A stretch of 64,000 bases of DNA from Bacillales bacterium UBA7029. Its GTDB lineage: Bacteria > Bacillota_I > Bacilli_A > RFN20 > CAG-826. Made by a program: the position numbers and the translations under genes. Positions 1-64,000 of the stretch are shown here, one piece after another. The stretch is taken from positions 15,893 through 79,892 of the forward strand of contig DLBE01000043.1 of assembly GCA_002494205.1 (NCBI GenBank). The letters run 5' to 3'. The notes under the pieces were generated by a model. The model ran no database searches. It was not told the origin of the DNA and was given only the letters and a program-made list of their open reading frames with translations. How positions within the stretch are numbered: the first letter of the stretch is position 1; each line of letters begins with the position of its first letter.

Positions 1-1141
1 CTTTTTCATCAAGTTTATCAATTTCTAAAATAACATTTGGAACTTTAGCAGTTTCAGCATGTGCCTCTAATGTTCCTTTGAATGCTTGTTCAGAGACAAA
101 AGACATATTTTTGCCAGCAAGATAGTTTAATTCATCAAGGTCTTCGTCAGCCTTTGGAATTGAGATTTCATGATTTGGGTGTTTGATATTTAAAACTGTT
201 TCAAATAGAACTCGAGAACCATCTTGGATGAATTGACCTAATGAATGAAGATCCGTGGAGAATGTAGCTGAACATGGGAATAGTCCTTTATGTTCTTTTC
301 CTTCAGATTCACCAAATAATTGTTTAAACCATTCACCAATAGAAACAAGTCTTGGTTCATATGTGACAAAGAGTTCATCCGCATATTTTTCGCGATATAA
401 TGCATCACGAATAACAGCATACTTATAGGCAGAATTTGCAGAAATTTCAGGGGATTTTAAGGATTTTTCTGCTTCTTTTGCTCCGGCAATGAGTTCTTTA
501 ATATTGATGCCGGCACAAGCAATTGGGAATAGCCCAACGGCAGAGAAAACAGAATAACGACCTCCAATATCAGAAGGTAAAACAAATCTTACATAACCTT
601 CTTGTTTTGATAATTTTAGAAGGGCTCCTTTTTCTTTATCTGTTGTAGCAAAAATAGCCTTTGATGCTTCCTTTTTGCCAACTTTTTCTTCTAGAAGGTT
701 CTTTAAAATTCTAAAAGCGATAGAAGTTTCGGTTGTTGTACCACTTTTTGAAATAACATTAATAGCAAATTTTTTACCTTTCAAATGTTCAATTACTTCA
801 TATAAATAGTCAGAAGAAAATGATTGTCCAACGAAAATAATTTCAGGTTTTTTGTCAGAATGCAAACCATTAATTGCTTCAATTGCAGCGCGTGCTCCTA
901 AATAAGAACCTCCAATGCCACAAACTAGCAAAATATCACAGTTTTTCCTAACAATTTCAGCATATTTTTGAATTTCATCAAGTTCGGATTCCTTAATGCT
1001 AGAAGGGTAGTTTAGCCAACCTAAATAGTCATTTCCTGGACCGGATTTGTCATCAATCATTTTATTAATTTCTTCGACTTGTTTTTTGTAGGAAGCGTAG
1101 TCAATTTTTCTTCCTAAATGTTCATCTAATACTTTAATCAT
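1..1141 (-). CDS. pgi: glucose-6-phosphate isomerase (N-terminal 380 aa; C-terminus lies left of the window)
   Basis: Not in the ORF track because it is open at the window edge. Minus-strand translation from ATG 1141-1139 gives MIKVLDEHLGRKIDYASYKKQVEEINKMIDD...LVCGIGGSYLGARAAIEA...LPSDIGGRYSVFSAVGLFPIACAG, the classic PGI motifs. Confidence 0.85.
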   Translation of the reverse strand, partial: MIKVLDEHLGRKIDYASYKKQVEEINKMIDDKSGPGNDYLGWLNYPSSIKESELDEIQKYAEIVRKNCDILLVCGIGGSYLGARAAIEAINGLHSDKKPEIIFVGQSFSSDYLYEVIEHLKGKKFAINVISKSGTTTETSIAFRILKNLLEEKVGKKEASKAIFATTDKEKGALLKLSKQEGYVRFVLPSDIGGRYSVFSAVGLFPIACAGINIKELIAGAKEAEKSLKSPEISANSAYKYAVIRDALYREKYADELFVTYEPRLVSIGEWFKQLFGESEGKEHKGLFPCSATFSTDLHSLGQFIQDGSRVLFETVLNIKHPNHEISIPKADEDLDELNYLAGKNMSFVSEQAFKGTLEAHAETAKVPNVILEIDKLDEK

Positions 1142-1502
1142 GTTTTTCTTCCTTTTCTTTAGAAATCCATTCGTTTAATTTTTCTTTTAAAACAGAGTAA
1201 TCAATAAATTCAGGATCAATTTTAACTTTCTTAACTCCGTTTTTATGATATTCTTCTTTTTCTTCGGCACTAATTTTAGACATTGAAAGTTTTAAAAATC
1301 CGTCATCTTCAATACCTATAATTTTTACTTGATAGGTTTTACCTATCTTAAGATATTTATGGATGTTTCTAATAAATACATTAGCAACTTCAGAAATATG
1401 AAGTAGTCCTTTTTTACCATCGGCAAAAATCATAATCGCTCCGAAGTCACGGATGTTGATTATTGTACCTTCAATAATTTCGTCAATTTCGTATTGTTTC
1501 AT
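1134..1502 (-). CDS. S1 RNA-binding domain protein (YabR / general stress protein 13-like)
   Basis: 122 aa with S1-fold signature GTIINIRDFGAIMIFADGKKGLLHISEV; start/stop overlap with neighbours indicates an operon. Confidence 0.7.
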   Translation of the reverse strand: MKQYEIDEIIEGTIINIRDFGAIMIFADGKKGLLHISEVANVFIRNIHKYLKIGKTYQVKIIGIEDDGFLKLSMSKISAEEKEEYHKNGVKKVKIDPEFIDYSVLKEKLNEWISKEKEEKHD

Positions 1503-2170
1503 TATTTCAATAATCCCTCGAGATATTTTAAATCACTAATGGTGGTAACTTTGTGATATTTTTTATCGCCTTTAACAAGTTTAACTTTGTTACCTCCAGA
1601 AATAACTAGTGAGCAATCATCTGTTGCATCTTTATTTGATGCATTTTGGTGTGCTTCTTTAATAAGACTAAATTTGAATGCCTGAGGCGTTTGAATTTGA
1701 GCAACTGTTTTTCGATCGACAAATTTAACAATTTCCTCTTGCTCATTTCTGATTGCAATTGTATTAACTGCTTCCAAATAAGAGGTTGCCGCTCCGGTTT
1801 CTTGGGCAGCTTTTATGACTTGATTGATTATAAAAACATCAACCAAAGGTCTTGCCGCATCATGAATGACAACAATGTCGTCACTTTCTAAAGAAAGTGA
1901 CAATAGTGCATTTTGCACTGATTGTTGTCTTGTTTCTCCGCCTAAAACAAGTTTGGCTTTAATGTGATTATCTTTGATATATTTTTCAACATCGTTTCTG
2001 TTATTTAAATTAACAACAACGATGAGTTCATCAAAGTTTCGTTTATTAAAAGTTTCTAGTGAATAGGAAAAAACTGGTTTGCCGTTTAATAAGCAAAGCT
2101 GTTTATTTGTTGGACTTTCAAAACGAGTTGAAAGACCAGCCATCAATATAATGCCAGCTAGTTTTTCCAT
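1502..2170 (-). CDS. IspD/TarI-family sugar-phosphate cytidylyltransferase
   Basis: 222 aa; AGIILMAG-S-R...HDAARP...TPQAF motifs of the IspD/TarI fold. No other MEP-pathway genes nearby, so substrate is uncertain. Confidence 0.65.
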   Translation of the reverse strand: MEKLAGIILMAGLSTRFESPTNKQLCLLNGKPVFSYSLETFNKRNFDELIVVVNLNNRNDVEKYIKDNHIKAKLVLGGETRQQSVQNALLSLSLESDDIVVIHDAARPLVDVFIINQVIKAAQETGAATSYLEAVNTIAIRNEQEEIVKFVDRKTVAQIQTPQAFKFSLIKEAHQNASNKDATDDCSLVISGGNKVKLVKGDKKYHKVTTISDLKYLEGLLK

Positions 2171-3021
2171 TCGATTCCTAATTTATTTGCTAATTCTTTT
2201 GATTGAGCTTTAAGTGATGATTCAGCAGCAACTGTTTGAATGATAGATTGAATAACTTTTTCAAGGTCGCTACCTTTAGAATAATCAGCTTTAACACAAA
2301 CGTTGGTACGTTTTTCTGCTAATAATTTTCTTAGAGCTTTTTCATCTCTATCGCTATAAATAGCGATTGAGTGTCCAGAGTTGTTTTGAACAAGTTGCAT
2401 ACAAGGAATGTCAGTCATTCCATCTCCTAGATAAATCATATTGGTGTATGGAATTCTAATATTCTCAACTTTGGTATTAATAGTGGTGTCATCTGTTAAG
2501 TCAAAAGAGCCTTTTCTAATACGATAAATAAATTGTGTTTTCATTGTGTAGTTAATGGCGAGTTTTGGCCATACAGGTTCTTTGGTTTCAGGGTCAAAAT
2601 AGAATTCACATCCAAACATATATTTGAAATGTTTAGCGATTGAACATCCTTCAAGAATCTCTTTTGTTCCAGATGAAATGATATAGTGTTCGATTTGAAC
2701 CCCTAAGCTTTCTCCGAAAGCATTGATTCTATCAAACCAAGTAGAAACTCCATCAAAATATTGGATTTTTTTGCCCATATCATTAAGAGCTTCTCTAGTT
2801 AATTTGATACCTTTGTCTTTGCAAAGTTTGACCATTGTATACATGTAAGAGAGAATTCTTTCAACTCCGGTTGCGGCTTGGAATTTTCCAGTTTCGCCCC
2901 AGAATTCACTTGGTGTCATTCCTAAAGATGGAATAAAACCATAATCTTGCATGTCACTTCTCGATAATGTTTTATCGAAGTCATACATAAGAGCGACAAT
3001 AGGTCTTTCAGTTTTTTTCAT
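2158..3021 (-). CDS. HAD-superfamily hydrolase
   Basis: 287 aa; N-terminal YDFDKTL (HAD motif I, DxD) and later GDGMTD (motif IV). Confidence 0.55.
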   Translation of the reverse strand: MKKTERPIVALMYDFDKTLSRSDMQDYGFIPSLGMTPSEFWGETGKFQAATGVERILSYMYTMVKLCKDKGIKLTREALNDMGKKIQYFDGVSTWFDRINAFGESLGVQIEHYIISSGTKEILEGCSIAKHFKYMFGCEFYFDPETKEPVWPKLAINYTMKTQFIYRIRKGSFDLTDDTTINTKVENIRIPYTNMIYLGDGMTDIPCMQLVQNNSGHSIAIYSDRDEKALRKLLAEKRTNVCVKADYSKGSDLEKVIQSIIQTVAAESSLKAQSKELANKLGIEWKN

Positions 3022-3121
3022 ATTACTTACCTCGCGTATAACATTAACAAATGTTAATTATAAAGTCAATTTTTGACAATTGGCATTTTAATAATTGCCA
3101 ATTAATGCACGAGAATAAATT

Positions 3122-3147
3122 ATAAAAAAAGAGAGATTAATCTCTCT
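3122..3147 (-). terminator. intrinsic terminator downstream of tRNA-Leu
   Basis: gagagattaatctctc hairpin (3131-3146) flanked by an A-run on plus, giving a T-run on the minus strand. Confidence 0.6.
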
Positions 3148-3160
3148 TTATTTCGTTTAC

Positions 3161-3245
3161 TGGTGCAGTGAATGAGAATCGAACTCACACGGGTCACCCC
3201 ATACGCCCCTCAAACGTACGCGTCTACCAGTTCCGCCATCACTGC
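3161..3245 (-). tRNA. tRNA-Leu (anticodon GAG)
   Basis: Reverse complement is GCAGTGATGGCGGAACTGGTAGACGCGTACGTTTGAGGGGCGTATGGGGTGACCCGTGTGAGTTCGATTCTCATTCACTGCACCA. It has a 7-bp acceptor, type-II long variable arm, anticodon loop TTGAGGG, GTTCGATTC T-loop and encoded CCA. A TTGTTA-17-TATATT promoter sits 7 nt upstream on the minus strand. Confidence 0.85.
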
Positions 3246-3292
3246 AGCGATAAATAATATACTATTAAAGTTTGCTTCTAACAAGTAAAAAA

Positions 3293-4717
3293 TTAGATTG
3301 AGAACAATAAAGCCGCAATTGAGAAATAAATAACTAAGCTAGAAACATCAACAATAGTTGTTAATAGTGGTTGAGAAACAATTGCTGGGTCTTTCTTAAT
3401 TGCAGCGGCACCCATAGGAAGTACAACAGCAACCATTTTTGACAAGAAAATGGCAATTGATAAAGTTCCTGCGACTAAGCCTGAAGTTTTGAATGTTTTA
3501 ATAGCAAAATCAGCAGTCCAACAGTTGCCAGCCCAAATTGATGCGTTGTCTATACTAACAATGCCTGTGTATTGTTCTAATGAGAACCAAATAAACCCAA
3601 AAACACCAATAAATAAGGCGATAATTAAGGCAGATAAAGCCTCTTTTCTAATAATTTTCCAAAACTCTTTTGGACTAAATTCTTGCAAAGCAAGACCACG
3701 AATCATAAGAGCGATTGTTTGGCCGCCTGCATTTCCGCCGGTATCCATAATAACTGGGATGAATGCAGCTAAAATCGGAAGGGCGTTTAATCGAGCTTCA
3801 AATCGTGATAAGACCAATGAGGAAAATGTTCCTAAAATAAGTAAAACAATAATCCAAGGAACACATTTTTTAACCATCGAAAAAGTGGATGTTTGAAGGT
3901 ACGAATCTTCTAATGGAGTAACCATTTGTAACTTGGAAATATCTTCTGTTTGTTCTTCTTCAATAACGTCCATAACATCGTCGACAGTAACGATGCCAAC
4001 AAGACGTCCATCATTATTTAAAACAGCGACAGCATTTAAGTCATAACGTTTAACAACGTTAGCAACATCTTCTTGGTCATCATTTACATTGACTGTGTTA
4101 AAGTCTTTATTCATGATCTCAGTTATAGGTTTTTCGCCATCTGCAAAAATCAAATCGTCTAAGTCAACAGTACCAACTAAATTACGTTGTCTGTCCATAA
4201 CGAAAACGGTATAAATTGTTTCTTTATTTTTACCAGTTTTACGGATAAGTCGAATTGCCTCATCACAAGTAACATCGTCTAACAAGACGACGAACTCGGT
4301 GGTCATAATGGAACCCGCGGAGTCCTCTTTGTAGTTTAAAAGACGATTAATACTAGCGCGTTTTTCTTTTGGAACGTTACGTAAAACACGACTGACAACG
4401 TTAGCAGGTAATTCTTCAAGATCATCAACGATATCGTCTGTAAATTGAGATTCAAGAATCTCAGATAGTTGGTCATCAGAAAGACATTTGATGACTTCTT
4501 CTTTAACTTCAGCAGGTAAATCTGTGAAGAATTCAGCAGTGTATTCTGATTTTACTGTCTTCAAAATGAAGACAATTTTCTTAACATCTTCTAAGTCAGC
4601 ACATGCTTCAGCAATATCAATTTCAGGGACAACCTCAAAAACATGTCTAAGTTCTTTGACATTTTTGGAATCAATTAATTTTTCAATTTGTTCAGTTGAA
4701 ATTAACTCATTTTCCAT
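3293..4717 (-). CDS. mgtE: magnesium transporter MgtE
   Basis: 474 aa; N-terminal MgtE-N domain, tandem CBS region and a C-terminal TM domain with the PVIMDTGGNAGGQT signature. Confidence 0.9.
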   Translation of the reverse strand: MENELISTEQIEKLIDSKNVKELRHVFEVVPEIDIAEACADLEDVKKIVFILKTVKSEYTAEFFTDLPAEVKEEVIKCLSDDQLSEILESQFTDDIVDDLEELPANVVSRVLRNVPKEKRASINRLLNYKEDSAGSIMTTEFVVLLDDVTCDEAIRLIRKTGKNKETIYTVFVMDRQRNLVGTVDLDDLIFADGEKPITEIMNKDFNTVNVNDDQEDVANVVKRYDLNAVAVLNNDGRLVGIVTVDDVMDVIEEEQTEDISKLQMVTPLEDSYLQTSTFSMVKKCVPWIIVLLILGTFSSLVLSRFEARLNALPILAAFIPVIMDTGGNAGGQTIALMIRGLALQEFSPKEFWKIIRKEALSALIIALFIGVFGFIWFSLEQYTGIVSIDNASIWAGNCWTADFAIKTFKTSGLVAGTLSIAIFLSKMVAVVLPMGAAAIKKDPAIVSQPLLTTIVDVSSLVIYFSIAALLFSI

Positions 4718-4821
4718 TTTTGATGCCTCCCTTCCGTGTTAGTTTACATTCTTTAAATAAAGAAATAAAGCAAAAACGAAATAATAGTGATACAATACTT
4801 TCGCAAAGGATATACAAGTAT

Positions 4822-5394
4822 ATGAAGAAATTTATAGTTGAAACAAGCGCAAGACACATTCACGTAACTGAAGAAGCTTTAGAAAAACTATGTGGAAAAG
4901 GCGCTAAATTAGAAGTAAAAGCGATGCTTTCACAACCAGGACAATTCTGTTCTACAACAAAATTAAGTATTGTTGGTCCAAAAAACACAATTAACGGTGT
5001 TTCTATTCTTGGTCCATGTAGAAAAGCAAACCAAGTTGAAATATCGGCAACTGATGCAAGAACACTTGGATTACCAGCAGTCGTAAGAGAATCAGGTGAT
5101 ATCGCAGGTACTCCTGGAGTTAAAATCGTTGGACCTTGTGGAGAAATCGAATTATCTGAAGGTTTAATTGTTGCAAAACGTCACATTCACATGACTCCTG
5201 CAGACGCTAAAGAATTTGGCGTTGAGAATGGTCAAATCGTAAAAGTCGCTACTGGAAACGAAGGACGTAAGGTCATTTTTGATGATGTCGTTATCCGTGT
5301 TCGCGAAGATTTCGCACTTGCCATGCACATTGATACAGATGAATCAAACGCTGGTTTATGTGGAATGAAATGTGAAGGCGAAATTGTAAAATAA
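4822..5394 (+). CDS. pduL: PduL/EutD-type phosphate acyltransferase (phosphotransacetylase-like)
   Basis: Internal ATG of ORF 4696-5394. MKKFIVETSARHIHVTEEA...VAKRHIHMTPADAKEFGV shows the duplicated PduL half-domains. Confidence 0.75.
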   Translation: MKKFIVETSARHIHVTEEALEKLCGKGAKLEVKAMLSQPGQFCSTTKLSIVGPKNTINGVSILGPCRKANQVEISATDARTLGLPAVVRESGDIAGTPGVKIVGPCGEIELSEGLIVAKRHIHMTPADAKEFGVENGQIVKVATGNEGRKVIFDDVVIRVREDFALAMHIDTDESNAGLCGMKCEGEIVK

Positions 5395-5496
5395 AAAAAT
5401 ATAAAAACTACTAAAATCTTCGGTAAATCCCGGGGATTTTTGTTATTTTACAGTGAAATTTACTAAATTATTTAATCCTTTTATCTATATACTTTA

Positions 5497-5525
5497 TTGA
5501 TATATTAAACGCGAGGGCGTATGAT
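5497..5525 (+). promoter_or_regulatory. sigma-A type promoter for the metK leader (TTGATA-17-TATGAT)
   Basis: -35 at 5497-5502, 17-nt spacer, -10 at 5520-5525. The predicted TSS falls at the start of the riboswitch P1. Confidence 0.5.
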
Positions 5526-5530
5526 AAATG

Positions 5531-5697
5531 CAAGTTCTTATCAAGAATCACGTTAATATGGAATGAAAGAACGTGGTAGCAACTCTCAATAACGAGTAAG
5601 TGCTCTTCCATAGCAGAGGCCCACCCTCTGAGCGATAAGACGGAAACCACTAAATAATAAAGTGACTTTCCTTGGTGGGAAGTCATTTTTATTTAAT
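5531..5697 (+). promoter_or_regulatory. S-box (SAM-I-like) riboswitch with expression-platform terminator, upstream of metK
   Basis: P1 strands TTCTTATCAAGAA ... GCGATAAGAC; ATGAA K-turn element; P3-like AGCAAC...AAGTGCTCTTCCATAGC (compare GCAACC...AAGGTGCnAAnTCCnGC); P4 CAGAGG-CCCACC-CTCTG. A terminator hairpin TGACTTTCC/GGAAGTCA plus T-run at 5661-5697 ends just before the metK SD. P2 is divergent, lacking the GGAGGGA/GGCCC element. Confidence 0.6.
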
Positions 5698-5714
5698 TTA
5701 GGTAGGTGGAAGTT

Positions 5715-6878
5715 ATGGAAAAAAGAAATTTATTTACATCTGAGTCAGTTTCAGAAGGACATCCAGATAAGGTTTGCGATCAAATTGCTGATGCTGTTTT
5801 AGATGCTTGTTTGAAAGAAGACGCTAATTCAAGGGTCGCATGTGAAGTTTTTGTTACTACTGATTATTGTCTAATTGGTGGGGAAATCACATCAAATGCT
5901 AGACCAAATTATGAAAAAATTGCTAGAGATGTTATTAGAGATATAGGCTACACGAAAGATGAATACGGTTTTAATGCTGATTCTGTAAAAATTGATATAA
6001 AAGTAAAAGAACAATCCCCAGATATTGCAATGGGTGTAGATGCGAAAAAGCCTGAAGAAATCGGTGCAGGTGATCAAGGAATTATGTTTGGTTATGCCAC
6101 TAATGAAAGCGAAGGCTACATGCCTCTTCCTGTTGTAATTGCTCATAAGCTCGTTAGAGTCGCGACAAGCATGAGAAAAAGTGGTGAATTTAAGGGCGCT
6201 AGACCTGATATGAAATCACAAGTTACAGTTGACTATTCAAACCCTTCAAAACCTATTGTAGAAACTGTTTTAATGTCAATCCAACATGATCCTGATGTTA
6301 ATTTAGACAAATTCAGAGAATTTGTTCATACTCATATTATGGTCCCTGTTGTTGAATCATTTGGCCTAAATACAGATTTTAAAGTTTTGGTAAATCCTAC
6401 TGGCAAATTTGTCATTGGCGGACCAGCTGGTGACACTGGTGTAACTGGAAGAAAAATTATTGTAGATACTTATGGTTGTGCAGGTCATCATGGTGGTGGT
6501 GCATTTTCTGGTAAGGACCCAACAAAAGTTGATCGTTCTGGTTCGTATATGGCACGTTATATTGCAAAAAATCTTGTTGCAGCAGGTGTCGCTGATAAAT
6601 GCGAAATTCAAATTGCATATGCAATTGGAAAAAATTATCCTGTTTCAGTACATGTTGATACATTTGGAACGGCTAAGATTGATGAAGAAAAGATTGTTTC
6701 AATCATTTATGATATTTTTGATTTAAGACCAGGAATGATTATTAAAAATTTTGCTTTAACTCATCCAAATTTTGAATATCATAAACTAACAAATTATGGT
6801 CATTTTGGTAGACCTGACCTTAATCTTCCTTGGGAAAGATTAGATAAGGTAATCGAAATTAAAGAAAAATTAAGATAA
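5715..6878 (+). CDS. metK: S-adenosylmethionine synthetase
   Basis: MEKRNLFTSESVSEGHPDKVCDQIAD..., GAGDQGIMFGYA, GGGAFSGKDPTKVDRS. ATG at 5715 is preferred over track GTG at 5706 because the SD AGGTGG lies at 5704-5709. Confidence 0.95.
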   Translation: MEKRNLFTSESVSEGHPDKVCDQIADAVLDACLKEDANSRVACEVFVTTDYCLIGGEITSNARPNYEKIARDVIRDIGYTKDEYGFNADSVKIDIKVKEQSPDIAMGVDAKKPEEIGAGDQGIMFGYATNESEGYMPLPVVIAHKLVRVATSMRKSGEFKGARPDMKSQVTVDYSNPSKPIVETVLMSIQHDPDVNLDKFREFVHTHIMVPVVESFGLNTDFKVLVNPTGKFVIGGPAGDTGVTGRKIIVDTYGCAGHHGGGAFSGKDPTKVDRSGSYMARYIAKNLVAAGVADKCEIQIAYAIGKNYPVSVHVDTFGTAKIDEEKIVSIIYDIFDLRPGMIIKNFALTHPNFEYHKLTNYGHFGRPDLNLPWERLDKVIEIKEKLR

Positions 6879-6910
6879 GAGAGAAATATTCTCTCTTTCT
6901 TTTTTTGATT
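6878..6910 (+). terminator. intrinsic terminator after metK
   Basis: gagagaa-ata-ttctctc hairpin followed by tttctttttttt. Confidence 0.7.
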
Positions 6911-6988
6911 TTCCTTTAATTATTTTAATAATTTTGCGATAATATAATTGTAATTAGCTACATATCTAATTTGGAAAGGGGGTTTCTT

Positions 6989-7543
6989 ATGAAAAACCAA
7001 ATTATTGGTAAGAACATCACCGTCACCGAAGCAATCAAGTCAGTTGTTGAGAAAAAACTTTCTCGACTTGAAAAGTATTTCGTGATTAACGAAGATGTTT
7101 CTTGCCGCGTAGTAGTCAGATCATATCCTGTTGGAGCAAAGGTTGAAATTACTATCTTTACACCACAAATGGATCTCAGAGCTGAGGTATCTGATAATGA
7201 TCTTTATGCCGCTGTTGACCTTGCTATTGATAAGCTTGAAGGTCAAATGAGAAAACTTAAGACAAGAATGGACCGTTCAAACGGCAAAATGTCTTTAGGA
7301 AGAGCATTAGCTCTTGATTATCTCGAAGATGTCGAAGAAGTCTCTGATGAAGAAGACGAAGTCGTTCGTATTAAAACTAAATATCTTGATCCAATGACAG
7401 TTGAAGAAGCTGTCGCAAGAATGGAAGCAATTGACCACCCATTCTTCCTCTATTTAGATGAAGAAGATGACAAAATCTCTGTTGTTTATAAACGTGAAGA
7501 TGGCGGTTATGGTATCTTCCAAGCGGAGAACGAACTTAAATAA
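6989..7543 (+). CDS. hpf: ribosome hibernation-promoting factor (long form HPF/YvyD)
   Basis: MKNQIIGKNITVTEAIKSVVEKKLSRLEKYF with the long-HPF C-terminal dimerisation domain. ATG 6989 is preceded by SD AAGGGGG. Confidence 0.85.
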   Translation: MKNQIIGKNITVTEAIKSVVEKKLSRLEKYFVINEDVSCRVVVRSYPVGAKVEITIFTPQMDLRAEVSDNDLYAAVDLAIDKLEGQMRKLKTRMDRSNGKMSLGRALALDYLEDVEEVSDEEDEVVRIKTKYLDPMTVEEAVARMEAIDHPFFLYLDEEDDKISVVYKREDGGYGIFQAENELK

Positions 7544-7561
7544 GAAACTAGTAAATCTTAA

Positions 7562-7590
7562 AGAGGGGATAAAAATCCTCTCTTTTCTTT
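7562..7590 (+). terminator. intrinsic terminator after hpf
   Basis: agaggggat-aaaaa-tcctctc hairpin plus ttttcttttt. Confidence 0.6.
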
Positions 7591-7683
7591 TTCTTGTAAA
7601 TAATTGACATTTATCATAAGATAATGTCGTGCGACTTTAGAGTCGTTAACGGGATTCAAATTTAAATCAGAAAGGATATAATT

Positions 7684-8541
7684 ATGAATAATTATACAGC
7701 CGCTATTGCAAGTTTCATTAGATTCGATGTTGTAGTTTTTAACACCCTTGAATATGCAATGAAAAAAGATAGTTACGATATCAATGCTTACAAAGCACGT
7801 AAAGAAATTATTACAAACGAAATTACTCAAAACACACCACTTAAGAACTGTTGTGAACATTCAGAGGAAGCTGGTAAAAATCTTCTCGCTAAGATTCAAG
7901 AACTTCTTGATACCATCTATTCTGAAAATTCAACAATTGTAAAACTTTCACAAGATGGTAATGAACTTAGAGTTGATTATTCTCAAGCTATTACAATCTT
8001 CGAAACAGTTATGCCAATTCACGAAGAAGTTCGTAAAATTGTTGCAGCTCACGTTAATGCTGCTAAGAGCAAAGATCAATATGATGAGCCAACTTATCCA
8101 GAAGTTATCGATTCAGAAGAATACTTCTATCGTGGACTTGTTAATATGTTGATGCTTGAAGAACTCGATCATCAATTTGCTGAATATAATAAAGCAAGAC
8201 AAGAAGCAAAAGGTGGAATTACTGCTCAATCAAACTTCATTCAAAATGATATTAATCGTTTAGTTAAATTATTCCATTTCTCTAGGGAGAATGCTCAAGC
8301 TAAGAGTGCTGAATATTATGAAGTTATTGACCCATTATTTGCTCTTATTGAAATGACTGGTGGTCGTAGAGATCTTCCTGCAGGCAAAAACTTCGGTGAT
8401 GTATTTATTGAAGTTAAGAAAATTGCTCGTGAGAAAACTGCTAAATGGGAAAATAAATGGAAAGAAGTTTATGAACCATTTATGCAACACTTCACTGAAG
8501 AAATTCAAAAGATGCAAGCTGGTCAAGGAGCAAAGGCTTAA
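7684..8541 (+). CDS. hypothetical protein
   Basis: 285-aa ORF with SD AAAGGA upstream. No recognisable domain; uniform codon usage. Confidence 0.5.
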   Translation: MNNYTAAIASFIRFDVVVFNTLEYAMKKDSYDINAYKARKEIITNEITQNTPLKNCCEHSEEAGKNLLAKIQELLDTIYSENSTIVKLSQDGNELRVDYSQAITIFETVMPIHEEVRKIVAAHVNAAKSKDQYDEPTYPEVIDSEEYFYRGLVNMLMLEELDHQFAEYNKARQEAKGGITAQSNFIQNDINRLVKLFHFSRENAQAKSAEYYEVIDPLFALIEMTGGRRDLPAGKNFGDVFIEVKKIAREKTAKWENKWKEVYEPFMQHFTEEIQKMQAGQGAKA

Positions 8542-8547
8542 TATTTT

Positions 8548-8922
8548 ATGAAGAAAGTTACTACTAAAGAATTTATTTGGTATCTAGGTGCCGGTTTCCT
8601 TGTCTTCCTAGGATTAATTGCAGTTATCTTTGGAATTATTGGTTATCACGTTACCGGACCAGCTGAACAAAACTTTATTCAAAAGTTTGAAGAAGCAATT
8701 CACTTTGAACTCAGATTCTTAGGTTTAATCTTTATTGGCGCTGGCGTTGTCTTAGCAATCTGTGTCTTAGTATTCAATGCTAAAAAAGCCGATAGAGAGG
8801 TTGAAAAGAAGATTCGTAGAGAACAACGTATTGCTGCCCAAAGCAATAAAACTATTGAAGTTAAAAACGCTGTCGAAATCATTGAAGAAGCTCCAAAAGC
8901 CGAAGAAGTCGAAGCTAAATAA
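8548..8922 (+). CDS. small membrane protein (2 TM) with charged C-terminal tail
   Basis: 124 aa; two hydrophobic segments followed by a KE-rich tail. Immediately follows the previous gene. Confidence 0.5.
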   Translation: MKKVTTKEFIWYLGAGFLVFLGLIAVIFGIIGYHVTGPAEQNFIQKFEEAIHFELRFLGLIFIGAGVVLAICVLVFNAKKADREVEKKIRREQRIAAQSNKTIEVKNAVEIIEEAPKAEEVEAK

Positions 8923-8938
8923 ATTTGTTAAATTTAAA

Positions 8939-8966
8939 AGGTGTGCAAAGTTGCACACCTTTTTAG
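8939..8966. terminator. bidirectional intrinsic terminator
   Basis: aggtgtgcaa-ag-ttgcacacct perfect 10-bp palindrome with T/A runs on both sides, between convergent genes. Confidence 0.75.
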
Positions 8967-9724
8967 TTGTAAGGCCAGCCCTTTAAACCAACATCACACA
9001 GTATTGCGGAATAGCCACTTGAACCATTTGCAATGTAGTTGTTCCACTTTAATATAAAGTGTGTAGCAGTTGGTTGAGTTATATAAATCTGTTTAACATA
9101 AGGTGAATTATTATTTGGGATATTTGATTTTGTTATTTCAATGTTTTGAGTCTCAAGTAAAGTTGAATTTGAATCATAACTTTCTAATTTAAATTGCGGT
9201 TGATTTGCTGTCGCACTATAACTACTTGATGTATGACTACTAAACCAGAATGTGAATCTACATTCAATTTTTGTCCAAGAATTAAATAAAGGCGAAATTA
9301 TTTGGCAGTTTTTAACAAATTCAACTCCTGAATATGAACTATTTTCAGATGGGTTTTGCCATAGACGTCCATTTGGATTTTTTGATGATCCATAATAGAA
9401 AGTCCAATAATCGTTATAAACAGGTTCATTTCCTTCATGAAACGAAAAATTCTCCCAATTTTCCAGCGAAAATGGGGTATTTTCAGTTTCGTCGGTATCA
9501 TCTACTTGGGTGTTGGAACCAGTGTTATCGTCGTTTGTATTTGTATTAGAACCAGTATTGTCGTCTGTTGTAGTGCTGTGGTTTTCTTGATTGTCATCAC
9601 TTTCTTCTTTTTCATTTACTTGAGTTTGGTCAGTGTTTTCTTTTTTAAGGCCAACCATTGAAAGAAGATCGCATGATGAGAGAGCGAATACAGATAGAAT
9701 CAATAACAAACTTTTTCTATGCAT
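8963..9724 (-). CDS. lipoprotein, hypothetical (acidic repetitive linker plus aromatic-rich domain)
   Basis: MHRKSLLLILSVFALSSC lipobox; a D/N/T-rich linker with 11-aa tandem repeats DDNTGSNT; C-terminal W/Y/F-rich domain. Confidence 0.6.
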   Translation of the reverse strand: MHRKSLLLILSVFALSSCDLLSMVGLKKENTDQTQVNEKEESDDNQENHSTTTDDNTGSNTNTNDDNTGSNTQVDDTDETENTPFSLENWENFSFHEGNEPVYNDYWTFYYGSSKNPNGRLWQNPSENSSYSGVEFVKNCQIISPLFNSWTKIECRFTFWFSSHTSSSYSATANQPQFKLESYDSNSTLLETQNIEITKSNIPNNNSPYVKQIYITQPTATHFILKWNNYIANGSSGYSAILCDVGLKGWPYN

Positions 9725-9843
9725 GCTTTAATTTTACCAAATTTTTGCGAGTTTGTTCAGTAATTTGTAATATGCAAGTTCTGCACTTTTTCTTTACATT
9801 TTAATTAAATAATATACTATGTATACATGAGTGAGGTGAAATT

Positions 9844-11037
9844 ATGACATTAAAAGAAACTCGCAAAAATTGCAAATTAACCCAAGAAGAAGCAGCAAAA
9901 GTTGTTGGAACTTCTTTAAGAACATATGTTACATATGAAAAAGATGAATCTAAAGCTGATCATTTAAAACTAACTAGAATGATTGAAATTTTAAATGAGT
10001 ACGCAGCAAAAGATACATCAATTTTAAAAGATAAAGTTTTATTAATAACTGGAGGTACTGGTTCTTTTGGCCACGCCGTTGTTGATAGATTCTTAAATAC
10101 TGATATTAAAGAAATAAGAATATTATCGCGCGATGAAAAGAAACAAGATGATATGCGAAAAGCATATAATAACGAAAAACTTAAATTCTATATTGGCGAT
10201 GTCCGTAATCTAAGCAGTATCATTGATGCTTTCAAGGGAGTTGATTATGTTTTTAGCGCTGCTGCATTAAAACAAGTTCCTTCATGTGAATTTTTTCCAA
10301 TGGAAGCAGTTAGAACTAATGTAATTGGTTCAGATAATGTCATTACCGCTTGTGTACAAAACCATGTAAAGAAAGCTATTTTCTTATCTACAGATAAAGC
10401 CGCTTATCCAATTAACGCAATGGGTATTTCAAAAGCACTTATGGAGAAGAATGTTATTGCTCGTTCAAGACAACTTCTTAAAGATGACACCGTGCTTTGT
10501 TTAACTCGTTATGGAAACGTTATGGCTTCTAGAGGTTCTGTTATTCCTCTATTCTTACAACAAATTCATGATGGAAAGCCTATAACTATTACAAATCCAG
10601 AAATGACTAGATTTATGATGACTCTTGATGACGCAGTCGATTTAGTTTTATACGCATTTGAACATGGTGAACAAGGTGACTTATTTGTCCAAAAGGCACC
10701 AGCTGCTACAATTGAAACATTAGCTAAAGCAGTTATAAATTTGACAAAGTCAAAAACTGGTATTTCTTATATCGGAACCCGTCATGGAGAAAAACTGTAC
10801 GAAACACTAGTTACTCAAGAAGAAATGCTTCGCGCTGAAGATATGGGAAATTTCTTTAGGGTTGCTGCCGATAATAGAAATCTTAACTATGATAAATATT
10901 TCACTAAAGGTAATAAGAAGTTAAACCTTGGTGAATCTTATACTTCACACAACACAGGCAGACTCGATGTTGCTGGAATGGAAAAACTTTTAAAGAAGTT
11001 AGAATTATTTGGTGGACCGGTTAGACAACATGAATAA
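9844..11037 (+). CDS. UDP-GlcNAc 4,6-dehydratase/5-epimerase (CapE/FnlA-like) with N-terminal XRE-type HTH extension
   Basis: Strong SD GAGGTGA 5 nt before ATG 9844. Residues 1-45 read KLTQEEAAKVVGTSLRTYVTYEKDESK (HTH_3-like). The rest, KVLLITGGTGSFGHAVVDRFLNTDIKEIRILSRDEKKQDDMRKAYNNEKLKFYIGDVRN..., matches CapE/FnlA. Confidence 0.8.
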   Translation: MTLKETRKNCKLTQEEAAKVVGTSLRTYVTYEKDESKADHLKLTRMIEILNEYAAKDTSILKDKVLLITGGTGSFGHAVVDRFLNTDIKEIRILSRDEKKQDDMRKAYNNEKLKFYIGDVRNLSSIIDAFKGVDYVFSAAALKQVPSCEFFPMEAVRTNVIGSDNVITACVQNHVKKAIFLSTDKAAYPINAMGISKALMEKNVIARSRQLLKDDTVLCLTRYGNVMASRGSVIPLFLQQIHDGKPITITNPEMTRFMMTLDDAVDLVLYAFEHGEQGDLFVQKAPAATIETLAKAVINLTKSKTGISYIGTRHGEKLYETLVTQEEMLRAEDMGNFFRVAADNRNLNYDKYFTKGNKKLNLGESYTSHNTGRLDVAGMEKLLKKLELFGGPVRQHE

Positions 11038-12133
11038 AATCCTTGTTACAGGTGCAAATGGTTTTATTGGAAAACACATGACCAAAGCTTTAAAAAAAGC
11101 AGGCTATGAAGTTTTTGAGTACGATTTAGATAAAACCGAAGACGATTTAAAAGCCTATATTAAGGAAGCAGATTTTGTTATCCATTTAGCAGGAATTAAT
11201 AGACCTTTAACTACTGAAGAGTTTTATAATGGAAATACAAATTTTACTAAAAAACTAGTGGATTTCCTGAAAATTTCTGGGAAAAACATCCCTATTTTGA
11301 TGTCTAGTTCTACTCAAGCTGCTCTTGATAACGACTATGGAAAATCAAAAAAAATGGGGGAGGATTATTTATTTGAATCAAACCTTCCTGTATATGTTTT
11401 TAGACTAGCCAATGTGTTCGGAAAATGGTGCAGACCAAATTACAATAGTGCTGCTGCAACATTTATGTACAACATTGCTCATGATCTTCCAATTGAGATA
11501 AGAGACCCAAATTATATTGTTCATTATAATTACATTTCTGATATAATTGATACATTTATAAAATGTATAAGTGGACATATTAAACCCTCTAAAACTATTT
11601 TGTCAGTTGTTCCAATTTATGATTGTTCGCTTGGAAATTTAGCCTCAACATTAAAGCGCTTTAAAAACTCTGTGGAGAGTGATGAACATTTGCCTGATAT
11701 CAACTCAGATTTCGAATATAAATTATTCATTTCCTTTTTAGATTATTTAAAAGATGATGCGTATAGTTATAACTTTGCAGAAGATCAAAGAGGATCGTTT
11801 GAAGAAGTGTATAAAAATGCAAAATATGGACAAATTTCCATAAATAAATCATTTCCAGGCATTGTAAAAGGTGGGCATTATCACACTTACAAAAATGAAA
11901 TTTTCATGACTGTTCAAGGTCATTGTGTTACTCGCTTAAGAAAAATAGATTCTAAAGAGATTTTAGTTTTTGACCAACATGAACATAAATCTGTGAAAGT
12001 GAAGATTAGTCCAAATTATACACACGACATTAAAAACGTTGGTAATAAAGAATCTGCCACTCTAATGTGGATTTCGGAAGTGTATTCAGATAAGACACCC
12101 GACACGTTTAGAGAAAATGTAGATATTGAATAG
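11030..12133 (+). CDS. CapF/FnlB-like bifunctional reductase/epimerase (N-terminal SDR plus C-terminal cupin)
   Basis: MNKILVTGANGFIGKH Rossmann motif; C-terminal GGHYH cupin motif. 8-nt overlap with the upstream gene. Confidence 0.8.
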   Translation: MNKILVTGANGFIGKHMTKALKKAGYEVFEYDLDKTEDDLKAYIKEADFVIHLAGINRPLTTEEFYNGNTNFTKKLVDFLKISGKNIPILMSSSTQAALDNDYGKSKKMGEDYLFESNLPVYVFRLANVFGKWCRPNYNSAAATFMYNIAHDLPIEIRDPNYIVHYNYISDIIDTFIKCISGHIKPSKTILSVVPIYDCSLGNLASTLKRFKNSVESDEHLPDINSDFEYKLFISFLDYLKDDAYSYNFAEDQRGSFEEVYKNAKYGQISINKSFPGIVKGGHYHTYKNEIFMTVQGHCVTRLRKIDSKEILVFDQHEHKSVKVKISPNYTHDIKNVGNKESATLMWISEVYSDKTPDTFRENVDIE

Positions 12134-12155
12134 GACGTCATCTCGACGTCTTTTT
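12134..12155 (+). terminator. intrinsic terminator between the capF-like and capG-like genes
   Basis: gacgtc-atctc-gacgtc hairpin followed by ttttt; a TATAAT box follows at 12168-12173. Confidence 0.55.
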
Positions 12156-12213
12156 CTTTGCTAGTGCTATAATATTACTTGCTATTATCGCAATTTTGTC
12201 GTATTATTTTGAC

Positions 12214-13539
12214 ATGGAAAAGTTATTAGAATTAAGAAAAAAAATTGGCTTAACGCAAGTTGAAGCCGCAAAAAAACTTGGAGTTTCATTAAGAACATAT
12301 CAAAGATATGAGAATGATGGAACCACAAATGAAAAGCTCTGCAATAAGTTAAAAGATGGCGAATGTGTCAAATTTGTGACAAATGAATTTTTAGGATTTA
12401 AAAATGACGGCAGAATTAAGTTATTAATAATTGTTGGAACACGCCCAGAAATTATTAGGTTAGCCGCCGTCATTAATAAATGCCGCAAATATTTTGACAC
12501 CGTTTTATGCCATACTGGGCAAAACTATGATTACAATCTTAACGGAGTTTTCTTCAAAGATTTAAAAATAAACGATCCTGATGTTTACCTAAATGCAGTT
12601 GGTGCTGACCTTGGTCAAACAATGGGAAACATAATCGCTAAATCATATGAACTTATGGCTGAAATTAAACCAGACGCTGTTCTTGTTTTAGGAGATACAA
12701 ACTCTTGTTTATCAGTCATAGGCGCAAAGCGCCTTCATATTCCCATTTTCCATATGGAAGCTGGAAATAGATGCAAGGATGAATGTCTTCCTGAAGAAAC
12801 AAATAGAAGAATTGTCGACATAATCTCTGATGTCAATTTAGCGTACAGCGAACATGCGAGAAGATACCTCGCCGATTGTGGACTTCCTAAAGAAAGAACA
12901 TATGTAACAGGTTCTCCAATGGCTGAAGTTTTAACTGAAAATCTTAAGGAAATCGAATCAAGTGATATACTTAAAAAACTAAATCTTCAAAAAGGAAAAT
13001 ACATACTTCTTTCTGCTCATAGAGAAGAAAATATTGATACTGAAAAGAACTTCAATTCTTTGTTTAACGCCATTAACTCTATGGCAAAGAAATACGATAT
13101 GCCAATTTTATATTCATGCCATCCTAGAAGTAGAAAAAAACTTCAATCAAGCGGTTTTAAACTCGATCCAAGAGTTGTGATGCATGAACCTTTAGGTTTC
13201 CATGATTATAATAATCTACAAATGAACGCTTTTTGTGTTGTCTCTGATTCAGGAACTTTACCTGAAGAGTCAAGTTTTTATGCTTCAATTAAAAAACCAA
13301 TTGCAGCAGTTTGTATAAGAACATCAACTGAAAGACCAGAGGCTTTAGATGAAGCATGTTTCGTTTTAGCTGGAATTGATGAGAAAAATTTATTACAGGC
13401 TGTTGAAGTTGCAATTAACAATAAAGAAGGCTGTAAACCTGTTGATAATTATGTTGATACAAATGTATCTGATAAAGTTGTAAAACTGATCCAGTCTTAC
13501 GTTGGTGTTGTTAATAAAATGGTGTGGCGAAAAGAATAA
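12214..13539 (+). CDS. UDP-GlcNAc 2-epimerase (CapG/FnlC/WecB-like) with N-terminal XRE-type HTH extension
   Basis: MEKLLELRKKIGLTQVEAAKKLGVSLRTYQRYENDG is HTH_3-like. It is followed by KLLIIVGTRPEIIRLAAV...HMEAGNR...HREEN, the non-hydrolysing 2-epimerase motifs. ATG 12214 is preferred; the track start was TTG at 12196. Confidence 0.8.
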   Translation: MEKLLELRKKIGLTQVEAAKKLGVSLRTYQRYENDGTTNEKLCNKLKDGECVKFVTNEFLGFKNDGRIKLLIIVGTRPEIIRLAAVINKCRKYFDTVLCHTGQNYDYNLNGVFFKDLKINDPDVYLNAVGADLGQTMGNIIAKSYELMAEIKPDAVLVLGDTNSCLSVIGAKRLHIPIFHMEAGNRCKDECLPEETNRRIVDIISDVNLAYSEHARRYLADCGLPKERTYVTGSPMAEVLTENLKEIESSDILKKLNLQKGKYILLSAHREENIDTEKNFNSLFNAINSMAKKYDMPILYSCHPRSRKKLQSSGFKLDPRVVMHEPLGFHDYNNLQMNAFCVVSDSGTLPEESSFYASIKKPIAAVCIRTSTERPEALDEACFVLAGIDEKNLLQAVEVAINNKEGCKPVDNYVDTNVSDKVVKLIQSYVGVVNKMVWRKE

Positions 13540-13603
13540 TATTCTTTGCTTATATACCTAATATGCTTTACAATTATATTCGCTTTGGAGCAACAATTGT
13601 AAA

Positions 13604-15853
13604 ATGAAAGAAAATCAAGCTGTTCAAGATATTCATTCAAAAAAGAAGAAAAAGAGTCGATTTATTACTCTAATTTTAGTTATATTATTAAACCTCGGAA
13701 TCGTTGGTTTTATTGTAGGTAGAGAATTAACTGCAAACGGTGGTGTTGGTAAGAATAAACTTCAAATTTCTAGCATGCACCCTTGGTTCACTGTTTCAGC
13801 TATTGTTGTCTTTGGTCTTGCTCTTTTCGCTGAATATATGAAGTATCGAAGGATGCTTCTTTCAGGTGCAGGAAGACTCGATCGAAGAGGCGCTTTCCAA
13901 GTTGCTACCTATGGTAAATATGCCGATAATATCACACCTTTAGGTGCAGGAGGTCAACCTTTCCAAATCCACTTCTTGCATAAAAGAGGTTACCCTGGGG
14001 GAGTTTCTACAAGTGTTACAATGAATGGTTTCTTGTCACAACAAGTTGCATTCATTATTATTGCTATTTTAGTCTTAATAATTTCGCCATATACGACAGA
14101 AATTCCTGAATCAGTTTTAGCACTTCGAATCATGGCATACATTGGTTTGGCGTTCTATTCATTTTTCCCGCTTCTTATTGTAGCTTTCGCTCTTTTTCCA
14201 AAACCAATAACTGCCTTAATCATGGCCTTTTTAAAGCTCGGGCATAAAATGCACATAGTCAAAGACTATGAGTCCGCTCATGATAGAGTTTTTGAAGGTA
14301 TAATGGAATATACCGACTTAATCAAACAAGCCATTAGAAGACCAACATTTTTGATTCCAACAATGTTTTGGTCTTTTGTTTATCAAATGTCAATTTTATC
14401 GATTCCTTTCTTCTGCATTAGAGCATTCGGAGGTGAAGGAGATTGGTGGACTATTTTCGCTATAACAGTAAACATTTATCTTGCTATTACCATTATTCCA
14501 ACTCCTGGTAATTCTGGTGTTGCTGAAGGATCATTCTATTTAGTTTTCTCCGCTCTTCCATCAGGCGCATTATTCTGGGCCATGATTTTCTGGAGAGCGT
14601 TAGTATACTATTCTTGGATAGTAATTGGACTTGTGGTTGTTTTACGAACTGCTGTTAAAAATACTTATATGCATAAAAAGGAAGTCCCAGCGGGGCGTCC
14701 ACTTAACATATGCCTAGCATGTGATGCATTTTTCCCTGTAATTGATGGTGTTATTCGAACCATGGATCAATACGCTAGAGAGATGGTTAAAATGGGTCAT
14801 CGTGTCGTAGTTGTTGCGCCAAATCTTAAAGGTGCTGATGATGAAAAACTTCCATATGAAGTATATCGACTACCACAGTTTAAAGTTCCTGGTATCCCGT
14901 TTGAATCAGTGAAACCTTTTATGTCTAGAAAGGTTAAAAAACACCTGGATTCTTATAATTTTGATGTTATTCATATTCACTCACCTATGATCTTAGGAAA
15001 GATGATGCAACGATATGCTAGAAGAAGAAAAATACCTGTTTTTACAACATTCCATTCTAAATATTATGACGACACACTTCACCTAACTCATAGCAAATTG
15101 CTCGCTTCAATTATGGTGAAATATATTCTCCATTTCTATCACCGCGTTGATAGTGTTTGGGCTTGCAGTGCGTCTACTGGCGAAACACTTAGGTCATATG
15201 GATACAACGGCCATATTGGTGTTATGGAAAATGGTGTTGAAAATATGCCAGAAGGAAATATTGAAGAATATAAGAAAGAAGCAATTGCAAACTATAATAT
15301 CCCAACAAACAAAAAGCTTTTCTTATTTGTCGGTCAACAAATTTGGCATAAAAATCTAAAACTTGTTTTAGATACAACCAAAGCTTTATGTGACGAAGAT
15401 GATAGTTATCACACAATTATTGTTGGTGTTGGCTACGATGCAGAAGCAATTAAAAAGTATGCTGAAGAAATAGGTGTAAGTGACAAAGTCACTTTCGTTG
15501 GCAAAATTAGAAGTAGAAAAGCTTTATTTGGTTTATATGAATTATGCGACCTTTTCTTCTTCCCGTCTTTATATGATAATGCCCCATTAGTTGTTAGAGA
15601 GGCTGCTTTGGCATCTTTACCTTCACTACTAGTTAAAGGTTCGACTGCTGCTGAAATTGTTGTTGACGATCAAAATGGTTATTTAGCAGAAAATAATGTT
15701 GAATCAATGTCGCAAAGAATTAAAGAAGCTTTTGCTTCTGGAAGAATGAAAGAAGTTGGAAAGAAAGCCTCAGAAACAATCCCAATTCCTTGGAAAAATA
15801 TTGTTGAACAAGTAATTGACAGATACATTTCTGAATCAAAACATCCTGAATAA
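13604..15853 (+). CDS. fusion of a flippase-like TM domain (LPG-synthase_TM family) and a GT4 glycosyltransferase
   Basis: 749 aa. The N-terminal ~350 aa are polytopic with PTPGNSGVAEGSF, typical of the MprF-type flippase domain. The C-terminal part has the GT4 Rossmann fold with the EX7E motif (PSLYDNAPLVVREAALASLPSLL). Confidence 0.7.
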   Translation: MKENQAVQDIHSKKKKKSRFITLILVILLNLGIVGFIVGRELTANGGVGKNKLQISSMHPWFTVSAIVVFGLALFAEYMKYRRMLLSGAGRLDRRGAFQVATYGKYADNITPLGAGGQPFQIHFLHKRGYPGGVSTSVTMNGFLSQQVAFIIIAILVLIISPYTTEIPESVLALRIMAYIGLAFYSFFPLLIVAFALFPKPITALIMAFLKLGHKMHIVKDYESAHDRVFEGIMEYTDLIKQAIRRPTFLIPTMFWSFVYQMSILSIPFFCIRAFGGEGDWWTIFAITVNIYLAITIIPTPGNSGVAEGSFYLVFSALPSGALFWAMIFWRALVYYSWIVIGLVVVLRTAVKNTYMHKKEVPAGRPLNICLACDAFFPVIDGVIRTMDQYAREMVKMGHRVVVVAPNLKGADDEKLPYEVYRLPQFKVPGIPFESVKPFMSRKVKKHLDSYNFDVIHIHSPMILGKMMQRYARRRKIPVFTTFHSKYYDDTLHLTHSKLLASIMVKYILHFYHRVDSVWACSASTGETLRSYGYNGHIGVMENGVENMPEGNIEEYKKEAIANYNIPTNKKLFLFVGQQIWHKNLKLVLDTTKALCDEDDSYHTIIVGVGYDAEAIKKYAEEIGVSDKVTFVGKIRSRKALFGLYELCDLFFFPSLYDNAPLVVREAALASLPSLLVKGSTAAEIVVDDQNGYLAENNVESMSQRIKEAFASGRMKEVGKKASETIPIPWKNIVEQVIDRYISESKHPE

Positions 15854-15855
15854 AT

Positions 15856-17229
15856 ATGGAACTTTTATATAAAGTAAAAGATAGACCAAGTTTTGGAAGA
15901 CTCGTAGTCTTTGCATTTCAACAATTATTATCTATTCTTGCTGGGACAATTACTCTTCCTTTGATTGTTGGAAACGGGATGAGTCAATCAGCCGCTCTTT
16001 TGGGTGCTTCAATTGGAACATTAATATATTTATTAATAACAAAATTTAAAAGCCCTGTATTTTTAGGCTCTTCATTTACATTTTTAGGTTCAATGTCTGC
16101 TGCCTTTGCTGGTGCTGCAGCAATTTCTATTGGTTATTTAGGTTTATTAATAGGCGCCGTTTTAGCAGGTCTTGTTTATGTTGTTTTATCAATCATAGTT
16201 CATTTTACCGGAACAAAATGGGTTAACAAATTAATGCCTCCGGTAATCATTGGCCCTACAGTTGCAATTATTGCTTTAACATTATCTCCAAACGCAATTA
16301 AAAACCTAACATTAGGAAATGTTTTAGATAGTAGCGGCGCAAGTGTTGCAAATCCTTATATCTGTATGTTTTGTGGTTTATTTGGATTAATTGTCGCAGT
16401 TGTTTGTGCAAGTTATGGCAAAAAGATGATTAAGCTCATTCCATTTATGATTGGTATTTTAAGTGGATACTTAGTTGCTTTAATTTTTACTCTTATTGGA
16501 AATGCTACTAATACACCAGCTCTTCAAATAATTAGTTTTAAACCATTTGAGAATATAAAATGGATTCCGGATTTGACCTTCTTAAAAGCTATAGAAGGTG
16601 CAAAATCTTTTAAAAATTCCCAGGAATTCTGGCGTTATTTTGGTTTAATTGTTGCTAGTTACGTTCCTGTCGCGTTCGCTGTTTTTGCTGAACATATTGC
16701 AGATCATAAAAACATTTCTCATATTATTGAAAATGATTTACTGGAAGACCCTGGTCTTTCAAGAACATTAATGGGAGATGGAGTTGGTTCTATGATTGGC
16801 GCGACATTTGGTGGTTGTCCAAATACAACATATGGAGAATCAATTTCTTGTTTAGCATTTTCGAAAAACGCATCTGTAATAACAATTGTTGCAACAGCGA
16901 TAATTGGTATTGTTGTTTCCTTCTTCGGCCCATTAATGACATTTTTCTCAACAATACCTAGCTGTGTTGTTGGTGGTATTTCAATTTGTTTGTATGGCTT
17001 TATTGCAATTAGTGGTTTCCAAATGCTTCAAAAAGTTGATTTAAGAGCTCAAAAAAACATATTTGTTATTGCTACAATTTTTGTAACAGGCATTGGTGGG
17101 CTAACACTCCAATTTAAATATTTCGAATTTTCACCAGTTGCAACTGCTTTAATTGCGGGTTTATTGATGAATATGTTAGTTAATATCAAAATTCGCAAGA
17201 AAAAACCTGATATTGAAATAGAAGAATAA
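15856..17229 (+). CDS. NCS2-family nucleobase (uracil/xanthine) permease
   Basis: 457 aa, polytopic; FAFQQLLSILAGTITLPLIVG resembles the NCS2 QHxLAM...VP signature. Confidence 0.75.
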   Translation: MELLYKVKDRPSFGRLVVFAFQQLLSILAGTITLPLIVGNGMSQSAALLGASIGTLIYLLITKFKSPVFLGSSFTFLGSMSAAFAGAAAISIGYLGLLIGAVLAGLVYVVLSIIVHFTGTKWVNKLMPPVIIGPTVAIIALTLSPNAIKNLTLGNVLDSSGASVANPYICMFCGLFGLIVAVVCASYGKKMIKLIPFMIGILSGYLVALIFTLIGNATNTPALQIISFKPFENIKWIPDLTFLKAIEGAKSFKNSQEFWRYFGLIVASYVPVAFAVFAEHIADHKNISHIIENDLLEDPGLSRTLMGDGVGSMIGATFGGCPNTTYGESISCLAFSKNASVITIVATAIIGIVVSFFGPLMTFFSTIPSCVVGGISICLYGFIAISGFQMLQKVDLRAQKNIFVIATIFVTGIGGLTLQFKYFEFSPVATALIAGLLMNMLVNIKIRKKKPDIEIEE

Positions 17230-17247
17230 GACACTTAGTAGTGTCTT

Positions 17248-17814
17248 TTATTTATAATATTTATCTGCCCCACCATAAGTTGAGATAATTTTATTTTCTT
17301 TCGTTTTCTTAATGAAATTGTTTAATCTTTTTTTGAATTCTTCAGGTCGATCTTTTGTGTCGTCAATGTAACTTATTCTTATTCTTTTATATGACTCAGT
17401 GAACGAATTGAAGTTTTCCCAAGTTTGAGGATCTTTTTTAAGCTTGTTGATTATCCTTTTTGGGAATACGTAGGGCTTATTTATTATTTCTTTGATTTTC
17501 TCTTCAACTTTTGGGTGAATCATATTTTGACTCTCTAAATAGATTAGACGTTCGATATTTAGTCTTGAATATGTAGAGTTTTTTCTCCTTGGAGTAAAAC
17601 GTCTTAATTGGTGGGTTTTATCTAAAGTATTTGCAACACCGTCAATCCAACCGAAGCAAAGTGCCTCTTCAACTGCATCATTATATGAAACGCCTATTTC
17701 TTTAGATGAAACTGTTGGGAAAACAAACCAAACTTCTTTTTCACTCTCAAAATTTTTGCTTAGCCACTCTCTCCACTCGTTTCTAGTTTTAAAATAGACA
17801 ATATTTTTATTCAT
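17248..17814 (-). CDS. YdeI/OmpD-associated family protein (DUF1801-like)
   Basis: FKTRNEWREWLSKNFESEKEVWFVF...YNDAVEEALCFGWIDG...RRFTPRRKNSTYSRLNIERL matches the YdeI family. Confidence 0.65.
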   Translation of the reverse strand: MNKNIVYFKTRNEWREWLSKNFESEKEVWFVFPTVSSKEIGVSYNDAVEEALCFGWIDGVANTLDKTHQLRRFTPRRKNSTYSRLNIERLIYLESQNMIHPKVEEKIKEIINKPYVFPKRIINKLKKDPQTWENFNSFTESYKRIRISYIDDTKDRPEEFKKRLNNFIKKTKENKIISTYGGADKYYK

Positions 17815-17912
17815 GAAAAAATGATAGCAAAATTATTAAGAAATGTAGCAAATAATGCAAAAAAAGAAAAAACACGCACCTTTTCGTACGTGTCTTTACA
17901 ATCGATGATGTC

Positions 17913-17957
17913 TCCAATTGTCGATGAATGAATAAATTTCAAAGTCCAATTGTCGAT
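17913..17957. repeat. perfect 13-bp direct repeat TCCAATTGTCGAT x2 (32 bp apart) in a divergent intergenic region
   Basis: Copies at 17913-17925 and 17945-17957, each containing palindromic CAATTG and ATCGAT; possible operator sites. Confidence 0.5.
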
Positions 17958-18040
17958 AAACATACAACTACGACTAAAATAGCATTGCACTGTTGTTTTG
18001 GTCGAAAATATGTTGTATTATATGATTGAGGTTGAATCAT

Positions 18041-19303
18041 ATGGAATATATCAGAACAATTGAAAGAAAACTAAATGAGATAAAAAACGAATATGCTGTC
18101 ATCACTATTTATGGTGCTAGACAAGTCGGAAAGACAACAACTGCTGGCAAAGTATTCGGAAAAGAAATGGCCGTTGTTTCTTTGGATAATCTGGAAAATA
18201 GAACGCTGGCAAATAAAAACCCAAAGCTATTTTTAGAAGCGCATCCTTGGCCGATTATTATCGACGAAATACAAAAAGCCTCGCCTCTTCTAGATGCAAT
18301 CAAAGTAGTGGTGGATAGCGAGAAGAATAAATGTTTGCAAAACAATGTGCCAGTTCCACTCATGTATGTTTTAACTGGTTCCAATCAGTTTGAATTACAA
18401 AACATGGTATCTGAATCACTGGCAGGTCGTACTGCAATATTGAATATGGCATCGCTAGCAAATAATGAGTTAGAAGAAATAGACGGAAACATATTTAACC
18501 CTGATTTAGATTGTTTGAAAGCAAAATACGCCAAAGTCAAAGACAAAAATCTTTATCGCAGTCGCAAGGAAATCTTTGAAAGAATATTTAAAGGTGGAAT
18601 GCCTGAATATATTGCTAAAGATTTAAATAGAGATACTTTCTTTAGCTCTTATATTGCCACATATATCGAAAAAGATGTCAAAAGGATAATTAATGTAGAT
18701 AAAGAAGGTGACTTCTTAAGATTTTTAGACTATATGGCTTTAAGAACCGCCCAACAAATCAATTATGATGATATTTCAAGAAATATAGGTATTGATGTGA
18801 GAACTGTTAAAAACTGGATTTCTATTTTAATTACTTCGGGAATTGCTATTTTGTTAGAACCATATGCAAAAAATATGTCTGATAGAATAACCAAAACCCC
18901 TAAGTTTTACTTCATGGATACTGGCTTGTGTGCATACTTATGTAAATGGCCAAATGCCGAAATGCTTGAAAACGGTGTAATGAATGGTGCTTTTTACGAA
19001 ACATATGCTGTTAGTGAAATTATTAAAAGCTACATAAATGCTGGTGTAGATTATAGAAGAAACTTTTATTATTATCGCGATAAAGATAAAAAAGAAGCTG
19101 ATTTAATCATTGATTATGTGGATCATATATCTCCAATTGAGATTAAAAAAGGCATTAATCCAGCTAACAGTAGTTTCAATTTCAATTTCTTAAAAAAATA
19201 TGGGAAGCCAGTTTCGAAAGGAATAGTGATTGATTCAAGAGAAGATTTATTCCCGATAAATGCAGACAACTGGTATTGTCCGATTTATATGATTGGCATT
19301 TAA
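18041..19303 (+). CDS. AAA-family ATPase with C-terminal DUF4143 domain
   Basis: Walker A GARQVGKTT; Walker B IIIDEIQ. ATG 18041 with SD GAGG preferred over track TTG at 18026. Confidence 0.75.
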   Translation: MEYIRTIERKLNEIKNEYAVITIYGARQVGKTTTAGKVFGKEMAVVSLDNLENRTLANKNPKLFLEAHPWPIIIDEIQKASPLLDAIKVVVDSEKNKCLQNNVPVPLMYVLTGSNQFELQNMVSESLAGRTAILNMASLANNELEEIDGNIFNPDLDCLKAKYAKVKDKNLYRSRKEIFERIFKGGMPEYIAKDLNRDTFFSSYIATYIEKDVKRIINVDKEGDFLRFLDYMALRTAQQINYDDISRNIGIDVRTVKNWISILITSGIAILLEPYAKNMSDRITKTPKFYFMDTGLCAYLCKWPNAEMLENGVMNGAFYETYAVSEIIKSYINAGVDYRRNFYYYRDKDKKEADLIIDYVDHISPIEIKKGINPANSSFNFNFLKKYGKPVSKGIVIDSREDLFPINADNWYCPIYMIGI

Positions 19304-19345
19304 AAATCCCCTTGGACAAAATCCTTGGGGATATTTCAATCTACG

Positions 19346-19436
19346 TGGCGGAGAATTAGGGATTTGAACCCTAGCGCCCCTCTCGGAACCTACGAGCTTT
19401 CCAAGCCCGCCCCTTCAGCCTCTTGGGTAATTCTCC
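19346..19436 (-). tRNA. tRNA-Ser (anticodon GGA)
   Basis: Reverse complement is GGAGAATTACCCAAGAGGCTGAAGGGGCGGGCTTGGAAAGCTCGTAGGTTCCGAGAGGGGCGCTAGGGTTCAAATCCCTAATTCTCCGCCA. Type-II tRNA; anticodon stem CGGGC/GCTCG; loop TTGGAAA. Confidence 0.85.
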
Positions 19437-19487
19437 AGATGCGAGAAGTATTATACATTACTAATTTAAAAAAGTATAATCAATATT

Positions 19488-20447
19488 GTGAAAAAGATTA
19501 CTATTTCTTCTAAAGAAGCAAATCAAAGAGTAGATAAGTATGTTAAGAAGTTTCTTAATGAAGCTCCTTTATCTTTTATCTACAAACTTTTTAGAAAGAA
19601 AGACATTAAAATTAACGGACACTGGGTTAAAGAAAATTACATTTTAAAAGAAGGCGAAGAACTTTCTATTTATGTAACAGATCAACAAATAGAAGAATTC
19701 AATAAACCAAAAGAAATTGAAAAGGTTAACCTTAATCACGAAATTGTCTATGAAGACGAAAATATTTTAATCATAAACAAACCACGTGGATTATTAGTGC
19801 ATGGAGATGAGGGCGAAAAGAAACTAACCTTAGCGAACCAAGTAATTAATTATCTTTATTATAAAGGCGAATATAACCCAAAGGATGATCATGGATTTAC
19901 TCCTGCACCGGCCCATAGATTAGATAGAAATACATCTGGTTTAGTTGTGTTCGCAAAAAATCTTATCTCCCTTCAAGAACTAGAAGAGTTGTTTAAAGAA
20001 AAAGAAGAAATAATTAAAGAATATAAAGCTTTAGTTGTCGGAAAACTTAGTGGAGAAAAACATATAGACGCTCCATTAAAGAAAGATGTAAATACTGGTT
20101 TAGTTAAAATTGCAAAAGATGGAAAAAATGCTTATACAATCGCAAAATCAATAGGATTTTACGGAGATTTTACTTTAGTTAATGTGCAAATTCTAACCGG
20201 AAGAACACATCAAATAAGAGTTCATTTAGCTTCAATTGGTTATCCGATTGTTGGTGATGCAAAATACGGTGATTTTAAAATAAATAGAGATATAAAAGAA
20301 AAATACAAATTTGAAAATCAGTTTTTAACTGCTTATAAACTTTCATTTAAAGAAATAAAAGGCCACCTGTCTTATTTAAGTGGCAAATCATTTGAGATTA
20401 AACTTCCTGAAAACGAACAGAAGTTATTAGATAAATTAGCGAAGTAA
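19488..20447 (+). CDS. RluA-family 23S rRNA pseudouridine synthase (RluD/RluC-like)
   Basis: S4-like N-terminus QRVDKYVKKFL; catalytic HRLDRNTSG; GRTHQIRVH. GTG start with no SD; TATAAT at 19474-19479 lies 8 nt upstream. Confidence 0.8.
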   Translation: MKKITISSKEANQRVDKYVKKFLNEAPLSFIYKLFRKKDIKINGHWVKENYILKEGEELSIYVTDQQIEEFNKPKEIEKVNLNHEIVYEDENILIINKPRGLLVHGDEGEKKLTLANQVINYLYYKGEYNPKDDHGFTPAPAHRLDRNTSGLVVFAKNLISLQELEELFKEKEEIIKEYKALVVGKLSGEKHIDAPLKKDVNTGLVKIAKDGKNAYTIAKSIGFYGDFTLVNVQILTGRTHQIRVHLASIGYPIVGDAKYGDFKINRDIKEKYKFENQFLTAYKLSFKEIKGHLSYLSGKSFEIKLPENEQKLLDKLAK

Positions 20448-21251
20448 TTTTTTAAGAGTGTGGTAAATACCATTATGATCGTTATCTTTAATCGAAACCA
20501 TAGTGGTTTTATCTTTTAAGAATTCATATTTAGCGTTTTTCATTAAAACAGATGTTCCTGCAACTTCAAACATTTCAATATCATTAGTTGCATCCCCAAA
20601 CACAATTAGATTTTTTAGCGGGACATTATAATATTCGCAAATATGTTTTAAAGCATTTCCCTTGGAAGTCGATTTATAAAACAATTCAAAATAAGGTGAA
20701 CGAATCCAAAATCTTGCACCTAGTTGAGGATATTTAACTAATGCTTTTTCGACGTCCTCACATTCAGTTATTGCAGTTGGTGTTTGAACAATGCAAGTCA
20801 TTGGGTTTGTATTTAAAGTTTTTGCTAGTTCTCCAACATGAATTTGCATACCTTCATACCAGAAGAATTTTGCTAAATATTCATCTTCTTTATCAACCCA
20901 AATTTCAGTATCTGTTTCGCACATTACATTTTTAATATGCTTTTTAATTTTTCCTAAAACATCAATAATAATTTCCTTTGGAAATTCGAACTCAATTTTA
21001 GGAAATTTTTCATCAAATGGATTAAAAACATAAGCTCCATTATAACAAATCATTGGAGTTTTTAATTTGAGCTGCTCATAGTAAGTGTGCAAGGCTCTAG
21101 ATGGTCTACCTGAAGCAAGAACAATAATATGCCCTTGTTTAGACAATTTTCTAAGGTATAAACGAGTGCGTAAAGAAATCTTCTTCTTTTCGTTAAGAAG
21201 AGTTCCGTCCATATCGAAACCTATAACTCTTTTTTCGATTTCTTTTTTCAT
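20436..21251 (-). CDS. Cof-type HAD-IIB phosphatase
   Basis: GFDMDGTLL motif I; SGRP motif II; C-terminal GDATNDIEM. Confidence 0.8.
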   Translation of the reverse strand: MKKEIEKRVIGFDMDGTLLNEKKKISLRTRLYLRKLSKQGHIIVLASGRPSRALHTYYEQLKLKTPMICYNGAYVFNPFDEKFPKIEFEFPKEIIIDVLGKIKKHIKNVMCETDTEIWVDKEDEYLAKFFWYEGMQIHVGELAKTLNTNPMTCIVQTPTAITECEDVEKALVKYPQLGARFWIRSPYFELFYKSTSKGNALKHICEYYNVPLKNLIVFGDATNDIEMFEVAGTSVLMKNAKYEFLKDKTTMVSIKDNDHNGIYHTLKKLLR

Positions 21252-22234
21252 TATTTATGATATAAACCAACAGCTTTTTGGACTCTTTCGAGAACTTTTG
21301 ACGCAACTTCGTTTGCGCGTTTTGCGCCTTTTTCAAGAACCTTGTCAACAAGACCTGATTCAATAACTTCTTTATATCGTTTTTGTAGATTTTCCATTTC
21401 TGAACACACAATGTCAGCTACAGCACGTTTAAAATCACCATAGCCTTTACCTTCAAATTCTTTTTCAATTTCCTCAAAAGATTTTCCAGTAAGTGATGAC
21501 ATAATTGTCATAAGGTTAGAAATACCAGGTTGTTTTTCAGGATCGTAGTGGACATGAGCTTCCATATCTGTAACTGCAGACATAATTTTCTTTCTAATTA
21601 CAGCAGGTTCATCTTTTAAATAAATGTCTCCTTTAGGATCAGACTTAGACATCTTTTTTGTTGGGTCTGATAAAGACATAATTCTTGCGCCTACTTTTGC
21701 AACTTCTGCTCTAGGCATAACAAGAACGTCTCCATAGCGATTATTAAAACGTTTTACTAAGTCTCGAGTTAACTCTACGTGTTGGATTTGATCTTCGCCA
21801 ACAGGAATTACTTTTGAATCATATAAAACAATATCCGCGGCCATCAAAACAGGGTAAGCAAATAAACCTAAGCCTATGGCTTCTTCTTTCATTTTTGAGG
21901 ATTTATCTTTAAATTGAGTCATTCTTGAAAGCTCACCCATGTAGAGGTAGTTTTGAAGAATTATTGCAAGTTCAGCGTGGGCGGATACATCACTTTGAAG
22001 GAAGATGTTTGACTTATTTGGATCAAGTCCTGCTGCAAGATAAAAAGCCGCTAAATCTCTAGAATTTGTGCGTAAAACTTCTGGATCAATTGGAAGAGTT
22101 AAAGCGTGTAAGTCAGCGATAAATAAAAATGATTCGCCTTTATCTTGTAACTTAACAAATTTATTAATTGCCCCAATATAATTGCCAAGTGTTAATTGGC
22201 CTGTAGGTTTAATACCGCTCAAAATGTGATCCAT
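21251..22234 (-). CDS. trpS: tryptophan--tRNA ligase
   Basis: SGIKPTGQLTLGNY, KMSKS (as KMSKSD). SD GAGGGA upstream on the minus strand. Confidence 0.95.
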   Translation of the reverse strand: MDHILSGIKPTGQLTLGNYIGAINKFVKLQDKGESFLFIADLHALTLPIDPEVLRTNSRDLAAFYLAAGLDPNKSNIFLQSDVSAHAELAIILQNYLYMGELSRMTQFKDKSSKMKEEAIGLGLFAYPVLMAADIVLYDSKVIPVGEDQIQHVELTRDLVKRFNNRYGDVLVMPRAEVAKVGARIMSLSDPTKKMSKSDPKGDIYLKDEPAVIRKKIMSAVTDMEAHVHYDPEKQPGISNLMTIMSSLTGKSFEEIEKEFEGKGYGDFKRAVADIVCSEMENLQKRYKEVIESGLVDKVLEKGAKRANEVASKVLERVQKAVGLYHK

Positions 22235-22295
22235 AATGCTTTCCCTCGCGTAATGCCAATATTATAAGTTAACTAAATAATCACTGTCAATTTTA

Positions 22296-22323
22296 TTGAC
22301 TTATGTCTATTTGTCTATACAAT
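22296..22323 (+). promoter_or_regulatory. near-consensus promoter TTGACT-16-TACAAT placed 7 nt before the spx ATG (leaderless)
   Basis: -35 at 22296-22301, -10 at 22318-22323, ATG at 22331. The spacer contains the tandem heptamer TGTCTAT-T-TGTCTAT. Confidence 0.55.
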
Positions 22324-22330
22324 AAAAAGC

Positions 22331-22732
22331 ATGATTAAGATTTATGTTTCCCCATCTTGTTCTTCTTGCATTAAGGTTAAGAAGTGGTTTGACGAACAAC
22401 AAATACCTTATATTGAGAAAAATATTACTGGACAAGGGTTAAGCGAAAAAGAACTTAGAGAAATGCTTGAGAAAAGCGAAAATGGTACTGAAGATATCAT
22501 TTCTTTACGTAGTAAAATTATTAAAGAAAAAAACATTAAACTTGATGATATATCCGTTTCAGAAATGATACAATTTATTAGACAAAACCCAACTGTTTTA
22601 AAACGCCCAATAATGGTGGATGACAATCACATTCAAGTTGGTTATGACACTGATGAAATGACAACTTTCATTCCTCGAGCAAGAAGATTGAATTCTTTTG
22701 TTTGTGATACATGTGAGGATAACGATAAATGA
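22331..22732 (+). CDS. spx: Spx/MgsR-family (ArsC-fold) transcriptional regulator
   Basis: MIKIYVSPSCSSCIKVKKWFDEQQIPYIEKNI has the N-terminal CxxC; the RPIMVDD motif is also present; 133 aa. Confidence 0.85.
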   Translation: MIKIYVSPSCSSCIKVKKWFDEQQIPYIEKNITGQGLSEKELREMLEKSENGTEDIISLRSKIIKEKNIKLDDISVSEMIQFIRQNPTVLKRPIMVDDNHIQVGYDTDEMTTFIPRARRLNSFVCDTCEDNDK

Positions 22733-22881
22733 TTTTAAAAACGTTTGGCGTTGATCCTGCATCATCTCCATTTAATGAATGGCTAAAAAATAATGCTCTT
22801 TATGTCGCGCTTGGTGTCGCGGGAGTTGTTCTAATAATAGTCTTGGTGTTGTTCTTTATAAGCAAAAGAAAAAAGGACTAG
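22729..22881 (+). CDS. 50-aa small membrane peptide translationally coupled to spx (ATGA overlap)
   Basis: MILKTFGVDPASSPFNEWLKNNALYVALGVAGVVLIIVLVLFFISKRKKD. Absent from the ORF track (<60 aa). One C-terminal TM helix with a KRKKD anchor; followed by a terminator. Confidence 0.45.
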   Translation: MILKTFGVDPASSPFNEWLKNNALYVALGVAGVVLIIVLVLFFISKRKKD

Positions 22882-22897
22882 AATCCTTTTTTATTTA
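22868..22897. terminator. bidirectional terminator between the small peptide gene and maf
   Basis: aaggactagaatcctt hairpin with flanking A and T runs. Confidence 0.5.
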
Positions 22898-23434
22898 GAA
22901 CCAATGCTGTTTAAGATCTTCTGTTGGAAGTCCAATTACGTTATCGAAACTTCCTTCAATATGATTAACTAAATCAAATTCTTTATCTTGGATACCATAA
23001 GCTCCAGCTTTATCCATTGGAGAACCTGTTGCGATATATTTTTCTATTAGTTCATCACTTAGTTTATTGAAGTAAACATAAGTTCTAACTGTTCTTGTAA
23101 TTTCTTTTTCTTTTGAGATTAATGTATAACCCGAAATAACTACGTGCTTCTTGCCTGATAACTTGTGCAACATCTCTCTAGCTTTTTCAGCAGTATGAGG
23201 TTTGCCCATAAGCTCACCATCTAGAATAACAACGGTGTCACATGCAAGAACTTTATCATTTGGGTATTTATTAAAGACATCGTAAGCTTTTAATTTTGAT
23301 AATTCTCCTGGCAAATCACATGCTGGAATGTGTAACTGAGATTCATCAATATTTGCAGGAATTACCGTAAAATCCTTAGTAATTTTCTTAATTAATTCTC
23401 TTCTTCTAGGAGACTCACTAGCTAAAATAATCAT
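22895..23434 (-). CDS. maf: Maf-like nucleotide pyrophosphatase (septum formation protein Maf)
   Basis: MIILASESPRRRELI ... Maf-fold motifs; 179 aa. Confidence 0.85.
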   Translation of the reverse strand: MIILASESPRRRELIKKITKDFTVIPANIDESQLHIPACDLPGELSKLKAYDVFNKYPNDKVLACDTVVILDGELMGKPHTAEKAREMLHKLSGKKHVVISGYTLISKEKEITRTVRTYVYFNKLSDELIEKYIATGSPMDKAGAYGIQDKEFDLVNHIEGSFDNVIGLPTEDLKQHWF

Positions 23435-25098
23435 TTGTTTTGATCCATAACCACAGGAATAATTAGTGGTTTCCTTTCAGTTTTTCTTTCAACATAAACT
23501 TCAACTGTTCTTTTTATTGTTGACTTAATGGTTGCAAAATTTGGCTTTGTTGCCATTAATTCAATAAGAGTTTTATTTACTAAATCTTCAATTTTTTTAG
23601 AAATTAAATTGTCATCAGCAGAAAATGCTTTAGTTATGCATTTTGGCGGAACAATAATTTTTTGAGTTTTAGAATTTATTGCAACTGAAATAGCAATCAT
23701 TCCATCTTCTTGCATTATTTCTCTATCTTTAACAACAGCTTGGTTTGTTCCCGCGACATTTCTGCTATCAATATAAATAGGATCTGCTGCGTAATGAGGT
23801 CCGGTTACAATCTTGTGCTTTGATAAAATCAAAGAATCACCATTTTCCATAATGAAAATGTTTGATTTAGGAACACCTAATGTTTCAGCAATGGCGCCAT
23901 GTATTTTAAGCATTCTATATTCACCATGAATCGGCATGAAATATTTAGGATGGATAAGGTGGAGCATAATTCTTAATTCTTGTTTTGATGGGTGGCCAGA
24001 AGAGTGGACAGCATATAAAACTGAATTAACTAAAACGTTTCCGCCTTTTTTAACAAGTTGGTTCACAACTCTATCAATAAAGATACCGTTTCCTGGAATA
24101 GCGCTTGAGGAGAAAACAATCGTGTCTCCTGGAATTATTCTTAAATCTTTGTGCTCACCATTAGCAATTCTTGAAAGAGCGGCCATAGGTTCTCCCTGAG
24201 AACCTGTACACAAAACGCAAATTTCATTTAATTTAAATTCGTTGATTTCGTTAATTGGAATAAAAGATGTGTCTGGAATTTTTATATATCCAAAATCACG
24301 TGCAGCTTCTACTGCATGTTCCATTGATCTACCGATAATGGCGATTTTTCTATTATTTTCTACCGCAACTTCGCAAATTTGCTGAATACGCGAAATATTA
24401 GAAGAGAATGTGGAAAGGATTAATCTTCCAGTAGCGATTTTAAAGATTTCTTGAATTGATTGAAGAACATTCTTTTCGCTTGGTGTATAACCTTCAATTT
24501 CGGCGTTGGTGGAGTCACTAAGCAATAAGTCAACTCCAGCATCTCCAATTTTCGCTATCTTTGATAGCTCAATTTTTTGGCCTATTGGAGTCAAGTCAAT
24601 TTTAAAGTCACCAGTATGGACAATTCTTCCTTGTGGAGTGTCTACTACAATGCCATATGAATCCGGAATTGAGTGAGTAACCTGGAAAAAGCTTACTTTA
24701 AATTCATCAACATTTATTACGGAGTCATCTTTATATTCTAGAATTTTTACTTCCTCACGAATCCTCATATCCTCTAATTTATGGCGAATAAGTTGGATGG
24801 CTAAACGAGGAGCGTAAATTACTGGAATATGTAAACTTTGAATTAAAAAAGGAATCGCGCCGATATGGTCTTCGTGGCCGTGTGTTATAAATAAAGCTTT
24901 AACTTTTTGTCTAGAATTCTTTAACTTAGTATAGTCTGGAATTACATAGTCAATACCTGGTAAATCGGCACCAGGAAATCTAACTCCAGCATCAATTATG
25001 ATTAAGGAGTTTTCAGATTCTATACAATAAGTGTTTTTTCCAACTTCGCATAGACCACCCAAAGCATAAATTGAAATTGGAGATTCAGAAACAGCCAT
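23431..25098 (-). CDS. rnj: ribonuclease J
   Basis: Metallo-beta-lactamase HxHxDH motif (ITHGHEDHIGAIPFL), beta-CASP domain and C-terminal domain; 555 aa. Confidence 0.9.
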   Translation of the reverse strand: MAVSESPISIYALGGLCEVGKNTYCIESENSLIIIDAGVRFPGADLPGIDYVIPDYTKLKNSRQKVKALFITHGHEDHIGAIPFLIQSLHIPVIYAPRLAIQLIRHKLEDMRIREEVKILEYKDDSVINVDEFKVSFFQVTHSIPDSYGIVVDTPQGRIVHTGDFKIDLTPIGQKIELSKIAKIGDAGVDLLLSDSTNAEIEGYTPSEKNVLQSIQEIFKIATGRLILSTFSSNISRIQQICEVAVENNRKIAIIGRSMEHAVEAARDFGYIKIPDTSFIPINEINEFKLNEICVLCTGSQGEPMAALSRIANGEHKDLRIIPGDTIVFSSSAIPGNGIFIDRVVNQLVKKGGNVLVNSVLYAVHSSGHPSKQELRIMLHLIHPKYFMPIHGEYRMLKIHGAIAETLGVPKSNIFIMENGDSLILSKHKIVTGPHYAADPIYIDSRNVAGTNQAVVKDREIMQEDGMIAISVAINSKTQKIIVPPKCITKAFSADDNLISKKIEDLVNKTLIELMATKPNFATIKSTIKRTVEVYVERKTERKPLIIPVVMDQNK

Positions 25099-25179
25099 AA
25101 ATTCCTCCGTTATTGAATTATCTTCGTTGTTAAAAACTGTTTTTATTATAAACTAAACTTTAGTCTTAAATCAAGACTA

Positions 25180-25737
25180 CTATATACGAATTGCGTCTTC
25201 TTTTTGAACAAATGGGTTTTTCTTATCGATACGATCGTAATACAAAATCCCGTCTAAATGGTCAATCTCGTGTTGAAGAACAATTGCCTCGTAACCACGA
25301 GCAGTAATAATTTCTTCTTTTTGTGTTTGAACATTAAAAGCCTTAACTTGTATCTTGTTATGTCTATAGACATATCCTTCATGGTGAACATCAACAGATA
25401 AACACCCTTCACCACCTGAGAGATAAACTTCTTTAACTGATTCAAGAATAATTTTAGGATTGATTAAGCGGTGGTCCACAATATGAACACCCTCATCAGT
25501 TTGTTCTTCAAAATAAACAACCAAAGCTCTTATATTTCTGCCAACTTGAGGTGCGGCTAAACCAACGCCTTCTCGAATATTGTATTTCTGAGAAATTTTT
25601 TCATCTTGGGAGGCAATTAAGTAATCATGCATTTCATTTACAAAAGAGATAATTTCAGGAGTAATTTCTGTAATTTCTTTGCATTTTGCTCTTAATTCTG
25701 GATTGGTATCTTTAACTATTTTGAAAAACTTTTTCAT
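25180..25737 (-). CDS. def: peptide deformylase
   Basis: GVGLAAPQVG, EGCLS, HEIDHLDG motifs. Confidence 0.9.
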   Translation of the reverse strand: MKKFFKIVKDTNPELRAKCKEITEITPEIISFVNEMHDYLIASQDEKISQKYNIREGVGLAAPQVGRNIRALVVYFEEQTDEGVHIVDHRLINPKIILESVKEVYLSGGEGCLSVDVHHEGYVYRHNKIQVKAFNVQTQKEEIITARGYEAIVLQHEIDHLDGILYYDRIDKKNPFVQKEDAIRI

Positions 25738-25783
25738 ACATCAAATTCTATCATATATGATAATAATTTGGTATCATATTCGC

Positions 25784-26122
25784 ATGAATGAAAAATTGCT
25801 AAGTATTACGAGTGAACTTAAAGCAAAAATTGAATCACTTCCAGAAGTAGTTGAACTTGAGCGTTTGAACCAATTGCTTAATGAAGATGAAGTAGTTATG
25901 AAACTTGCTTATAAAAAAGATATGGCTCAAATTAAATATGAAGATTCGTGCCGATATTTTGGAGAAAAATCCGATGAAGCAAGACAGTCTCAAAAAGCCC
26001 TGTATCAAGTGAAGCTTGAATTAGACAATAATGATCTCGTTAAAAAGTACAATGAACAATACAAAAAAGTTCGAGCAATTTATGATAGAATAAACGAAGA
26101 AATTTTTAATCCTTTTAATTAA
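25784..26122 (+). CDS. YlbF/YmcA-family regulatory protein
   Basis: 113 aa. MNEKLLSITSELKAKIESLPEVVELERLNQLLNEDEVVMKLAYKKDMAQ resembles the YlbF fold. Internal ATG of track ORF 25679-26122. Confidence 0.55.
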   Translation: MNEKLLSITSELKAKIESLPEVVELERLNQLLNEDEVVMKLAYKKDMAQIKYEDSCRYFGEKSDEARQSQKALYQVKLELDNNDLVKKYNEQYKKVRAIYDRINEEIFNPFN

Positions 26123-26123
26123 T

Positions 26124-26657
26124 ATGATTCGAATTACTGGTGGCAAGAATAGATCAAGATTAATAGAAACTCCAAATACTGTTTTGACCAAACCAACAAT
26201 GGACAAAGTTCGTCAGGCTGTTTTTTCTGCACTTGGCGAAAAAGTATACAATTCAAGAGTTTTGGATTTATTTGCTGGTTCTGGATCATACGGAATAGAG
26301 GCTCTATCTCGTGGCGCTAAGGAAGCAATATTTGTCGATAATTCATCTTTAGCAATAGAAACAATTAAGAAAAATTGTGAAAAATTAAATGAGAAAAAAG
26401 TTGAAATAATTAAAGACGATGTTTTACCATTTTTAACTGAAAATTCCCGGGAATTCGATATTATTTTCGCTGATCCGCCATATAAATTAGATGTTTATAA
26501 TGACGTTGTGGAAACGCTTATAAGAAGAAATATTTTATCGAGTAATGGTATAATCATTTTGGAAAGCGAGAAGGAATTAAAACTTGATGAAAGTAAATTC
26601 TCTAGTGTTCGCTTCTACAAATACGGTTTAGCAAAGATTTATATATTAAGGAAATAA
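26124..26657 (+). CDS. rsmD: 16S rRNA (guanine966-N2)-methyltransferase RsmD
   Basis: RVLDLFAGSGSYGIEALSRGA ... FADPPY motifs. Confidence 0.85.
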   Translation: MIRITGGKNRSRLIETPNTVLTKPTMDKVRQAVFSALGEKVYNSRVLDLFAGSGSYGIEALSRGAKEAIFVDNSSLAIETIKKNCEKLNEKKVEIIKDDVLPFLTENSREFDIIFADPPYKLDVYNDVVETLIRRNILSSNGIIILESEKELKLDESKFSSVRFYKYGLAKIYILRK

Positions 26658-26659
26658 AT

Positions 26660-27130
26660 ATGAAGAGAGCAGTTTATCCAGGTTCATTTGACCCAATTAC
26701 TAATGGACATATTGATATTTTAAAACGTGCATTAGAAATTTTTGACGAAGTTATTGTTTTAATTGCAGAGAATCACGAAAAGAAATCTAGATTCACTGTT
26801 AAAGAAAGAGTAGAAATGATTCAAGATGCAACAAAAGATCTTGAAGGTGTTAAAGTTGATTCAACTGAAGGACTTACTGTTTCGTATGCAAAAAGAGTTG
26901 GTGCAACTCATCTAATTAGAGGATTAAGAGCCGTTTCTGATTTTGAATACGAATTCTCTTTAGCCGCCGCTAATCACTATATTGATGAATCAATCGATAT
27001 TGTGTTTTTTATGGCTAACTCAGAAAGTTCATTTATATCAAGTAGTATGATTGATGGACTATATTCCGAGAATGTTGATATATCAAATTTGGTGCCAGAG
27101 TCAGTTGTAAAAATGTATAAGAAAAAGTAG
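26660..27130 (+). CDS. coaD: phosphopantetheine adenylyltransferase
   Basis: MKRAVYPGSFDPITNGHIDIL signature. Confidence 0.9.
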   Translation: MKRAVYPGSFDPITNGHIDILKRALEIFDEVIVLIAENHEKKSRFTVKERVEMIQDATKDLEGVKVDSTEGLTVSYAKRVGATHLIRGLRAVSDFEYEFSLAAANHYIDESIDIVFFMANSESSFISSSMIDGLYSENVDISNLVPESVVKMYKKK

Positions 27131-27150
27131 CTCGACGAGCTACTTTTTAA
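27126..27150 (+). terminator. intrinsic terminator after coaD
   Basis: gtagctcg-a-cgagctac palindrome followed by ttttt. Confidence 0.7.
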
Positions 27151-27162
27151 TTTATTTATAAA

Positions 27163-27996
27163 TTAATCAATATCTGGATTATCGGAGAAGTCACCAGTGT
27201 GATTCCAACAATCTAATAAAGTATCAGCTTTTGCGTTTTTATCTGTGCCATCGACACCAAACATAAGTTCGGTAACACCTTGATCATGATGGTTTTGAGT
27301 TGCTTTTTCTCCAAGCTCAACTAATAAAATTGTAGGAGCATAGAAGTTTGTTTCGTCAGCATCAATGAAACTATCAAGAGTTTTTGAGTCAACGTGAGAA
27401 CTATTGCAGTAAGGTGTATCTGCTACGTCAGAACCAGCTTTTTCAAAGAAGTTTTGATGACGTGCAAGGTATGCTGAGAAAGCAGTAACATTCTTTGAAG
27501 AATCTGTATCTTTGTTTTCATCATCAGTAAAGATGGTGACTAATTTAAACTCTTCTTTACGATCAACTTTACTTTTAAAGTAAGAAGTTTTGTTGAATTT
27601 ATCTTCGAAGATTGAGAAGGCTTCTTTTGCTCCATTACAACCTTCGCATTTTTTGTCTTTAGAAACAAATGCAACAAAGAATTTTTCACCACATTCTTTT
27701 CCGTATGATTTAGTAAATTCTTTGCTATCGCCTGTCATTGCGTCATAAAGTTTGGTAGTAAAATCATCAGCTTCTGATTTTGCTTCATTATCTAAAGATA
27801 GTTTAAATCTATTGAAGTAGGCGTTATATGTAGCTTGCTCAGATTTGCCATTTTTAACTGCGTTTACAATTGCAGGAATTGAGAAAATAACACCAAAAAT
27901 AATTCCGACAATTAAGAGTGGTTGGATCCAAGCAGTTTGTTTGATCCAGTCCCAAATCTTTTTAAAGAATCTTCCGATTGCTGATAAAATTACCAT
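27163..27996 (-). CDS. membrane-anchored hypothetical protein (N-terminal TM, Cys-containing extracytoplasmic domain)
   Basis: 277 aa; one TM near the N-terminus; SD GGAGGT upstream. No recognisable domain. Confidence 0.5.
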   Translation of the reverse strand: MVILSAIGRFFKKIWDWIKQTAWIQPLLIVGIIFGVIFSIPAIVNAVKNGKSEQATYNAYFNRFKLSLDNEAKSEADDFTTKLYDAMTGDSKEFTKSYGKECGEKFFVAFVSKDKKCEGCNGAKEAFSIFEDKFNKTSYFKSKVDRKEEFKLVTIFTDDENKDTDSSKNVTAFSAYLARHQNFFEKAGSDVADTPYCNSSHVDSKTLDSFIDADETNFYAPTILLVELGEKATQNHHDQGVTELMFGVDGTDKNAKADTLLDCWNHTGDFSDNPDID

Positions 27997-28146
27997 AATT
28001 TACTACCTCCGATACGAAGCGCTCGTATATTTTACCACTATATTTATATAGACTCAATACAAAATTTGTGAAGACATTTATGTCTCATTAAAACTATTAA
28101 ATTTAGTTGAATTATACGTAGAAACGTATAGAATAATGTTGTCTTT

Positions 28147-29157
28147 ATGAAATTATTACGAAAAAAACTTAGCTCAATTGCATACGATCACCTTTGGCTA
28201 AAATATGTTTTAGACTATGGTTTATCACTTTTAGCAACTTTAGCAAGTGCTGCTATTTTCGTATTTGGGATGGTTGTTTTCCTTGAACCTGGACTTGTAG
28301 GTGCTTCAACACCTGACCTGCCTGCACCTGCATTAGTTTCTGGTGGCTCAAGTGGTGCTGCTCAGGTTATAAAATTAATAATCAATATTTTTGCGAAACT
28401 TGATGAGAAAAATGAAAGATTGCTTCTTTCTGGTTTATACATTGCAATAAATATTCCTCTTTTGGTTCTCGCATTTAAGGGTGTTGGAAAGCGTTTTGCT
28501 ATTTTTACACTTATTAACGTTGCATCAGTAGCGTTGTTTACAAATATTTTTAAAGGTGAATTCTTCACTAATGTTGCATTATTTGTTAACAAAAACGGAA
28601 ACATGTTAACGCGTGCACTATTTGCTGGTATGTGTACAGGATTAAGCAGCGCAATCGCATATAAAATTGATACATCCGCAGGTGGTTTTGACATAGTTTC
28701 GTTCTATATTTCTGCCAAAAAAGGGCAGTTAGCTGGTAAGTACGGAATGTTCATTAACGGTACTGTTGTTGTCTCGTTCGCTATTGTTACTTCAATCTCC
28801 TCAAAAGACTTTGCCTCAGCTGTTGGTGGTATGTTATTCTCCTTTATATATTTATTAACAGTTATGTTGGTTATTGATGCAATCAACGTTCGTAATAAGA
28901 AAGCACAAATACAAATCACAACTTCGAATAAAGATTTGGCAAAATTACTTATTGCAAATATTCCTCATGGAGCGACAGTTGTTGACGCAAAAGGTGGTTT
29001 TACTGAGAACGAGAGAATAATGATTTATATGGTTGTCTCAACATCTGAAATAAAACGTTCAGTTCAAATAATTAGAGAACTTGATCCAAATAGCTTTGTT
29101 ATTGTCCAAACTTTGCATGGTGTCTATGGTAGATTCCATATGAGACCAATTAAATAA
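28147..29157 (+). CDS. YitT-family membrane protein (DUF161/DUF2179)
   Basis: Polytopic N-terminal domain plus C-terminal soluble DUF2179-like module IYMVVSTSEIKRSVQIIRELDPNSFVIV. Confidence 0.7.
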   Translation: MKLLRKKLSSIAYDHLWLKYVLDYGLSLLATLASAAIFVFGMVVFLEPGLVGASTPDLPAPALVSGGSSGAAQVIKLIINIFAKLDEKNERLLLSGLYIAINIPLLVLAFKGVGKRFAIFTLINVASVALFTNIFKGEFFTNVALFVNKNGNMLTRALFAGMCTGLSSAIAYKIDTSAGGFDIVSFYISAKKGQLAGKYGMFINGTVVVSFAIVTSISSKDFASAVGGMLFSFIYLLTVMLVIDAINVRNKKAQIQITTSNKDLAKLLIANIPHGATVVDAKGGFTENERIMIYMVVSTSEIKRSVQIIRELDPNSFVIVQTLHGVYGRFHMRPIK

Positions 29158-29678
29158 TGAAAAAATATAATGTACTTAAATGGATTATTTTCGCTATTGC
29201 ACTTGCGATTAATCTTTTTATTTTTATTAATGCATTTATAAATGGTGAGGTATCTGCAAAGGAATCAAATTCGATTGCGCATACAGCTGCTGATGTAATT
29301 AATGACATCAAACCTGAAACTATAACAAATGAGAATTTTCCTACTTTTGCTTTTAATTTAAGAAAAGCAGTTGGGCATTGTGGTTTGTTTGCTCTTTCTG
29401 GAGGATTTACAACATGGGCCCTTTATCTTTTTGTGAAGGATAAAAAAGTTGGCTATTTTGTTTGGCAATTGTTGATGACTTTTGGTTTTGGAATTTCACT
29501 CGCTGCAATAACTGAATTGGTTCAAATTGGAGTTGATGGAAGAGCCGGTACTTTTGCCGATCTCGGATATGACTCTCTTGGCTATTTTATTGGGGTTTTC
29601 CTGGTGTTTTTGATATTTTTAATACGAAAATCCCCAATATTTTTTAAGTCAAATTACAAAGAAAATCAGGCCAAATAG
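29157..29678 (+). CDS. VanZ-family membrane protein
   Basis: 173 aa; 4 TM; VanZ-like C-terminal region GVDGRAGTFADLGYDSLGYFIG. Confidence 0.6.
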   Translation: MKKYNVLKWIIFAIALAINLFIFINAFINGEVSAKESNSIAHTAADVINDIKPETITNENFPTFAFNLRKAVGHCGLFALSGGFTTWALYLFVKDKKVGYFVWQLLMTFGFGISLAAITELVQIGVDGRAGTFADLGYDSLGYFIGVFLVFLIFLIRKSPIFFKSNYKENQAK

Positions 29679-29700
29679 TGACCTGATTTTTTCTTTAATT
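29663..29700 (+). terminator. intrinsic terminator after the vanZ-like gene
   Basis: aatcagg-ccaaatagtga-cctgatt hairpin followed by ttttttc. Confidence 0.6.
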
Positions 29701-29702
29701 TC

Positions 29703-29793
29703 TGGCGGAGGAAAGGGGATTCGAACCCCTGCTAAACTTGCGCCTACTACCGGTTTTCGAAACCGACCCCTTCAACCACTTGGGTATTCCTCC
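29703..29793 (-). tRNA. tRNA-Ser (anticodon CGA)
   Basis: Reverse complement is GGAGGAATACCCAAGTGGTTGAAGGGGTCGGTTTCGAAAACCGGTAGTAGGCGCAAGTTTAGCAGGGGTTCGAATCCCCTTTCCTCCGCCA. Type-II tRNA; anticodon loop TTCGAAA. Confidence 0.85.
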
Positions 29794-29908
29794 GCTGAAA
29801 ATTATAACACAAACCAATTACTTTACTTACAAAAATATATAAATTACTTTGTTCACTTGATAAGGGCAATAAATCATAGATTTCCGGACTTATTTTTCTA
29901 AACATAGA

Positions 29909-29936
29909 TTGTATAAAATGCGTAATGCGATATAAT
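29909..29936 (+). promoter_or_regulatory. promoter TTGTAT-16-TATAAT placed 6 nt before ATG 29943 (leaderless)
   Basis: -35 at 29909-29914; -10 at 29931-29936. Confidence 0.45.
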
Positions 29937-29942
29937 ACAAGC

Positions 29943-31670
29943 ATGTGTTTTGCTAAGGTCGCAACTATTGGATGGTTAGAAATTGTATTCCTGTCTGTCG
30001 CAGGACTAGCTTTTCTTGCATTTATAGCAGTTAGTATTTTGTTTGCTATTTCTAACCATAGAGATGACAATCACATTAGAGAAATTAAAGATCTCTCAAA
30101 TTCTTTGAGAGTGTTTGTTATTGATATTAAAAACGATACAGTTAAGTATTTTAATTCTGCTCATCTAAGAGATCGAAAAACCTCTTCAATCACTTCTTTT
30201 TACAATCAATACAAATCAAAAGAACGTGAAATGCTAATTAACTGGATTGGAAATCTTTTAGAAAACAATGAAGAGACTCCAAAATTTCTTGAAATCGGTG
30301 TTTACATTAGATCTTCTAAGAAAACAGTCACTTCAATTTTGGAAGTTCAGAAAATAGATTATCAAAAACAATTAATTTTTATTGAATCGCATTTACTTCC
30401 AACAACATTTAAAGGAAAACATAAAGGTGATAAACCTGAATTCGTCAAAAAAGATTACTTATTTAAGAAAATTTCTGCAAGTAACGGCAAAGGTGCAACT
30501 TTCGCATTTAACTTCTATAACAAAAGAACAAAAACAAGCGATATCTCTCAACTTGTTTATGCTGACTTAAGAGATATTATGGTTGGTTTCACATCTGAAA
30601 ACATTTATGTTTTAGAAGAAAAATTTGGCCAGATTTTAGTTACAAACTTCGATATTAAAGGTAAAACCGAAATTAATGCCTTTATAGATACATTGAAATC
30701 TAGAATCAATAGATTCTTATTAATTAAATCTCACTCAGATGAAATTGAGTACACAATTGGTGTTATTGAAAATAGTGAGAGCTTTAGAGATGGCAATACA
30801 TTAATCAAAAACGCTCTTATGGTTGCTGATTTAACTAAGGATAGTGAAAATCAAATCGCATACTTTGATGATATAAAAACAATGTTAATTGATGACCAAG
30901 GAAAACAATTTAGGACCGATGTTCAAGAAGTTATCGAGGATAATAAACTTCGTTACTATTTCCAACCTATTTATAATGTTGATCGTGGTAGAGTTGTTGC
31001 TTATCAATCTTCTGTAGTTCCTTATGATTCTTATTTCCACGAAATTGATACTTTAAAGAACTACGCAATGAGAACTGAAGATGACAAGATGCTTTTCTCA
31101 ACAATTACGAAAAATATAATTTCACGTTTCATTCAAGAAAAGAATGATGAGAACGTTCAATTATTCTTCCCAGTTTCATTTAACGAAATTAACTTTGTTA
31201 ATAGATCACTTGGACATACAAATGGTGTTAGCGATATTAATATCGTTTTGGTCTTAAAAGAAAGAGACTTATCAGCTCTTCCTGATGAGTATGAAGAAGA
31301 AACTCTTATTAATGCTATTCGTTCATTTAAATCTAAGGGTTATGCAGTTGCACTTGAAATTGATGACGATATTCTTACTCTATCTCCAACACTTTATGGT
31401 TCATTCGACTATTTCAATTTATCTGTTGCAACACATATTTCTAAAAAGAATGCCGGTAGAAATTTACCTTCATTCCAAGGACTTATTGAGAAGTTACTTC
31501 ACTATGAAAAACCAATTGTCGCATTAGACATTCAAAGCTGGGATATCGTTGAACTAGTCTATAGACTAGGTGTTCCAATTATATGTTCGGATGCAATCGC
31601 ACCTCCAGCGGAAAATATCATGCCAATTCAACGTAAAATCGTTACAAAAATTAGAAATCTTAAACAATGA
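29943..31670 (+). CDS. membrane-anchored protein with a degenerate (catalytically inactive) EAL-like domain
   Basis: N-terminal TM helix. The C-terminal ~250 aa follow EAL topology (LRYYFQPIYNVDRGRVVAYQSS; FFPVSFNEI; YAVALEIDDD; PIVALDIQSWD) but lack the EAL, DDFGTG and EGVE catalytic residues. Confidence 0.45.
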   Translation: MCFAKVATIGWLEIVFLSVAGLAFLAFIAVSILFAISNHRDDNHIREIKDLSNSLRVFVIDIKNDTVKYFNSAHLRDRKTSSITSFYNQYKSKEREMLINWIGNLLENNEETPKFLEIGVYIRSSKKTVTSILEVQKIDYQKQLIFIESHLLPTTFKGKHKGDKPEFVKKDYLFKKISASNGKGATFAFNFYNKRTKTSDISQLVYADLRDIMVGFTSENIYVLEEKFGQILVTNFDIKGKTEINAFIDTLKSRINRFLLIKSHSDEIEYTIGVIENSESFRDGNTLIKNALMVADLTKDSENQIAYFDDIKTMLIDDQGKQFRTDVQEVIEDNKLRYYFQPIYNVDRGRVVAYQSSVVPYDSYFHEIDTLKNYAMRTEDDKMLFSTITKNIISRFIQEKNDENVQLFFPVSFNEINFVNRSLGHTNGVSDINIVLVLKERDLSALPDEYEEETLINAIRSFKSKGYAVALEIDDDILTLSPTLYGSFDYFNLSVATHISKKNAGRNLPSFQGLIEKLLHYEKPIVALDIQSWDIVELVYRLGVPIICSDAIAPPAENIMPIQRKIVTKIRNLKQ

Positions 31671-31684
31671 AAAGGAGCTTAATT

Positions 31685-33112
31685 ATGGATATTAAAAATG
31701 AAGCTATAACAACCCAAGAACAAGACTTTGCTCAATGGTATACAGATGTATGTAAGAAAGCCGAATTAATGGATTATTCATCCGTTAAAGGTTTTATTAT
31801 TTATCGTCCTTATGGCTATGCCATTTGGGAACAAATCCAATCTTATCTTGATAAGAAATTTAAAAATGTTGGTGTAGAAAATGTTTATATGCCTTTGGTA
31901 ATTCCAGCATCTTTATTCCAAAAAGAAAAAGATCATATTGCTGGTTTTGCACCTGAAACTTTAATCGCTACTAAAGGTGGACAAGCCGTTTTAGATGATG
32001 AACTTATTATTCGGCCAACAAGTGAAGTTCTATTCTGCGAACATTACAAAAATGTAATTTCTTCTTATAGAGATTTACCAAAACGTTATAACCAATGGTG
32101 TAGCGTTGTGCGTTGGGAAAAGACAACTCGTCCATTCTTAAGAGGCTCTGAGTTCCTTTGGCAAGAAGGTCATACTATGTATGAAACCGAAGAAGAAGCT
32201 AGAAAAGACGCTTTAAGAATGCTTGAAATCTACGATGAAATGGGCAGAGAACTTCTTGCAGTTCCATTTGTTAAAGGAATTAAAACTGATAAAGAAAAAT
32301 TTGCTGGTGCAAAAGAAACTTATTCAATTGAAGCTCTTATGCCAGATGGAAAAGCTCTTCAAAGCGGAACAACACATTATTTTGGTGATGGATTTGCTAA
32401 AGCATTTGGCATTTCTTTCCAAAGTAAAGATCAAAAACTTTGTACTCCTCACCAAACTTCATGGGGAGTTTCAACTAGACTTTTAGGTTCAATTATCATG
32501 GTTCATGGAGATGATAACGGACTTGTTTTGCCTCCACGAGTAGCACCTGTTCAAGTCGTAATTGTACCTATTATGCAAAAGAATCCTGATGTCATGAAAA
32601 AGGCAATAGAATATAAAAATTGTCTAGAAAAAGCGGGAATTCGTGTAAAACTTGATGACTCAGATAGAAGTCCAGGATGGAAATTTGCTGAACACGAAAT
32701 GAAGGGAATTCCTCTAAGAGTCGAAATTGGACCAAGAGACGTTGGCCAAGGTGTTGCAGTTCTAGCAAAACGTAATGATGGCCAAAAGATTACGGTTCAA
32801 GACGCAGATGTTGTTAAAGAAGCTTTACGTCTTCTTGATGTAATTCACGAAGAAATGTATAAAAAAGCCTTCAAGTATCTACTTGAACATACAACAGAAG
32901 CACACTCTATTGAAGAACTTGAAAAAATTCTTGATCGTGGTGGATACGCAAAAGTTATGTGGTGCGGCGATAGAGCTTGTGAAGACAAGATTAAAGAACT
33001 CTATCAAGCAACCGCAAGATGCTTACCATTTGATCAAATACCATTCGAACATAAATGCTTAGTTTGTGGTAAAGAAGCTAAGAAAGTTGTCTTCTTCGCT
33101 AGAGCATATTAA
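31685..33112 (+). CDS. proS: proline--tRNA ligase (archaeal/eukaryotic-type ProRS)
   Basis: ~475 aa with a C-terminal zinc-binding tail CGDRACEDK...CLVCGK. ATG 31685 with SD AAAGGAG is preferred over overlapping ATG 31667. Confidence 0.9.
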   Translation: MDIKNEAITTQEQDFAQWYTDVCKKAELMDYSSVKGFIIYRPYGYAIWEQIQSYLDKKFKNVGVENVYMPLVIPASLFQKEKDHIAGFAPETLIATKGGQAVLDDELIIRPTSEVLFCEHYKNVISSYRDLPKRYNQWCSVVRWEKTTRPFLRGSEFLWQEGHTMYETEEEARKDALRMLEIYDEMGRELLAVPFVKGIKTDKEKFAGAKETYSIEALMPDGKALQSGTTHYFGDGFAKAFGISFQSKDQKLCTPHQTSWGVSTRLLGSIIMVHGDDNGLVLPPRVAPVQVVIVPIMQKNPDVMKKAIEYKNCLEKAGIRVKLDDSDRSPGWKFAEHEMKGIPLRVEIGPRDVGQGVAVLAKRNDGQKITVQDADVVKEALRLLDVIHEEMYKKAFKYLLEHTTEAHSIEELEKILDRGGYAKVMWCGDRACEDKIKELYQATARCLPFDQIPFEHKCLVCGKEAKKVVFFARAY

Positions 33113-33131
33113 TTATAAAAATTGTTGAAAA

Positions 33132-33160
33132 TTCCCAGAAATTCCTGGGTTTTTTCTTTA
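33132..33160 (+). terminator. intrinsic terminator after proS
   Basis: cccag-aaattc-ctggg hairpin followed by ttttttc. Confidence 0.6.
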
Positions 33161-33233
33161 TGTGCGCACATTTGTGCTTGCATATGAGAAATAAAGATAT
33201 AAAATAATTCAGGTTTAAGAAAGGAGACCAAAA

Positions 33234-33749
33234 ATGAACAAAGAAAAATTATCTAAAATCCTTACATTTGCTGTTGTTATAGCAATGGGTGTTCTTATTG
33301 CTATCTTTGGCACAGACGCAATTGATATTTATTTAGGTGTTGTCGCATGTGTGGCAGGTGTAGTTGTTTTAGCAGACACCATTTACTTATTAACAAGAAA
33401 AGAAAAACTTGTTGCGACTCCATTTATTGTTTCACTAGTTTTAATTGCTATTGGTATAACTTTATTTGCTGATTACATTTCTTTCGAATTATTTGTTAAG
33501 ATCTTAGTTGTTGTTATTTTAGGTACAGGTGTAGGACTTCTTTGCTATGGCATTTACTTACTTGCTCACAAAGAAACATCAGGAGGAATCCTCAATGCTG
33601 TCATGGGCGTTGTTGCTTTAGTTTTAGCAATTCTTTATATGGCAGTTCCTGATTTTTCTAAAGCATTCTGGATCATTGTTGGCATTGTAATTGCTGTCTA
33701 TGGTGCTTTAGGTCTTGTATTTACTATTGCTGACAAAAGCAGTAAATAA
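33234..33749 (+). CDS. small polytopic membrane protein (DUF308/HdeD-like repeats)
   Basis: 171 aa; repeated Gx3Ix2Gx3L helices; SD AAAGGAG. Confidence 0.5.
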   Translation: MNKEKLSKILTFAVVIAMGVLIAIFGTDAIDIYLGVVACVAGVVVLADTIYLLTRKEKLVATPFIVSLVLIAIGITLFADYISFELFVKILVVVILGTGVGLLCYGIYLLAHKETSGGILNAVMGVVALVLAILYMAVPDFSKAFWIIVGIVIAVYGALGLVFTIADKSSK

Positions 33750-33761
33750 TTAGAGAACAAA

Positions 33762-33792
33762 CAAAAAAGAGACATAAAGTCTCTTTTTTTAT
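33762..33792. terminator. bidirectional terminator between convergent genes
   Basis: agagac-ataaa-gtctct hairpin with A-run upstream and T-run downstream. Confidence 0.7.
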
Positions 33793-34229
33793 TTTAGCTT
33801 TTTATAGATTTCTAGGAAATCATTTGAGAGAGGATATTTTTCGATATCCTCTTCTTTTATAAAGAATATCTCACCCTCTTTAGATGATTTTAAGTTTCCC
33901 TTGAATGTCTTAGTTTTAAACAACATTGCAAGGTGTCTAACGTTATCTCCAAATTCGTTCCATTCAATGTAGCCTCGAGATTCCAGATCAGAAACTTCTA
34001 AACCAGTTTCTTCTTTCATTTCGCGAACAACGGCATCAACGATAAGTTCATCATCTTCAACGTGTCCGCCCGGGAAAGTAAGTCCTGGCCAATCTTTCTT
34101 CAAACGATTTTCAACCAAGAAAGAGCCATCATCTTTATAAACCATGCACATGATTGTAAGCTTGGTTTTCTTTTGCACGTGTGACTTATCTTTCTTAATA
34201 AAGTCTTTATCAATTCCGTTTTGAATCAT
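33789..34229 (-). CDS. NUDIX hydrolase
   Basis: Nudix box GGHVEDDELIVDAVVREMKEETGL. Confidence 0.85.
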   Translation of the reverse strand: MIQNGIDKDFIKKDKSHVQKKTKLTIMCMVYKDDGSFLVENRLKKDWPGLTFPGGHVEDDELIVDAVVREMKEETGLEVSDLESRGYIEWNEFGDNVRHLAMLFKTKTFKGNLKSSKEGEIFFIKEEDIEKYPLSNDFLEIYKKLK

Positions 34230-34230
34230 A

Positions 34231-34905
34231 TTAGAAATCTAATTTTTTAAGGTTTTTTGTGGATAATTTTATAACTAAAGCTTTAATAGCAATATAGATT
34301 CCGATTGCCGCTAAAAGTAGACCAAACTGTAAAATATAATTTGAGTTTGGAAGTCCAACAGTAAACATTTCTTCTGCGACAAAGAATGGAACCATGGTTA
34401 ATACACCACCAATAATTGCTGTTACAATAACTCCCACAAGCATATTAGCAATAATAGTTTTACCGGTTTTATAGAACCAAGGTAGATAAATCAAATCATA
34501 CACGGAGAATGAGATTAAATATGCTGCTAGTAAAGCAATTGGTTGATGCATATTTAATGAAACCTGCATAGATTCTTTGCTATTTGCATCAAAAATAAAT
34601 GTTGCAACAGACATAAAAGCAAAAACCAAGAGAACTTCAAATAATTGAATAACAGCTACTGTTATCACACGTGCTTTAATTACATCTTCTCTTTTGATAG
34701 GAAGCGTGCATGTGTAATATAAGTCGTTGGTGGTTGTTGTCTTATTCATTCCTATAAATAGGAAAGTATATGTTGCAGCCATATAAATTAATGGCACAAA
34801 AGAAGGGAATGCCGGAGAAAGAGCAGACATCGACATAAGTATGATGAGTAAATACGCTAGAGGTGGTACAGCTAGTTTGAACTCTTTATAAAGCAAATGT
34901 TTCAT
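34231..34905 (-). CDS. ABC-2-type transporter permease
   Basis: 224 aa; 6 TM; overlaps the upstream ATPase gene. Confidence 0.6.
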   Translation of the reverse strand: MKHLLYKEFKLAVPPLAYLLIILMSMSALSPAFPSFVPLIYMAATYTFLFIGMNKTTTTNDLYYTCTLPIKREDVIKARVITVAVIQLFEVLLVFAFMSVATFIFDANSKESMQVSLNMHQPIALLAAYLISFSVYDLIYLPWFYKTGKTIIANMLVGVIVTAIIGGVLTMVPFFVAEEMFTVGLPNSNYILQFGLLLAAIGIYIAIKALVIKLSTKNLKKLDF

Positions 34906-35758
34906 CTTCTAAATCATCCTTTCTTTCTTCATAAACCATAATTGTGTCTAAATCTGGTTTAGATTGTTTAATTTTTGCGGAAATTCCTTTAGATTTTTCA
35001 CTTGGAATAAGGGCTGTAAATTCTTTTCCGTCTTCCTTGTGAGAAACAATAAATTCTTTAACAGAATCGAATTCTGGCATAGGACCAGTAATGTACTTAT
35101 AGTCATTAATGAATTCTTCTTTTGTCTTTGAGGAGATAATTTTTCCTTTTTTAATATAGACAATGTGATCAGCACATTTATCTAAATCTGAAGTGATGTG
35201 TGTTGAGAAAAGAATACTTCTTTTTCCATCTTTAACAATCATTTTAAAAATATCTAAGATTTCATCTCTACTTACTGGATCAATTCCAGATGTAGGTTCA
35301 TCTAAAATTAGTAATTTCGCACCATGAGAAAGAGCTACAGCAAGGTTATATTTAACCTTCATACCGCTTGAAAGTTCTTTTATTTTCTTATTTTGATCTA
35401 ATGAGAATCTTTTACAAAGTTTTTCATAAGTATCTTGATTCCAGTTTGGGTAAAATTTACTTGTAACTTTAGTTAAGTTTCCAATTTTTGCATCTGGGTA
35501 GAACATTGTCTCGGCAAGTGTAAAGCCCATTTCTTGTCTGTTTTCGGTTTCATGTTCGTAAATATCTCTACCAAAAACTTTAATTTCGCCTTTGTTTAGA
35601 TGAATAAGTCCCATGATTCCTTTTAAAGTGGTTGTTTTACCTGCGCCATTACGACCAATAAATCCACAAATTGAGCCTTCTTCAATATCGAAGGAGACAT
35701 CATCAAGCTTAAATGAAGGATATTCTTTGGTTATATTTTTAACTTCTAAAATACTCAT
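34886..35758 (-). CDS. ABC transporter ATP-binding protein
   Basis: Walker A GRNGAGKTT; signature LSSGMK; Walker B LLILDEPTSG. Confidence 0.9.
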   Translation of the reverse strand: MSILEVKNITKEYPSFKLDDVSFDIEEGSICGFIGRNGAGKTTTLKGIMGLIHLNKGEIKVFGRDIYEHETENRQEMGFTLAETMFYPDAKIGNLTKVTSKFYPNWNQDTYEKLCKRFSLDQNKKIKELSSGMKVKYNLAVALSHGAKLLILDEPTSGIDPVSRDEILDIFKMIVKDGKRSILFSTHITSDLDKCADHIVYIKKGKIISSKTKEEFINDYKYITGPMPEFDSVKEFIVSHKEDGKEFTALIPSEKSKGISAKIKQSKPDLDTIMVYEERKDDLEDETFAL

Positions 35759-35961
35759 TTACCTATGACTCCTTTCTGCATAAGTTCATAAACTGCATCG
35801 CTTTTCATTAATGCGATGCCTTTTTCTTTGTCTCCTAAAAACATTAACGTATCGCCTGGAGAAATGTTAAACATTTCCCTAGCTTCTTTAGGAACAATAA
35901 TTTGACCTTTTTCGCCAACTTTTACGGAGACAATGAATCGATCTTTTGAGATATTTTTCAT
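35755..35961 (-). CDS. AbrB/MazE/SpoVT-family DNA-binding protein
   Basis: 68 aa; swapped-hairpin motif GQIIVPKEAREMFNISPGDTLMF. First gene of a three-gene operon with the ABC transporter. Confidence 0.7.
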   Translation of the reverse strand: MKNISKDRFIVSVKVGEKGQIIVPKEAREMFNISPGDTLMFLGDKEKGIALMKSDAVYELMQKGVIGK

Positions 35962-36016
35962 TTCCTACTTTTCCTACTTTTCATACTATATTATATTCTT
36001 ATTTAAACAAAATAAA

Positions 36017-36040
36017 AGGGGAAGATTAACTTCCCCAATA
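36017..36040 (-). terminator. intrinsic terminator after nagB
   Basis: ggggaag-attaa-cttcccc hairpin; A-run on plus gives a T-run on minus. Confidence 0.7.
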
Positions 36041-36054
36041 ATGTTTAAGTAACA

Positions 36055-36777
36055 TTACTTACAAAGTGAATATGCATCTTCATCAACATAGACTGTAACA
36101 TCTGGATGTTTTTGAAGAATGGAACAAGGCATTGATTCAACAACTGGTCCTTTAATTAAGCCATAGACTGCTTTTGCTTTGTTCTTACCAGTAGCGATAA
36201 GAACAATTTTTTTAGCATTCATAATGGACTTAAGTCCCATTGTAACTGCACGTGTAGGAACTTCCGAAATATCATTGAATAATCTTGAGTTATCTTTGAT
36301 AGTTTGCTCAGTAAGTTCGGTTTCGTGTGTTAATGAATCAAATGGTGTACCTGGTTCATTAAATGCGATGTGGCCATCACTGCCAATACCAAGAATTTGA
36401 ATATCAATTCCGCCTGCTTTTGCAATCATGTCATCATATTCGTTCATGAATTTCTTATAATCTCCAACACCGAGTAAGACGTTTGTGTTTTTCTTATCGA
36501 TATCGATGTGATTGAATAAATTTTCATTCATGAAGTAACGATATGATTGATTATGTGTTCCTTCAAGGCCAACATATTCATCAAGGTTAAATGTTTTACA
36601 TTTAGCAAATGAAACTCTACCTTCTTTATTAGCTTTTGCCAAATTGGCATAAACATCAAGAGGAGATGTTCCTGTTGCAAGTCCTAAGACTGCATTTGGT
36701 TTTTTATTAACAACTTCGATGAAGTCTTCTGCAATCATTTTTGAGATGACTTCGTTTGTATTTACTACAACTTTCAT
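36055..36777 (-). CDS. nagB: glucosamine-6-phosphate deaminase
   Basis: GLATGTSP, DEYVGL, GIGSDGHIAFNEPG motifs. Confidence 0.9.
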   Translation of the reverse strand: MKVVVNTNEVISKMIAEDFIEVVNKKPNAVLGLATGTSPLDVYANLAKANKEGRVSFAKCKTFNLDEYVGLEGTHNQSYRYFMNENLFNHIDIDKKNTNVLLGVGDYKKFMNEYDDMIAKAGGIDIQILGIGSDGHIAFNEPGTPFDSLTHETELTEQTIKDNSRLFNDISEVPTRAVTMGLKSIMNAKKIVLIATGKNKAKAVYGLIKGPVVESMPCSILQKHPDVTVYVDEDAYSLCK

Positions 36778-36778
36778 T

Positions 36779-37447
36779 TTATCTATTTTCCTTTTCTACA
36801 ATATTATTTTGTGATTTAACGATGCGGTTTTCTTTGAATATTCCTCTAAGCATACTTAATGGGTAAACTTGAGTGTTTTTACCGATAACGGTACCTGGAT
36901 TTAAGACTGAACCGCAACCAATGTCGGCGTGATCTCCTAAGAAACCTCCGATTTTTCTTAAACCAGTTTCGTGTTCTTCCTCACCATGAAGGACAATGTT
37001 TTTGCCATCACTTTTAAGGTTTGAAAGAATAGAACCAGCGCCCATATGAGCGTAGTTTCCGACAATGGAATCTCCAACATAATTGTAATGAGGAACTTGA
37101 GCGTGTTTCATAAGAACTGAGTTCTTTAACTCTGAGGAGTTACCAACGACACATTCTGGTCCAACAATGACTGAACCTCTAATATAAGCTCCTGGTCTAA
37201 TTTCGACATTATCGCAGATAATTGTTGGTCCGCATATTGTAGCAGTTTTGGCAATTTTTACATTCTTACCAACAAGAACCCCTTCGTCTAATTTAGTAAA
37301 ACCTTCGATTCCTTTGTCGATAAGGGAGACAATATAGGATTGGATCTCTTTTAAAACTAACCAAGGGCTTTCCTTGGAAAAAACTAGCGAATCCACGATG
37401 GAATTTCCGCTATGCTCGAATAAATCGATGCACTTAATCTTATCCAT
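36779..37447 (-). CDS. left-handed beta-helix (hexapeptide-repeat) acyltransferase-like protein
   Basis: Tandem hexapeptide repeats resembling the GlmU C-terminal acetyltransferase domain. SD AGGAGAGG. Confidence 0.55.
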   Translation of the reverse strand: MDKIKCIDLFEHSGNSIVDSLVFSKESPWLVLKEIQSYIVSLIDKGIEGFTKLDEGVLVGKNVKIAKTATICGPTIICDNVEIRPGAYIRGSVIVGPECVVGNSSELKNSVLMKHAQVPHYNYVGDSIVGNYAHMGAGSILSNLKSDGKNIVLHGEEEHETGLRKIGGFLGDHADIGCGSVLNPGTVIGKNTQVYPLSMLRGIFKENRIVKSQNNIVEKENR

Positions 37448-37524
37448 ATTCCTCTCCTAAAAATACTTTTTTATTATTGCACAGGCGATGGAACGTGGAA
37501 ATTATTTTTTTATTTTTTTTCAAA

Positions 37525-38349
37525 TTATTCCAGGTTTACTTTGTTAGAAATATAGTAATGGTATTGCTTCTCTTGACAATATTTTTTAATGTCTTCTTTT
37601 AAATTAGAATCTTTTGTGTATTCTAAGAAGAATACTTCTTTATTTTTCTTTTTCATTAAAGATGCAATTTCTTTGTAAAAATTTTGATCTTCTTTATTTT
37701 GTTTAGCGAATATATCATGCTCATAATTTGTAATTAAAGAGAAGACTTCTTCTTGGTGATAACCCCAAACATAATTAAAAACGTTATCTTTATTATCGTT
37801 TGAGTCGTCAAAGTATTCAGCGCCGCCATTAACCATAACTTTTAATCCAAGTTTATTTACTCTATTCATTACACTTTTAAGGGAGTTGGCAAAATCTTGA
37901 TAATTTAATTCTTCCTCTTTTGCAATAGAGTAAACATCGACATTATCAAGGTAAACTCCAAAAGCGCCTTTGTTTTTATACTTTTTTGCAAGCGAAACAA
38001 CTAAATTTTGCCAAGACTTGTTAGTAACATCGATCCATCTTTCATCTGGCCAATTGTCATAATCTTTGAACGTCAAATCTTTGAATTCTTCATAATAATC
38101 ACGATAATTTTCCAATGAACCGACATTTAAATAAGCTAAGCAATTAGTGCCATTTTTTGTTAATTTTTCAATATTTGATTTAGAAAATTCATCAATCTCT
38201 AACGCTACATATTTGTAATTAATAAAACTTTTAATGTTATTATTAGCTCTTCCTAAAAATGCTCCATAATCATTTGAAGTAAAATTAGTCTTTGAATTAC
38301 AACTTACTAAAGTAAATGCAGCGATTAATGAGATAGCAATTTTTTTCAT
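37525..38349 (-). CDS. lipoprotein of the GH114 family (endo-alpha-1,4-polygalactosaminidase / TM1410-like TIM barrel)
   Basis: MKKIAISLIAAFTLVSC lipobox. LAYLNVGSLENYRDYY...NWPDERWIDVTNKSWQ...GAFGVYLDNVDVY matches the GH114 consensus. ATG 38349 is internal to the track ORF. Confidence 0.6.
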   Translation of the reverse strand: MKKIAISLIAAFTLVSCNSKTNFTSNDYGAFLGRANNNIKSFINYKYVALEIDEFSKSNIEKLTKNGTNCLAYLNVGSLENYRDYYEEFKDLTFKDYDNWPDERWIDVTNKSWQNLVVSLAKKYKNKGAFGVYLDNVDVYSIAKEEELNYQDFANSLKSVMNRVNKLGLKVMVNGGAEYFDDSNDNKDNVFNYVWGYHQEEVFSLITNYEHDIFAKQNKEDQNFYKEIASLMKKKNKEVFFLEYTKDSNLKEDIKKYCQEKQYHYYISNKVNLE

Positions 38350-38418
38350 AGTAATAAAATTGTATCGCAAATGAAAGTTGGGATGAATTTTTAAAAATAA
38401 AAGAGTAACCTATTTAGT

Positions 38419-39174
38419 ATGAAGATACTTTTAGTAGATGATGAACAACTTCAATTAATCAGATTAGAAAAAGCTTGTAGGGCTGTTATACCTAGTGCTG
38501 ATTATTTTATTTTTACAAATCCGGTTAAAGCACTTGAAGAAAGTGAAAAAACCAAATTTGATGTTGCGTTTTTGGATATTGAAATGCCATCAATCAAAGG
38601 GATTCAACTTGCTAAAAAATTAAAGAAAAATAATCCTCTTTTAAGTGTTATTTTTGTAACGGCCTATACCGACTATGCTTTACAAGCTTTTAATATTCAT
38701 GCTTCTGGTTACATTACTAAGCCTGTTAACGAAGCGAAAATTAAAGAAGAAATTGAAAATCTTAAAAACATTTCTCCTTTACCGACTACTAAAAAATTAC
38801 AAGTTAAATGCTTCGGCAATTTTGAAGTATTTTGCAAAGGAGAACCAGTTAAATTCTCTTATAAAAAGTCTAAAGAAGTTTTCGCCTATCTTATAGATAG
38901 AGAAGGCTCTGCAATTAATATTAATGAGCTTAATGCAGTTTTGTGGGAGGAAGATCACCCTTCATATTTAAGAAACTTAATTGCAGATATTCAAAAAACT
39001 TTAAAATCACTTGATTGTGAGGATGTTTTCGTTAAACGCCATAACGAATGCTATATTGATGTTGATAAAATCGATTGCGATGCTTACGAATATAAAAAAG
39101 ATAATCCAAACGCTGTAAGACTTTATCGAGGCGAATACATGATGCAATATTCATGGCCAATATTTGATGAATAA
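38419..39174 (+). CDS. orphan response regulator: REC domain plus SARP/OmpR-like winged-helix output domain
   Basis: LLVDDE, phospho-acceptor D in FLDIEMP, T in VIFVTAY, K in GYITKP. C-terminal QVKCFGNFEVFCKGEPVKF...EVFAYL...LNAVLWEE is a winged helix of SARP type. Confidence 0.75.
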   Translation: MKILLVDDEQLQLIRLEKACRAVIPSADYFIFTNPVKALEESEKTKFDVAFLDIEMPSIKGIQLAKKLKKNNPLLSVIFVTAYTDYALQAFNIHASGYITKPVNEAKIKEEIENLKNISPLPTTKKLQVKCFGNFEVFCKGEPVKFSYKKSKEVFAYLIDREGSAININELNAVLWEEDHPSYLRNLIADIQKTLKSLDCEDVFVKRHNECYIDVDKIDCDAYEYKKDNPNAVRLYRGEYMMQYSWPIFDE

Positions 39175-39197
39175 AAATAGATTAGAATTTATTTAAA

Positions 39198-40397
39198 ATG
39201 TCTGAAATTGAAAGAACAAATAAGCTTATTTTGATGTTTAAGAATTATGAAGTTCTTTCTTTTTCATATGAATCAGAACCTAAACGAGTTGTTCATATAA
39301 TAGAAAAATTAGAGCATTTTGATAAAGCTCCCTATGGAGTTTTGCATCCACTTTATGACGAGGATACCGCACTTTTGAAATTTTTCAATTCGAGATCTAT
39401 CGCACCTCAAAGATATGATTACAATGAAATTCTTAAAGCTACTAATAGTAAGAATGGATTTGAACTATCTTTTAAAGGACACGGCTTATCTTTAACAAAC
39501 CATTATTGGTTTAAAAAAGAGGGTGAAAAATTAAAATACGAAGATATAAATTTCTTCACTAACAAGTGGGATGATTCCTTTGGAAGAGCGGTATTAAATA
39601 AAGATTATGAGAAACTAAAAAACTGTGATTTAAATGTTCCTGATATTGTTACTAATGGTTGGGCAGTTAAAGGATGGATTTGGGATAATGGTCCAAAGCT
39701 TTATAAATTCTCTAGAGATAAAATTAGCAGCGCAGAAGCTCTTGGTGAAGTTTTGGGTTCAAGACTTGCTAGAAGAATATTTCCAGATGATCAAGTTCTT
39801 CATTATGTACTTAAAAAAATTGGAAATAATTATGCTTCAGCAGCACCTGTACTTATTGGAATTGATGAAGAATTAGTTCCGCTTTCAAATTATTTTAAAT
39901 CTGATGTTTTTCACACTTATTTAAAAAGATTTAATAATAGAGAAGTCCAAAATGAATTTTTTAAATTAATAGAGCATTCTGGTATTCCAGGAATTAAAGA
40001 ATTTTTCATTAAAATTACATGTGTTAGACACTTATGTTTCATTTCCGATTTACATTTTGATAACATTTCTATTATTAAAAATAATAAAACAGGAAAACTA
40101 AGAATGTCTCCTTTATACGATTTAGCAGGAGCTTTCGGGACTTCTGAGTCAGGAAGAAAGTTTGTTTCTAACATTAATAAAGGAACATATCTAGTACTTT
40201 TCTATGTCTTTAATGAGCTAAATCCTGATTGGGATTATTCTTGGTATGACCCAAAACGACTTGACGGTTTCGAGAATGAAATAATCGAAATATTAACAAA
40301 ATCAGAATTTTATACACCCGAATTATTAGATAGAATAATAAATGTTTTCCGCTACCAAAAGGAAGCGTTAGATAAAATAGCAAAAAAGATTAAATAA
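39198..40397 (+). CDS. HipA-like Ser/Thr kinase family protein
   Basis: 399 aa; catalytic region ISDLHFDNISIIKNNKTGKLRMSPLYDLAGAFG matches the HipA_C DxHxxNxS...PxYD motif. 23-nt gap to the response-regulator gene. Confidence 0.55.
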   Translation: MSEIERTNKLILMFKNYEVLSFSYESEPKRVVHIIEKLEHFDKAPYGVLHPLYDEDTALLKFFNSRSIAPQRYDYNEILKATNSKNGFELSFKGHGLSLTNHYWFKKEGEKLKYEDINFFTNKWDDSFGRAVLNKDYEKLKNCDLNVPDIVTNGWAVKGWIWDNGPKLYKFSRDKISSAEALGEVLGSRLARRIFPDDQVLHYVLKKIGNNYASAAPVLIGIDEELVPLSNYFKSDVFHTYLKRFNNREVQNEFFKLIEHSGIPGIKEFFIKITCVRHLCFISDLHFDNISIIKNNKTGKLRMSPLYDLAGAFGTSESGRKFVSNINKGTYLVLFYVFNELNPDWDYSWYDPKRLDGFENEIIEILTKSEFYTPELLDRIINVFRYQKEALDKIAKKIK

Positions 40398-40398
40398 C

Positions 40399-40432
40399 TG
40401 TGACACATTTGTGGCAGATGCTTTGCTAGAAT
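40399..40432 (+). promoter_or_regulatory. heptamer direct repeats TGTGACA / TGTGGCA (11-bp register) abutting a TAGAAT -10 box upstream of the precursor gene
   Basis: Repeats at 40399-40405 and 40410-40416; TAGAAT at 40427-40432; ATG at 40455. Confidence 0.45.
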
Positions 40433-40454
40433 ACATTCAGGATTGGAATTGATT

Positions 40455-40658
40455 ATGAGGAAAGAATTGTTAAAAGGTTTAACTGAGGAACAAATAATTA
40501 AAGTGCAACAATGTAGCGATGTTCGTGATTTAATGCAACTTGCTAAAGATGAAGGTGTTGAATTAAATGATGAGCAACTAAAAGCTGTATCAGGTGGCGC
40601 TTGTTCTAGTGAAACAGATAAAGAAGATTCAGCGCATAATAGAAAAATTGAAAGTTAA
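40455..40658 (+). CDS. RiPP precursor peptide, Nif11-like leader with GG cleavage motif
   Basis: MRKELLKGLTEEQIIKVQQCSDVRDLMQLAKDEGVELNDEQLKAVSGG | ACSSETDKEDSAHNRKIES. The leader resembles Nif11 leaders (SEEQLKAF...IAKEAGF.IT.EEL...VAGG). 19-aa acidic core with one Cys. ATG 40455 is internal to the track ORF, which starts at TTG 40443. Confidence 0.75.
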   Translation: MRKELLKGLTEEQIIKVQQCSDVRDLMQLAKDEGVELNDEQLKAVSGGACSSETDKEDSAHNRKIES

Positions 40659-40660
40659 TA

Positions 40661-42055
40661 ATGTTTTTCCGTTTAAAAGATAATGTTGCATTAAGAAAAT
40701 GGAGATATGTTGATCGTGCGATTTATAAAAAAGGCATAGATCAAGCTCTTGGGGTTTCAAAGGAAGAATTTGAAATCCTTTTGCTATGCGATGGAGAACA
40801 CGATTTAGAAAATAACAAAATAATTCAAGAATTAAAAAATAGAAACCTCATTGAAGAATGTAACAAAGGCGATAAATTAAATGAATGGTCCAAGTTAAAG
40901 GAGTATGATAACTACTATTTTCCACGTATGAATCTAATGATTACTGGAAAATGTAATCTTAATTGTTTGCATTGCTTTAATGCAAAAGATAACGCTCCAT
41001 TAAATTCCGAACTCTCTTTTGAAGAAATTTTAACTATCTTAGATCAAGCAAAAGATATTGGCATTCATTGTTTTACATTAACTGGTGGTGAGCCATTAGT
41101 TCATCGTAAATTTTTAGATATTGTAAAAGCTATTTATGAAAGAAATATGTTCATTTTTGAGCTTAACACTAATGGCTTACTAATTAACCAAAAGATGCTC
41201 GATTTCTTTAAAGAAATAGGTTGCTATCCTTTAATAAAAATTTCTTATGATGGAATTGGTTATCATAACTGGATTAGACAACATCCTAAAGCTGAAGAAC
41301 TTACTTTAAAAGCTATTGAATTATGCATCAAAAATGGCTTCAGAGTGAAAGCCCAAGTTCAAGTTAATCGTAAGAATTTGGATTCGATGTTTGAAACCGC
41401 AAAACTACTTGATAAGATGGGCGTTGATGAGATGAGAATTATAAGAACAACTGAAGCTCCTCGATGGGAAAAGAACGCACCTCAATCATCTTTAACAATT
41501 GAAGAATATTACGAAAATATGCTGGATTTTGCGGCAAAATTCATGAAATCTGGGATGAAAATGACTGTTGATGTTTGGCAGTTTTTACGAATTTATCCAA
41601 GGCACAAACTTTACTCACTTGTACCTATTTCTTGTAATAAAGATGAATTTAATATTCGTATTCCAATGTGTAAAGGTAACCGCGGAATGATTGCTGTTTC
41701 TTCAAAAGGAGAAGTTGTTCCATGCTTACAAATGTCTGGTTACTTTTTGGAAAAAGGTATCAGCTTAGGAAATTTGTTTAAAACGCCTTTAAAAGAATTA
41801 GTGAAAAATAGTCCCTATCTAGATTTAGCAATGGCGCCATTATTTAAACAAATTATTGAGAATGATAAATGTGGTAATTGTAAATACTACAAAGCCTGTA
41901 CCGGTGGTTGCCCTGCTTTGGGCTTATTATATTCTAAAGATATTAATTTCTACCATGAAGATATTACTAAATGCATTTTCTTTGAAAATGGTTGGTATGA
42001 AAAAGTTACAGAAACTTTAAAAGATTTTCATTTACAAAATCCTTTAAATATTTAG
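40661..42055 (+). CDS. radical SAM/SPASM peptide maturase with N-terminal RRE (PqqD-like) domain
   Basis: CNLNCLHC (CxxxCxxC); N-terminal ~90-aa PqqD-like RRE; C-terminal SPASM with CNKDEFNIRIPMCKGNRGM...VVPC...CGNCKYYKACTGGCPA. 3-nt gap to the precursor gene. Confidence 0.85.
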   Translation: MFFRLKDNVALRKWRYVDRAIYKKGIDQALGVSKEEFEILLLCDGEHDLENNKIIQELKNRNLIEECNKGDKLNEWSKLKEYDNYYFPRMNLMITGKCNLNCLHCFNAKDNAPLNSELSFEEILTILDQAKDIGIHCFTLTGGEPLVHRKFLDIVKAIYERNMFIFELNTNGLLINQKMLDFFKEIGCYPLIKISYDGIGYHNWIRQHPKAEELTLKAIELCIKNGFRVKAQVQVNRKNLDSMFETAKLLDKMGVDEMRIIRTTEAPRWEKNAPQSSLTIEEYYENMLDFAAKFMKSGMKMTVDVWQFLRIYPRHKLYSLVPISCNKDEFNIRIPMCKGNRGMIAVSSKGEVVPCLQMSGYFLEKGISLGNLFKTPLKELVKNSPYLDLAMAPLFKQIIENDKCGNCKYYKACTGGCPALGLLYSKDINFYHEDITKCIFFENGWYEKVTETLKDFHLQNPLNI

Positions 42056-42072
42056 AATTTTCTTTCTTTGAC

Positions 42073-42105
42073 AATGCCAGCAAATTGAGTTTGGCATTTT
42101 TTATT
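42073..42105 (+). terminator. intrinsic terminator after the rSAM gene
   Basis: aatgcca-gcaaattgagtt-tggcatt hairpin followed by ttttatt. Confidence 0.6.
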
Positions 42106-42143
42106 TAGATTGTGTTTTACGCAATCTAAATTAATGATATAAT
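42106..42143 (+). promoter_or_regulatory. perfect inverted repeat TAGATTG-N9-CAATCTA followed by extended -10 TGATATAAT, 7 nt before ATG 42151 (leaderless)
   Basis: IR at 42106-42112 / 42122-42128; TG at 42135-42136; TATAAT at 42138-42143. Confidence 0.5.
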
Positions 42144-42150
42144 CATTATT

Positions 42151-42531
42151 ATGAAAAAGAATAAAGTTAGTATCTCTAATCCAGAAGAACTAGAAAAAAA
42201 TCTGCAATATTCTTCTCCAGTTACATGGATTGCTTTAGGAGTTGTCTTTTCTCTTATTGTGGGCCTTTTTGTATGGTCTTGCGTTTTCAAAATTAAAGAC
42301 AAAATTATAGGCAAAGCGAAAATTGTCAGTTCTGAAGTTACTCTTGTGGTTGACGCTAATTCTATTTCAAAATTAAAGGTTGGCCAAAAAGTTTATATTA
42401 ATAATTTAGAAGGCGAAATCTTAAAAATTGTTGAGAAAAAGCCTATTATTTCTCATTTTGCATTGGCTGATGGAGAGTACGAATACACCATTATTAATGA
42501 AATTAAACCAATAGAATACTTGATCAAATAA
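42151..42531 (+). CDS. small membrane-anchored protein, possible minimal HlyD/MFP-like export accessory
   Basis: 126 aa; one N-terminal TM; beta-rich C-terminus KAKIVSSEVTLVVDANSISKLKVGQKVYINNLEGEILKIV resembles an MFP barrel-sandwich hairpin. Confidence 0.35.
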   Translation: MKKNKVSISNPEELEKNLQYSSPVTWIALGVVFSLIVGLFVWSCVFKIKDKIIGKAKIVSSEVTLVVDANSISKLKVGQKVYINNLEGEILKIVEKKPIISHFALADGEYEYTIINEIKPIEYLIK

Positions 42532-42533
42532 TT

Positions 42534-44708
42534 ATGGAAAAGGTAAAGAAACCAAAGACTAAAGGCAAAGGAGTTGCAAATACTCCGTTAATCATGCAAT
42601 TAGAAGCTCTAGAATGTGGAGCTGCTTCTTTAACAATGGTTATGGCTTACTATGGAAAGTGGGTACCTCTTGAACAAGTTAGAGTTGATTGTGGTGTTTC
42701 TAGAAACGGAAGTAACGCTAAGAACATTCTTAGAGCTGCTCAAAAATATGGGTTTAAAACATCAGGTTATGCTTACAATATTCAAAAATTAAAAGAAAGA
42801 GGCAAATTTCCAGCGATCATTCACTGGGGTGGAGGCCACTTTGTTGTTTTAAATGGTTTTAGGGGTAATAAAGCAATTATTAATGACCCAGCTAAAGGAC
42901 TTGTTAAAGTCGATTTGAAGACTTTTGACAAAATATTTACCGGAATTTATCTTGAACTTGTTCCAGATGAAAATTTTGTTCCTAGCGGAAAAAGAAAATC
43001 AATTTTTTCATTTGCTAAGAAACGTCTTAAAGGCGCTTTGCCATTAATTATTTTCTTTTCAATTACGACAATTATTTTCTATGTTTTTAGCATTATTTCG
43101 CCTGCTATGAGCCAAGTTTTTGTCGATAAACTTTTAGGTGGGCAAAACCCGTCATGGCTGTTGCCATTTATTCTAGTATTTGCAAGTGTAGCATTGCTAC
43201 AAGTCGTCGTAACAGTAATTCAGAGCATATCGCAATATAAGATTCGAGGCAAACTAGATTTAATTGGTTCAACAACTTATATGTGGAGAATTTTAAGACT
43301 CCCTATTGAATTCTTCTCGCAAAGAATGGTTGGAGATTTGCAAGGACGTCAATCTGAAAACGCATCAATTGCAGAAACATTGGTTAATGTTTTCGCTCCT
43401 TTATTATTTAACACAATTATGATTGTGGTTTATCTGTTTGTAATGATTAATAAGAGCTGGATTTTATCTCTTGTGGGAGTAATAACAGTCCTTATAAATA
43501 TCTTTGTGTCGACAAGAATTTCTAAAGTCAGGGTCAATATTTCCCGTGTTCAAGCTAGAGATAACGCAAGACTTTCTGGCATGACTTCAAAAGGCATTGA
43601 AATGGTCGAAACAATTAAATCAAATGGTGCTGAGCAAGCTTATTTTGAATCTTGGTCCGATGTTCAAAACGATGTTGTTAAAGGAAAGCTTAGAATGTCG
43701 AAAATAAATGCATCACTAGGTTTAATTCCTTCATTTGCAGCAATGCTTGCAAATTACTCAATATTAATTCTTGGTGTTTTCTTCACTATTAAGGGTGAAT
43801 TCACAATTGGTTCAATTTTAGCTTTCCAAGGTTTACTTGGTTCATTTATGCAACCTGTTAATACTCTTATTTCAAGTGGTCAGACATTACAAGAAATGAG
43901 AACCATGATGGAAAGAGTGGATGATGTTTTGGAATATCCTTTAGATGAAAATGTTATTCGTGAAATTAAGACTGACAATGTTTCAAAAATTAAAGGTAAC
44001 CTCATTTTGAAAGATATAACTTTTGGTTATTCTAGACTAGACGAACCAATTTTAAAGAATTTTAATCTGGAAATAAAACAAGGACAAAAGGTTGCAATTG
44101 TTGGTTCAACAGGAAGCGGAAAATCAACGCTATCAAAATTAATTTCAGGTTTATATTCACCTTGGTCAGGAGAAATTATTTTTAATGGCAAGAAGATTAC
44201 TGAAATTGATCACGAAATTTTTACTTCATCAATTGCAGTTGTTGATCAAGATATAACAATGTATGAAGACACAATTTTAAATAATATTAAAATGTGGGAT
44301 GAATCTATTGAAGATTACGAAGTAATAATGGCATGTAATGATGCTCAAATACATAAACAAATCATGGCAAGAGAAGGTGGTTATAATGCTCCAGTTTTGG
44401 AAGGTGGTAAAAACTTCTCTGGTGGTGAGAAACAAAGACTTGAGATTGCTCGTTCTTTAGCTTCTGATCCAAGCATCATCATTTTAGATGAAGCTACAAG
44501 TGCGTTAGACGCCAAAACAGAATCTGAAGTTGTTAAAGCAATTAAAGCTCGTGGCATCACAACAATTGTTATTGCTCATAGATTATCTACCATTAGGGAT
44601 GCTGATTTGATTGTTGTTCTTAATAAAGGCGTAATTGTGGAGCAAGGAACTCACGAAGAATTAATGAAAAATAAAAGTTCATATTACGAACTTGTTACAA
44701 ATGATTAG
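42534..44708 (+). CDS. peptidase-containing ABC transporter (C39 peptidase plus 6 TM plus NBD)
   Basis: C39 Cys in QLEALECGAASL and His in GGGHFVVL; Walker A GSTGSGKST; LSGGEKQR; ILDEATSALD. Confidence 0.9.
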   Translation: MEKVKKPKTKGKGVANTPLIMQLEALECGAASLTMVMAYYGKWVPLEQVRVDCGVSRNGSNAKNILRAAQKYGFKTSGYAYNIQKLKERGKFPAIIHWGGGHFVVLNGFRGNKAIINDPAKGLVKVDLKTFDKIFTGIYLELVPDENFVPSGKRKSIFSFAKKRLKGALPLIIFFSITTIIFYVFSIISPAMSQVFVDKLLGGQNPSWLLPFILVFASVALLQVVVTVIQSISQYKIRGKLDLIGSTTYMWRILRLPIEFFSQRMVGDLQGRQSENASIAETLVNVFAPLLFNTIMIVVYLFVMINKSWILSLVGVITVLINIFVSTRISKVRVNISRVQARDNARLSGMTSKGIEMVETIKSNGAEQAYFESWSDVQNDVVKGKLRMSKINASLGLIPSFAAMLANYSILILGVFFTIKGEFTIGSILAFQGLLGSFMQPVNTLISSGQTLQEMRTMMERVDDVLEYPLDENVIREIKTDNVSKIKGNLILKDITFGYSRLDEPILKNFNLEIKQGQKVAIVGSTGSGKSTLSKLISGLYSPWSGEIIFNGKKITEIDHEIFTSSIAVVDQDITMYEDTILNNIKMWDESIEDYEVIMACNDAQIHKQIMAREGGYNAPVLEGGKNFSGGEKQRLEIARSLASDPSIIILDEATSALDAKTESEVVKAIKARGITTIVIAHRLSTIRDADLIVVLNKGVIVEQGTHEELMKNKSSYYELVTND

Positions 44709-44720
44709 AAAGGAGTAAAC

Positions 44721-46901
44721 ATGGGTTGGTTTGAAGAGCAAGTAAAACAAAGAAAAGAACTCGATGCAAAAACATTCGAAGAATCTTTCATGTCGCTTGC
44801 TGGATTAAAAGTCGATAATAAAGAAAGTTTGACTGACGAACAAATAAAAGATAACTTTGTTATTAGTCAAATACTTTCATATTTCAACCATCAACCTATT
44901 GATATTCCAAAGTCTATTGATAATTTTGAAGATAAATTAAATTATGTTATTTCACAAACGGATTTCGTTTATAGAAAGATCAATTTAGATAAATCTTATT
45001 CCGACAATAACAAGTTTCCAATCCTTATTTTTGTCCCATTTAATAACTCTCCAGTTTTACTTTTCCCTAAAGGAAAGGATAAATACTATTATATAAATTA
45101 CGCGACAGGAAAAAGAGCTACTATTGATTCTTATTTAGTGAACGGACTAGAACTTGAAGCATATACTTTCTATCGTCCACTTCCAAAATCAAAAATTTCA
45201 TTTAAAGGCTACGCTTCTTACTTAAAGAAATCGGTTAAACCATTGGATTTAATTTTGCTTATTTTGTTCACAATTGCCGCCTCTGGTGTCGGACTTTTAA
45301 TCCCTTTTCTCACTAAGAGATTGACAGGTGAAGTTGTTAGCAAAGGTGAAATCCCATTCTTTATTTTAATTTCAAGTTTTGTTGTAACCGCTGCAACAGG
45401 TTTACTTTTAGTAAAAGCGGTTCAGTCTTTTATCAATATTAAAGTTTCAACTAAGATTGAGAAGTCTATTCAAGAAGCCACAATGATGAGAGTTTTATCT
45501 CTCCCAGCTTCTTTCTTTAAGAAACATAATACCGGTGAACTTGGCTTAAGATTTAGCAATGTAGTCTTTTTAGCAAGATTAATCATTGCTGGAATGTTTA
45601 CAACGCTAACTTCGGTTATCATGTCTTTTGCTTATGTATTCCAATTAATTGGTTTTGCCCCATCCTTAATTTGGCCTGTTGTACTAATTTTATTAGTGAA
45701 CACAAGTTTTACAATTTTAATTTCTTTTATTCAGAAAGAATATGCTAAAAAACAACTTGAACTAAGCGCTAAAGAAGCTGGTGTTACTTATGAAATGATT
45801 AATGGCATCCAAAAGATTAGACTTTCCGGAAGCGAAAAACGTATTTTTGCAAAATGGGCTAGTGCTTATTCTAAGAGTGCAAAACTTAAATATAATCCTC
45901 CTATGATTTTAAAACTTAGTGGAGCATTGTCCTTATTAATTTCATTATTAGGTACTCTACTTATTTATTTTGTGGCCGCCAAAAACAACATTGATGCAAG
46001 TAGTTACATGGCATTTATGTCTAGCTATGGTGTTTTATCTGCTGCTTTTGCATCTTTATCTCAAGTTGCTAGTACATTATTTACTATTCAACCAATTTAT
46101 GAAATGGCTCGCCCAATTTTGGAAAGCGAACCTGAATCTAATGAAGGAAAAATTGAACTTAAACACATTACTGGAAATATCACAATTAAAGATGTCTCCT
46201 TTAGATACACTGAAACTGGTCCACTTATCTTAAATAAGTTTAATTTAGACATTAAAGAAGGCGAATATCTTGCAATAGTTGGTCAAACAGGTTGTGGTAA
46301 ATCTACATTGGTGAGACTTTTACTTGGTTTTGAAAAACCTATAAATGGTGAAGTATTATATGATAATATAAACATTAATGATGTTAATTTAACTTCATTA
46401 AGAAAGAATATTGGTACTGTTATGCAAAATGGAACTTTATTCCATGCTGATATTCTATCTAACATCATTATTTCTAACCCGAGTCTAAAAAACGAAGATG
46501 CTTGGGAAGCAGCGGAGATTGCTAATATTGCCGAAGATATTAGAGAAATGCCAATGGGAATGAGAACTGTTATATCGGAAGGTCAAGGTGGTATCTCTGG
46601 TGGTCAAAAACAAAGGATTATGATTGCTAGAGCAATCGTCCATAAACCTAAAATTCTCATCTTTGATGAGGCAACATCCGCTTTAGATAATAAAACCCAA
46701 AAATCTATTTCAGATTCAATCAGTAAACTCAATTGTACACGTATTGTAATCGCGCATAGACTATCGACAATTAAAAATGCTGATCGAATTATTATGCTTG
46801 AGGGTGGCAAAATTATAGAGCAAGGAGATTATAAAACTTTGATTGCTAAAAATGGCAAGTTTGCTGAACTTGTTGAAAGACAAAGACTTGATACTAATTA
46901 G
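44721..46901 (+). CDS. partner ABC transporter with a degenerate, Cys-less C39-like N-terminal domain
   Basis: 726 aa; the N-terminal ~150 aa lack a catalytic Cys; 6 TM; Walker A GQTGCGKST; ISGGQKQR; IFDEATSALD. SD AAAGGAG. Confidence 0.85.
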   Translation: MGWFEEQVKQRKELDAKTFEESFMSLAGLKVDNKESLTDEQIKDNFVISQILSYFNHQPIDIPKSIDNFEDKLNYVISQTDFVYRKINLDKSYSDNNKFPILIFVPFNNSPVLLFPKGKDKYYYINYATGKRATIDSYLVNGLELEAYTFYRPLPKSKISFKGYASYLKKSVKPLDLILLILFTIAASGVGLLIPFLTKRLTGEVVSKGEIPFFILISSFVVTAATGLLLVKAVQSFINIKVSTKIEKSIQEATMMRVLSLPASFFKKHNTGELGLRFSNVVFLARLIIAGMFTTLTSVIMSFAYVFQLIGFAPSLIWPVVLILLVNTSFTILISFIQKEYAKKQLELSAKEAGVTYEMINGIQKIRLSGSEKRIFAKWASAYSKSAKLKYNPPMILKLSGALSLLISLLGTLLIYFVAAKNNIDASSYMAFMSSYGVLSAAFASLSQVASTLFTIQPIYEMARPILESEPESNEGKIELKHITGNITIKDVSFRYTETGPLILNKFNLDIKEGEYLAIVGQTGCGKSTLVRLLLGFEKPINGEVLYDNININDVNLTSLRKNIGTVMQNGTLFHADILSNIIISNPSLKNEDAWEAAEIANIAEDIREMPMGMRTVISEGQGGISGGQKQRIMIARAIVHKPKILIFDEATSALDNKTQKSISDSISKLNCTRIVIAHRLSTIKNADRIIMLEGGKIIEQGDYKTLIAKNGKFAELVERQRLDTN

Positions 46902-46915
46902 TGGAGGCTAATAAT

Positions 46916-47203
46916 ATGAAACATAGTTTAGAAAAAGATGTACTTACACTCTTCTTAGAAGGAGAACTTAATTCTTTTAATTCTGAAGATGTTGAGAAAG
47001 AAATTGAAGAAATACTTAAAACAAATTCCTTTAAATCAATTGTTTTAGATTTAAAAGATTTGACTTATATTTCATCTGCTGGTCTTAGAATAATTATTAG
47101 ACTTAAACAACAATGTGATAATACTTCAATTATTCACACTCCAAAGGATGTTTTAAATATTTTTAAAATGGTAGGATTTACTAGTATTTTAAAAATTGAT
47201 TAA
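46916..47203 (+). CDS. STAS-domain protein (anti-sigma-factor antagonist, SpoIIAA/RsbV-like)
   Basis: LDLKDLTYISSAGLRIIIRL contains the conserved phosphorylatable Ser region. SD GTGGAGG 8 nt upstream of ATG 46916. Confidence 0.75.
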   Translation: MKHSLEKDVLTLFLEGELNSFNSEDVEKEIEEILKTNSFKSIVLDLKDLTYISSAGLRIIIRLKQQCDNTSIIHTPKDVLNIFKMVGFTSILKID

Positions 47204-47205
47204 TT

Positions 47206-49056
47206 ATGGCTTTAAAAGAAAGACAATTTGTTGACGCTTATCATGATAATGAAGCAGATGCCAATAGGCATATGTCTTTTGTTAATGCAGCTGCTGGTAT
47301 TTTGGCTTTAATTATTTGGGCTTTGTATTTAGCAAGAGTATTTACAATTCCTGATCATTTTTTCCCAGTTGTCATGATTTTATTCCCTACAGCAGCAGTA
47401 TTGTTATTTGTGCCACTTTTTCTTGTGAAAACTGATCTTGTAAGAAGACCTGCTTATAAATACTTTATAATATTTTCACTTTTGGCTGTTGTTATTGCAT
47501 TAAATATATCAATTCCAAAACATTCTCTTTTATTTTGGCCCTTTATTATTTTAATCGCGAATCACTATTACAATCCTACGCTAGGGCGTGTAGTTTATGT
47601 TGTGACTATTGTTGCAATGCTTATTTGCATGTATTTAGGCATGTTTTTTGGTGAATTTGATGAAAACTTATTTGGTGGTGGTGTCATTTTAAAAGATGGT
47701 ACAATCGGAACAGTTGAAACATTTACTGAACGAAAAGAGCTTCTAGATCAACTTGCTAAAAACGGAAATAACCGTTACATTAAAGCTCTTATTTTCTATT
47801 ATTTCCCTAGAGCGATGATTGTTACATTGTTCTTTATGGTAAGTAATCTTTTAAACAAAAGAACATATAAACTGCTTGATGCTGAAATTAGAGCTCACGA
47901 CGAACAAGAAAAAGCAAAAACAGAGCTAGAAGTTGCTAAAGGCATCCAACTAAATACACTTCCAGGTGAATTTGCGTCTAATGACGGTGTAGAAATCTTA
48001 GGTGAACTAAGAGCCGCAAAAGAAGTTGGTGGAGATCTTTATGATTATGTTGATATTGATAAAGACCACGTCGCTATTTTAATTGGAGATGTTTCTGGTA
48101 AAGGCGTTCCTGCTGCTATGTTTATGATGAAGACAATCACTTCATTTAGAGACTTTGCAACTAAAGGAAAAAGCCCATCTGAAATTCTTAAAGCAGTTAA
48201 TAAATCAATTTTTAAAGGAAATACTGACTTCATGTTTGTAACTTGTTTCCTTGCTATTTTAGACAAAATAACAGGCAAACTTGTTTATGCAAATGCAGGT
48301 CATAATCCACCTATTATTGGTTCAAATAAAAATTATAAATTTTTAAATAGTAAACCTGGTTTAATTTTAGGCTGTTTTGAGAATTCAAATGTTGTTGATG
48401 AAGAAATTATTTTAAAACCAGGTGAGACTATTACTTTATATACTGACGGAATTACTGAAGCAAAAAACGGAGAAGGAAAACTATTTGGTGAAAGTAGATT
48501 CCTTAATGTTTTTAATAAGAAAAACTACACTTGCACAATTGAGCTCCATAGTCAGATTAAAGATGAAATTGCAGAATTTGTTAAAGATGCACCTCAAAGT
48601 GACGATATAACAATTTTAACATTAAGATATAAAGGTGATAATTTACAATACGATCAAAAACATTTTGAAGCCAAAAAAGAAAATACCGTCGATATTCTTG
48701 GCTTCATTAAAGATTTCTCTGCAAGACATAATTTTTCAGGCGAATTTACAAATAAACTTTTGATAGTAGGTGACGAACTTGCCTCAAATATTATCAACCA
48801 TGGTTATAAAAATAACGGTGGACCTATCTTTATTCGTTTACTTTTTAATGAAGATAAAAAAGAATTTGTATTAACAATTATCGATAGTGCTGTTGAATTT
48901 AATCAACTAGAGGTTGAGGACACCCCAATTTCTGGAGAAGCTAAAAAACAAAAAATTGGCGGACTTGGTTTACTAATTGTTAAAAACATTATGGATGAAT
49001 ATTCTTATCAAAGAGTGAACAATAAGAACATCTTGGTATTAAAGAAAAACCTTTAA
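47206..49056 (+). CDS. membrane sensor fused to a PP2C (SpoIIE/RsbU-type) phosphatase and a GHKL anti-sigma-factor-type Ser kinase
   Basis: 616 aa; ~5 N-terminal TM; PP2C motifs GDVSGKGVPAAMFMM ... TDGITEA ... DDITIL; C-terminal HATPase_c of RsbW type ELASNIINHGY ... GGLGLLIVKNIMDE. Confidence 0.75.
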   Translation: MALKERQFVDAYHDNEADANRHMSFVNAAAGILALIIWALYLARVFTIPDHFFPVVMILFPTAAVLLFVPLFLVKTDLVRRPAYKYFIIFSLLAVVIALNISIPKHSLLFWPFIILIANHYYNPTLGRVVYVVTIVAMLICMYLGMFFGEFDENLFGGGVILKDGTIGTVETFTERKELLDQLAKNGNNRYIKALIFYYFPRAMIVTLFFMVSNLLNKRTYKLLDAEIRAHDEQEKAKTELEVAKGIQLNTLPGEFASNDGVEILGELRAAKEVGGDLYDYVDIDKDHVAILIGDVSGKGVPAAMFMMKTITSFRDFATKGKSPSEILKAVNKSIFKGNTDFMFVTCFLAILDKITGKLVYANAGHNPPIIGSNKNYKFLNSKPGLILGCFENSNVVDEEIILKPGETITLYTDGITEAKNGEGKLFGESRFLNVFNKKNYTCTIELHSQIKDEIAEFVKDAPQSDDITILTLRYKGDNLQYDQKHFEAKKENTVDILGFIKDFSARHNFSGEFTNKLLIVGDELASNIINHGYKNNGGPIFIRLLFNEDKKEFVLTIIDSAVEFNQLEVEDTPISGEAKKQKIGGLGLLIVKNIMDEYSYQRVNNKNILVLKKNL

Positions 49057-49114
49057 TGAATAGACACAAAAATAAGAAATTTAAGGGAATTCCTGGGGAT
49101 TTTGCAAAAAAAGA

Positions 49115-49140
49115 AAAGCACAAATAAGTGCTTTTTTCTT
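49115..49140. terminator. bidirectional terminator between the kinase/phosphatase gene and tRNA-Ser
   Basis: aaagcac-aaataa-gtgcttt hairpin with T-runs on both strands. Confidence 0.7.
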
Positions 49141-49143
49141 TCC

Positions 49144-49234
49144 TGGCGGAGTAGGCGAGGTTCGAACTCGCGCACCAGTTACCCGGTCTAACGGTTTAGC
49201 AAACCGTCCCCTTGAGCCTCTTGGGTACTACTCC
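49144..49234 (-). tRNA. tRNA-Ser (anticodon GCU)
   Basis: Reverse complement is GGAGTAGTACCCAAGAGGCTCAAGGGGACGGTTTGCTAAACCGTTAGACCGGGTAACTGGTGCGCGAGTTCGAACCTCGCCTACTCCGCCA. Confidence 0.85.
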
Positions 49235-49297
49235 AGCGAAAAGTATTATAACATTATTTTTATTTTAATAAAGCATAAACATGACTATAATGAAAAT

Positions 49298-49966
49298 ATG
49301 AAATATCCAGTAGTTGTCTACGTATTCTTAGGATTATTTTTCGTTGCATCTATTCTTCAGTTCATTTTTGCATTCACCGAAAACCAAAGATTTAGAAGAA
49401 AAGAAAAATTCGTCTGCATGTTAATGCTTGGCATTGCCGCAATTTTTGCGCTTCCAAATCAACCATTAATCTATATTGGCGCCTTTTTAGCAATGTTTGG
49501 CGACATTTTTGTTTTAAGGAAGAAAACATTTAACTTAGGTGTTGTTTGTTTCTTTGTGTCTCACTTAGCCTACATTTTTGAATGTTTATTCATGATTGTT
49601 GGAGAAGCGCATATAAGATGGTTCCATCACATAATATTTATTTTTACTTATCTTGTTGTTGCTTTAACAATGTTCGCCATACTAAAAAGAGGGAATAAGA
49701 GATCAATGCTAAATATGATTGCTCAATCCTTTTATTTCGCTATTTTAGCTGTCTATATTCCAGTATTTAGCTTTGCTATTTCAACAATAGGATCTTATAT
49801 GTTTTTATCTTTAATAGGTTCTATTGTATTTATAGTTTCTGATTCAATTCTTGTCTGGACGCACTTTGGTCACAAATTTAAAAGGTACGACTTTTATATT
49901 ATGCTGACGTACCTTGTTGCTGAATTCTTAATTATTGCTGGATTTGTATTAACGATTATCAAATAA
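49298..49966 (+). CDS. YhhN-family (lysoplasmalogenase-like) membrane protein
   Basis: 222 aa; ~7 TM; similarity to the YhhN family is moderate. Confidence 0.45.
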   Translation: MKYPVVVYVFLGLFFVASILQFIFAFTENQRFRRKEKFVCMLMLGIAAIFALPNQPLIYIGAFLAMFGDIFVLRKKTFNLGVVCFFVSHLAYIFECLFMIVGEAHIRWFHHIIFIFTYLVVALTMFAILKRGNKRSMLNMIAQSFYFAILAVYIPVFSFAISTIGSYMFLSLIGSIVFIVSDSILVWTHFGHKFKRYDFYIMLTYLVAEFLIIAGFVLTIIK

Positions 49967-50552
49967 GTTTTTTAGATCTTAAATATTCAATTAGTTGCTC
50001 CATTGCTTTGGCTCTATGAGAATATTTATTTTTTATTTCTTCTGGAGCAGTTCCGAAACATTGTTTTGCTTCATTACAGTAGAATATAGGATCATAGCCA
50101 AATCCACCTTCACCTTGAGGTTTATCTAGAATTTTGCCAGGGCAAATTCCTTTAAAAACTACTGGTCTATCTTCAACATTTAATAAAGTAATTACACAGG
50201 TAAAAAAAGCAGATTTATCAGGAAATTCCGCTAATTTTTCAATTAATTTTAAATTTGCGACAGCATTTCCGCCCCATGAATCAGCAAATCTAGAAGAGTG
50301 AATTCCAGGGAAGTTATTTAAAGCCACTACATTAAGTCCAGAATCATCAGCTATAACAGGCATTTTGGTAAATTCCGCTAATGCTTTAGCTTTAATTAGA
50401 GAGTTTTCTTCGTAAGTTGTTCCGTTTTCGTCTGGATTTACATTAATACCAAGCTCTTTAGGAGAATGAACTTTAACTTCATAACCAGAAAACATTTCTT
50501 GGTATTCTTTAATTTTGTGTTGATTATTGGATGCAACTAATAAATCAAACAT
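49959..50552 (-). CDS. rdgB: non-canonical purine NTP pyrophosphatase (RdgB/HAM1)
   Basis: LLVASNNQHKIKEY ... FGYDPIF motifs. Confidence 0.9.
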   Translation of the reverse strand: MFDLLVASNNQHKIKEYQEMFSGYEVKVHSPKELGINVNPDENGTTYEENSLIKAKALAEFTKMPVIADDSGLNVVALNNFPGIHSSRFADSWGGNAVANLKLIEKLAEFPDKSAFFTCVITLLNVEDRPVVFKGICPGKILDKPQGEGGFGYDPIFYCNEAKQCFGTAPEEIKNKYSHRAKAMEQLIEYLRSKKLI

Positions 50553-50553
50553 A

Positions 50554-51573
50554 TTAAATTAATTTAACTCCTGCTGATGCAAGTGCGAGATAAACGATGT
50601 ATGAAGAGATTAATAAAGTAGCAATAGAATATAAAATAATTCGTGATTTAATGTCATCTTTGAAGAATTTTGATCTAATAAAGAGAATGGAAACAACAGT
50701 TAAAACAAGCGCAATTGCTGTTCCGATAATTAACATTAGTGAATCTGAAGTAATGTGATATAAAGGACCAGCATTAAATGAAATTGCATCAGCAAGTGCA
50801 AGAATGATCACATTGAATACACAGCTTCCAAGAATATCGCCATAAGCGGCATCAAAGTTTTTCTTCTTACAAAGAGAAATGGTGGCGGTGACTTCTGGTA
50901 AAGAGGTAGCAACACCAAGGAATAATGAACCACCGAATGTATTTCCGATTTTAAATTCAGTAACAATTTGTTCTGTTACATAAGTAACAGAGACAGAAGC
51001 ACCTATTAAGAGAACTGAGAAAATTGCGAGTAAAATCCAGATTTGCTTAACTGTAAGTTTTGATGTAGTTTCTTCTTTTTCTTCCTTCTCTTCAGTTTTA
51101 GGAGTAAGAATTACTGAAACAACATAAATGGCAATTATTAAAATTGACATTGGGTTAAACCACTCTCCTAATAACCAACCGTTTTTGTCAAAGACAAAAG
51201 CAGCGACAGTCACAGTAATTAGCATTAAAAATATAAATATTGATGTAATATAATGCTGTTTACCAACTTTACCTTGCACAAATTTCTTAAAGAACAAGAA
51301 ATACACAACACCAAAAATAACGATGTCAAAAAAGTCACTTCCCATGATATTTCCGAGAACAAGTTGGTTATCATTAACAAGTAGTGTACCTGTTAAAGAA
51401 GTAAATAATTCAGGTAAAGAAGTAACGCCTGCTAAAAGTATTCCACCAAGTAATGCACCAGAAACTTTTGTCTTTTTGTCTAATAAATCGACATAGTTTG
51501 CAAGTTTAATTGATAAGAATACAACAAGAGATGCTAGTACCGCATAAATTAATAGCCAGAATATTGGATTCAT
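50554..51573 (-). CDS. CaCA-family sodium/calcium antiporter (YrbG-like)
   Basis: Two alpha-repeats with GTSLPEL / ATSLPE signatures; 339 aa. Confidence 0.8.
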   Translation of the reverse strand: MNPIFWLLIYAVLASLVVFLSIKLANYVDLLDKKTKVSGALLGGILLAGVTSLPELFTSLTGTLLVNDNQLVLGNIMGSDFFDIVIFGVVYFLFFKKFVQGKVGKQHYITSIFIFLMLITVTVAAFVFDKNGWLLGEWFNPMSILIIAIYVVSVILTPKTEEKEEKEETTSKLTVKQIWILLAIFSVLLIGASVSVTYVTEQIVTEFKIGNTFGGSLFLGVATSLPEVTATISLCKKKNFDAAYGDILGSCVFNVIILALADAISFNAGPLYHITSDSLMLIIGTAIALVLTVVSILFIRSKFFKDDIKSRIILYSIATLLISSYIVYLALASAGVKLI

Positions 51574-51581
51574 AATTAAAA

Positions 51582-51625
51582 ATTATAGTTTAAATATTCT
51601 CTATTTCAATTCAAAAATTGAAATA
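51582..51625 (-). promoter_or_regulatory. promoter TTGAAA-17-TATAAT placed 8 nt before the antiporter ATG (leaderless), with a 9-bp inverted repeat ATTTCAATT/AATTGAAAT over the -35
   Basis: Minus-strand -10 equals plus 51582-51587; -35 equals plus 51605-51610; IR at 51604-51612 / 51617-51625. Confidence 0.45.
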
Positions 51626-51648
51626 AAAAAACACTGACAAAGTCAGTG
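51621..51648 (-). terminator. intrinsic terminator downstream of the tRNA-Asp/Gly pair
   Basis: cactgac-aaa-gtcagtg hairpin followed by ttttttt on the minus strand. Confidence 0.65.
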
Positions 51649-51759
51649 ATTTTTGTAAGCTTCAATCACCTTAAGCTTAAAATTAACATCAAATTTGAAC
51701 ATAAATAAAACCCCATTTTCTTTCAAATTTTTGTCCAGAAATTGGGGTACTATTTATAA

Positions 51760-51833
51760 TGGAGCAGATGGCGGGAATCGAACCCGTGTAGTCAGCTTGG
51801 AAGGCTGAAGTTCTACCATTGAACTACATCTGC
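51760..51833 (-). tRNA. tRNA-Gly (anticodon UCC)
   Basis: Reverse complement is GCAGATGTAGTTCAATGGTAGAACTTCAGCCTTCCAAGCTGACTACACGGGTTCGATTCCCGCCATCTGCTCCA. Confidence 0.85.
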
Positions 51834-51837
51834 ATTC

Positions 51838-51913
51838 TGGCGGATCATACGAGAGTCGAACTCGTCTCGCCTCCGTGACAGGGAGGCATCATAAACCGAT
51901 AGACCAATGATCC
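51838..51913 (-). tRNA. tRNA-Asp (anticodon GUC)
   Basis: Reverse complement is GGATCATTGGTCTATCGGTTTATGATGCCTCCCTGTCACGGAGGCGAGACGAGTTCGACTCTCGTATGATCCGCCA. Anticodon stem CCTCC/GGAGG, loop CTGTCAC. The D-stem has one mismatch. Confidence 0.75.
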
Positions 51914-51963
51914 TTTCAGCGAGAAAAATAATATCACACTGTTTTAATTTATTAAAGAGTTTT

Positions 51964-52272
51964 TTACTTAACAAATTCTTTAAGAGTCTCGATTGGCATA
52001 TAACCTAATTGTTTATTAACAAACTTGCCATCTTTAAAGACCATTAATGTTGGAATAGACATGACTCTAAATTGTCTTGCGAGTTCAGGAACCTCATCAA
52101 CATCAATTTTTACAACCTTAATATTTGTTTCGTTTGTAAATTGTTCAAGAACTGGTGCAAGCATTTGGCATGGCCCACACCATTCAGCAAAGAAATCTAC
52201 TAAAACAATATCCCCTTGGACTTCTTTTTCGAATTCGTCAGCATTTTGTAAATGTTTAATCATAATTTTCAC
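51964..52272 (-). CDS. trxA: thioredoxin
   Basis: WCGPC active site; 102 aa. Confidence 0.95.
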   Translation of the reverse strand: MKIMIKHLQNADEFEKEVQGDIVLVDFFAEWCGPCQMLAPVLEQFTNETNIKVVKIDVDEVPELARQFRVMSIPTLMVFKDGKFVNKQLGYMPIETLKEFVK

Positions 52273-52279
52273 CCCGCTA

Positions 52280-53131
52280 TTATATTAAAAGAAAAATTAA
52301 AAATAATAAAATAAGATGCGCTGGAAAATAAATATAGCATCCATATTGAAACCATTTTGGATTGTAGCCACGTTTTCCGGAATAAAACAAAATTGGGATA
52401 AATGCAAAAAGTGCATAGAACTGCCATTCTATTCGAGAAAGAACATAAACAGTGTAAGAATCAAAAACCATTATAAGAATAGTTAAAATTATTAATGAAG
52501 TAGCGCTTATAACATTATATGTTATTTGTTCATAGGTGGTGCCAATAAAAACTTTCGTTTCTTCTTTCGAATTGAAGAAGATTTTTGCTAACGAGTGAGA
52601 ATAATAGAAAACAATTCCAAGTAACGGCCCAAAAATCAAATAATCAGGTCTAAGAACAAATGGAATCCAATCAATAGGTTTATGATTTACAAATTCTAAA
52701 TAACGAATAACATAACAAAGAATAACCCATGCAAATGGAAGTATCGCCATCAATGACCACTTATCTTTTCTTTTTAATAAGTAAACAATAGAGGCAGTTA
52801 ATATTAAATCGATTGCTGGAGAATACATTGTTATAGCATTTGTTTTGTCGATTGCGTAAAAAACTAATTGCCCAACCATAAAAGCTCCAGCTAAGATTCC
52901 TAATCTAATAAAGTACTTACCAATGTGTTTTGAATGGATGATTCCTTCAACAAGTAAAAAGATAATTAAAGGGAATGAAAAACGACCCAAAAGTCTAAAA
53001 ATACTAGCGATTTCCTGACAATTTTCAACTTCTTCAAGGAAAAAACCGATATGATCTAGAGTCATGAAAACGATGGCTAATATCTTTAACACAAAGCCAT
53101 CGAGAATATTAAAATGTCTAGTCTTTTCCAT
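52280..53131 (-). CDS. TraX-family membrane protein
   Basis: LKILAIVFMTLDHIGFF resembles the TraX family N-terminus; polytopic. Confidence 0.5.
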   Translation of the reverse strand: MEKTRHFNILDGFVLKILAIVFMTLDHIGFFLEEVENCQEIASIFRLLGRFSFPLIIFLLVEGIIHSKHIGKYFIRLGILAGAFMVGQLVFYAIDKTNAITMYSPAIDLILTASIVYLLKRKDKWSLMAILPFAWVILCYVIRYLEFVNHKPIDWIPFVLRPDYLIFGPLLGIVFYYSHSLAKIFFNSKEETKVFIGTTYEQITYNVISATSLIILTILIMVFDSYTVYVLSRIEWQFYALFAFIPILFYSGKRGYNPKWFQYGCYIYFPAHLILLFLIFLLI

Positions 53132-53895
53132 TATAAAAATTGAGTGAAAACAGTGAACGATAATACGTTATTAACTATGTGAGCTGTTAAGGAACCAGCA
53201 AGCCCAAACTTATCATACGTAAGAGCAAATATAAATCCAGCAAACATGTAATATGGTAAGTTTAAAAGTTCATTAATGAACGCTTTAGTGCTTGAAAGAT
53301 CGAGATTGAAATGAATAAAAGCAAAAATTAGTGTGCTAACTATATAAGCAAAAACATTTGATCTTCTTTTGCATAACGAGAATAAGCCAACTCGGTATGT
53401 TAATTCTTCACATATAGGAGCAATAATGCCAAATAAAACAATGGAGGTCATTGTGTATTTTGCAGCAGCATTATCAAGCGCCTCTTGATTGGCGTTACTT
53501 GTCGCTTTAATTCCAAGTAAATTTATTAAATTTCCATACAAAACATTGAAGGCAAATATAGCTCCAAAACAAATTAGACCTGCAATATATGGCATAACTT
53601 TCTTAAATGATGGTGTTAACTTAACAAGATCTTTATTGGCTACAAGCACTAAAATTACGCATAAAGCAATATAACCAATTGTATTGGTAAGAATGCTTAA
53701 ATTATAAGTATCTGAATTACCAATAACCTTATTGGCCCCAACTAAAATAAATTGGATTAGAGTAGCTAAAACGTTCAGTCCAAACCACCCAATAGTAAAA
53801 AGAGCAATTTGTTTTTTAATAGGAAACATGTCTACATCAATAGGATGTTCAATGTTGCTATTTCTATATCCGTTTGTGAATCTTGGTTTTTCCAT
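53131..53895 (-). CDS. CPBP-family intramembrane metalloprotease (CAAX protease/Abi)
   Basis: EELTYRVGLFSL (EExxxR) and FAFIHF (FxxxH) motifs. Confidence 0.8.
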   Translation of the reverse strand: MEKPRFTNGYRNSNIEHPIDVDMFPIKKQIALFTIGWFGLNVLATLIQFILVGANKVIGNSDTYNLSILTNTIGYIALCVILVLVANKDLVKLTPSFKKVMPYIAGLICFGAIFAFNVLYGNLINLLGIKATSNANQEALDNAAAKYTMTSIVLFGIIAPICEELTYRVGLFSLCKRRSNVFAYIVSTLIFAFIHFNLDLSSTKAFINELLNLPYYMFAGFIFALTYDKFGLAGSLTAHIVNNVLSFTVFTQFL

Positions 53896-53944
53896 TGCTT
53901 TATATTATATGTATTTTCTTAGAAAGATAGTATAATTATTTCTA

Positions 53945-54538
53945 ATGTTTACAAGTTTAGAAAAAGCGGAGATAACCTTAATTAGAGATAAATCATCCTT
54001 TATTGGGATTTTAATGCACGTTACAAGTGTTGAATCTGTTAAACAATATCTTTTAGATATTAAAAAACAATATCCTAAGGCAAAACATTATTGTTATGCC
54101 TATGTCATTGGTGGAAACAAAAAATGCTCTGATGATGGTGAACCTTCAAAGACAGCTGGAAGACCACTTTTAGAACTACTTGAAAAGAAAGAAATGGACG
54201 AGTCACTTTTAGTGGTTGTTCGTTACTTTGGTGGAGTTTTACTTGGAGCGTCTAGACTTATGTCAACTTATCTTGAAACAGGTGTCCAAACTATAAATTC
54301 AGCAGATATTGTCGAGATAAAACATAGCTATGGTTACAAGGTTGTTATGTCTTATAAAGACTTTGATGAACTCAAAAGATTAGGAAAAACCTGGGGATTT
54401 TCATTTGAAAATATAAAATATGAAGATAAAATATGTGTTGATGTTCTAGGGGACGAAGATGCCGGAGAAAGACTTGCAAACGCATTCCCTCACGCAAACA
54501 TTGAGTTAATAGGAAAACGAAAAGTTTATAGAAGGTAG
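53945..54538 (+). CDS. YigZ/IMPACT-family protein
   Basis: DDGEPSKTAGRPLL and VVRYFGGVLLGASRL hallmarks. Confidence 0.85.
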   Translation: MFTSLEKAEITLIRDKSSFIGILMHVTSVESVKQYLLDIKKQYPKAKHYCYAYVIGGNKKCSDDGEPSKTAGRPLLELLEKKEMDESLLVVVRYFGGVLLGASRLMSTYLETGVQTINSADIVEIKHSYGYKVVMSYKDFDELKRLGKTWGFSFENIKYEDKICVDVLGDEDAGERLANAFPHANIELIGKRKVYRR

Positions 54539-54542
54539 AACT

Positions 54543-55802
54543 ATGATAGACAAAAACGAATACATCTTAAGAAGAAACAAATTTTTTAACACATTAGAAG
54601 ATAATTCAGTTACTATTCTCTTCTCTGGTGTTGGAAGAAAGAAATCTGGTGATGAGAATTATGCATTTGTGCCAAATAAAAATTTCTATTACCTAACTGG
54701 TATTTCTCAAGAAAACTCAATTTTACTTTTAATCAAAAATGATTCAGAAAAACTCAGTTATCTATTTATAGATGAAAAAGATGAAAAGATTGAAAAGTGG
54801 ATTGGCTATAAACTTTCTTTAAAAGAAGCACGTGAAATTTCTGGTATTGAAAATGTTTGTGTTCGCACTACTTTTGAAGGAAAAATGCTCGCCTTTTTTG
54901 AGGATAATAACAAGATGGGCGAAAAGATTTCTAAGTTTTACTTAGATTTAGAGCCAGAACTAAAAATTGCAGAGTCAAAATCAACATTAACTTATAAAAA
55001 AGAACTTGAAGTTGTTCATCACTTAGAAGTTGAAGATTGCAACGCTAAAATTGGTGAACTTCGCAAAATAAAATCTGAAGCTGAAATCGAACTTATTCGT
55101 GAAGCTATTGCTACAACTGATTTAGGTTTAAAACACGCTTTATTGGATTTAGGTCCAGGAAAACATGAATATAATTTAAGAAACTCTTTCGAGTTTGCTG
55201 TTAGAGAAGACCAAGATTCTTTATTCGCATTTCAATCAATAGTTGCAGCAGGTGAAAATGCAACAATTCTTCATTATCCACAACAAGGATCAATGGTCAA
55301 AAAAGATGACTTGGTCTTATTTGATGTTGGTGCTAGTAGAGATTATTATGCAGCAGACATTTCTAGAACTTATCCAGCAAGTGGAAAATATAATGAAATT
55401 CAAAGAAAGATTTATGAAATTGTTTTGAATTGTAATAAACAAACTTCTAAATTTATGCGCCCTGGAATTACATTGTTTGAGGCAAATGAATTTGCGAAAA
55501 ACTTTTTAGCAGAAGAATGTTTAGAAAAAGGACTAATTTCTTCTAGAGAAGAAATATCAAGAGTTTATTATCATTCTGTTTCCCATTTCCTAGGGTTGGA
55601 TACTCATGATTTCGGAAGCAAAGAAGATAAACTTGTCCCTGGCAATGTTGTTACATGTGAACCAGGTCTTTATTTCAAAGATTTAGGCATTGGAGTGAGA
55701 ATCGAAGATGATGTTTTAATTACTGAAAATGGATCAGAAGTTCTTTCAGATGGTATCGCTAAAGACGTAGATGCTATTGAAAAGATGTTGAGGACTAGAT
55801 AA
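54543..55802 (+). CDS. pepP: M24-family Xaa-Pro aminopeptidase
   Basis: HSVSHFLGLDTHD; TCEPGLY; VRIEDDVLITENG. Confidence 0.85.
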   Translation: MIDKNEYILRRNKFFNTLEDNSVTILFSGVGRKKSGDENYAFVPNKNFYYLTGISQENSILLLIKNDSEKLSYLFIDEKDEKIEKWIGYKLSLKEAREISGIENVCVRTTFEGKMLAFFEDNNKMGEKISKFYLDLEPELKIAESKSTLTYKKELEVVHHLEVEDCNAKIGELRKIKSEAEIELIREAIATTDLGLKHALLDLGPGKHEYNLRNSFEFAVREDQDSLFAFQSIVAAGENATILHYPQQGSMVKKDDLVLFDVGASRDYYAADISRTYPASGKYNEIQRKIYEIVLNCNKQTSKFMRPGITLFEANEFAKNFLAEECLEKGLISSREEISRVYYHSVSHFLGLDTHDFGSKEDKLVPGNVVTCEPGLYFKDLGIGVRIEDDVLITENGSEVLSDGIAKDVDAIEKMLRTR

Positions 55803-57280
55803 TGAAAAAATATATTTTATCAATTGACCAGGGAACTACTTCATCAAGAGCTATTCTTTTTAATAAAAAAGGAGAACTTGTAGCATCAGCTTCAAAAGAA
55901 GTAGTCCTTTATTATCCTCATGAAGGTTATGTTGAGGCAGACCCAATTGAAATTTGGAGCTCAGTTGTAGACGTTATTAATAACGTTTTAATTAAAGCAA
56001 ATACTACTTGGTCTGAAATTGATTCAGTTGGTATTACTAATCAACGTGAGACAACAGTTATTTGGGAAAAGAAAACCGGAAAACCAATTTATAATGCGAT
56101 TGTTTGGCAATCACGCCAATCGCTTTCAATTTGCGAGTCTCTTTCCAAAAAAGAAACAATTATCCACAATAAAACTGGTTTACTAATTAACCCGTATTTC
56201 TCTGCATCGAAAATAAGATTTATTTTGGATGCTGTTAAAGATGCTCAAGAAAGAGCTGAAAAAGGAGAACTTTTATTTGGAACAATCGATACTTGGTTAA
56301 TTTGGAAATTAACCGAAGGTAAAACTCACGCTACTGATACAACAAATGCCTCAAGAACAATGTTATTCAACATTTTTGATCTAAAGTGGGATAAAGATTT
56401 GCTTGAGATTTTTAATATTCCTGAAAAGATGCTTCCAAAAGTAATGGAATCAAAAGCTGATTTCGGTAAGCTTGATTATTTCGCTAGAGACATTCATATT
56501 TTGGGTGTTGCAGGCGACCAACAAGCATCTCTTTTTGGTCATACATGCTTTAAAGAAGGTGAATGTAAAAACACATACGGAACCGGATGTTTCATGTTAA
56601 TGAATACAGGCGAAAAACCTATTCTTTCTAATAATGGTTTATTAACTACAATTGCTTGGACTATTGATGGCAAAACTAAATACGCTCTTGAAGGCTCTGT
56701 CTTTATTGGTGGTGCGGCTATTCAATGGTTAAGAGATGGAATTAAAGTTATTAAAGAAGCCAAAGAATGTGATGAAGCCGCTTCTAAAGTTCCTGATAAT
56801 GGTGGAGTTTACTTCGTCCCAGCATTTGTAGGACTTGGAACCCCATATTGGGATGATGAAGTTAGAGGCACGATGTTTGGTATGACTCGTGCCACAACAA
56901 GAAACCATATCGTTTTAGCAACTCTTCAAGCTATTGCTTTCCAAAGTAAAGATGTTTTTGATGTTATGAGTGATGAATCACAAATTGAGATTAAATCTTT
57001 ACAGGTTGATGGAGGCGCAACAAACTCAGATGTTTTAATGCAATTCCAAAGCGATATTCTTCATATTGATATTCAAAAACCTGTTTGCACTGAAACCACA
57101 GCACTAGGTGTTTGTTATCTAGCAGGTCTTAAATCTGGTTTCTTCAAAGGCGCAGATCACGTTAAAGAATGCCACAACTTCCAAAAATCATTTTCTCCAA
57201 AGATGCCGCTTGTTGAAGCATATAAGATGTGTGAAGCTTGGAAAAAAGCGGTGGAATGTTCTAGAAGATTTAAACTTTAA
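55802..57280 (+). CDS. glpK: glycerol kinase
   Basis: SIDQGTTSSRAILF; FGTIDTWL; 492 aa. Confidence 0.95.
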   Translation: MKKYILSIDQGTTSSRAILFNKKGELVASASKEVVLYYPHEGYVEADPIEIWSSVVDVINNVLIKANTTWSEIDSVGITNQRETTVIWEKKTGKPIYNAIVWQSRQSLSICESLSKKETIIHNKTGLLINPYFSASKIRFILDAVKDAQERAEKGELLFGTIDTWLIWKLTEGKTHATDTTNASRTMLFNIFDLKWDKDLLEIFNIPEKMLPKVMESKADFGKLDYFARDIHILGVAGDQQASLFGHTCFKEGECKNTYGTGCFMLMNTGEKPILSNNGLLTTIAWTIDGKTKYALEGSVFIGGAAIQWLRDGIKVIKEAKECDEAASKVPDNGGVYFVPAFVGLGTPYWDDEVRGTMFGMTRATTRNHIVLATLQAIAFQSKDVFDVMSDESQIEIKSLQVDGGATNSDVLMQFQSDILHIDIQKPVCTETTALGVCYLAGLKSGFFKGADHVKECHNFQKSFSPKMPLVEAYKMCEAWKKAVECSRRFKL

Positions 57281-57344
57281 AAGTTTTAAAATTTCCATAA
57301 AAAAAACAGGATTTCCTAAGAATTTCCTGCTTTTTGATTGTTAA

Positions 57345-58982
57345 TTAGTCAGCGTAACATGAGCCACCAATGAATTCTCTCATAAGAGAGTTACATGGTA
57401 CCCATTCATCTGGCATGTTGTCAAAGTACTTGAGCATACGGAGTAATCTTTCTGCTACTGGATAATACACTGATTCTGGTTGAACCGCTTCAAGAAGAGG
57501 TTGAGCATATTTCTTCATAACACAAAGTTCATATGGAAGCATTGAGTTATAAACAAAGTCTGCGCCTTCTTGAGTTTCGTAAATCCATTTAAATTCGCCA
57601 CGACGGACGCTTGGCCACATACCGATTGTTTCTTCTGCTGAAGCACCTCTGAATTGATAGTCACGAACTAATCTACGAAGTAAACGTAAGTCTACTGTTG
57701 AAATTGGATAGTGGTTATCAAGGTTGATTTGTGCTTGTGGAGCAATGAAGATTTTAAATTTTTGGTTACGTGGAATTAAGGCTGTCATACGATCATTGAG
57801 GGCGTGAATACCTTCAATGATGATTGGTTCGCCTTTGCCAACTTTAAGAACTCTACCTGGAACACGTTTTCCAAGTTTGAAATCAAATTTTGGAAGTTGA
57901 ACTTCTTCTCCATTAATTAAATCAAGCATATTTTGGTTGAATAATTCAATGTCGAGAGCTTCAATGGATTCAAGATCTGGTTTGCCATCTTCATCTTTAG
58001 GTGCTTGATCTTTGGAAAGATAATAGTCATCCATTGAGATTCTAATTGGTTTTAAACCTCTTGACATAAGTTCTATACGAACTCTATTTGCAAATGTTGT
58101 TTTACCAGAGCTTGATGGACCAGCAATACAGATGATTCTGATGTCTTCGTTATTTTCAATTATAGAGCCAAGTTCGCAAAGCATTCTATTGTGTCTTGCT
58201 TCGCAAAGTTGTATGAAGTCGATAACGCCATCTTTGTGAATATGCTCGTTAATTTTAACAACGGTATCAGCATTAACTGTCTTCGCCCATACGTGCGCTT
58301 CTTTTAATGTTTTACCATAAGTAGGAGCATCAACGAATTCTGGGATTTGACCTTTACATTCGCTTCTTGGAGTTTGAAGAATCATTCCTGGAACATAAAG
58401 ATTTAATTTAAATTCTTTGATATAGCCAGTTGATGGAACCATTCTTGAGAAGAGGTAGTTATAATAACCATCACATTCATATAAATGGACTTTACTTTCT
58501 GGGCGATATGCGAGTGCTTCAAGCTTATCTTCTAAGCCAACTTTTTTATAAAGTTTAGCAGCTTCTTTCTTTTCGTAGCTGTGGCGTACAAGTGGGAAGT
58601 CAGCATCGATAATCTTTTTCATCTCTGCTTCAACCGCATCTCTCATTTTTGTGGTTGCTGAGACTTCTGGATTAAGGATTTGAATGAAAGTAGAACGTGA
58701 AACGTTACGTGTCAATCTAACCTTTAGTTCTGGATAAAGTCTTGCAAACGCCATAACTGCAATGAATCTAACTGTAGATTCGTAAATTTTTGCGGCGTCT
58801 TCATCCTTAATTGTAAGGAATTCAACTTTTGAGTCCTCTTCAACGTAGTATGTGAGTTCTCTAAGTCTATTATTGACTCTACAACAGATAATATCTCTGT
58901 TTCCTTTTGGTACTAAGTCAAGAATTTTAACTTTCTTCTCAAATACTTTCTCTTGATCGAGGTATTTAACTGTAAATGACAT
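57345..58982 (-). CDS. uridine/cytidine kinase-family protein with N-terminal TGS-like (ThrRS/AlaRS-type) domain
   Basis: 545 aa; P-loop IAGPSSSGKTT in a PRK/Udk-like C-terminal half. SD AAGGAG. Confidence 0.7.
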   Translation of the reverse strand: MSFTVKYLDQEKVFEKKVKILDLVPKGNRDIICCRVNNRLRELTYYVEEDSKVEFLTIKDEDAAKIYESTVRFIAVMAFARLYPELKVRLTRNVSRSTFIQILNPEVSATTKMRDAVEAEMKKIIDADFPLVRHSYEKKEAAKLYKKVGLEDKLEALAYRPESKVHLYECDGYYNYLFSRMVPSTGYIKEFKLNLYVPGMILQTPRSECKGQIPEFVDAPTYGKTLKEAHVWAKTVNADTVVKINEHIHKDGVIDFIQLCEARHNRMLCELGSIIENNEDIRIICIAGPSSSGKTTFANRVRIELMSRGLKPIRISMDDYYLSKDQAPKDEDGKPDLESIEALDIELFNQNMLDLINGEEVQLPKFDFKLGKRVPGRVLKVGKGEPIIIEGIHALNDRMTALIPRNQKFKIFIAPQAQINLDNHYPISTVDLRLLRRLVRDYQFRGASAEETIGMWPSVRRGEFKWIYETQEGADFVYNSMLPYELCVMKKYAQPLLEAVQPESVYYPVAERLLRMLKYFDNMPDEWVPCNSLMREFIGGSCYAD

Positions 58983-59281
58983 AGTTTAAATCTCCTTTTC
59001 GGGCGAATAAATTATAAACGAGCGCATGTGTCTTTTCAATAAAAAAATGTAACCGCTTGCATAGACAATAAAAGCAAAATTCTTTGCATCGCAATATAAT
59101 TTATTTTAAAATTATACTCGCTTGTTATTTTACGAATAAAATTTGCGCTAAATTAGCAAGATTAGTAAAGGACACAAAAGAGGCCAAAAAATTGTAGAAA
59201 TTTCCGAAAATTTGCAGGAAATCTCGGGGAATTTGCAAAAAATAGCTTGTCTAAATCTAGCGAACAAATAAAGAGGAAAAT

Positions 59282-59326
59282 ATGTTAAAAAGTCAGCAAT
59301 TGTTGACTTTTTATTTTTGTAAATGA
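59282..59326 (+). CDS. 14-codon upstream ORF (MLKSQQLLTFYFCK) with strong SD, stop overlapping the atpI ATG
   Basis: SD AAGAGGA 5 nt upstream; its coding region contains the agtcagcaa/ttgttgact hairpin plus T-run; ATGA overlap with atpI. Speculative. Confidence 0.3.
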   Translation: MLKSQQLLTFYFCK

Positions 59327-59742
59327 ATAATATTAAGGTAATGAAAGGCAAATTAACAAAGTTAAGTGAGCTTCAGGCATCACTATTAATTGCAGGGGCA
59401 ATCTCGGTTGTCCTTTTATTAGTTTCACTCATAGGACTATTTAATAATCAACCTGGGTGGATAATCGGTGTTGCGATTGGAACGGCTGTTGAGTTCGCTT
59501 TTATTTGGTTAATGTTTGTTGGGTCAAACGCAACTTTTAAAGAACAAAAAGCAGGATTATTCCTTTTAACTTATTTTGTTAGAGTAATCCTTTTTGTTGG
59601 TTCATTTGCTGGACTTGCCGTTCTTCAATATGTCGCAAAAATTGAAGTTTTTAAAAATTCATGTTGGGGAATGTTAATCGCTTTTGCTCCTTCTACATTT
59701 ATCACAATCGCCATTCAAGTAATGCATAAAGGAAAGAATTAA
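59323..59742 (+). CDS. atpI: ATP synthase protein I (AtpI-family)
   Basis: 139 aa; 4 TM; immediately precedes atpB. Confidence 0.6.
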   Translation: MNNIKVMKGKLTKLSELQASLLIAGAISVVLLLVSLIGLFNNQPGWIIGVAIGTAVEFAFIWLMFVGSNATFKEQKAGLFLLTYFVRVILFVGSFAGLAVLQYVAKIEVFKNSCWGMLIAFAPSTFITIAIQVMHKGKN

Positions 59743-60506
59743 TGGAGAAGTATTCTGATCCAAATATTTTTAAAACATTTAATCCTTCTGGCGAGATCAT
59801 AGTAGCCTTGGGGCTTATTTTCGTTCTTATCATTTTGGCAATTTATGTTGGCATTAGAGCAAAATTTGCAGACCCATTAAAAAGACCGAAAGGTTTATTA
59901 AAAATTACTGAATGGGCAGTTGAAAAGTTAGATGCTTTCACTCAGGAATCAATGGGGCCAGGATTTGATAATTTTGGTGGATTATTGCTTGCAATAATTC
60001 CATTCTGTTTCTTGTCATTTATAATTGGAATTACAGGCCTACCTACCCCTATGAATAACTTGGCAGTTCCTTTAACTTTAGCCTTAGTTACATTTGCATT
60101 AATACACTTTACATCAATGAGATTTACTAAAATCCATTACTTTAAACGTTATATTGATCCATTCCCAGTTTTTTTACCAATCAACTTAATGTCAATGTGG
60201 GCTCCTTTACTCTCAATGACTCTTCGTATGTTTGGTAATGCAATTGTTGGTTGGGTTTTACTTGGTTTAATTAATAGTGGTTTAGAATCAATCTCTTCAT
60301 CAATTTTCTCATTTATTCCAGGTGGAGCATCTTCAATTTTCATTGTTCCGATTGTTACTCCACTTTTACACGCATATTTTGATTTGTTCTCTGGTTTTGT
60401 TCAGACGATGGTGTTTACGTTCTTGACGGCACTTTTTATCTCGCAAGAAAGGCCAGATGATATACAAATAGAAGGAGCTAATGCTCCTAGAAAGGAGGCT
60501 ATGTAA
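59742..60506 (+). CDS. atpB: F0F1 ATP synthase subunit a
   Basis: LSMTLRMFGNAIVGW contains the essential Arg motif. Confidence 0.9.
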   Translation: MEKYSDPNIFKTFNPSGEIIVALGLIFVLIILAIYVGIRAKFADPLKRPKGLLKITEWAVEKLDAFTQESMGPGFDNFGGLLLAIIPFCFLSFIIGITGLPTPMNNLAVPLTLALVTFALIHFTSMRFTKIHYFKRYIDPFPVFLPINLMSMWAPLLSMTLRMFGNAIVGWVLLGLINSGLESISSSIFSFIPGGASSIFIVPIVTPLLHAYFDLFSGFVQTMVFTFLTALFISQERPDDIQIEGANAPRKEAM

Positions 60507-60733
60507 TGAATTTAGAAGCAGCAAAAGCAATTGGTGCGGCTATCGCAATTTTATCAGCAGGTTGTTCATCTCTTGGTGAAGGCTTACTAGTTGCAAAAGC
60601 TATCGAAGGTATGGCTCGTAACCCTGAAATGTATGGCAAACTTCGTTCTAGCATGATTATTGGTGCTGCCCTTGTTGAAACTTGTGGTATTTACGCACTT
60701 TTAATCTCAATTCTTATTCTTTTCGTTCTTTAA
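60506..60733 (+). CDS. atpE: F0F1 ATP synthase subunit c
   Basis: 75-aa hairpin; GAALVETCGIYALL carries the carboxylate E. Confidence 0.9.
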   Translation: MNLEAAKAIGAAIAILSAGCSSLGEGLLVAKAIEGMARNPEMYGKLRSSMIIGAALVETCGIYALLISILILFVL

Positions 60734-60751
60734 TTTTCGGAGGGCTTTGTT

Positions 60752-61336
60752 ATGAAAAAGTCTAAATTAGCTTTAATAACATTGTCGACTGTAGCTTCTG
60801 GAAGTTTGACTGCTTGTAGCGGAATTACTAAAGAAGGCTTCATAGACAAATTATTCCCTAACCCATGGGATGCTTTAGCAGTATTTTTAGCATTTATTGT
60901 TTTACTTATTGCAGTATTTTATTTTGCATATAAACCTGTCAAAAAGTTGCTTAAACAAAGAGGCGACTATGTCGAAGACAAAATTAAAAATGCTGAAAAA
61001 CGTGAAAAAGAGTCTCAAAAACTTTTAACTGAAGCAAACGAAGAAATCAAAGCTAAAAAGATTGAAGCCATGGGTATTGTAGAACAAGCAAAAGAGGATG
61101 CTCTCAAAGAGAGACAAGCTATTTTAGATAAAGCAAAAGAAGAAAAAGCCGCCGAATTACAAAGAACAAAAGAAGAGATTGCCCAAGAAATTGAGGCAAG
61201 CAAAGATGAAATCCATCGTGAAATTGTTTCAGTCGCGATTGATGCATCAAGTAAAGTTCTCGAAAGAGAAGTTAATTCAAAAGACAATGAAAAACTCATC
61301 GATAGTTTTATTGATGATTTAAAAGAAGGTAAATAA
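60752..61336 (+). CDS. atpF: F0F1 ATP synthase subunit b, with lipoprotein-type signal peptide
   Basis: MKKSKLALITLSTVASGSLTAC lipobox precedes the TM and coiled-coil region. Confidence 0.85.
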   Translation: MKKSKLALITLSTVASGSLTACSGITKEGFIDKLFPNPWDALAVFLAFIVLLIAVFYFAYKPVKKLLKQRGDYVEDKIKNAEKREKESQKLLTEANEEIKAKKIEAMGIVEQAKEDALKERQAILDKAKEEKAAELQRTKEEIAQEIEASKDEIHREIVSVAIDASSKVLEREVNSKDNEKLIDSFIDDLKEGK

Positions 61337-61878
61337 TGCAAGAAGTAGTTTCTAGATACGCATCAGCTCTTGTTAGCATTGCTAAAGAAGAGAAAAAACT
61401 TGAACAATATAAAATTGCAGTTTTAAGCGTGAAAGAAACTTTTGATTCTAATCCTGAAGTCTTGAAGTTCCTTAAATCTTATTTTGTAAAAAATGATGAT
61501 AAAAACAAAGTGGTTGATGAACTTACTAAAGAATACGGGCTTAAAAACTTGACTAATTTTATTAAACTTCTAGTCGTAAAACATAAGATATATATGTTTA
61601 AAGACATTGTCTCAGAAATCACTAAAGGAATTAATTTTGAATTAGATGTTTATGAAGGTTTCATTTATTCAACTGAGCCTTTAGAAAAAGAAAAAATTCT
61701 TAAGATTTCCCAGGTAATTTCAGAAAAAATCCATAAAAAAGTAGAACTTAAAAATAAAACTGATAGCCGCTTAATTGGTGGTATTAAGGTTGTGGTCCAT
61801 GATCATGTATTTGATGGTTCTATTAAGTACAAACTTGAAACAATGAAAGAACAATTAAAAGAAAGGAGAAACGGCTAA
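61336..61878 (+). CDS. atpH: F0F1 ATP synthase subunit delta
   Basis: 180 aa OSCP/delta-like; position in operon. Confidence 0.85.
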
Positions 61879-63383
61879 TGAAAATTAAAACTTCAGAAAT
61901 TTCGGCTTTAATTAAAAAACAAATTACCGATTTTGAATCTAAGGTTGATTCTAATGACGTTGGCACTGTTATTACCGTAGGTGATGGTGTTGCTTTGGTT
62001 TATGGTCTTGATAAAGCAATGCTAGGTGAACTCGTTGAATTTAATCGTTCCGTTTACGGAATGGTTATGAACCTTGAAGAAGAAAATGTTGGTTGTGTCT
62101 TGCTTGGAAACGATACCGATATTAAAGAAGGTGACGTTGTAAGAAGAACAAAGAAAGTTGTCGAAGTTCCTGTTGGTGATGCTCTTTTAGGAAGAGTTGT
62201 TAATGCTTTAGGCCAACCTCTTGATGGTTTAGGTGAAATTAAAACAAAAGCAACTCGTCCAGTTGAAAGAATTGCACCAGGTGTTATTTACCGTAAGTCA
62301 GTTGACACTCCACTTCAAACAGGTATTAAAGCTATTGACGCTATGATTCCTATTGGAAGAGGTCAAAGAGAACTTATTATTGGTGATAGACAAACAGGAA
62401 AAACCGCTATTGCTGTAGACACAATCATTAACCAAAAAGGACAAGACGTAAATTGCATTTACGTTGCAATTGGGCAAAAGAATTCAACTGTTGCTTCAAT
62501 TGTTGATAAATTGCGCAAAGCAGGTGCTATGGAATACACAACTGTTGTTTCAGCAACTGCTAGTGAACTTGCCCCTTTACTTTATCTTGCCCCTTATTCA
62601 GGCATGGCTATGGCTGAAGAGTGGTTAGATGAAGGTAAAGATACATTAATCATCTTTGATGATTTATCTAAACACGCTGTTGCTTATCGCACACTTTCTC
62701 TTTTGTTAAAGAGACCAAGTGGTCGTGAAGCTTATCCTGGCGATGTTTTCTACTTACATTCACGTTTACTTGAACGTGCTTGTAAACTTAATGATGAAAA
62801 TGGTGGTGGTTCAATTACTGCTTTACCAATCATCGAAACCCAAGCAGGTGATATTTCTGCATATATTCCAACAAACGTTATTTCGATTACTGATGGACAA
62901 ATCTTCTTAATGACAGATTTATTTAACGCAGGTCAAAGACCTGCTATCGATTCAGGTTTATCGGTTAGTCGTGTTGGTAGTGCCGCTCAACTTAAAGCTA
63001 TGAAGCAAGTCGCTGGTTCTTTAAAGATTGAACTTGCTAGCTTCCGTGAACTTCAAGCTTTCTCTCAATTTGGTAGCGATCTTGATGAAGACACAAAACG
63101 TGTTCTTAAACACGGTAATGTTTTAATGGAAATATTGAAACAAGCTCAATATGATACCTATCCAGTTGAAAGACAAATTATAGAACTTTTCGCGGCAAAA
63201 CATCGTTATTTAGATGAATTAAAAGTTGAGGAAGTTAAACCTGCATTAAATAAACTTTACTCACATATTTCTTCATCTCACAAAGAGATTTTAAAGGAAA
63301 TTGTTAGCAAAAAGATTATTCCAGACTCTTTAGAGTCTTCACTTAAGAAAATAATGAGTGATTTCTTCGAGACATTAAAATAA
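61878..63383 (+). CDS. atpA: F0F1 ATP synthase subunit alpha
   Basis: GDRQTGKT Walker A; 501 aa. Confidence 0.95.
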
Positions 63384-63384
63384 T

Positions 63385-64000
63385 ATGGCACAGGCACTTA
63401 ATAAAACAAAAAGAAGAATTGCTTCTGTAAAATCGACAAAAAAGATTACTGAAGCTATGGAACTTGTCGCAACCGTAAAACTTAAAAAGTTCAAAAATAA
63501 GATGGAAGCGAATCAGTTTTATGTAAGGGAAATTGAAGACATAATTTCTCATCTTTTTGGAGTGCTTGGAAATGAAGAAAAACCATATATTTCTCAAGGA
63601 AAAGGGGAGAAAAACCTAGTTGTGGTTATTAATTCAAATCTCGGTTTGTGCGCTTCTTATAATTCCAATGTCTTTAACTTTGTTAATAAAAATTTAGATA
63701 AAAATAAAGACACATTAATGACAATTGGAATTAAAGGTGAGCTTAATTACGAAAGAGAAGGTTTTGAAATTAATAAAGATTATTCTTCTATTAATGATAA
63801 ATTGGATTACTCCGATGTAATTAAATTGGGTCGCTATTTACATTCAGAATTTTTAAAGGGAGCATACAAATCTATTAAGCTAGTATATACAAAGTATATA
63901 AACTCACTAAGATTTGAACCTACTTTAGTTACACTTTTCCCACTTAACAGAGAAGGAGAAACTCCATCATATGGATATGAACCAATCTACGATCCTAATC
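63385..64000 (+). CDS. atpG: F0F1 ATP synthase subunit gamma (N-terminal part; continues beyond window)
   Basis: MAQALNKTKRRIASVKSTKKITEAMELVATVKLKK N-terminus typical of gamma; open at the window edge. Confidence 0.85.
   Translation, partial: MAQALNKTKRRIASVKSTKKITEAMELVATVKLKKFKNKMEANQFYVREIEDIISHLFGVLGNEEKPYISQGKGEKNLVVVINSNLGLCASYNSNVFNFVNKNLDKNKDTLMTIGIKGELNYEREGFEINKDYSSINDKLDYSDVIKLGRYLHSEFLKGAYKSIKLVYTKYINSLRFEPTLVTLFPLNREGETPSYGYEPIYDPN

Follow-up and report, generated by a model that had tools for sequence, protein, structure and literature searches.

The tandem heptamers ahead of the precursor peptide gene in the window (the whole 64-kb stretch of DNA analyzed) belong to a promoter element that recurs in related loci, and comparison of these sites argues decisively for a conserved cis element and against a product of chance. 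Moreover, the box at 40399-40420 probably serves as operator for a response regulator whose gene lies 1.2 kb upstream and which is a putative phosphorylation-dependent activator of the PhoB/SARP type.

On rereading of the sequence, the coordinates, the 11-bp offset, and the 10-nt gap to TAGAAT given in the preliminary description all proved exact (Table 1). The two heptamers are separated by the 4-nt spacer CATT, and the gap between the second repeat and TAGAAT (40417-40426) shrinks to 6 nt if counted from the 11-bp unit. The HipA-like gene ends with TAA at 40395-40397, 2 nt ahead of the box, and the ATG of the precursor gene lies at 40455. TGcTAGAAT forms an extended -10, and a -35 element is absent, with the hexamers at 16- to 18-nt spacing (ACATTT, CACATT, and ACACAT) matching TTGACA at no more than one of six positions; the precursor promoter was not in the list produced by a -35/-10 promoter scan of the window. 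The TG of the extended -10, together with the missing TTGACA-like hexamer, strengthens the promoter reading, and the earlier proposal that the repeats take the place of the -35 hexamer agrees with this good extended -10, the lack of a -35 hexamer, and the location of the repeats at the -35 position. With a transcript beginning 7 nt past the -10, the hexamer would occupy -12 to -7, the TG -15/-14, and the 22-bp box -40 to -19. This would be the register of the afs box, in agreement with the SARP-like geometry described at the outset (11-bp repeats over the -35 region).

Table 1. Promoter elements and genes around the tandem repeats (positions are those of the window)
Feature	Position	Strand	Remarks
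Candidate response regulator gene	38419-39174	+	REC (D7, D8, D53, T81, K101), SARP-like winged helix (~residues 125-215), conserved C-terminal stub
HipA-like protein gene	39198-40397	+	Weak HipA_C match, below cutoff
Operator, two 11-bp units (TGTGACAcatt + TGTGGCAgatg)	40399-40420	+	Predicted register -40 to -19
Upstream heptamer TGTGACA	40399-40405	+	Predicted register -40 to -34; kept as TGTGRCA in 32 distinct sites
Downstream heptamer TGTGGCA	40410-40416	+	Predicted register -29 to -23
TG of extended -10	40424-40425	+	Related sites: T in 27/32, G in 23/32
-10 hexamer TAGAAT	40427-40432	+	T30 A30.. A24 T31 of 32; fixed 10-nt distance
Predicted transcription start	40438-40440	+	~7 nt past the -10 (about 40439)
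Precursor peptide gene	40455-40658	+	67 residues; Nif11-like leader ending VSGG; single-Cys core ACSSETDKEDSAHNRKIES
Radical SAM/SPASM maturase gene	40661-42055	+	2 nt past precursor stop
Short HlyD-like ORF (126 aa)	42151-42531	+	Matches only the first ~65 residues of HlyD-type adaptor proteins
C39-peptidase ABC exporter gene (NHLM ABC1)	42534-44708	+	
Second ABC exporter gene (ABC2)	44721-46901	+	
STAS protein gene	46901-47203		
SpoIIE phosphatase fused to RsbW-like kinase domain	47206-49056		

Within the window, TGTGRCA was found 11 times versus 11.03 expected, indicating no enrichment, and the exact tandem pattern had a single occurrence. A 6-of-7 repeat at an offset of 10 to 11 was present in 8 to 11% of random 57-mers, and the same repeat followed by TAnnnT 8 to 12 nt downstream was present in 1.1% of them. 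Since ~1% of random 57-mers show the pattern, the pattern judged from the window alone is no more than suggestive. A one-mismatch operator look-alike, TGTGTCAAATTTGTGACA (12364-12381), is located inside the ORF at 12196-13539 and was rejected as a second operator, considering its position in a coding region and its score of 15.6 bits, which equals background.

To compare related sites, 51 loci were fetched by genome scan from rumen Bacilli/Erysipelotrichaceae, Lachnospiraceae, Oscillospiraceae, and other groups, and sites were searched by a degenerate scan and then by a weight-matrix scan. The radical SAM protein of the window has many relatives at 75 to 87% identity, and the box also precedes the orthologous precursor genes, in flanks that diverge. 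Results revealed 33 sites in 19 loci and the window, scoring 21 to 33 bits (28.9 bits for the window operator) and lying on the gene strand in every case; the best non-site matches reached 15.8 and 15.6 bits, and shuffled sequence gave 0 to 2 matches of ≥12 bits. The consensus reads gTGTGRCAcwTtTGTGRCA-N5-t.TG.TAaaaT, which can also be written gTGTGRCAcwTtTGTGRCA-N10-TAnAAT. The 11-bp offset is exact in all 33 sites, G occupies position 4 of every heptamer (32/32 for the upstream as well as the downstream half-sites), the spacer is conserved as C-W-T-T, and the second heptamer is TGTGACA in 17 of 32 sites. Each heptamer column carries 1 to 2.4 bits of information versus <0.4 in the flanks, and the conserved part of the operator comprises its first 18 bp plus the base before. 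Several features are conserved even though site selection did not impose them, namely, the spacer T (32/32), the TG (23/32), and TA...T at a constant distance of 10 nt. At most related sites, the start codon follows the end of the -10 by 21 to 32 nt. In addition, an operator-first scan of metagenomes yielded at least 120 further contigs with the box, and 62 of the 120 contigs listed were without a recognizable cluster gene. The view that the repeats are a real regulatory element is upheld by the 33 sites, their shared -10 register, and these metagenomic contigs. Six matches at 52 to 60% G+C (L071, L075, L095, L151, L164, and L179) showed the exact box with TAnnnT and no recognizable cluster gene; a double-glycine peptide is encoded downstream of the L164 box, and the other five may be chance matches or belong to a related system of other taxa.

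The genes behind the box in the window encode the precursor, its maturase, and the exporters (Table 1), and the precursor and maturase genes are presumably cotranscribed, given the 2-nt gap between them. At 40751-40779, ~90 nt into the radical SAM coding region, there is a terminator-like hairpin followed by a T-rich tail, which could either set the precursor-to-enzyme ratio or be a chance occurrence (4 found versus 1.6 expected in the stretch). The short form of the HlyD-like ORF at 42151-42531 is kept, at 27 to 60% identity, in most related loci, which argues for a real small protein rather than a broken gene. In the HipA-like protein, DLHFDN and PLYDL, as read from the sequence, look like kinase catalytic motifs, and its gene is a conserved neighbor of the regulator. 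The order regulator, HipA-like protein, precursor, radical SAM enzyme, and exporters was observed in nine loci (L006, L008, L009, L010, L013, L014, L016, L027, and L001, the last of these with no precursor). The partner-switching module at 46901-49056, sometimes accompanied by a STAS-APH protein, travels with the radical SAM/exporter cluster (L015, L019-L024, L029-L037, L042, L050, and L053-L056) and spans Bacilli, Lachnospiraceae, and Oscillospiraceae, including taxa without the regulator and the box.

Genes downstream of the box include those for Nif11-leader precursors, other double-glycine peptides, the HipA-like protein, and many secreted proteins. Among the metagenome matches listed, 44 contigs have a Nif11-leader precursor starting ~58 to 60 nt past the site start, about 8 have other double-glycine peptides, and ~20 have signal-peptide proteins downstream. 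Locus L007 encodes several Nif11-leader precursors with one site each, and in L001 and L026 a site stands directly ahead of the radical SAM gene. The HipA-like gene has its own site, between the regulator and HipA-like genes, in L002, L003, L008, L013, L014, and L017, and L027 has a weaker site directly past the regulator gene; no site was found in the 23-nt gap between the two genes in the window. Secreted-protein targets in the genome loci were located in L002 (548 and 1467) and L003 (1168). Large targets with a signal peptide or lipoprotein signal were also observed in L067, L084, L103, L113, L119, L132, L134, L154, L167, and L184, the largest, of up to 2,259 aa, being that of L134. These large secreted-protein targets suggest that in some rumen Bacilli the regulon extends well past the peptide cluster. 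Longer precursors are also present behind the same operator (L007 504-1800, L008 5403-5730, L013 3435-3780, L020 3568-3900, L089, L174, and L182), with a Nif11-like or short double-glycine leader and a core carrying two CxxC(G) pairs that has a zinc-ribbon look.

The candidate binder is the response regulator encoded at 38419-39174. Its receiver domain matches PF00072 (E value of 4e-22) and has an intact phospho-acceptor pocket, with D7, D8, D53, T81, and K101 unchanged across 31 homologues. In an AlphaFold model of the complete chain (pLDDT of 75.5), the fold matches that of the OmpR/PhoB regulators DrrB, PrrA, and PhoP. The isolated C-terminal domain was modeled with a moderate mean pLDDT of 64.7, reaching 70 to 89 across much of the winged helix, and its top five Foldseek matches in the PDB were AfsR and EmbR chains (E values of 5.7e-4 to 2e-2), with AfsR 8hvr (5.7e-4), AfsR 8k60, and EmbR 2ff4 ranked over SaeR, YycF, ArlR, and PhoB. 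Pfam gave no DNA-binding model for the C-terminal domain of the window protein, not even PF00486 at an E value of 10; among 72 family members, 29 matched PF00486 (Trans_reg_C), with a best E value of 1.4e-14. The family profile found EmbR as its best match (E value of 0.0029), in an alignment that ends in the first helix of the BTA domain, and neither the window protein nor any of the 72 family members gave a BTAD Pfam match. Only ~30 residues follow the wing, forming the conserved stub YRGEYM.QYSW, in which G238, E239, M241, Y244, and W246 are ≥90% invariant across the family. The SARP-like winged helix previously attributed to the nearby regulator is consistent with AfsR and EmbR being the best solved-structure matches, with the caveat that the protein lacks the BTA domain and therefore cannot be counted as a true SARP.

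The family of this DNA-binding domain is large, with 2,034 representatives at E ≤ 1e-3 (~2,000 clusters at 50% identity). Seven representatives (P0243, P0244, P0248, P0251, P0253, P0259, and P0266) contain the complete domain twice, in tandem, within one polypeptide, as expected of a domain working as a head-to-tail pair, and in P0243, P0244, P0248, and P0251 there is room for a receiver-size domain ahead of the first copy. P0246 (locus L052) is a distant family member in an unrelated context. One source labels a 73%-identical relative a "two-component SAPR family response regulator," and a full-text literature search (COG3947, SAPR, and REC-SARP regulators) found no experimental paper on the family. 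In most relatives, the regulator gene begins inside the gene for a LytS-type membrane kinase of ~420 aa (PF06580 plus HATPase_c), a layout seen upstream of the regulator in L001, L008, L013, L014, L020, L027, and L056-L064. The window regulator gene is preceded by a divergent GH114 gene, and no kinase homologue is encoded in the 64-kb window, indicating that the regulator is an orphan here.

Box and regulator co-occur across genomes. Among the 51 loci ascertained by the radical SAM gene, a site was found in 10 of the 11 with the regulator in range and in 8 of the 40 without it (Fisher P = 3e-5), and in most of those 8 the sequence ends upstream. Moreover, radical SAM clusters of Lachnospiraceae and Oscillospiraceae have neither regulator nor box. 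In individual loci, L020 has the regulator and a site and no HipA-like gene, L011 has a HipA-like gene and neither regulator nor site, L015 has the regulator and no site in range, and L026 and L045 have sites and no regulator within the 4 kb examined. A member of the DNA-binding-domain family is encoded on 10 of the 120 operator-ascertained contigs listed, and on 6 of these 10 no more than 60 nt separate the regulator stop codon from the site start. In L082, a site stands ahead of the kinase-regulator operon; no autoregulatory site was found 5' of the window regulator gene (38371-38418). In addition, no site was detected within 10 kb of regulator homologues (71 to 78% identity) in L053-55 and L059-62, loci with no peptide cluster, which neither support nor refute the box-regulator pairing. 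The 305-bp gap between the regulator and STAS genes in L053 (10757-11061; also in L054 and L055) encodes a Walker-A-like remnant of an ABC transporter, and judging from this sequence the block of HipA-like, precursor, radical SAM, and exporter genes seems to have been deleted in L053, with the regulator left behind. The co-occurrence agrees with the regulator-operator pair originally proposed, with the regulator as the putative binder.

From the predicted register match to the afs box and the pho-box layout, we infer that the regulator is probably a phosphorylation-dependent activator. Upon phosphorylation of Asp53, two regulator molecules would bind head to tail, one per repeat, and the bound pair would lie on one face of the DNA at approximately -40 to -19. 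There it would substitute for the absent -35 contact and recruit RNA polymerase with the housekeeping sigma factor, as PhoB does at pho boxes and AfsR at the afs box. The precursor gene would thus be switched on, and the radical SAM maturase and exporter genes would be expressed by read-through across the 2-nt gap. In most relatives, the phosphate donor would be the LytS-type membrane kinase encoded directly upstream of the regulator.

The same operator and regulator might instead act in repression, with the protein bound at -40 to -19 blocking a self-sufficient promoter, although we consider this unlikely. Promoters with an extended -10 are able to function in the absence of a -35, which makes repression through this site conceivable; the TG in 23/32 sites and the near-consensus -10 fit this reading, and OmpR-family regulators placed over core promoters can repress. 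However, all 33 promoters lack a -35 and show the rigid, activator-type register of pho-box and afs-box promoters, the L082 site ahead of the kinase-regulator operon has the usual layout of positive autoregulation, and repressor operators rarely hold one strand and one distance over dozens of unrelated targets.

There is also little likelihood that the box is bound by some other host regulator of the OmpR family, for example a WalR/VicR-like regulator of the cell envelope, and is linked to the cluster regulator only indirectly. TGTGACA departs from the TGTWAHA-N4-TGTWAHA pattern at position 4 only, VicR footprints the bacteriocin gene nlmC (PMC4168254), and the ~20 operator-ascertained contigs listed with signal-peptide proteins downstream are reminiscent of a wall regulon. 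Nevertheless, G is invariant at position 4 (32/32), where WalR needs A or T, and the strand of the present box is fixed, whereas WalR/VicR sites are found on both strands (PMC4168254 Table 1). Furthermore, sites recur directly past the stop codon of the cluster regulator and were not found in the Lachnospiraceae and Oscillospiraceae radical SAM clusters without that regulator.

It is very improbable that the repeats are something other than a transcription-initiation operator (an RNA element or a sigma-54 or CRP-type site), with the precursor expressed mainly by read-through from the regulator/HipA-like operon. No terminator was found in the window between the HipA-like stop codon and the precursor gene, and TGGCAG-N5-TTGCT in the window resembles the -24/-12 consensus of sigma-54; yet TGnTAnAAT at a fixed distance, with the start codon 21 to 32 nt on, is a housekeeping-sigma signature. 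A sigma-54 promoter was rejected on the grounds that related sites do not keep the GG/GC pair, with the GC at -12 varying among them, and that no enhancer-binding AAA+ ATPase is encoded in the cluster. A CRP/FNR site was rejected, as the repeats are direct and not the inverted TGTGA-N6-TCACA, the invariant G at position 4 meaning that the heptamer is not a palindrome. An RNA element was likewise rejected, the sole Rfam match scoring 27 bits versus a gathering score of 90. A chance repeat without function, for which the lack of heptamer enrichment in the window and a comparable repeat in ~10% of random 57-mers might speak, is refuted by the 33 sites in 20 genomes and the at least 120 metagenome contigs in the same -10 register and can be given almost no weight.

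Activation through the box by the cluster regulator, the preferred reading, is of a type that is already textbook (PhoB and SARP). The new elements are the operator consensus, its pairing with an uncharacterized family that combines a receiver with a SARP-like domain, lacks the BTA domain, and has a LytS-type kinase partner, and, in uncultured rumen Bacilli, a candidate regulon that comprises secreted proteins along with radical SAM peptide precursors. A precise consensus and a candidate regulator-operator pair are thereby provided, both directly testable. More tentatively, and with somewhat less than even confidence, a large family of REC plus SARP-type winged-helix proteins, retaining only a stub of the BTA domain and controlled by LytS-type kinases, may replace the -35 in the style of SARP and PhoB outside Actinobacteria, and in rumen Bacilli may underlie a regulon resembling those of quorum sensing, in which every gene has a box of its own and radical SAM precursors, further double-glycine peptides, a HipA-like kinase, and numerous large secreted proteins are turned on. 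If the regulator-operator pair is confirmed, SARP-type DNA-binding domains would work under aspartate-phosphorylation control in Firmicutes, and the promoter and regulator would offer a handle for activating silent rumen radical SAM peptide clusters in a heterologous host. The operator also serves as a mining tool, considering that a scan by the box alone recovered precursor-gene arrays and unexpected secreted-protein targets.

Compared with known systems, the promoter recalls those of SARPs (AfsR/afsS, ActII-ORF4, and DnrI), with which it shares 11-bp direct repeats on one DNA face over a missing or poor -35. The afs box of AfsR lies at -40 to -19, overlaps the -35, and has repeats 11 bp apart bound by a side-by-side dimer, and in SARP promoters the 3' repeat is 8 bp from the -10 (PMC10936776). 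However, the present regulator is without a BTA domain and has an N-terminal receiver instead of NOD/TPR or FHA domains, its hosts are low-G+C rumen Bacilli rather than Actinobacteria, its repeat is TGTGRCA and not TCGAGCG-like, and its promoter has a strong extended -10. The combination of REC with a winged helix and of heptamer-N4-heptamer at the -35 is shared with PhoB and the pho box, which is located 10 bp upstream of the -10. The PHO box CTGTCATAAAGTTGTCAC around the -35 spans 18 bp, with two 7-bp direct repeats and a 4-bp A/T-rich spacer (PMC8601176), and PhoB-type effector domains bind head to tail (PMC4415409). The present system differs from PhoB in the sequence and orientation of the repeat, an effector domain closer to those of SARPs, a LytS-type (PF06580) rather than PhoR-type partner kinase, and a putative regulon of peptides and secreted proteins instead of phosphate genes.

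The heptamer-N4-heptamer layout and the TGT..(C)A core are likewise shared with WalR/VicR sites, the WalR consensus being TGTWAH-N5-TGTWAH and the VicR refinement TGTWAHA-N4-TGTWAHA (PMC4168254), and the fold matches include the YycF effector domain. Here, in contrast, the box has G at position 4 and a fixed position and strand relative to the -10, and the regulator is nonessential and cluster linked. Finally, the genetic setting resembles that of the LytTR regulators ComE, PlnC, and AgrA, in which a kinase-regulator pair adjoins genes for double-glycine-leader peptides and a C39 ABC exporter and, as a functional analogy, each peptide gene has one direct-repeat promoter. Kinases of the PF06580 type usually partner LytTR regulators, and LytTR sites consist of 9-bp repeats ~21 bp apart upstream of the -35, whereas the present regulator has no LytTR domain and its box consists of 7-bp repeats at 11-bp spacing over the -35.

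What the first reader, a model, noticed from the sequence alone, without database searches (positions are those of the whole stretch)
40455..40658. Precursor core has a single Cys in an acidic Ser/Thr-rich 19-mer, an atypical substrate for a sactisynthase-like enzyme
Known sacti- and ranthipeptide precursors carry multiple Cys, for example SCIFF with six, while streptide-type rSAM products use Lys-Trp. Here the predicted core has exactly one Cys at core position 2, plus D/E at core positions 5, 7, 9, 10 and 18 and S/T at 3, 4, 6, 11 and 19. Two outcomes are possible. One is a single Cys-to-Asp/Glu/Thr thioether macrocycle, a mini-ranthipeptide. The other is a non-thioether chemistry such as epimerisation, as occurs on Nif11-leader proteusins, or a C-C crosslink. 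A second Cys sits in the leader at position 20.
Basis: inference. Interest (0 to 1): 0.7.

Follow-up and report, generated by a model that had tools for sequence, protein, structure and literature searches.

The report
Single-cysteine peptide precursor beside radical SAM enzyme
This is a real gene for a small secreted peptide whose one cysteine, placed right after the cutting site, marks a large unstudied family of rumen and human-gut peptides and mini-proteins that an iron-sulfur radical enzyme probably modifies.

Summary

The gene is under purifying selection. It sits 2 nt upstream of an rSAM/SPASM gene in a conserved cluster: regulator, kinase-like gene, precursor, rSAM, short HlyD-like gene, C39-ABC exporter, second ABC, STAS, SpoIIE.

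The Cys is invariant in 116/116 distinct homologous short cores. More widely, 119 of 129 leader-bearing cores next to this rSAM family carry a Cys within five residues of GG. This holds whatever follows: short peptides, Zn ribbons, lanthipeptide-like cores or ~70-aa domains.

The acidic positions are not conserved.

Most likely the rSAM acts on this Cys, probably making one small thioether ring (Cys2 to Glu5), before GG cleavage and export. The chemistry is inferred, not shown.

Single-Cys rSAM peptides are already known (NxxC, enteropeptins), so the core is unusual but has precedent. No curated family or paper covers this enzyme or precursor. I rate it a new variant of a known kind.

The parts
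38419..39174 (+). Response regulator: receiver domain plus an unassigned C-terminal domain. It is the first gene of the conserved cluster.
   Evidence: Pfam Response_reg, E 4e-22. NCBIfam alignments to OmpR/PhoB-type regulators extend to about residue 190. The C-terminal 124 aa have no Pfam hit. Syntenic in 13 related loci.
39198..40397 (+). HipA/CtkA-like putative Ser/Thr kinase, directly upstream of the precursor.
   Evidence: Weak Pfam HipA_C hit, E 0.0015. A family profile gives CtkA as best PDB hit, E 0.012, aligned across the catalytic loop. D284, H286, N289 and D308 are invariant in 14 homologues. Syntenic in most Bacilli-clade loci.
40399..40416 (+). Direct repeat TGTGACA-cattT-GTGGCA (TGTGRCA-N4-TGTGRCA, 11-bp period), where a -35 element would lie. 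Candidate regulator-binding box.
   Evidence: The only exact match in the window. The same repeat at the same distance from a -10-like hexamer is conserved upstream of the precursor in at least 11 related loci. Its function is inferred.
40427..40432 (+). -10-like hexamer TAGAAT, preceded by TGc (extended -10-like), 10 nt after the repeat.
   Evidence: Direct reading. The position is conserved in homologous loci as TAAAAT, TAGAAT or TATTAT. The generic two-hexamer scan did not score it.
40455..40598 (+). Leader peptide (48 aa) ending ...EQLKAVSGG. It is a shortened Nif11-like double-glycine leader.
   Evidence: purifying selection. HMM built from homologous leaders. Sister precursors with the same leader hit TIGR03798 at E 6e-5 to 1.6e-3, and more distant relatives pass its cut-off.
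40599..40655 (+). Core peptide ACSSETDKEDSAHNRKIES (19 aa). Invariant Cys2 is at 40602..40604, Glu5 (the conserved Cys+3 position) at 40611..40613, and the conserved C-terminal motif HNRKIES at 40635..40655. The stop codon is 40656..40658.
40661..42055 (+). rSAM/SPASM peptide maturase (464 aa) with an N-terminal ~90-aa domain that may bind the leader.
   Evidence: Pfam Radical_SAM and SPASM. C98/C102/C105 and the seven SPASM Cys are invariant in 32 homologues. AF2 pTM 0.80. Nearest structures are SkfB, SuiB, ChlB, anSME, PqqE and CteB. No NCBIfam model reaches its cut-off.
42151..42531 (+). Short (126 aa) HlyD-like membrane protein. Only the N-terminal part of the NHLP-system secretion protein is present.
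   Evidence: TIGR03794 residues 2-64 of 421, E 3.5e-6. The same short length is conserved in related loci.
42534..44708 (+). C39 peptidase / ABC exporter (NHLM ABC1-like). This is the predicted leader-cleaving transporter.
   Evidence: TIGR03796 839.7 bits against a cut-off of 853.3. Pfam Peptidase_C39, ABC_membrane and ABC_tran. The catalytic motif QLEALEC28G, H102FVV and D118P are present.
44721..46901 (+). Second ABC permease/ATPase, without a peptidase domain (NHLM ABC2-like).
   Evidence: TIGR03797 647 bits against a cut-off of 709. Pfam ABC_membrane and ABC_tran.
46901..47203 (+). STAS-domain protein (anti-sigma-antagonist type).
   Evidence: Pfam STAS, E 1.7e-13. Syntenic across all clades of the rSAM family.
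47206..49056 (+). Membrane protein fusing a SpoIIE (PP2C) phosphatase to an RsbW-like HATPase. It is the last gene of the cluster.
   Evidence: Pfam SpoIIE E 5.5e-52 and HATPase_c_2 E 2.3e-19. Unrelated, non-cluster genes follow.

Best explanation
The ORF encodes a ribosomal precursor peptide.

Proposed pathway:
1. Its 48-aa Nif11-like leader docks on the N-terminal domain of the adjacent rSAM/SPASM enzyme.
2. The enzyme acts on the one invariant residue of the core, the Cys one residue after the Gly-Gly site. The outcome with the most precedent is one intramolecular thioether from Cys2 to a nearby downstream residue. In this short-peptide subfamily that is most probably the conserved Cys+3 position (Glu5 here), giving a four-residue C-S-S-E ring of NxxC/ranthipeptide type, with a mass change of -2 Da.
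3. The C39 domain of the NHLM-type ABC exporter cuts after Gly48 and exports the roughly 2.1-kDa hydrophilic peptide.
4. The peptide's conserved C-terminal H-R-K-I-E-S-type motif is probably the part read by a receptor. The cluster carries its own response regulator, a kinase-like gene and a STAS/SpoIIE module, and the precursor promoter carries a conserved direct-repeat box. The product therefore looks like a signalling peptide rather than a membrane-active bacteriocin.

Shown: the gene is real and conserved, the cluster architecture is conserved, Cys is invariant, the flanking motifs are conserved, the rSAM/SPASM cluster ligands are present, and the C39 catalytic residues are present.

Inferred: that the rSAM modifies this peptide, that the Cys is the site, the thioether and its partner residue, cleavage at GG, and the signalling role.
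For: 1. Tight coupling. The precursor stop lies 2 nt before the rSAM start. Gaps are 1-30 nt in most of the 15 Bacilli-clade loci that have such a precursor.
2. Among 116 distinct homologous short cores, Cys is present in 116/116 and is the only Cys in 113. The position before it is A or G. Cys+1 is Ser in 79%. Cys+3 is T/S/E/D in 113/116, against 66-69% at Cys+2, +4 and +5. The middle varies in length and sequence.
3. The Cys is the only feature shared by all payload types found next to this rSAM family. 35 of 42 leader-bearing ORFs in genome loci have it, and 119 of 129 distinct cores across genome and metagenome loci have it. In 109 of those it is at core position 1 or 2, and it is preceded by G or A in 101 of 119.
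4. In the human-gut loci inspected (L081, L119, L122), the rSAM is the only tailoring enzyme I recognised beside 5-8 such precursors (by ORF inspection).
6. Precedent. NxxcB makes one beta-thioether across i,i+3 and tolerates several acceptor residues (PMC9389541). PapB links Cys to Asp/Glu (PMC12373016). KgrA is a single-Cys sactipeptide precursor (PMC10288494; PMC12395415).
7. GG cleavage. The C39 catalytic Cys, His and Asp are present, and LahT150 cleaves Nif11-type leaders at GG (PMC6363468).
8. Regulation. The direct-repeat box is conserved in at least 11 loci, and the regulatory genes are syntenic.
Against: - No product data exist. The chemistry rests on analogy.
- The rSAM reaches no curated thioether-maturase model: PapB 74.6 bits against 340, StsB 78.5 against 625. 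Its best, still far sub-threshold, hits are tetrapyrrole enzymes (AhbD, NirJ).
- Structural neighbours include non-thioether enzymes at equal rank: SuiB, anSME and PqqE.
- In precursors with long payloads, Cys+3 is not conserved (TSED 41% against 23% background). A fixed i,i+3 acceptor therefore cannot be the family-wide rule.
- T/S/E/D interchange would also fit a phosphosite with phosphomimetic substitutes, and a kinase-like gene is adjacent.
- One natural cluster (L059) keeps an intact precursor although its rSAM has an internal deletion.
- Seven of 22 Bacilli-clade loci have the rSAM but no adjacent short precursor.
- Cys-free double-glycine peptides sit next to rSAM homologues in some Lachnospiraceae and Oscillospiraceae loci.
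- Pfam does not recognise the N-terminal domain as an RRE.
Confidence: 0.4

Rival explanations
1. The rSAM modifies the Cys in a way that needs no fixed downstream partner. Options are oxidation of the Cys side chain (as anSME converts Cys to formylglycine), a minimal ring with a backbone neighbour (as in the enteropeptin thiomorpholine), epimerisation of the Cys, or linking the Cys to another molecule. The result would be a payload-independent N-terminal cap or tag.
Against: In about half of the cores the Cys is the first residue after GG. A ring to the preceding Gly would then span the bond that the C39 protease must cut. The anSME motif C-x-P/A-x-R is absent. The strong Cys+1 Ser and Cys+3 T/S/E/D conservation in the short subfamily is left unexplained. 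No precedent is known to me for an RRE-type rSAM making formylglycine on a RiPP.
Confidence: 0.22
2. The Cys is stapled to the conserved C-terminal motif, for example to Glu18, Ile17 or the C-terminal residue. That would give a nearly head-to-tail macrocycle of about 17 residues.
For: Both ends of the short cores are strongly conserved, while the middle varies in length (8-22 residues between them) and in sequence. The penultimate residue is E or D in 81%. PapB can couple a Cys to a carbon next to a carboxylate, including at the C-terminal residue (PMC12373016).
Against: Short cores that have lost the C-terminal motif still keep A-C-S-x-[TSED], for example ACSAEVTQKQNQ, ACSGEDKKDKGPTNNPF and GCSNDDDTTTKQPS. 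Zn-ribbon, lanthipeptide-like and domain payloads share the N-terminal Cys but have no such C-terminus. A five-residue basic-basic-hydrophobic-acidic-Ser motif is more than an acceptor site needs.
Confidence: 0.08
3. The short peptide is not an rSAM substrate. It is exported unmodified, or modified only by the adjacent HipA/CtkA-like kinase on Ser/Thr, as a pheromone. The rSAM serves other precursors where they exist.
For: L059 keeps an intact precursor, kinase-like gene and exporter beside an internally deleted rSAM. Other clusters carry several Zn-ribbon precursors. Seven of 22 loci have the rSAM without a short precursor. The T/S versus E/D alternation at Cys+3 and a C-terminal ...R-K-x-E-S resemble kinase sites with phosphomimetics, and the kinase catalytic residues are invariant. 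LYEE peptides occur beside an ECF sigma gene with no rSAM nearby.
Against: In this window the short peptide is the only leader-bearing ORF in 64 kb, so the intact rSAM would have no substrate. The short cores carry the same Cys-after-GG hallmark as every other payload class. The stop-start spacing of 1-30 nt in most loci argues for co-expression. L059 is a single case and may be a decaying cluster or a misassembly.
Confidence: 0.12
4. The rSAM performs chemistry that does not involve the Cys: epimerisation as in proteusins or EpeE, or a C-C or C-O crosslink.
For: The fold is equally close to SuiB (C-C) and PqqE (C-C), and less close to EpeE/YydG (epimerase). Cys-free LYE[ED]xY cores lie beside 67-69%-identical rSAMs in L019, L022 and L030.
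Against: The core has no aromatic residue for a streptide- or PQQ-like link. Cys is the only invariant core residue, in 116/116 short cores and about 92% of all payload types, which such chemistry would not require. The LYEE peptides track an ECF sigma gene rather than the rSAM.
Confidence: 0.08

Closest known systems
NxxcA/NxxcB (streptococcal NxxC RaS-RiPP)
   Same: One rSAM/SPASM enzyme is reported to install a beta-thioether in a short precursor. Donor and acceptor are three residues apart, and the acceptor position tolerates several residues (PMC9389541).
   Different: There the acceptor (Asn) lies N-terminal to the Cys, and the system sits in a streptococcal quorum-sensing-regulated RaS-RiPP network with a different leader. 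Here the candidate acceptor is C-terminal (C-x-x-[T/S/E/D]), the leader is Nif11-like with a GG site, and export is by an NHLM-type C39 ABC system. No NxxcB model appeared among the 25 NCBIfam hits listed out of 81.
Enteropeptins (KgrA/KgrC)
   Same: A short hydrophilic peptide from a gut Firmicute whose precursor has a single Cys and is modified by an rSAM enzyme (PMC10288494). The ring is minimal (PMC12395415).
   Different: The enteropeptin ring is a six-membered thiomorpholine joining the Cys to the alpha-carbon of the residue just before it (N-methylornithine). No arginase or methyltransferase was found among the cluster genes here. Such a ring would span the GG cleavage bond in the half of the family whose Cys is the first core residue.
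Freyrasin (PapA/PapB) and thermocellin (CteA/CteB, SCIFF) ranthipeptides
   Different: PapA carries six such links and, from my own knowledge, SCIFF precursors have six Cys. This core has one Cys. PapB scores 74.6 bits against a cut-off of 340. The precursor has no SCIFF hit.
Nif11-leader peptides with C39 (AMS/PCAT) export, e.g. prochlorosins and the Lachnospiraceae Lah cluster
   Same: Double-glycine leaders of Nif11 type, many different cores sharing one leader, and cleavage at GG by a C39 domain (LahT150) (PMC6363468). NHLM-type ABC1 and ABC2 genes.
   Different: Those systems are lanthipeptide (LanM) pathways without a fixed residue after GG. Here the leader is shortened and falls below the Nif11 cut-offs, the tailoring enzyme is an rSAM, and a Cys follows GG almost universally.
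SkfB and SuiB (nearest solved structures)
   Different: Sequence identity is only 12-17%. SkfB makes a Cys-Met thioether using (from my own knowledge) a [2Fe-2S] thioredoxin-like domain. SuiB makes a Lys-Trp C-C bond. The fold therefore does not identify the chemistry.

Membership tests
Sactipeptide/ranthipeptide systems (rSAM thioether RiPPs) | Maturase with the CX3CX2C rSAM motif and a SPASM domain carrying auxiliary-cluster cysteines | tested here: met
   Pfam Radical_SAM and SPASM. C98/C102/C105 and C337, C355, C404, C407, C413, C417, C438 are invariant in 32 homologues.
Sactipeptide/ranthipeptide systems (rSAM thioether RiPPs) | Leader-binding RRE (PqqD-like) domain on or beside the maturase | tested here: inconclusive
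   The AF2 model has a confident N-terminal ~90-aa beta/alpha domain (pLDDT 86-95), and the SuiB alignment covers nearly the full length. Pfam finds no PqqD/RRE match even at E of 10 or less.
Sactipeptide/ranthipeptide systems (rSAM thioether RiPPs) | Cys donor residue(s) conserved in the core | tested here: met
   Cys is present in 116/116 short cores and within 5 residues of GG in 119/129 cores of all payload types. There is only one Cys, unlike most known members.
Sactipeptide/ranthipeptide systems (rSAM thioether RiPPs) | Maturase scores above the cut-off of a curated thioether-maturase model (PapB, StsB and others) | tested here: not met
   PapB 74.6 against 340, StsB 78.5 against 625. 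No model reaches its cut-off.
Sactipeptide/ranthipeptide systems (rSAM thioether RiPPs) | S-C(alpha/beta/gamma) thioether in the product | not testable with these tools
   Needs MS/MS and NMR of the modified peptide.
Nif11-like leader peptide family (TIGR03798 / PF07862) | Score above the family cut-off | tested here: not met
   For the window precursor, Pfam Nif11 gives 13.4 bits against 23.8, and TIGR03798 is not listed at E of 10 or less. Sister precursors with the same leader score E 6e-5 to 1.6e-3. LanM-linked and human-gut relatives pass, at 32.3-37.3 bits against 32.3.
Nif11-like leader peptide family (TIGR03798 / PF07862) | Profile-level homology of this leader type to leaders that pass the cut-off | tested here: inconclusive
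   hhalign of A3 against A4 gives probability 44% and E 2.4e-4, over the C-terminal 33 columns only.
Double-glycine leader / C39 (AMS/PCAT) export | Leader with the L-12, E-8, L-7, [VI]-4, G-2, G-1 spacing, and a transporter with a catalytic C39 domain | tested here: met
   By direct reading of ...L-N-D-E-Q-L-K-A-V-S-G-G, L-12, L-7, V-4, G-2 and G-1 fit. Position -8 is Q, with E at -9, so the usual E-8 is not met. C39 Pfam E 5e-32, with Cys28, His102 and Asp118 present. Actual cleavage was not tested.
NHLM/NHLP bacteriocin export cassette (TIGR03794/03796/03797) | All three components above their equivalog cut-offs | tested here: not met
   ABC1 839.7 against 853.3, ABC2 647.2 against 709.4, HlyD-like 26.2 against 156.2 with only 126 aa. 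This is a close relative with a truncated HlyD component.
Proteusins (NHLP/Nif11 leader plus rSAM epimerase) | Long NHLP-type leader and a PoyD-type epimerase | tested here: not met
Streptide-type (Lys-Trp) RaS-RiPPs | Trp and Lys partners in the core | tested here: not met
   The core contains no Trp, Tyr or Phe. Aromatic residues are about 2% of the 116 homologous cores.
SCIFF (TIGR03973) ranthipeptide precursors | Six-Cys C-terminal motif and a hit to the family model | tested here: not met
   No hit at E of 10 or less. The core has one Cys.

The most novel reading that the evidence does not exclude
This rSAM family installs a payload-independent modification on the Cys that directly follows the double-glycine site. 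The chemistry would be one not yet described for RiPPs, such as a Cys-derived N-terminal cap or a link to another molecule. The same enzyme family would then tag short pheromone-like peptides, Zn-ribbon mini-proteins, lanthipeptide cores and ~70-aa folded domains in rumen and human-gut Firmicutes. In the short-peptide branch, the adjacent HipA/CtkA-like kinase would additionally phosphorylate the Ser/Thr-rich core.
Probability: 0.2. Interest if true: 0.85.

Novelty: new variant of a known kind. Interest (0 to 1): 0.58.

Why it matters
If the inference holds, the single Cys is the defining handle of a large, unannotated family of rSAM-processed secreted peptides and mini-proteins.

- The family is widespread. 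The protein collection holds 1841 rSAM homologues, and the metagenome scan found more than 500 coding stretches, many on contigs labelled human gut.
- An enzyme that recognises a leader and modifies one Cys whatever follows it would be useful for site-specific peptide and protein modification.
- The window's cluster is the simplest natural test case: one precursor, one enzyme, one Cys.
- The cluster also links a modified peptide to a response-regulator box, a kinase-like protein and a STAS/SpoIIE partner-switching module. That suggests an undescribed peptide-signalling circuit in uncultured rumen Bacilli.

Tried and rejected
- **Family scans of the precursor.** NCBIfam and Pfam gave only sub-threshold matches to GG-leader models.
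- **RRE by sequence.** Pfam on the rSAM N-terminal 94 aa found nothing.
- **PDB by sequence.** Only generic rSAM-core matches, with SkfB best at E 2.6e-9.
- **LYEE peptides as decisive Cys-free substrates.** They conserve LYE[ED]xY and have no Cys. However, they sit beside an ECF sigma gene, sometimes with no rSAM nearby. They remain unresolved rather than a refutation.
- **Sigma-54 promoter.** The window reads TGGCA-N6-TTTGC at 40412..40426, but homologues do not conserve this, as the repeat order swaps. Rejected in favour of a direct-repeat regulator box.
- **Lipoprotein reading.** ...G-G-A-C-S-S resembles a lipobox, but the leader has no hydrophobic signal-peptide segment. Rejected.
- **Disulfide-linked dimer through the odd Cys.** Considered unlikely in an anaerobic rumen habitat. 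Not testable here.
- **Metal-binding peptide (Cys plus His plus carboxylates).** The His at position -6 is present in only about a third of cores.
- **Known RNA or repeat element.** Rfam found none across 38000..49500, and there are no meaningful repeats in the ORF.
- **Generic promoter/terminator scan.** Not above the shuffled expectation.
- **Literature.** Eight searches found no paper on this rSAM or precursor family.
Full report
**1. The observation**

Window 40455..40658 (+) is an ORF of 67 codons plus a stop. It reads MRKELLKGLTEEQIIKVQQCSDVRDLMQLAKDEGVELNDEQLKAVSGG followed by ACSSETDKEDSAHNRKIES.

The core is very hydrophilic (GRAVY -1.57), with pI 4.9 and a mass of 2107 Da. By direct reading, the leader end fits the double-glycine spacing at L-12, L-7, V-4, G-2 and G-1. 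Position -8, usually E, is Q, with E at -9.

The ORF is a real gene:
- Leader pN/pS against seven homologues is 0.17-0.40, with near-saturated synonymous change. Two further comparisons gave pS above 1 and are unreliable.
- 182 homologous small proteins exist.
- The identical peptide is found on 9 contigs from several samples.
- It is the only leader-type ORF in the whole 64-kb window, which has 32.9% GC.
- No Rfam family and no meaningful repeat overlaps it.

**2. The surroundings**

The precursor stop lies 2 nt before a 464-aa rSAM/SPASM gene at 40661..42055 (Pfam). The downstream genes are:
- a 126-aa HlyD-like stub;
- a C39-peptidase ABC exporter, at 839.7 bits on the NHLM ABC1 model against a cut-off of 853.3, with catalytic Cys28, His102 and Asp118 present;
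- a second ABC protein (NHLM ABC2-like);
- a STAS protein;
- a membrane SpoIIE-phosphatase/RsbW-like fusion.

Upstream lie a response regulator and a 399-aa protein whose family profile best matches the HipA-like Ser/Thr kinase CtkA, with the catalytic Asp, His, Asn and Asp invariant. Unrelated, non-cluster genes follow from 49298.

This order is conserved in rumen metagenome-assembled genomes labelled Bacilli, Bacillales or Erysipelotrichaceae, where rSAM identity is 72-81%.

**3. The enzyme**

The rSAM motif (C98/C102/C105) and the seven SPASM cysteines are invariant in 32 diverse homologues. A possible eighth ligand, C325, is present in 26 of 32.

No NCBIfam model comes near its cut-off. 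The best hits are AhbD at 110 bits against 500 and ScmE at 105. PapB scores 75 against 340 and StsB 78 against 625. The same holds for human-gut relatives.

The N-terminal ~90 residues form a confident separate domain. Pfam does not call it an RRE. The fold says 'RiPP maturase' but does not identify the reaction.

**4.

I collected 116 distinct short cores homologous to this one.
- Cys is present in all 116. It is the only Cys in 113 and sits at core position 2 in 111.
- The residue before it is Ala (88) or Gly (16).
- Cys+1 is Ser in 92.
- Cys+3 is Thr, Ser, Glu or Asp in 113. Lys, Asn, Gly and Ala are common at Cys+2 and Cys+4 but excluded at Cys+3.
- The middle varies in length and composition.

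The particular acidic positions are not conserved. The family averages net charge +0.8, with an acidic N-terminal half and a basic C-terminal half, and this core at -2 is at the acidic extreme. The leader Cys is missing in 15 of 115. So the Cys and the GG site pass the test, and 'acidic' does not.

**5. The wider family changes the picture**

Loci with this rSAM family carry other precursors that share the leader but have quite different cores:
- Zn-ribbon-like mini-proteins (x-C-[ST]-x...CPxCG...CxxCG) in the same Bacilli and Lachnospiraceae clusters;
- lanthipeptide-like cores in a 51-57%-identical clade, where the rSAM gene directly follows a LanM-like gene and the leaders pass the Nif11-like cut-off;
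- in human-gut contigs (44-50% identity), operons of an ECF sigma gene, 5-8 precursors of about 130 aa, then the rSAM. I recognised no other tailoring enzyme in these operons.

The human-gut payloads include Cys-rich knots and apparently SH3-like ~70-aa domains.

Across 129 distinct leader-bearing cores from all loci, 119 have a Cys within five residues of GG. It is at position 1 or 2 in 109 and is preceded by Gly or Ala in 101 of 119.

In the long-payload cores no downstream position is conserved. T/S/E/D at Cys+3 is 41%, against a 23% background.

The single Cys is therefore not a quirk of this window. It is the one feature common to everything encoded next to this enzyme family, which is the strongest evidence available here that the rSAM acts at or through it. 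The C-S-x-[T/S/E/D] and HRKIES-type motifs are specific to the short-peptide branch.

**6. Most likely mechanism (inferred)**

The proposed order is leader docking, rSAM action on Cys2, GG cleavage and export by the C39 ABC transporter.

One thioether is the outcome with the most precedent. In this branch the conserved Cys+3 position (Glu5 here) is the obvious partner, giving a four-residue ring. Precedents:
- NxxcB makes a single i,i+3 beta-thioether and tolerates several acceptors (PMC9389541).
- PapB uses Asp/Glu acceptors (PMC12373016).
- CteB links Cys through a gamma-thioether (PMC9389541); from my own knowledge its acceptor is a Thr.
- LahT150 cuts Nif11-type leaders at GG (PMC6363468).

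I put about 0.7 on 'the Cys is the rSAM's target' and about 0.4 on the full statement including the small thioether ring.

**7. Rivals**

(a) A partner-independent modification of the Cys: anSME-like oxidation, an enteropeptin-like ring with a backbone neighbour (PMC12395415), epimerisation, or intermolecular attachment. This fits the payload independence best. A ring to the preceding Gly would span the protease's scissile bond in the half of the family whose Cys is the first core residue (confidence 0.22).

(b) A staple from the Cys to the conserved C-terminus. Cores that lost the C-terminal motif but kept the N-terminal one argue against it (0.08).

(c) The short peptide is not an rSAM substrate. 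Support comes from L059, where the rSAM carries an in-frame internal deletion but the precursor is intact, and from the kinase-like gene together with the phosphosite-like T/S-versus-E/D pattern. Against it, this window has no other possible substrate (0.12).

(d) Chemistry that ignores the Cys (0.08).

**8. Cys-free neighbours**

In three Lachnospiraceae loci with rSAMs 67-69% identical, the only double-glycine peptide nearby is ...ELSDDELDMISAAG|LYEEQYKNKNDFIDD. Its 21 relatives conserve LYE[ED]xY and have no Cys.

These genes sit next to an ECF sigma gene, and in L054 and L055 no rSAM is nearby. They may be separate signalling peptides.

A KKLSDEVLEKLIQDLFMPDENK core lies downstream of the rSAM in L035 and L044. 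These cases keep the Cys requirement from being absolute at the family level.

**9. Function**

The short core is hydrophilic. The cluster encodes its own regulators. The 57-nt region before the precursor holds a direct repeat, TGTGACAcattTGTGGCA (40399..40416), placed 10 nt upstream of a TGcTAGAAT -10-like element.

This architecture is conserved in at least 11 homologous loci, and the repeat is the only exact match in the window. From my own knowledge it resembles a Pho-box-type activator site.

I infer an autoregulated secreted signal rather than a classical bacteriocin. This is not tested.

**10. Comparison with what is known, and novelty**

The system works like a leader-dependent rSAM/SPASM RiPP pathway with PCAT export.

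It cannot be filed in any curated maturase or precursor family. Eight literature searches found no description.

I rate it a new variant of a known kind. There is a real chance, about 0.2, that the payload-independent Cys modification is new chemistry.

Noticed in passing
window 39198..40397 (+): A conserved HipA/CtkA-like putative Ser/Thr kinase lies directly upstream of the precursor, with catalytic D284, H286, N289 and D308 invariant in 14 homologues. The Ser/Thr-rich core, the T/S-versus-E/D alternation at Cys+3, and the C-terminal R-K-x-E-S could be kinase sites. A kinase inside an rSAM-RiPP cluster would be unusual.
   Followed up: partly
window 40399..40432 (+): A direct repeat TGTGRCA-N4-TGTGRCA lies 10 nt upstream of a TGnTAGAAT -10-like element. 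It is conserved upstream of the precursor in at least 11 related loci and is the only exact match in the window. It is probably the binding box of the cluster's response regulator.
   Followed up: partly
window 46901..49056 (+); also L019 7577..10521, L033, L034, L036, L037, L050: A STAS protein and a SpoIIE phosphatase (fused here to an RsbW-like HATPase) accompany the rSAM in every clade. Lachnospiraceae and human-gut loci add an ECF sigma factor and an anti-sigma kinase. A partner-switching circuit therefore seems wired to these peptide clusters.
   Followed up: partly
L003 2..1388, L005 88..683 and 3667..3957, L007 2546..3826, L061 2576..4645: The same leader and the same Cys-after-GG motif are fused to 40-55-aa Zn-ribbon-like cores (CPxCG...CxxCG). 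Up to six tandem genes lie upstream of the kinase-like gene. One has sub-threshold hits to Zn-binding and Cys-rich peptide families. The window's cluster lacks them.
   Followed up: partly
L032..L037, L041, L048 (Butyrivibrio proteoclasticus P18), L050: In a 51-57%-identical clade the rSAM gene directly follows a LanM-like gene. The Nif11-leader lanthipeptide-like precursors there again start GG-C-x-x-x-T. The rSAM may act as a tailoring enzyme on class II lanthipeptides.
   Followed up: no
L081, L119, L122 and other human-gut contigs (L085-L127): These operons run ECF sigma gene, 5-8 precursors of about 130 aa, then the rSAM. Every precursor reads ...ELSDEELDNVAGG(G)C... followed by Cys-rich knots or ~70-aa apparently SH3-like domains. 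The rSAM may therefore modify small folded proteins, not only peptides.
   Followed up: partly
L019 5706..5924, L022, L030, L052..L055: A separate family of about 72-aa double-glycine peptides has the core LYE[ED]xY... and no Cys. It sits next to the rSAM in some Lachnospiraceae and next to an ECF sigma gene with no rSAM in others. These may be signalling peptides, and it is unclear whether they are rSAM substrates.
   Followed up: partly
L059 6196..6586: This is a natural cluster in which the rSAM gene has an in-frame internal deletion (residues ~50-433 missing). The kinase-like gene, an intact short precursor, the exporter and the STAS/SpoIIE genes remain.
   Followed up: yes
window 42151..42531 (+): The HlyD-like component is only 126 aa, matching just residues 2-64 of the 421-residue NHLP secretion-protein model. 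This short length is conserved across related loci, so it is a true short form rather than a pseudogene.
   Followed up: partly
window 38419..39174 versus L056..L058 2650..4679: In some related loci a LytS-type histidine kinase (His_kinase plus HATPase_c) precedes the response regulator. In the window the regulator has no adjacent kinase. The upstream neighbour is an ORF on the opposite strand (37525..38370), whose counterpart in the matching contig L063 is annotated Glyco_hydro_114.
   Followed up: no
window 40661..40930 (rSAM residues 1-90): Two cysteines in the N-terminal accessory domain of the rSAM are conserved across the family: C43 (32/32, in an LLLCDG motif) and C67 (31/32). Their role is unknown.
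   Followed up: no

Follow-up and report, generated by a model that had tools for sequence, protein, structure and literature searches.

Partner switches have long been regarded as devices for the control of sigma factors, and outputs of other kinds (HsbA, SypA, All4160) have been described recently. Two fused REC-PP2C-GHKL proteins, HsbR of Pseudomonas aeruginosa and CrsR of Shewanella oneidensis, bind the sigma factor RpoS. HsbA, the STAS partner of HsbR, also has the non-sigma targets FlgM and HsbD, and SypA of Vibrio fischeri acts on a non-sigma target in its unphosphorylated form. SypE, which governs SypA, is a soluble protein with the domain order kinase-REC-phosphatase, and the product of its locus is a polysaccharide, not a peptide. 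Rv1364c of Mycobacterium tuberculosis is cytoplasmic, receives its input through a PAS domain, carries the STAS domain in the same chain and has no known exporter context. STAS proteins can furthermore control transporters. In MlaB of E. coli, Thr52, the equivalent of the SpoIIAA phospho-site, is located at the interface with the ATPase MlaF, and a phosphomimetic weakens the binding; regulation of MlaB by phosphorylation has been proposed but is unproven.

To our knowledge, no Com/Blp or NHLP/Nif11 peptide export system has been described that contains a pair of STAS and PP2C-GHKL proteins. Within the literature covered, which did not include all journals, no description was found of a STAS protein or anti-sigma antagonist associated with a radical SAM enzyme, a precursor peptide, an ABC exporter or a double-glycine exporter. 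Here, a complete switch, comprising sensor, kinase, phosphatase and STAS protein, is described inside a peptide-export cassette of gut and rumen bacteria from two phyla. Judged from the sequences, the conserved adjacency of the pair and the exporter in both phyla points to an undescribed control or sensing of secreted peptides. The notable part of the locus is this context, i.e. the linkage to an exporter, and not the fusion of phosphatase and kinase itself.

Results

Organization of the operon

The analysis covered a 64-kb stretch of DNA, called the window throughout, and all positions given are window positions. The operon and its downstream border contain the following elements:

38419–39174, plus strand: response regulator with REC domain and OmpR/SARP-like winged helix (Pfam Response_reg, E = 4.1e-22)
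39198–40397, plus strand: HipA_C-like protein, 399 aa (weak Pfam HipA_C match, E = 1.5e-3)
40455–40658, plus strand: precursor peptide, Nif11-like leader and core (precursor alignment, 12 loci)
40661–42055, plus strand: radical SAM/SPASM maturase (Pfam Radical_SAM, E = 3.8e-21; SPASM, E = 4.7e-8)
42151–42531, plus strand: small membrane protein with similarity to the N-terminal part of the HlyD protein of NHLP systems (TIGR03794)
42534–44708, plus strand: ABC1, double-glycine peptide exporter composed of C39 peptidase, permease and ATPase (Peptidase_C39, E = 5.1e-32)
44721–46901, plus strand: ABC2, permease/ATPase partner (TIGR03797, 647.2 bits)
46903–46907, plus strand: Shine-Dalgarno sequence GGAGG of the STAS gene (sequence reading)
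46916–47203, plus strand: STAS protein of the anti-sigma-antagonist type, 95 aa (Pfam, NCBIfam)
47075–47077, plus strand: codon of Ser54, predicted phospho-acceptor (alignment to SpoIIAA Ser58)
47206–49056, plus strand: PP2C-GHKL protein, 616 aa (open reading frame, Pfam domains)
47206–47955, plus strand: six-TM sensor domain and long connecting helix, residues 1–250 (AlphaFold)
48061–48630, plus strand: PP2C domain of the SpoIIE/RsbU type, residues 286–475 (Pfam, E = 5.5e-52)
48664–49047, plus strand: GHKL serine-kinase domain of the RsbW/SpoIIAB type, residues 487–614 (Pfam HATPase_c_2, E = 2.3e-19)
49114–49135, no strand assigned: two-way intrinsic terminator hairpin (terminator scan and sequence)
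49144–49234, minus strand: tRNA-Ser(GCT), convergent to the operon

The genes for the STAS and the PP2C-GHKL protein are the last two genes of this peptide-export operon and co-operonic with the exporter. Both open reading frames are found where a first-pass annotation of the sequence had placed them, abutting the ABC genes as it had noted, and this adjacency recurs in 19 loci and in Coriobacteriia (see below). The annotation also correctly read the Shine-Dalgarno region: the stop codon TAG of ABC2 occupies positions 46899–46901 and the sequence GTGGAGG positions 46901–46907, so that the ribosome-binding site lies directly past the stop. GGAGG is separated from the ATG of the STAS gene at 46916 by 8 nt, and an in-frame GTG is present upstream at 46901. 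The ATG of the PP2C-GHKL gene follows 2 nt past the STAS stop codon. Two details differ from the annotation. The STAS antagonist had been given 96 instead of 95 aa, its family assignment being upheld by Pfam and TIGR00377, and the terminator, correctly predicted as such, forms a hairpin at 49114–49135 rather than 49115–49140. T-runs flank this hairpin on both sides, and it terminates the operon as well as the convergent tRNA-Ser gene.

The STAS protein

The STAS protein matches the Pfam STAS family with E = 1.7e-13 and exceeds the cut-off of the NCBIfam model for anti-sigma-factor antagonists (TIGR00377; 55.7 bits, cut-off 53.45). Its score against the MlaB model NF033618 (mlaB_1) is 18.9 bits at a cut-off of 90, which places it outside this family. 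Best matches in the PDB are SpoIIAA and TM1442. Ser54 aligns with Ser58 of SpoIIAA, which is replaced by alanine in the S58A crystal form (1tid_B). The surrounding ISSAGLR motif shows no variation among orthologues, and of 104 STAS open reading frames adjoining PP2C-GHKL genes, 99 contain the phospho-site motif. Related loci encode a stand-alone STAS protein (STAS1) and a fusion of STAS to an APH-like kinase (STAS-APH). With 65–66% identity to the former versus 44–48% to the STAS domain of the latter, the protein of the window is, by sequence comparison, the orthologue of STAS1.

In a mirror-tree analysis, STAS distances correlate best with those of the GHKL (r = 0.71) and PP2C (r = 0.60) domains, as expected of a cognate pair. 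The correlation with ABC2 is weak (partial r 0.22–0.32) and, being derived from 12 loci only, not decisive.

The membrane-bound PP2C-GHKL protein

As proposed by the first-pass annotation, a SpoIIE/RsbU-type phosphatase and an RsbW-type kinase, recognized by their Pfam domains and intact motifs, are combined in one membrane protein. The scores of these domains, like those of the STAS protein, lie well outside what chance would produce. Residues 286–475 match the SpoIIE model with 176.9 bits (Pfam), and the metal-binding aspartates Asp277, Asp295, Asp414 and Asp466/Asp467 are unchanged across two phyla. By fold, the PP2C domain matches Rv1364c, RssB, SiaA, SpoIIE and RsbX. The GHKL domain scores 70.1 bits against HATPase_c_2 (cut-off 27.4) and can be superimposed on SpoIIAB with a TM-score of 0.76–0.81. 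Alignment to RsbW and SpoIIAB shows that Glu524, Asn528, Asp560 and the GGLG motif (residues 585–588) are kept, likewise across two phyla. The G1 box reads D-x-A, not D-x-G. For the full-length model, the best structural match is Rv1364c (3ke6), an RsbU-RsbW fusion (E = 1.8e-17, 367 aligned columns). Judged by their sequences, the catalytic motifs of phosphatase and kinase are all intact, and the membrane enzyme can probably both phosphorylate and dephosphorylate the STAS protein.

The N-terminal part (residues 1–250) is predicted by AlphaFold to contain six transmembrane helices, one more than the approximately five annotated before, with an outside loop of about 40 residues and a long connecting helix (pLDDT 87.6, pTM 0.79). 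This domain has no match in Pfam and no fold match in the PDB (best E = 0.6), and it is conserved as strongly as the catalytic domains. It occupies the position at which a REC input domain was sought and not found by Pfam and AlphaFold. The score of the protein against the RssB-type NCBIfam model (56.1 bits, cut-off 700) is far too low for membership.

The PP2C-GHKL fusion as such is ordinary, with 9,215 cluster representatives at E ≤ 1e-30. Among 7,943 homologues scored, the best 120 are 594–636 aa long and share the identical two-domain set. Kinase and phosphatase in one chain are thus nothing special, since the combination is common and known from HsbR, CrsR and Rv1364c. An assembly chimera, which the first-pass annotation had left open, is excluded by the thousands of full-length homologues and by the arrangement ABC2-STAS-PP2C/GHKL-YhhN, including the junction, having been assembled independently from other samples; the fusion is genuine.

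Exporter, precursor peptide and accessory genes

The precursor consists of a 48-aa Nif11-like leader ending in GG and a 19-aa core (ACSSETDKEDSAHNRKIES). Alignment of the precursors of 12 loci shows a near-invariant leader, followed by short, hydrophilic cores with a single cysteine. ABC1 scores 839.7 bits against TIGR03796 (cut-off 853.3) and ABC2 misses the cut-off of TIGR03797, 709.4 bits. By these scores, the exporter proteins are close relatives of the NHLP/Nif11 families that fall just under the equivalog cut-offs. The N-terminal domain of ABC2 (residues 1–165) has no Pfam match. The small HlyD-like protein matches TIGR03794 at profile positions 2–64 only (26.2 bits, cut-off 156.2), and its gene precedes ABC1 in all cassettes, including those of Coriobacteriia.

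Residues 43–196 of the response regulator align to the OmpR-family proteins DrrB and DrrD; the output domain is OmpR-like, and a LytTR domain was not found in this protein. No histidine kinase was detected in the window, leaving the response regulator orphaned there, and a LytS-type histidine kinase is encoded directly upstream of the regulator in the related loci L015, L024, L036 and L051. In comparison with its relatives, the window carries a cut-down cassette from which the LytS-type kinase and the STAS-APH fusion have been lost. The HipA-like protein is kept in the clade of the window. Its homologue in L036 scores above the cut-off (E = 2.4e-7), and a sequence match in the PDB was not found.

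Conservation of the linkage to the exporter

In the family with the six-helix sensor domain, the STAS/PP2C-GHKL pair directly follows ABC1(C39)-ABC2 in 19 loci. The gap between the ABC2 stop codon and the STAS start codon, measured in 21 loci (the 19 distinct loci and two re-assemblies of the window), ranges from -4 to +17 nt, which indicates co-translation. The linkage is retained although downstream synteny is lost, and linkage to the exporter can be traced to the base of the clade of the window and of a sister clade with about 50% identity.

An equivalent gene set is found in the Coriobacteriia loci L051 and L119, with a GC content of 64–68% versus 33%. The recurring set comprises a double-glycine peptide, the small HlyD-like protein, ABC1, ABC2, STAS and a membrane PP2C-GHKL protein, arranged in Coriobacteriia in the order PP2C-GHKL, double-glycine peptide, STAS, HlyD-like protein, ABC1, ABC2. 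The ABC1 proteins of the window and of L119 are 47% identical over 718 aa, and the ABC2 proteins 38% over their full length. ABC1 and ABC2 of the window and of Coriobacteriia are orthologous; the Coriobacteriia sensor domain is unrelated to that of the window. In a further locus, L052, the linkage recurs with another N-terminal region that is not of the six-helix type, is Cache-like by eye and has no Pfam match. Occurrence in 19 loci of the family together with the Coriobacteriia set in a different gene order shows that the attachment is conserved and not accidental.

The first-pass annotation had spoken of a RiPP exporter. The association with the exporter and its double-glycine peptide holds, but that with the maturase does not, since several relatives (L014, L036, L119) lack the radical SAM gene and keep the linkage. 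Moreover, the L119 cassette contains neither transcription factor nor histidine kinase nor response regulator, and with no transcription factor present the exporter is the sole internal candidate target.

Eleven loci contain the module but no exporter gene within 10 kb; most of them encode a STAS-APH kinase fusion as well, and the deeper branches L037 and L038 contain STAS-APH and PP2C-GHKL only. The module can therefore serve other outputs. Of the distant PP2C-GHKL loci in a metagenome scan, about 78 in number, just 2 had the exporter; APH-like kinases lie beside many distant modules, and four further distant PP2C/GHKL/STAS modules include a stand-alone ABC ATPase. The closest syntenic relative, L001, encodes STAS, STAS-APH and PP2C-GHKL and no exporter between flanks identical to those of the window (Hexapep upstream; YhhN, Ham1 and Na_Ca_ex downstream). 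A strain-specific insertion of the peptide and exporter genes beside a core STAS/STAS-APH/PP2C-GHKL operon was considered and rejected on the strength of a survey that covered species genomes as well as metagenomes, and of the Coriobacteriia cassettes. Exporter-less forms are nested inside exporter-linked clades, and one of them, L006, retains the regulator of the cassette, which indicates loss of the exporter.

Discussion

A proposed switch for peptide export

Coupling of export or sensing to a target, as the first-pass annotation had suggested, is the best reading of the data. Specifically, the pair is proposed to be the phosphorylation switch of a double-glycine peptide export or signalling cassette that acts on a non-sigma target, most likely the exporter; the probability of this explanation is put at about 0.45, somewhat short of even odds. 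The six-helix membrane domain would sense a cue and shift the balance between kinase and phosphatase, which would in turn set the phosphorylation of Ser54. One form of the STAS protein, by analogy the unphosphorylated one, would then bind a target other than a sigma factor encoded nearby, most likely with a nucleotide-binding domain of the exporter or the N-terminal domain of ABC2 as docking site. Peptide secretion would thereby be switched post-translationally, comparable to the action of MlaB on the ATPase MlaF. The cue could be the exported peptide, giving rise to a feedback loop, or the state of membrane or envelope. In full-size relatives, the separate LytS-type kinase and response regulator presumably run transcription. 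A contact of STAS and exporter is inferred from the genomic coupling and from the MlaB precedent; the weak mirror-tree correlation with ABC2, the low score against the MlaB model and the loci with the module but no exporter speak against it. In a narrower version, which is unlikely to hold in all its parts, the PP2C-GHKL protein would itself recognize the exported double-glycine peptide as its receptor, and phosphorylation-dependent docking of STAS on the nucleotide-binding domain would gate the C39 exporter, bypassing two-component systems and transcription.

Alternative explanations

Classical systems of this kind would suggest a sigma factor as the target. Like CrsR and HsbR, but anchored in the membrane, the PP2C-GHKL protein could act as an anti-sigma factor: its GHKL domain would sequester a sigma factor encoded elsewhere until dephosphorylated STAS binds this domain and frees the sigma factor for transcription of the peptide cassette or of a stress regulon. 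The GHKL domain, RsbW/SpoIIAB-like in sequence and in fold, is in line with this idea, and the exporter-less loci would suit a genome-wide output. However, no sigma-70 domain is annotated or detected across the 64-kb window, which bears out the annotation on this point, nor in the roughly 20 kb surrounding each of the related cassettes. A sigma factor located elsewhere in the genome would be compatible with this absence, since CrsR and HsbR act on RpoS, itself encoded outside their module. Close relatives are found on contigs of about 1 Mb, and for genomes of this small size a low number of sigma factors is an expectation only. An anti-sigma factor would, moreover, leave the tight exporter coupling across phyla unexplained, and this explanation is considered unlikely.

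A second possibility is that the membrane domain serves as a pheromone receptor for the exported peptide, with STAS relaying the signal to transcription, e.g. to the orphan response regulator, and not to the exporter. The peptide cores, 9–23 aa long, hydrophilic and variable between species, are signal-like rather than toxin-like. The sensor domain changes with the class of peptide: the six-helix type is paired with Nif11-leader cysteine peptides and a different multi-TM domain with unmodified peptides of 9–13 aa, and a third N-terminal region occurs in L052. In L119, the lack of histidine kinase and response regulator makes the PP2C-GHKL protein the sole sensor of the cassette, and the window has kept its response regulator and lost the kinase. 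On the other hand, the outside loop hardly varies within the clade of the window, where the peptide cores differ by about 69%. Loop divergence correlates with core divergence with r = 0.40, compared with 0.39 and 0.36 for other regions; covariation specific to the loop is absent, which neither supports nor excludes peptide sensing. The LytS-type kinase and response regulator of full-size cassettes could already be the receptor system, a precedent for a STAS protein acting on a response regulator was not found, and L119 offers no transcription factor on which STAS could act. Relay to transcription is accordingly viewed as rather doubtful.

The neighbourhood could also be historical. A general housekeeping or stress switch with STAS-APH or a remote protein as output would then have had the exporter merely inserted alongside it in an ancestor. 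The exporter-less L001 with its identical flanks, the other loci without exporter, the STAS-APH-only deeper branches and the APH-like kinases beside distant modules would agree with such a course. It is nevertheless improbable: the linkage recurs in a second phylum with another gene order and another sensor, as well as in L052, the gaps are minimal and the linkage outlasts downstream synteny, and the nested exporter-less forms, with the regulator kept in L006, speak for loss. Self-immunity of the producer against its own peptide, also raised in the first-pass annotation, draws on the position at the operon end, where bacteriocin immunity genes often sit, and is very improbable, given that the peptides are unlike membrane-active bacteriocins, the two proteins, with their intact catalytic sites, are enzymes or adaptors of signalling, and the module occurs without any peptide genes.

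Implications

If STAS acts on the exporter, as the preferred explanation has it, post-translational switching of peptide secretion becomes testable, and so does the phospho-control of STAS-ABC regulators, a question left by the MlaFB structure. Should the narrower version with the PP2C-GHKL protein as peptide receptor prove true, it would be the first natural case of phospho-regulated STAS-ABC control as envisaged for MlaB, and Bacillota and Coriobacteriia would share a quorum-sensing wiring of a new class. The peptides, being short and variable between species, could represent signals of the rumen and gut microbiota that have yet to be described. Names from Senegalimassilia and Bifidobacterium are attached to homologues of the Coriobacteriia-type PP2C-GHKL protein, and tractable hosts may therefore exist, as far as can be told from protein names alone.

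Comparison with known systems

With RsbU/RsbV/RsbW and SpoIIE/SpoIIAA/SpoIIAB of Bacillus subtilis, the pair shares the three domain families and the STAS phospho-serine, and SpoIIE is membrane-anchored like the PP2C-GHKL protein. In Bacillus, however, two proteins provide the kinase and the phosphatase, and their operon also encodes the sigma factor, whereas in the window both enzymes are joined in one protein and the neighbourhood encodes no sigma factor. The fused arrangement has been solved for Rv1364c (PDB 3ke6). HsbR-HsbA and CrsR-CrsA resemble the pair in that PP2C and, following it, an RsbW-type domain lie on one polypeptide that acts on a separate single-domain STAS protein. In these systems, the input is a soluble REC domain fed by a phosphorelay instead of a six-helix membrane domain, and there is no linkage to a peptide exporter of the kind seen in the window.

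In SypE-SypA, a dual serine kinase/phosphatase likewise governs a STAS protein within a secretion or biosynthesis locus. All4160-HenR of Anabaena is a partner-switch-like phospho-switch with an enzyme and not a sigma factor as output. There, STAS is fused to the regulated enzyme, a glycosyltransferase, and the kinases and the phosphatase each exist as individual proteins; the fusion recalls the STAS-APH proteins of relatives of the window, which itself lacks such a fusion. Com/Blp cassettes and NHLP/Nif11 export share with the operon the double-glycine leader, the C39 ABC exporter and an accessory membrane protein. Com/Blp cassettes are regulated by a histidine kinase and a LytTR regulator, in contrast to the window with its OmpR/SARP-like regulator and no histidine kinase; its relatives possess both histidine kinase and response regulator. 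In MlaFEDB of E. coli, the ABC ATPase is under the control of a small STAS protein bound to it, a role that the STAS protein of the window may share. The transporters are of different types, that of the window being a peptide exporter with fused nucleotide-binding domains, and, unlike MlaFEDB, the system described here supplies a kinase and a phosphatase right beside the ABC transporter.

Judged from gene content, a complete partner switch is joined to a double-glycine peptide exporter in the window, and this union is conserved across phyla. No such union was found in the searchable literature, whereas its components and the phosphatase-kinase fusion are of already known kinds.

Gene organization of the cassette

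The nine cassette genes of the window are co-directional in the ORF listing and are followed by a terminator:

38419-39174, plus strand, response regulator
39198-40397, plus strand, HipA_C-like protein
40455-40658, plus strand, precursor peptide
40661-42055, plus strand, radical SAM/SPASM enzyme (rSAM)
42151-42531, plus strand, 126-aa membrane protein, HlyD-N-terminus-like
42534-44708, plus strand, ABC1 with C39 peptidase
44721-46901, plus strand, ABC2
46916-47203, plus strand, STAS protein
47206-49056, plus strand, 616-aa PP2C-GHKL protein
49114-49135, two-way terminator hairpin common to the operon and the convergent tRNA-Ser(GCT)

This listing upholds the first-pass annotation, in which co-directional STAS and PP2C-GHKL genes adjoined the ABC genes. 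The GTGGAGG element lies at 46901-46907 as claimed, with 8 nt between GGAGG and the STAS ATG, and the PP2C-GHKL ATG follows the STAS stop after only 2 nt. The hairpin and the minus-strand tRNA-Ser(GCT), which converges on the operon, span 49114-49234.

The 399-aa HipA_C-like protein between regulator and precursor is kept in the window clade. A PDB sequence match was looked for and none was found. The homologue in the related locus L036 (14878-16191) scores above the Pfam HipA_C cut-off, and the protein could be the cassette's own Ser/Thr kinase. ABC2 begins with a 165-aa domain (44721-45215) without Pfam match, which is kept as far as Coriobacteriia, both forms starting with MGWF(E/D)xQ, and which may serve in regulation or docking. 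In a 581-aa protein at 29925-31670, which has no precomputed Pfam hit on record, residues 332-478 weakly match an EAL domain (E=2e-4).

Architecture of the PP2C-GHKL protein

Residues 286-475 match the SpoIIE-type PP2C domain (E=5.5e-52) and residues 487-614 the RsbW-type HATPase_c_2 domain (E=2.3e-19). Across 62 aligned proteins from Bacillota and Coriobacteriia, the metal-binding residues Asp277, Asp295, Asp414 and Asp466/Asp467 of the phosphatase are invariant, as are the catalytic Glu524, Asn528 of the N-box, Asp560 of G1 and the G2 glycines of the kinase. The earlier assignment of both activities to one protein is supported by domain matches and intact catalytic residues. For the full-length AlphaFold model (pLDDT 82.3), the top solved match is the RsbU-RsbW fusion Rv1364c (3ke6, E=1.8e-17), followed by RssB, SiaA, SpoIIE, RsbX and SpoIIAB.

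Residues 1-250 are predicted (pLDDT 87.6) to form six TM helices with an outside loop of about 40 residues (149-189), and in the model a long helix joins this domain to the phosphatase. The six-TM domain (47206-47955) has neither a Pfam family nor a fold match in the PDB. Its conservation is on par with that of the catalytic domains, mean identity being 0.76 compared to 0.72 for PP2C and 0.60 for GHKL. The motifs NHYYNP (119-124), FGEFDxNLF (147-155), NRY (189-191) and YYxPRA (198-203) are invariant. Paralogues of about 480 aa (homologues P0201 and P0202; locus L026, 10001-11440) combine the six-TM domain with PP2C and lack the GHKL kinase domain; in L026, a complete exporter-STAS-PP2C/GHKL cassette follows 8 kb downstream of such a paralogue.

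That the fusion is an assembly chimera had been left as a possibility. This was ruled out, since the best 120 of 7,943 scored homologues, 594-636 aa in length, all carry both domains and independent assemblies of other samples contain the order ABC2-STAS-PP2C/GHKL-YhhN as well. When 1.84 billion cluster representatives were searched exhaustively, 9,215 matched at E<=1e-30. Of the best 150, about half can be aligned end to end, six-TM domain included, at identities down to 28%, and the remainder share only residues ~210-616, with other N-terminal domains in front. Given these many homologues, and since the fused phosphatase-kinases HsbR and CrsR are known from experiment to act on a STAS partner, the fusion by itself is ordinary.

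The STAS protein

With 55.7 bits, the STAS protein exceeds the NCBIfam threshold of 53.45 bits for anti-sigma-factor antagonists. Ser54 aligns with phospho-serine 58 of SpoIIAA (Ala in the S58A crystal form). The ISSAGLR motif does not vary among STAS orthologues and is found in 99 of the 104 STAS ORFs neighbouring PP2C-GHKL genes in all fetched loci. The predicted triad of kinase, phosphatase and STAS protein is intact. STAS co-evolves with GHKL (r=0.71) and PP2C (r=0.60), and the mirror-tree signal with ABC2 is weak (partial r 0.22-0.32).

Linkage to the exporter

The survey covered species-level rumen and gut 'Erysipelotrichaceae/Bacilli' MAGs, metagenome contigs and further look-ups, annotated with cassette-built HMMs. 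Close relatives at first pointed against a functional exporter link: in L001, which shares flanking synteny with the window, STAS (the stand-alone orthologue of the window protein), a STAS-APH kinase fusion and PP2C-GHKL make up the operon, and the exporter is absent. However, within the six-TM family ABC1 and ABC2 lie immediately 5' of STAS in 19 loci, with a gap of -4 to +17 nt between ABC2 stop and STAS ATG in all cases. The link extends to a sister clade only about 50% identical (L026 second copy, L036) and is kept while downstream synteny is not. In a neighbour-joining tree, the exporter-linked state is at the base of both clades. Since exporter-less forms are nested inside linked clades and one of them, L006, retains the cassette regulator, these data indicate that they derive from loss.

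Full-size cassettes are headed by a LytS-type histidine kinase gene 5' of the regulator (L015 80-1174; L024 54-767; L036 1880-3145; L051 1721-2815). In the window this kinase is missing and a minus-strand GH114-family gene (37525-38419) stands in its place, so the regulator is orphaned. STAS-APH is likewise absent; by gene content, the window holds a trimmed cassette with its remaining genes intact.

The STAS-APH protein, for which no description was found, joins a STAS domain to an APH/choline-kinase-like phosphotransferase in 384 aa (L001 and L003, 8844-9998; L004 8845-9999; L037 8845-9996; L038 8847-9998). In many relatives its gene separates STAS from PP2C-GHKL, and in deeper branches it is the sole STAS partner. 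Beside short single-Cys precursors, some cassettes encode longer ones with the same Nif11-like leader and Cys-rich cores of about 45 aa with a zinc-ribbon look (CPxC...CxxC; L014 1799-2116; L016 103-390, 3670-3957; L018 1792-2079; L020 78-347, 490-783, 1056-1340), which may be a second substrate class of the same exporter.

The arrangement recurs in L051 and L119 (GC 64-68%), whose relatives bear the names Coriobacteriia, Senegalimassilia and Bifidobacterium. Here the order is membrane PP2C-GHKL, small double-glycine peptide (...ELEQVVGG|IRIPRPKTY in L051, ...LGQVVGG|IGIKGYLPNLRNS in L119), STAS, small HlyD-like protein, ABC1(C39) and ABC2. ABC1 and ABC2 are clear full-length orthologues of the window proteins (47% and 38% identity), whereas for PP2C-GHKL the alignment is restricted to residues 241-615 (32%), the sensor domain having been exchanged. 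In L052, ABC2, STAS and PP2C-GHKL occur with a third type of N-terminal region, Cache-like by eye and without Pfam match. Since rSAM, kinase and regulator are all absent from the L119 cassette, peptide, exporter, STAS and PP2C-GHKL are the minimal set conserved. As rSAM is missing from several Bacillota cassettes too (L014, L036), what STAS and PP2C-GHKL are linked to is the exporter with its peptide rather than the modification enzyme.

Most loci of the wider PP2C-GHKL family, whose members have 30-44% identity and other sensors, carry an adjacent STAS gene. Eight have a neighbouring APH-like kinase, and in four a stand-alone ABC ATPase of about 362 aa (ABC_tran plus an unassigned C-terminal part) lies inside or near the module (L078 7857-8942; L101 3995-5107; L046 12677-13765; L079 12617-13708), in L101 between separate PP2C and GHKL genes.

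Possible mechanism and target

The membrane domain could set the balance between kinase and phosphatase, and the phosphorylation state of Ser54 would decide to which partner STAS binds. As the first-pass annotation stated for the vicinity, no sigma-70 domain is encoded in the window, nor in any related cassette, and the STAS target may be something other than a local sigma factor. The exporter is the only candidate inside the minimal cassette, and circumstantial evidence points to it as the possible target.

An anti-sigma role like that of CrsR or HsbR, directed at a remotely encoded sigma factor, is possible. So is a pheromone receptor with transcriptional output: the exported peptides, with hydrophilic, variable cores of 9-23 aa, look like signals, and the sensor type shifts together with the peptide type. 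Within the window clade, however, the outside loop hardly varies while peptide cores differ by about 69%, and the loop tracks the core no better than other regions do. A purely historical adjacency is unlikely, because the linkage recurs in a second phylum with another gene order and another sensor. Nothing supports an immunity role.

Partner switches with non-sigma outputs are a current research topic. Regulation of the exporter by STAS can be compared with MlaB, a STAS protein that binds the ATPase MlaF; the SpoIIAA-equivalent residue is part of their interface, and binding is weaker with a phosphomimetic, phospho-regulation being left as an open question by the authors. MlaB-MlaF provides a precedent for a STAS protein bound to an ABC ATPase, but the window STAS protein is not a member of the MlaB family.
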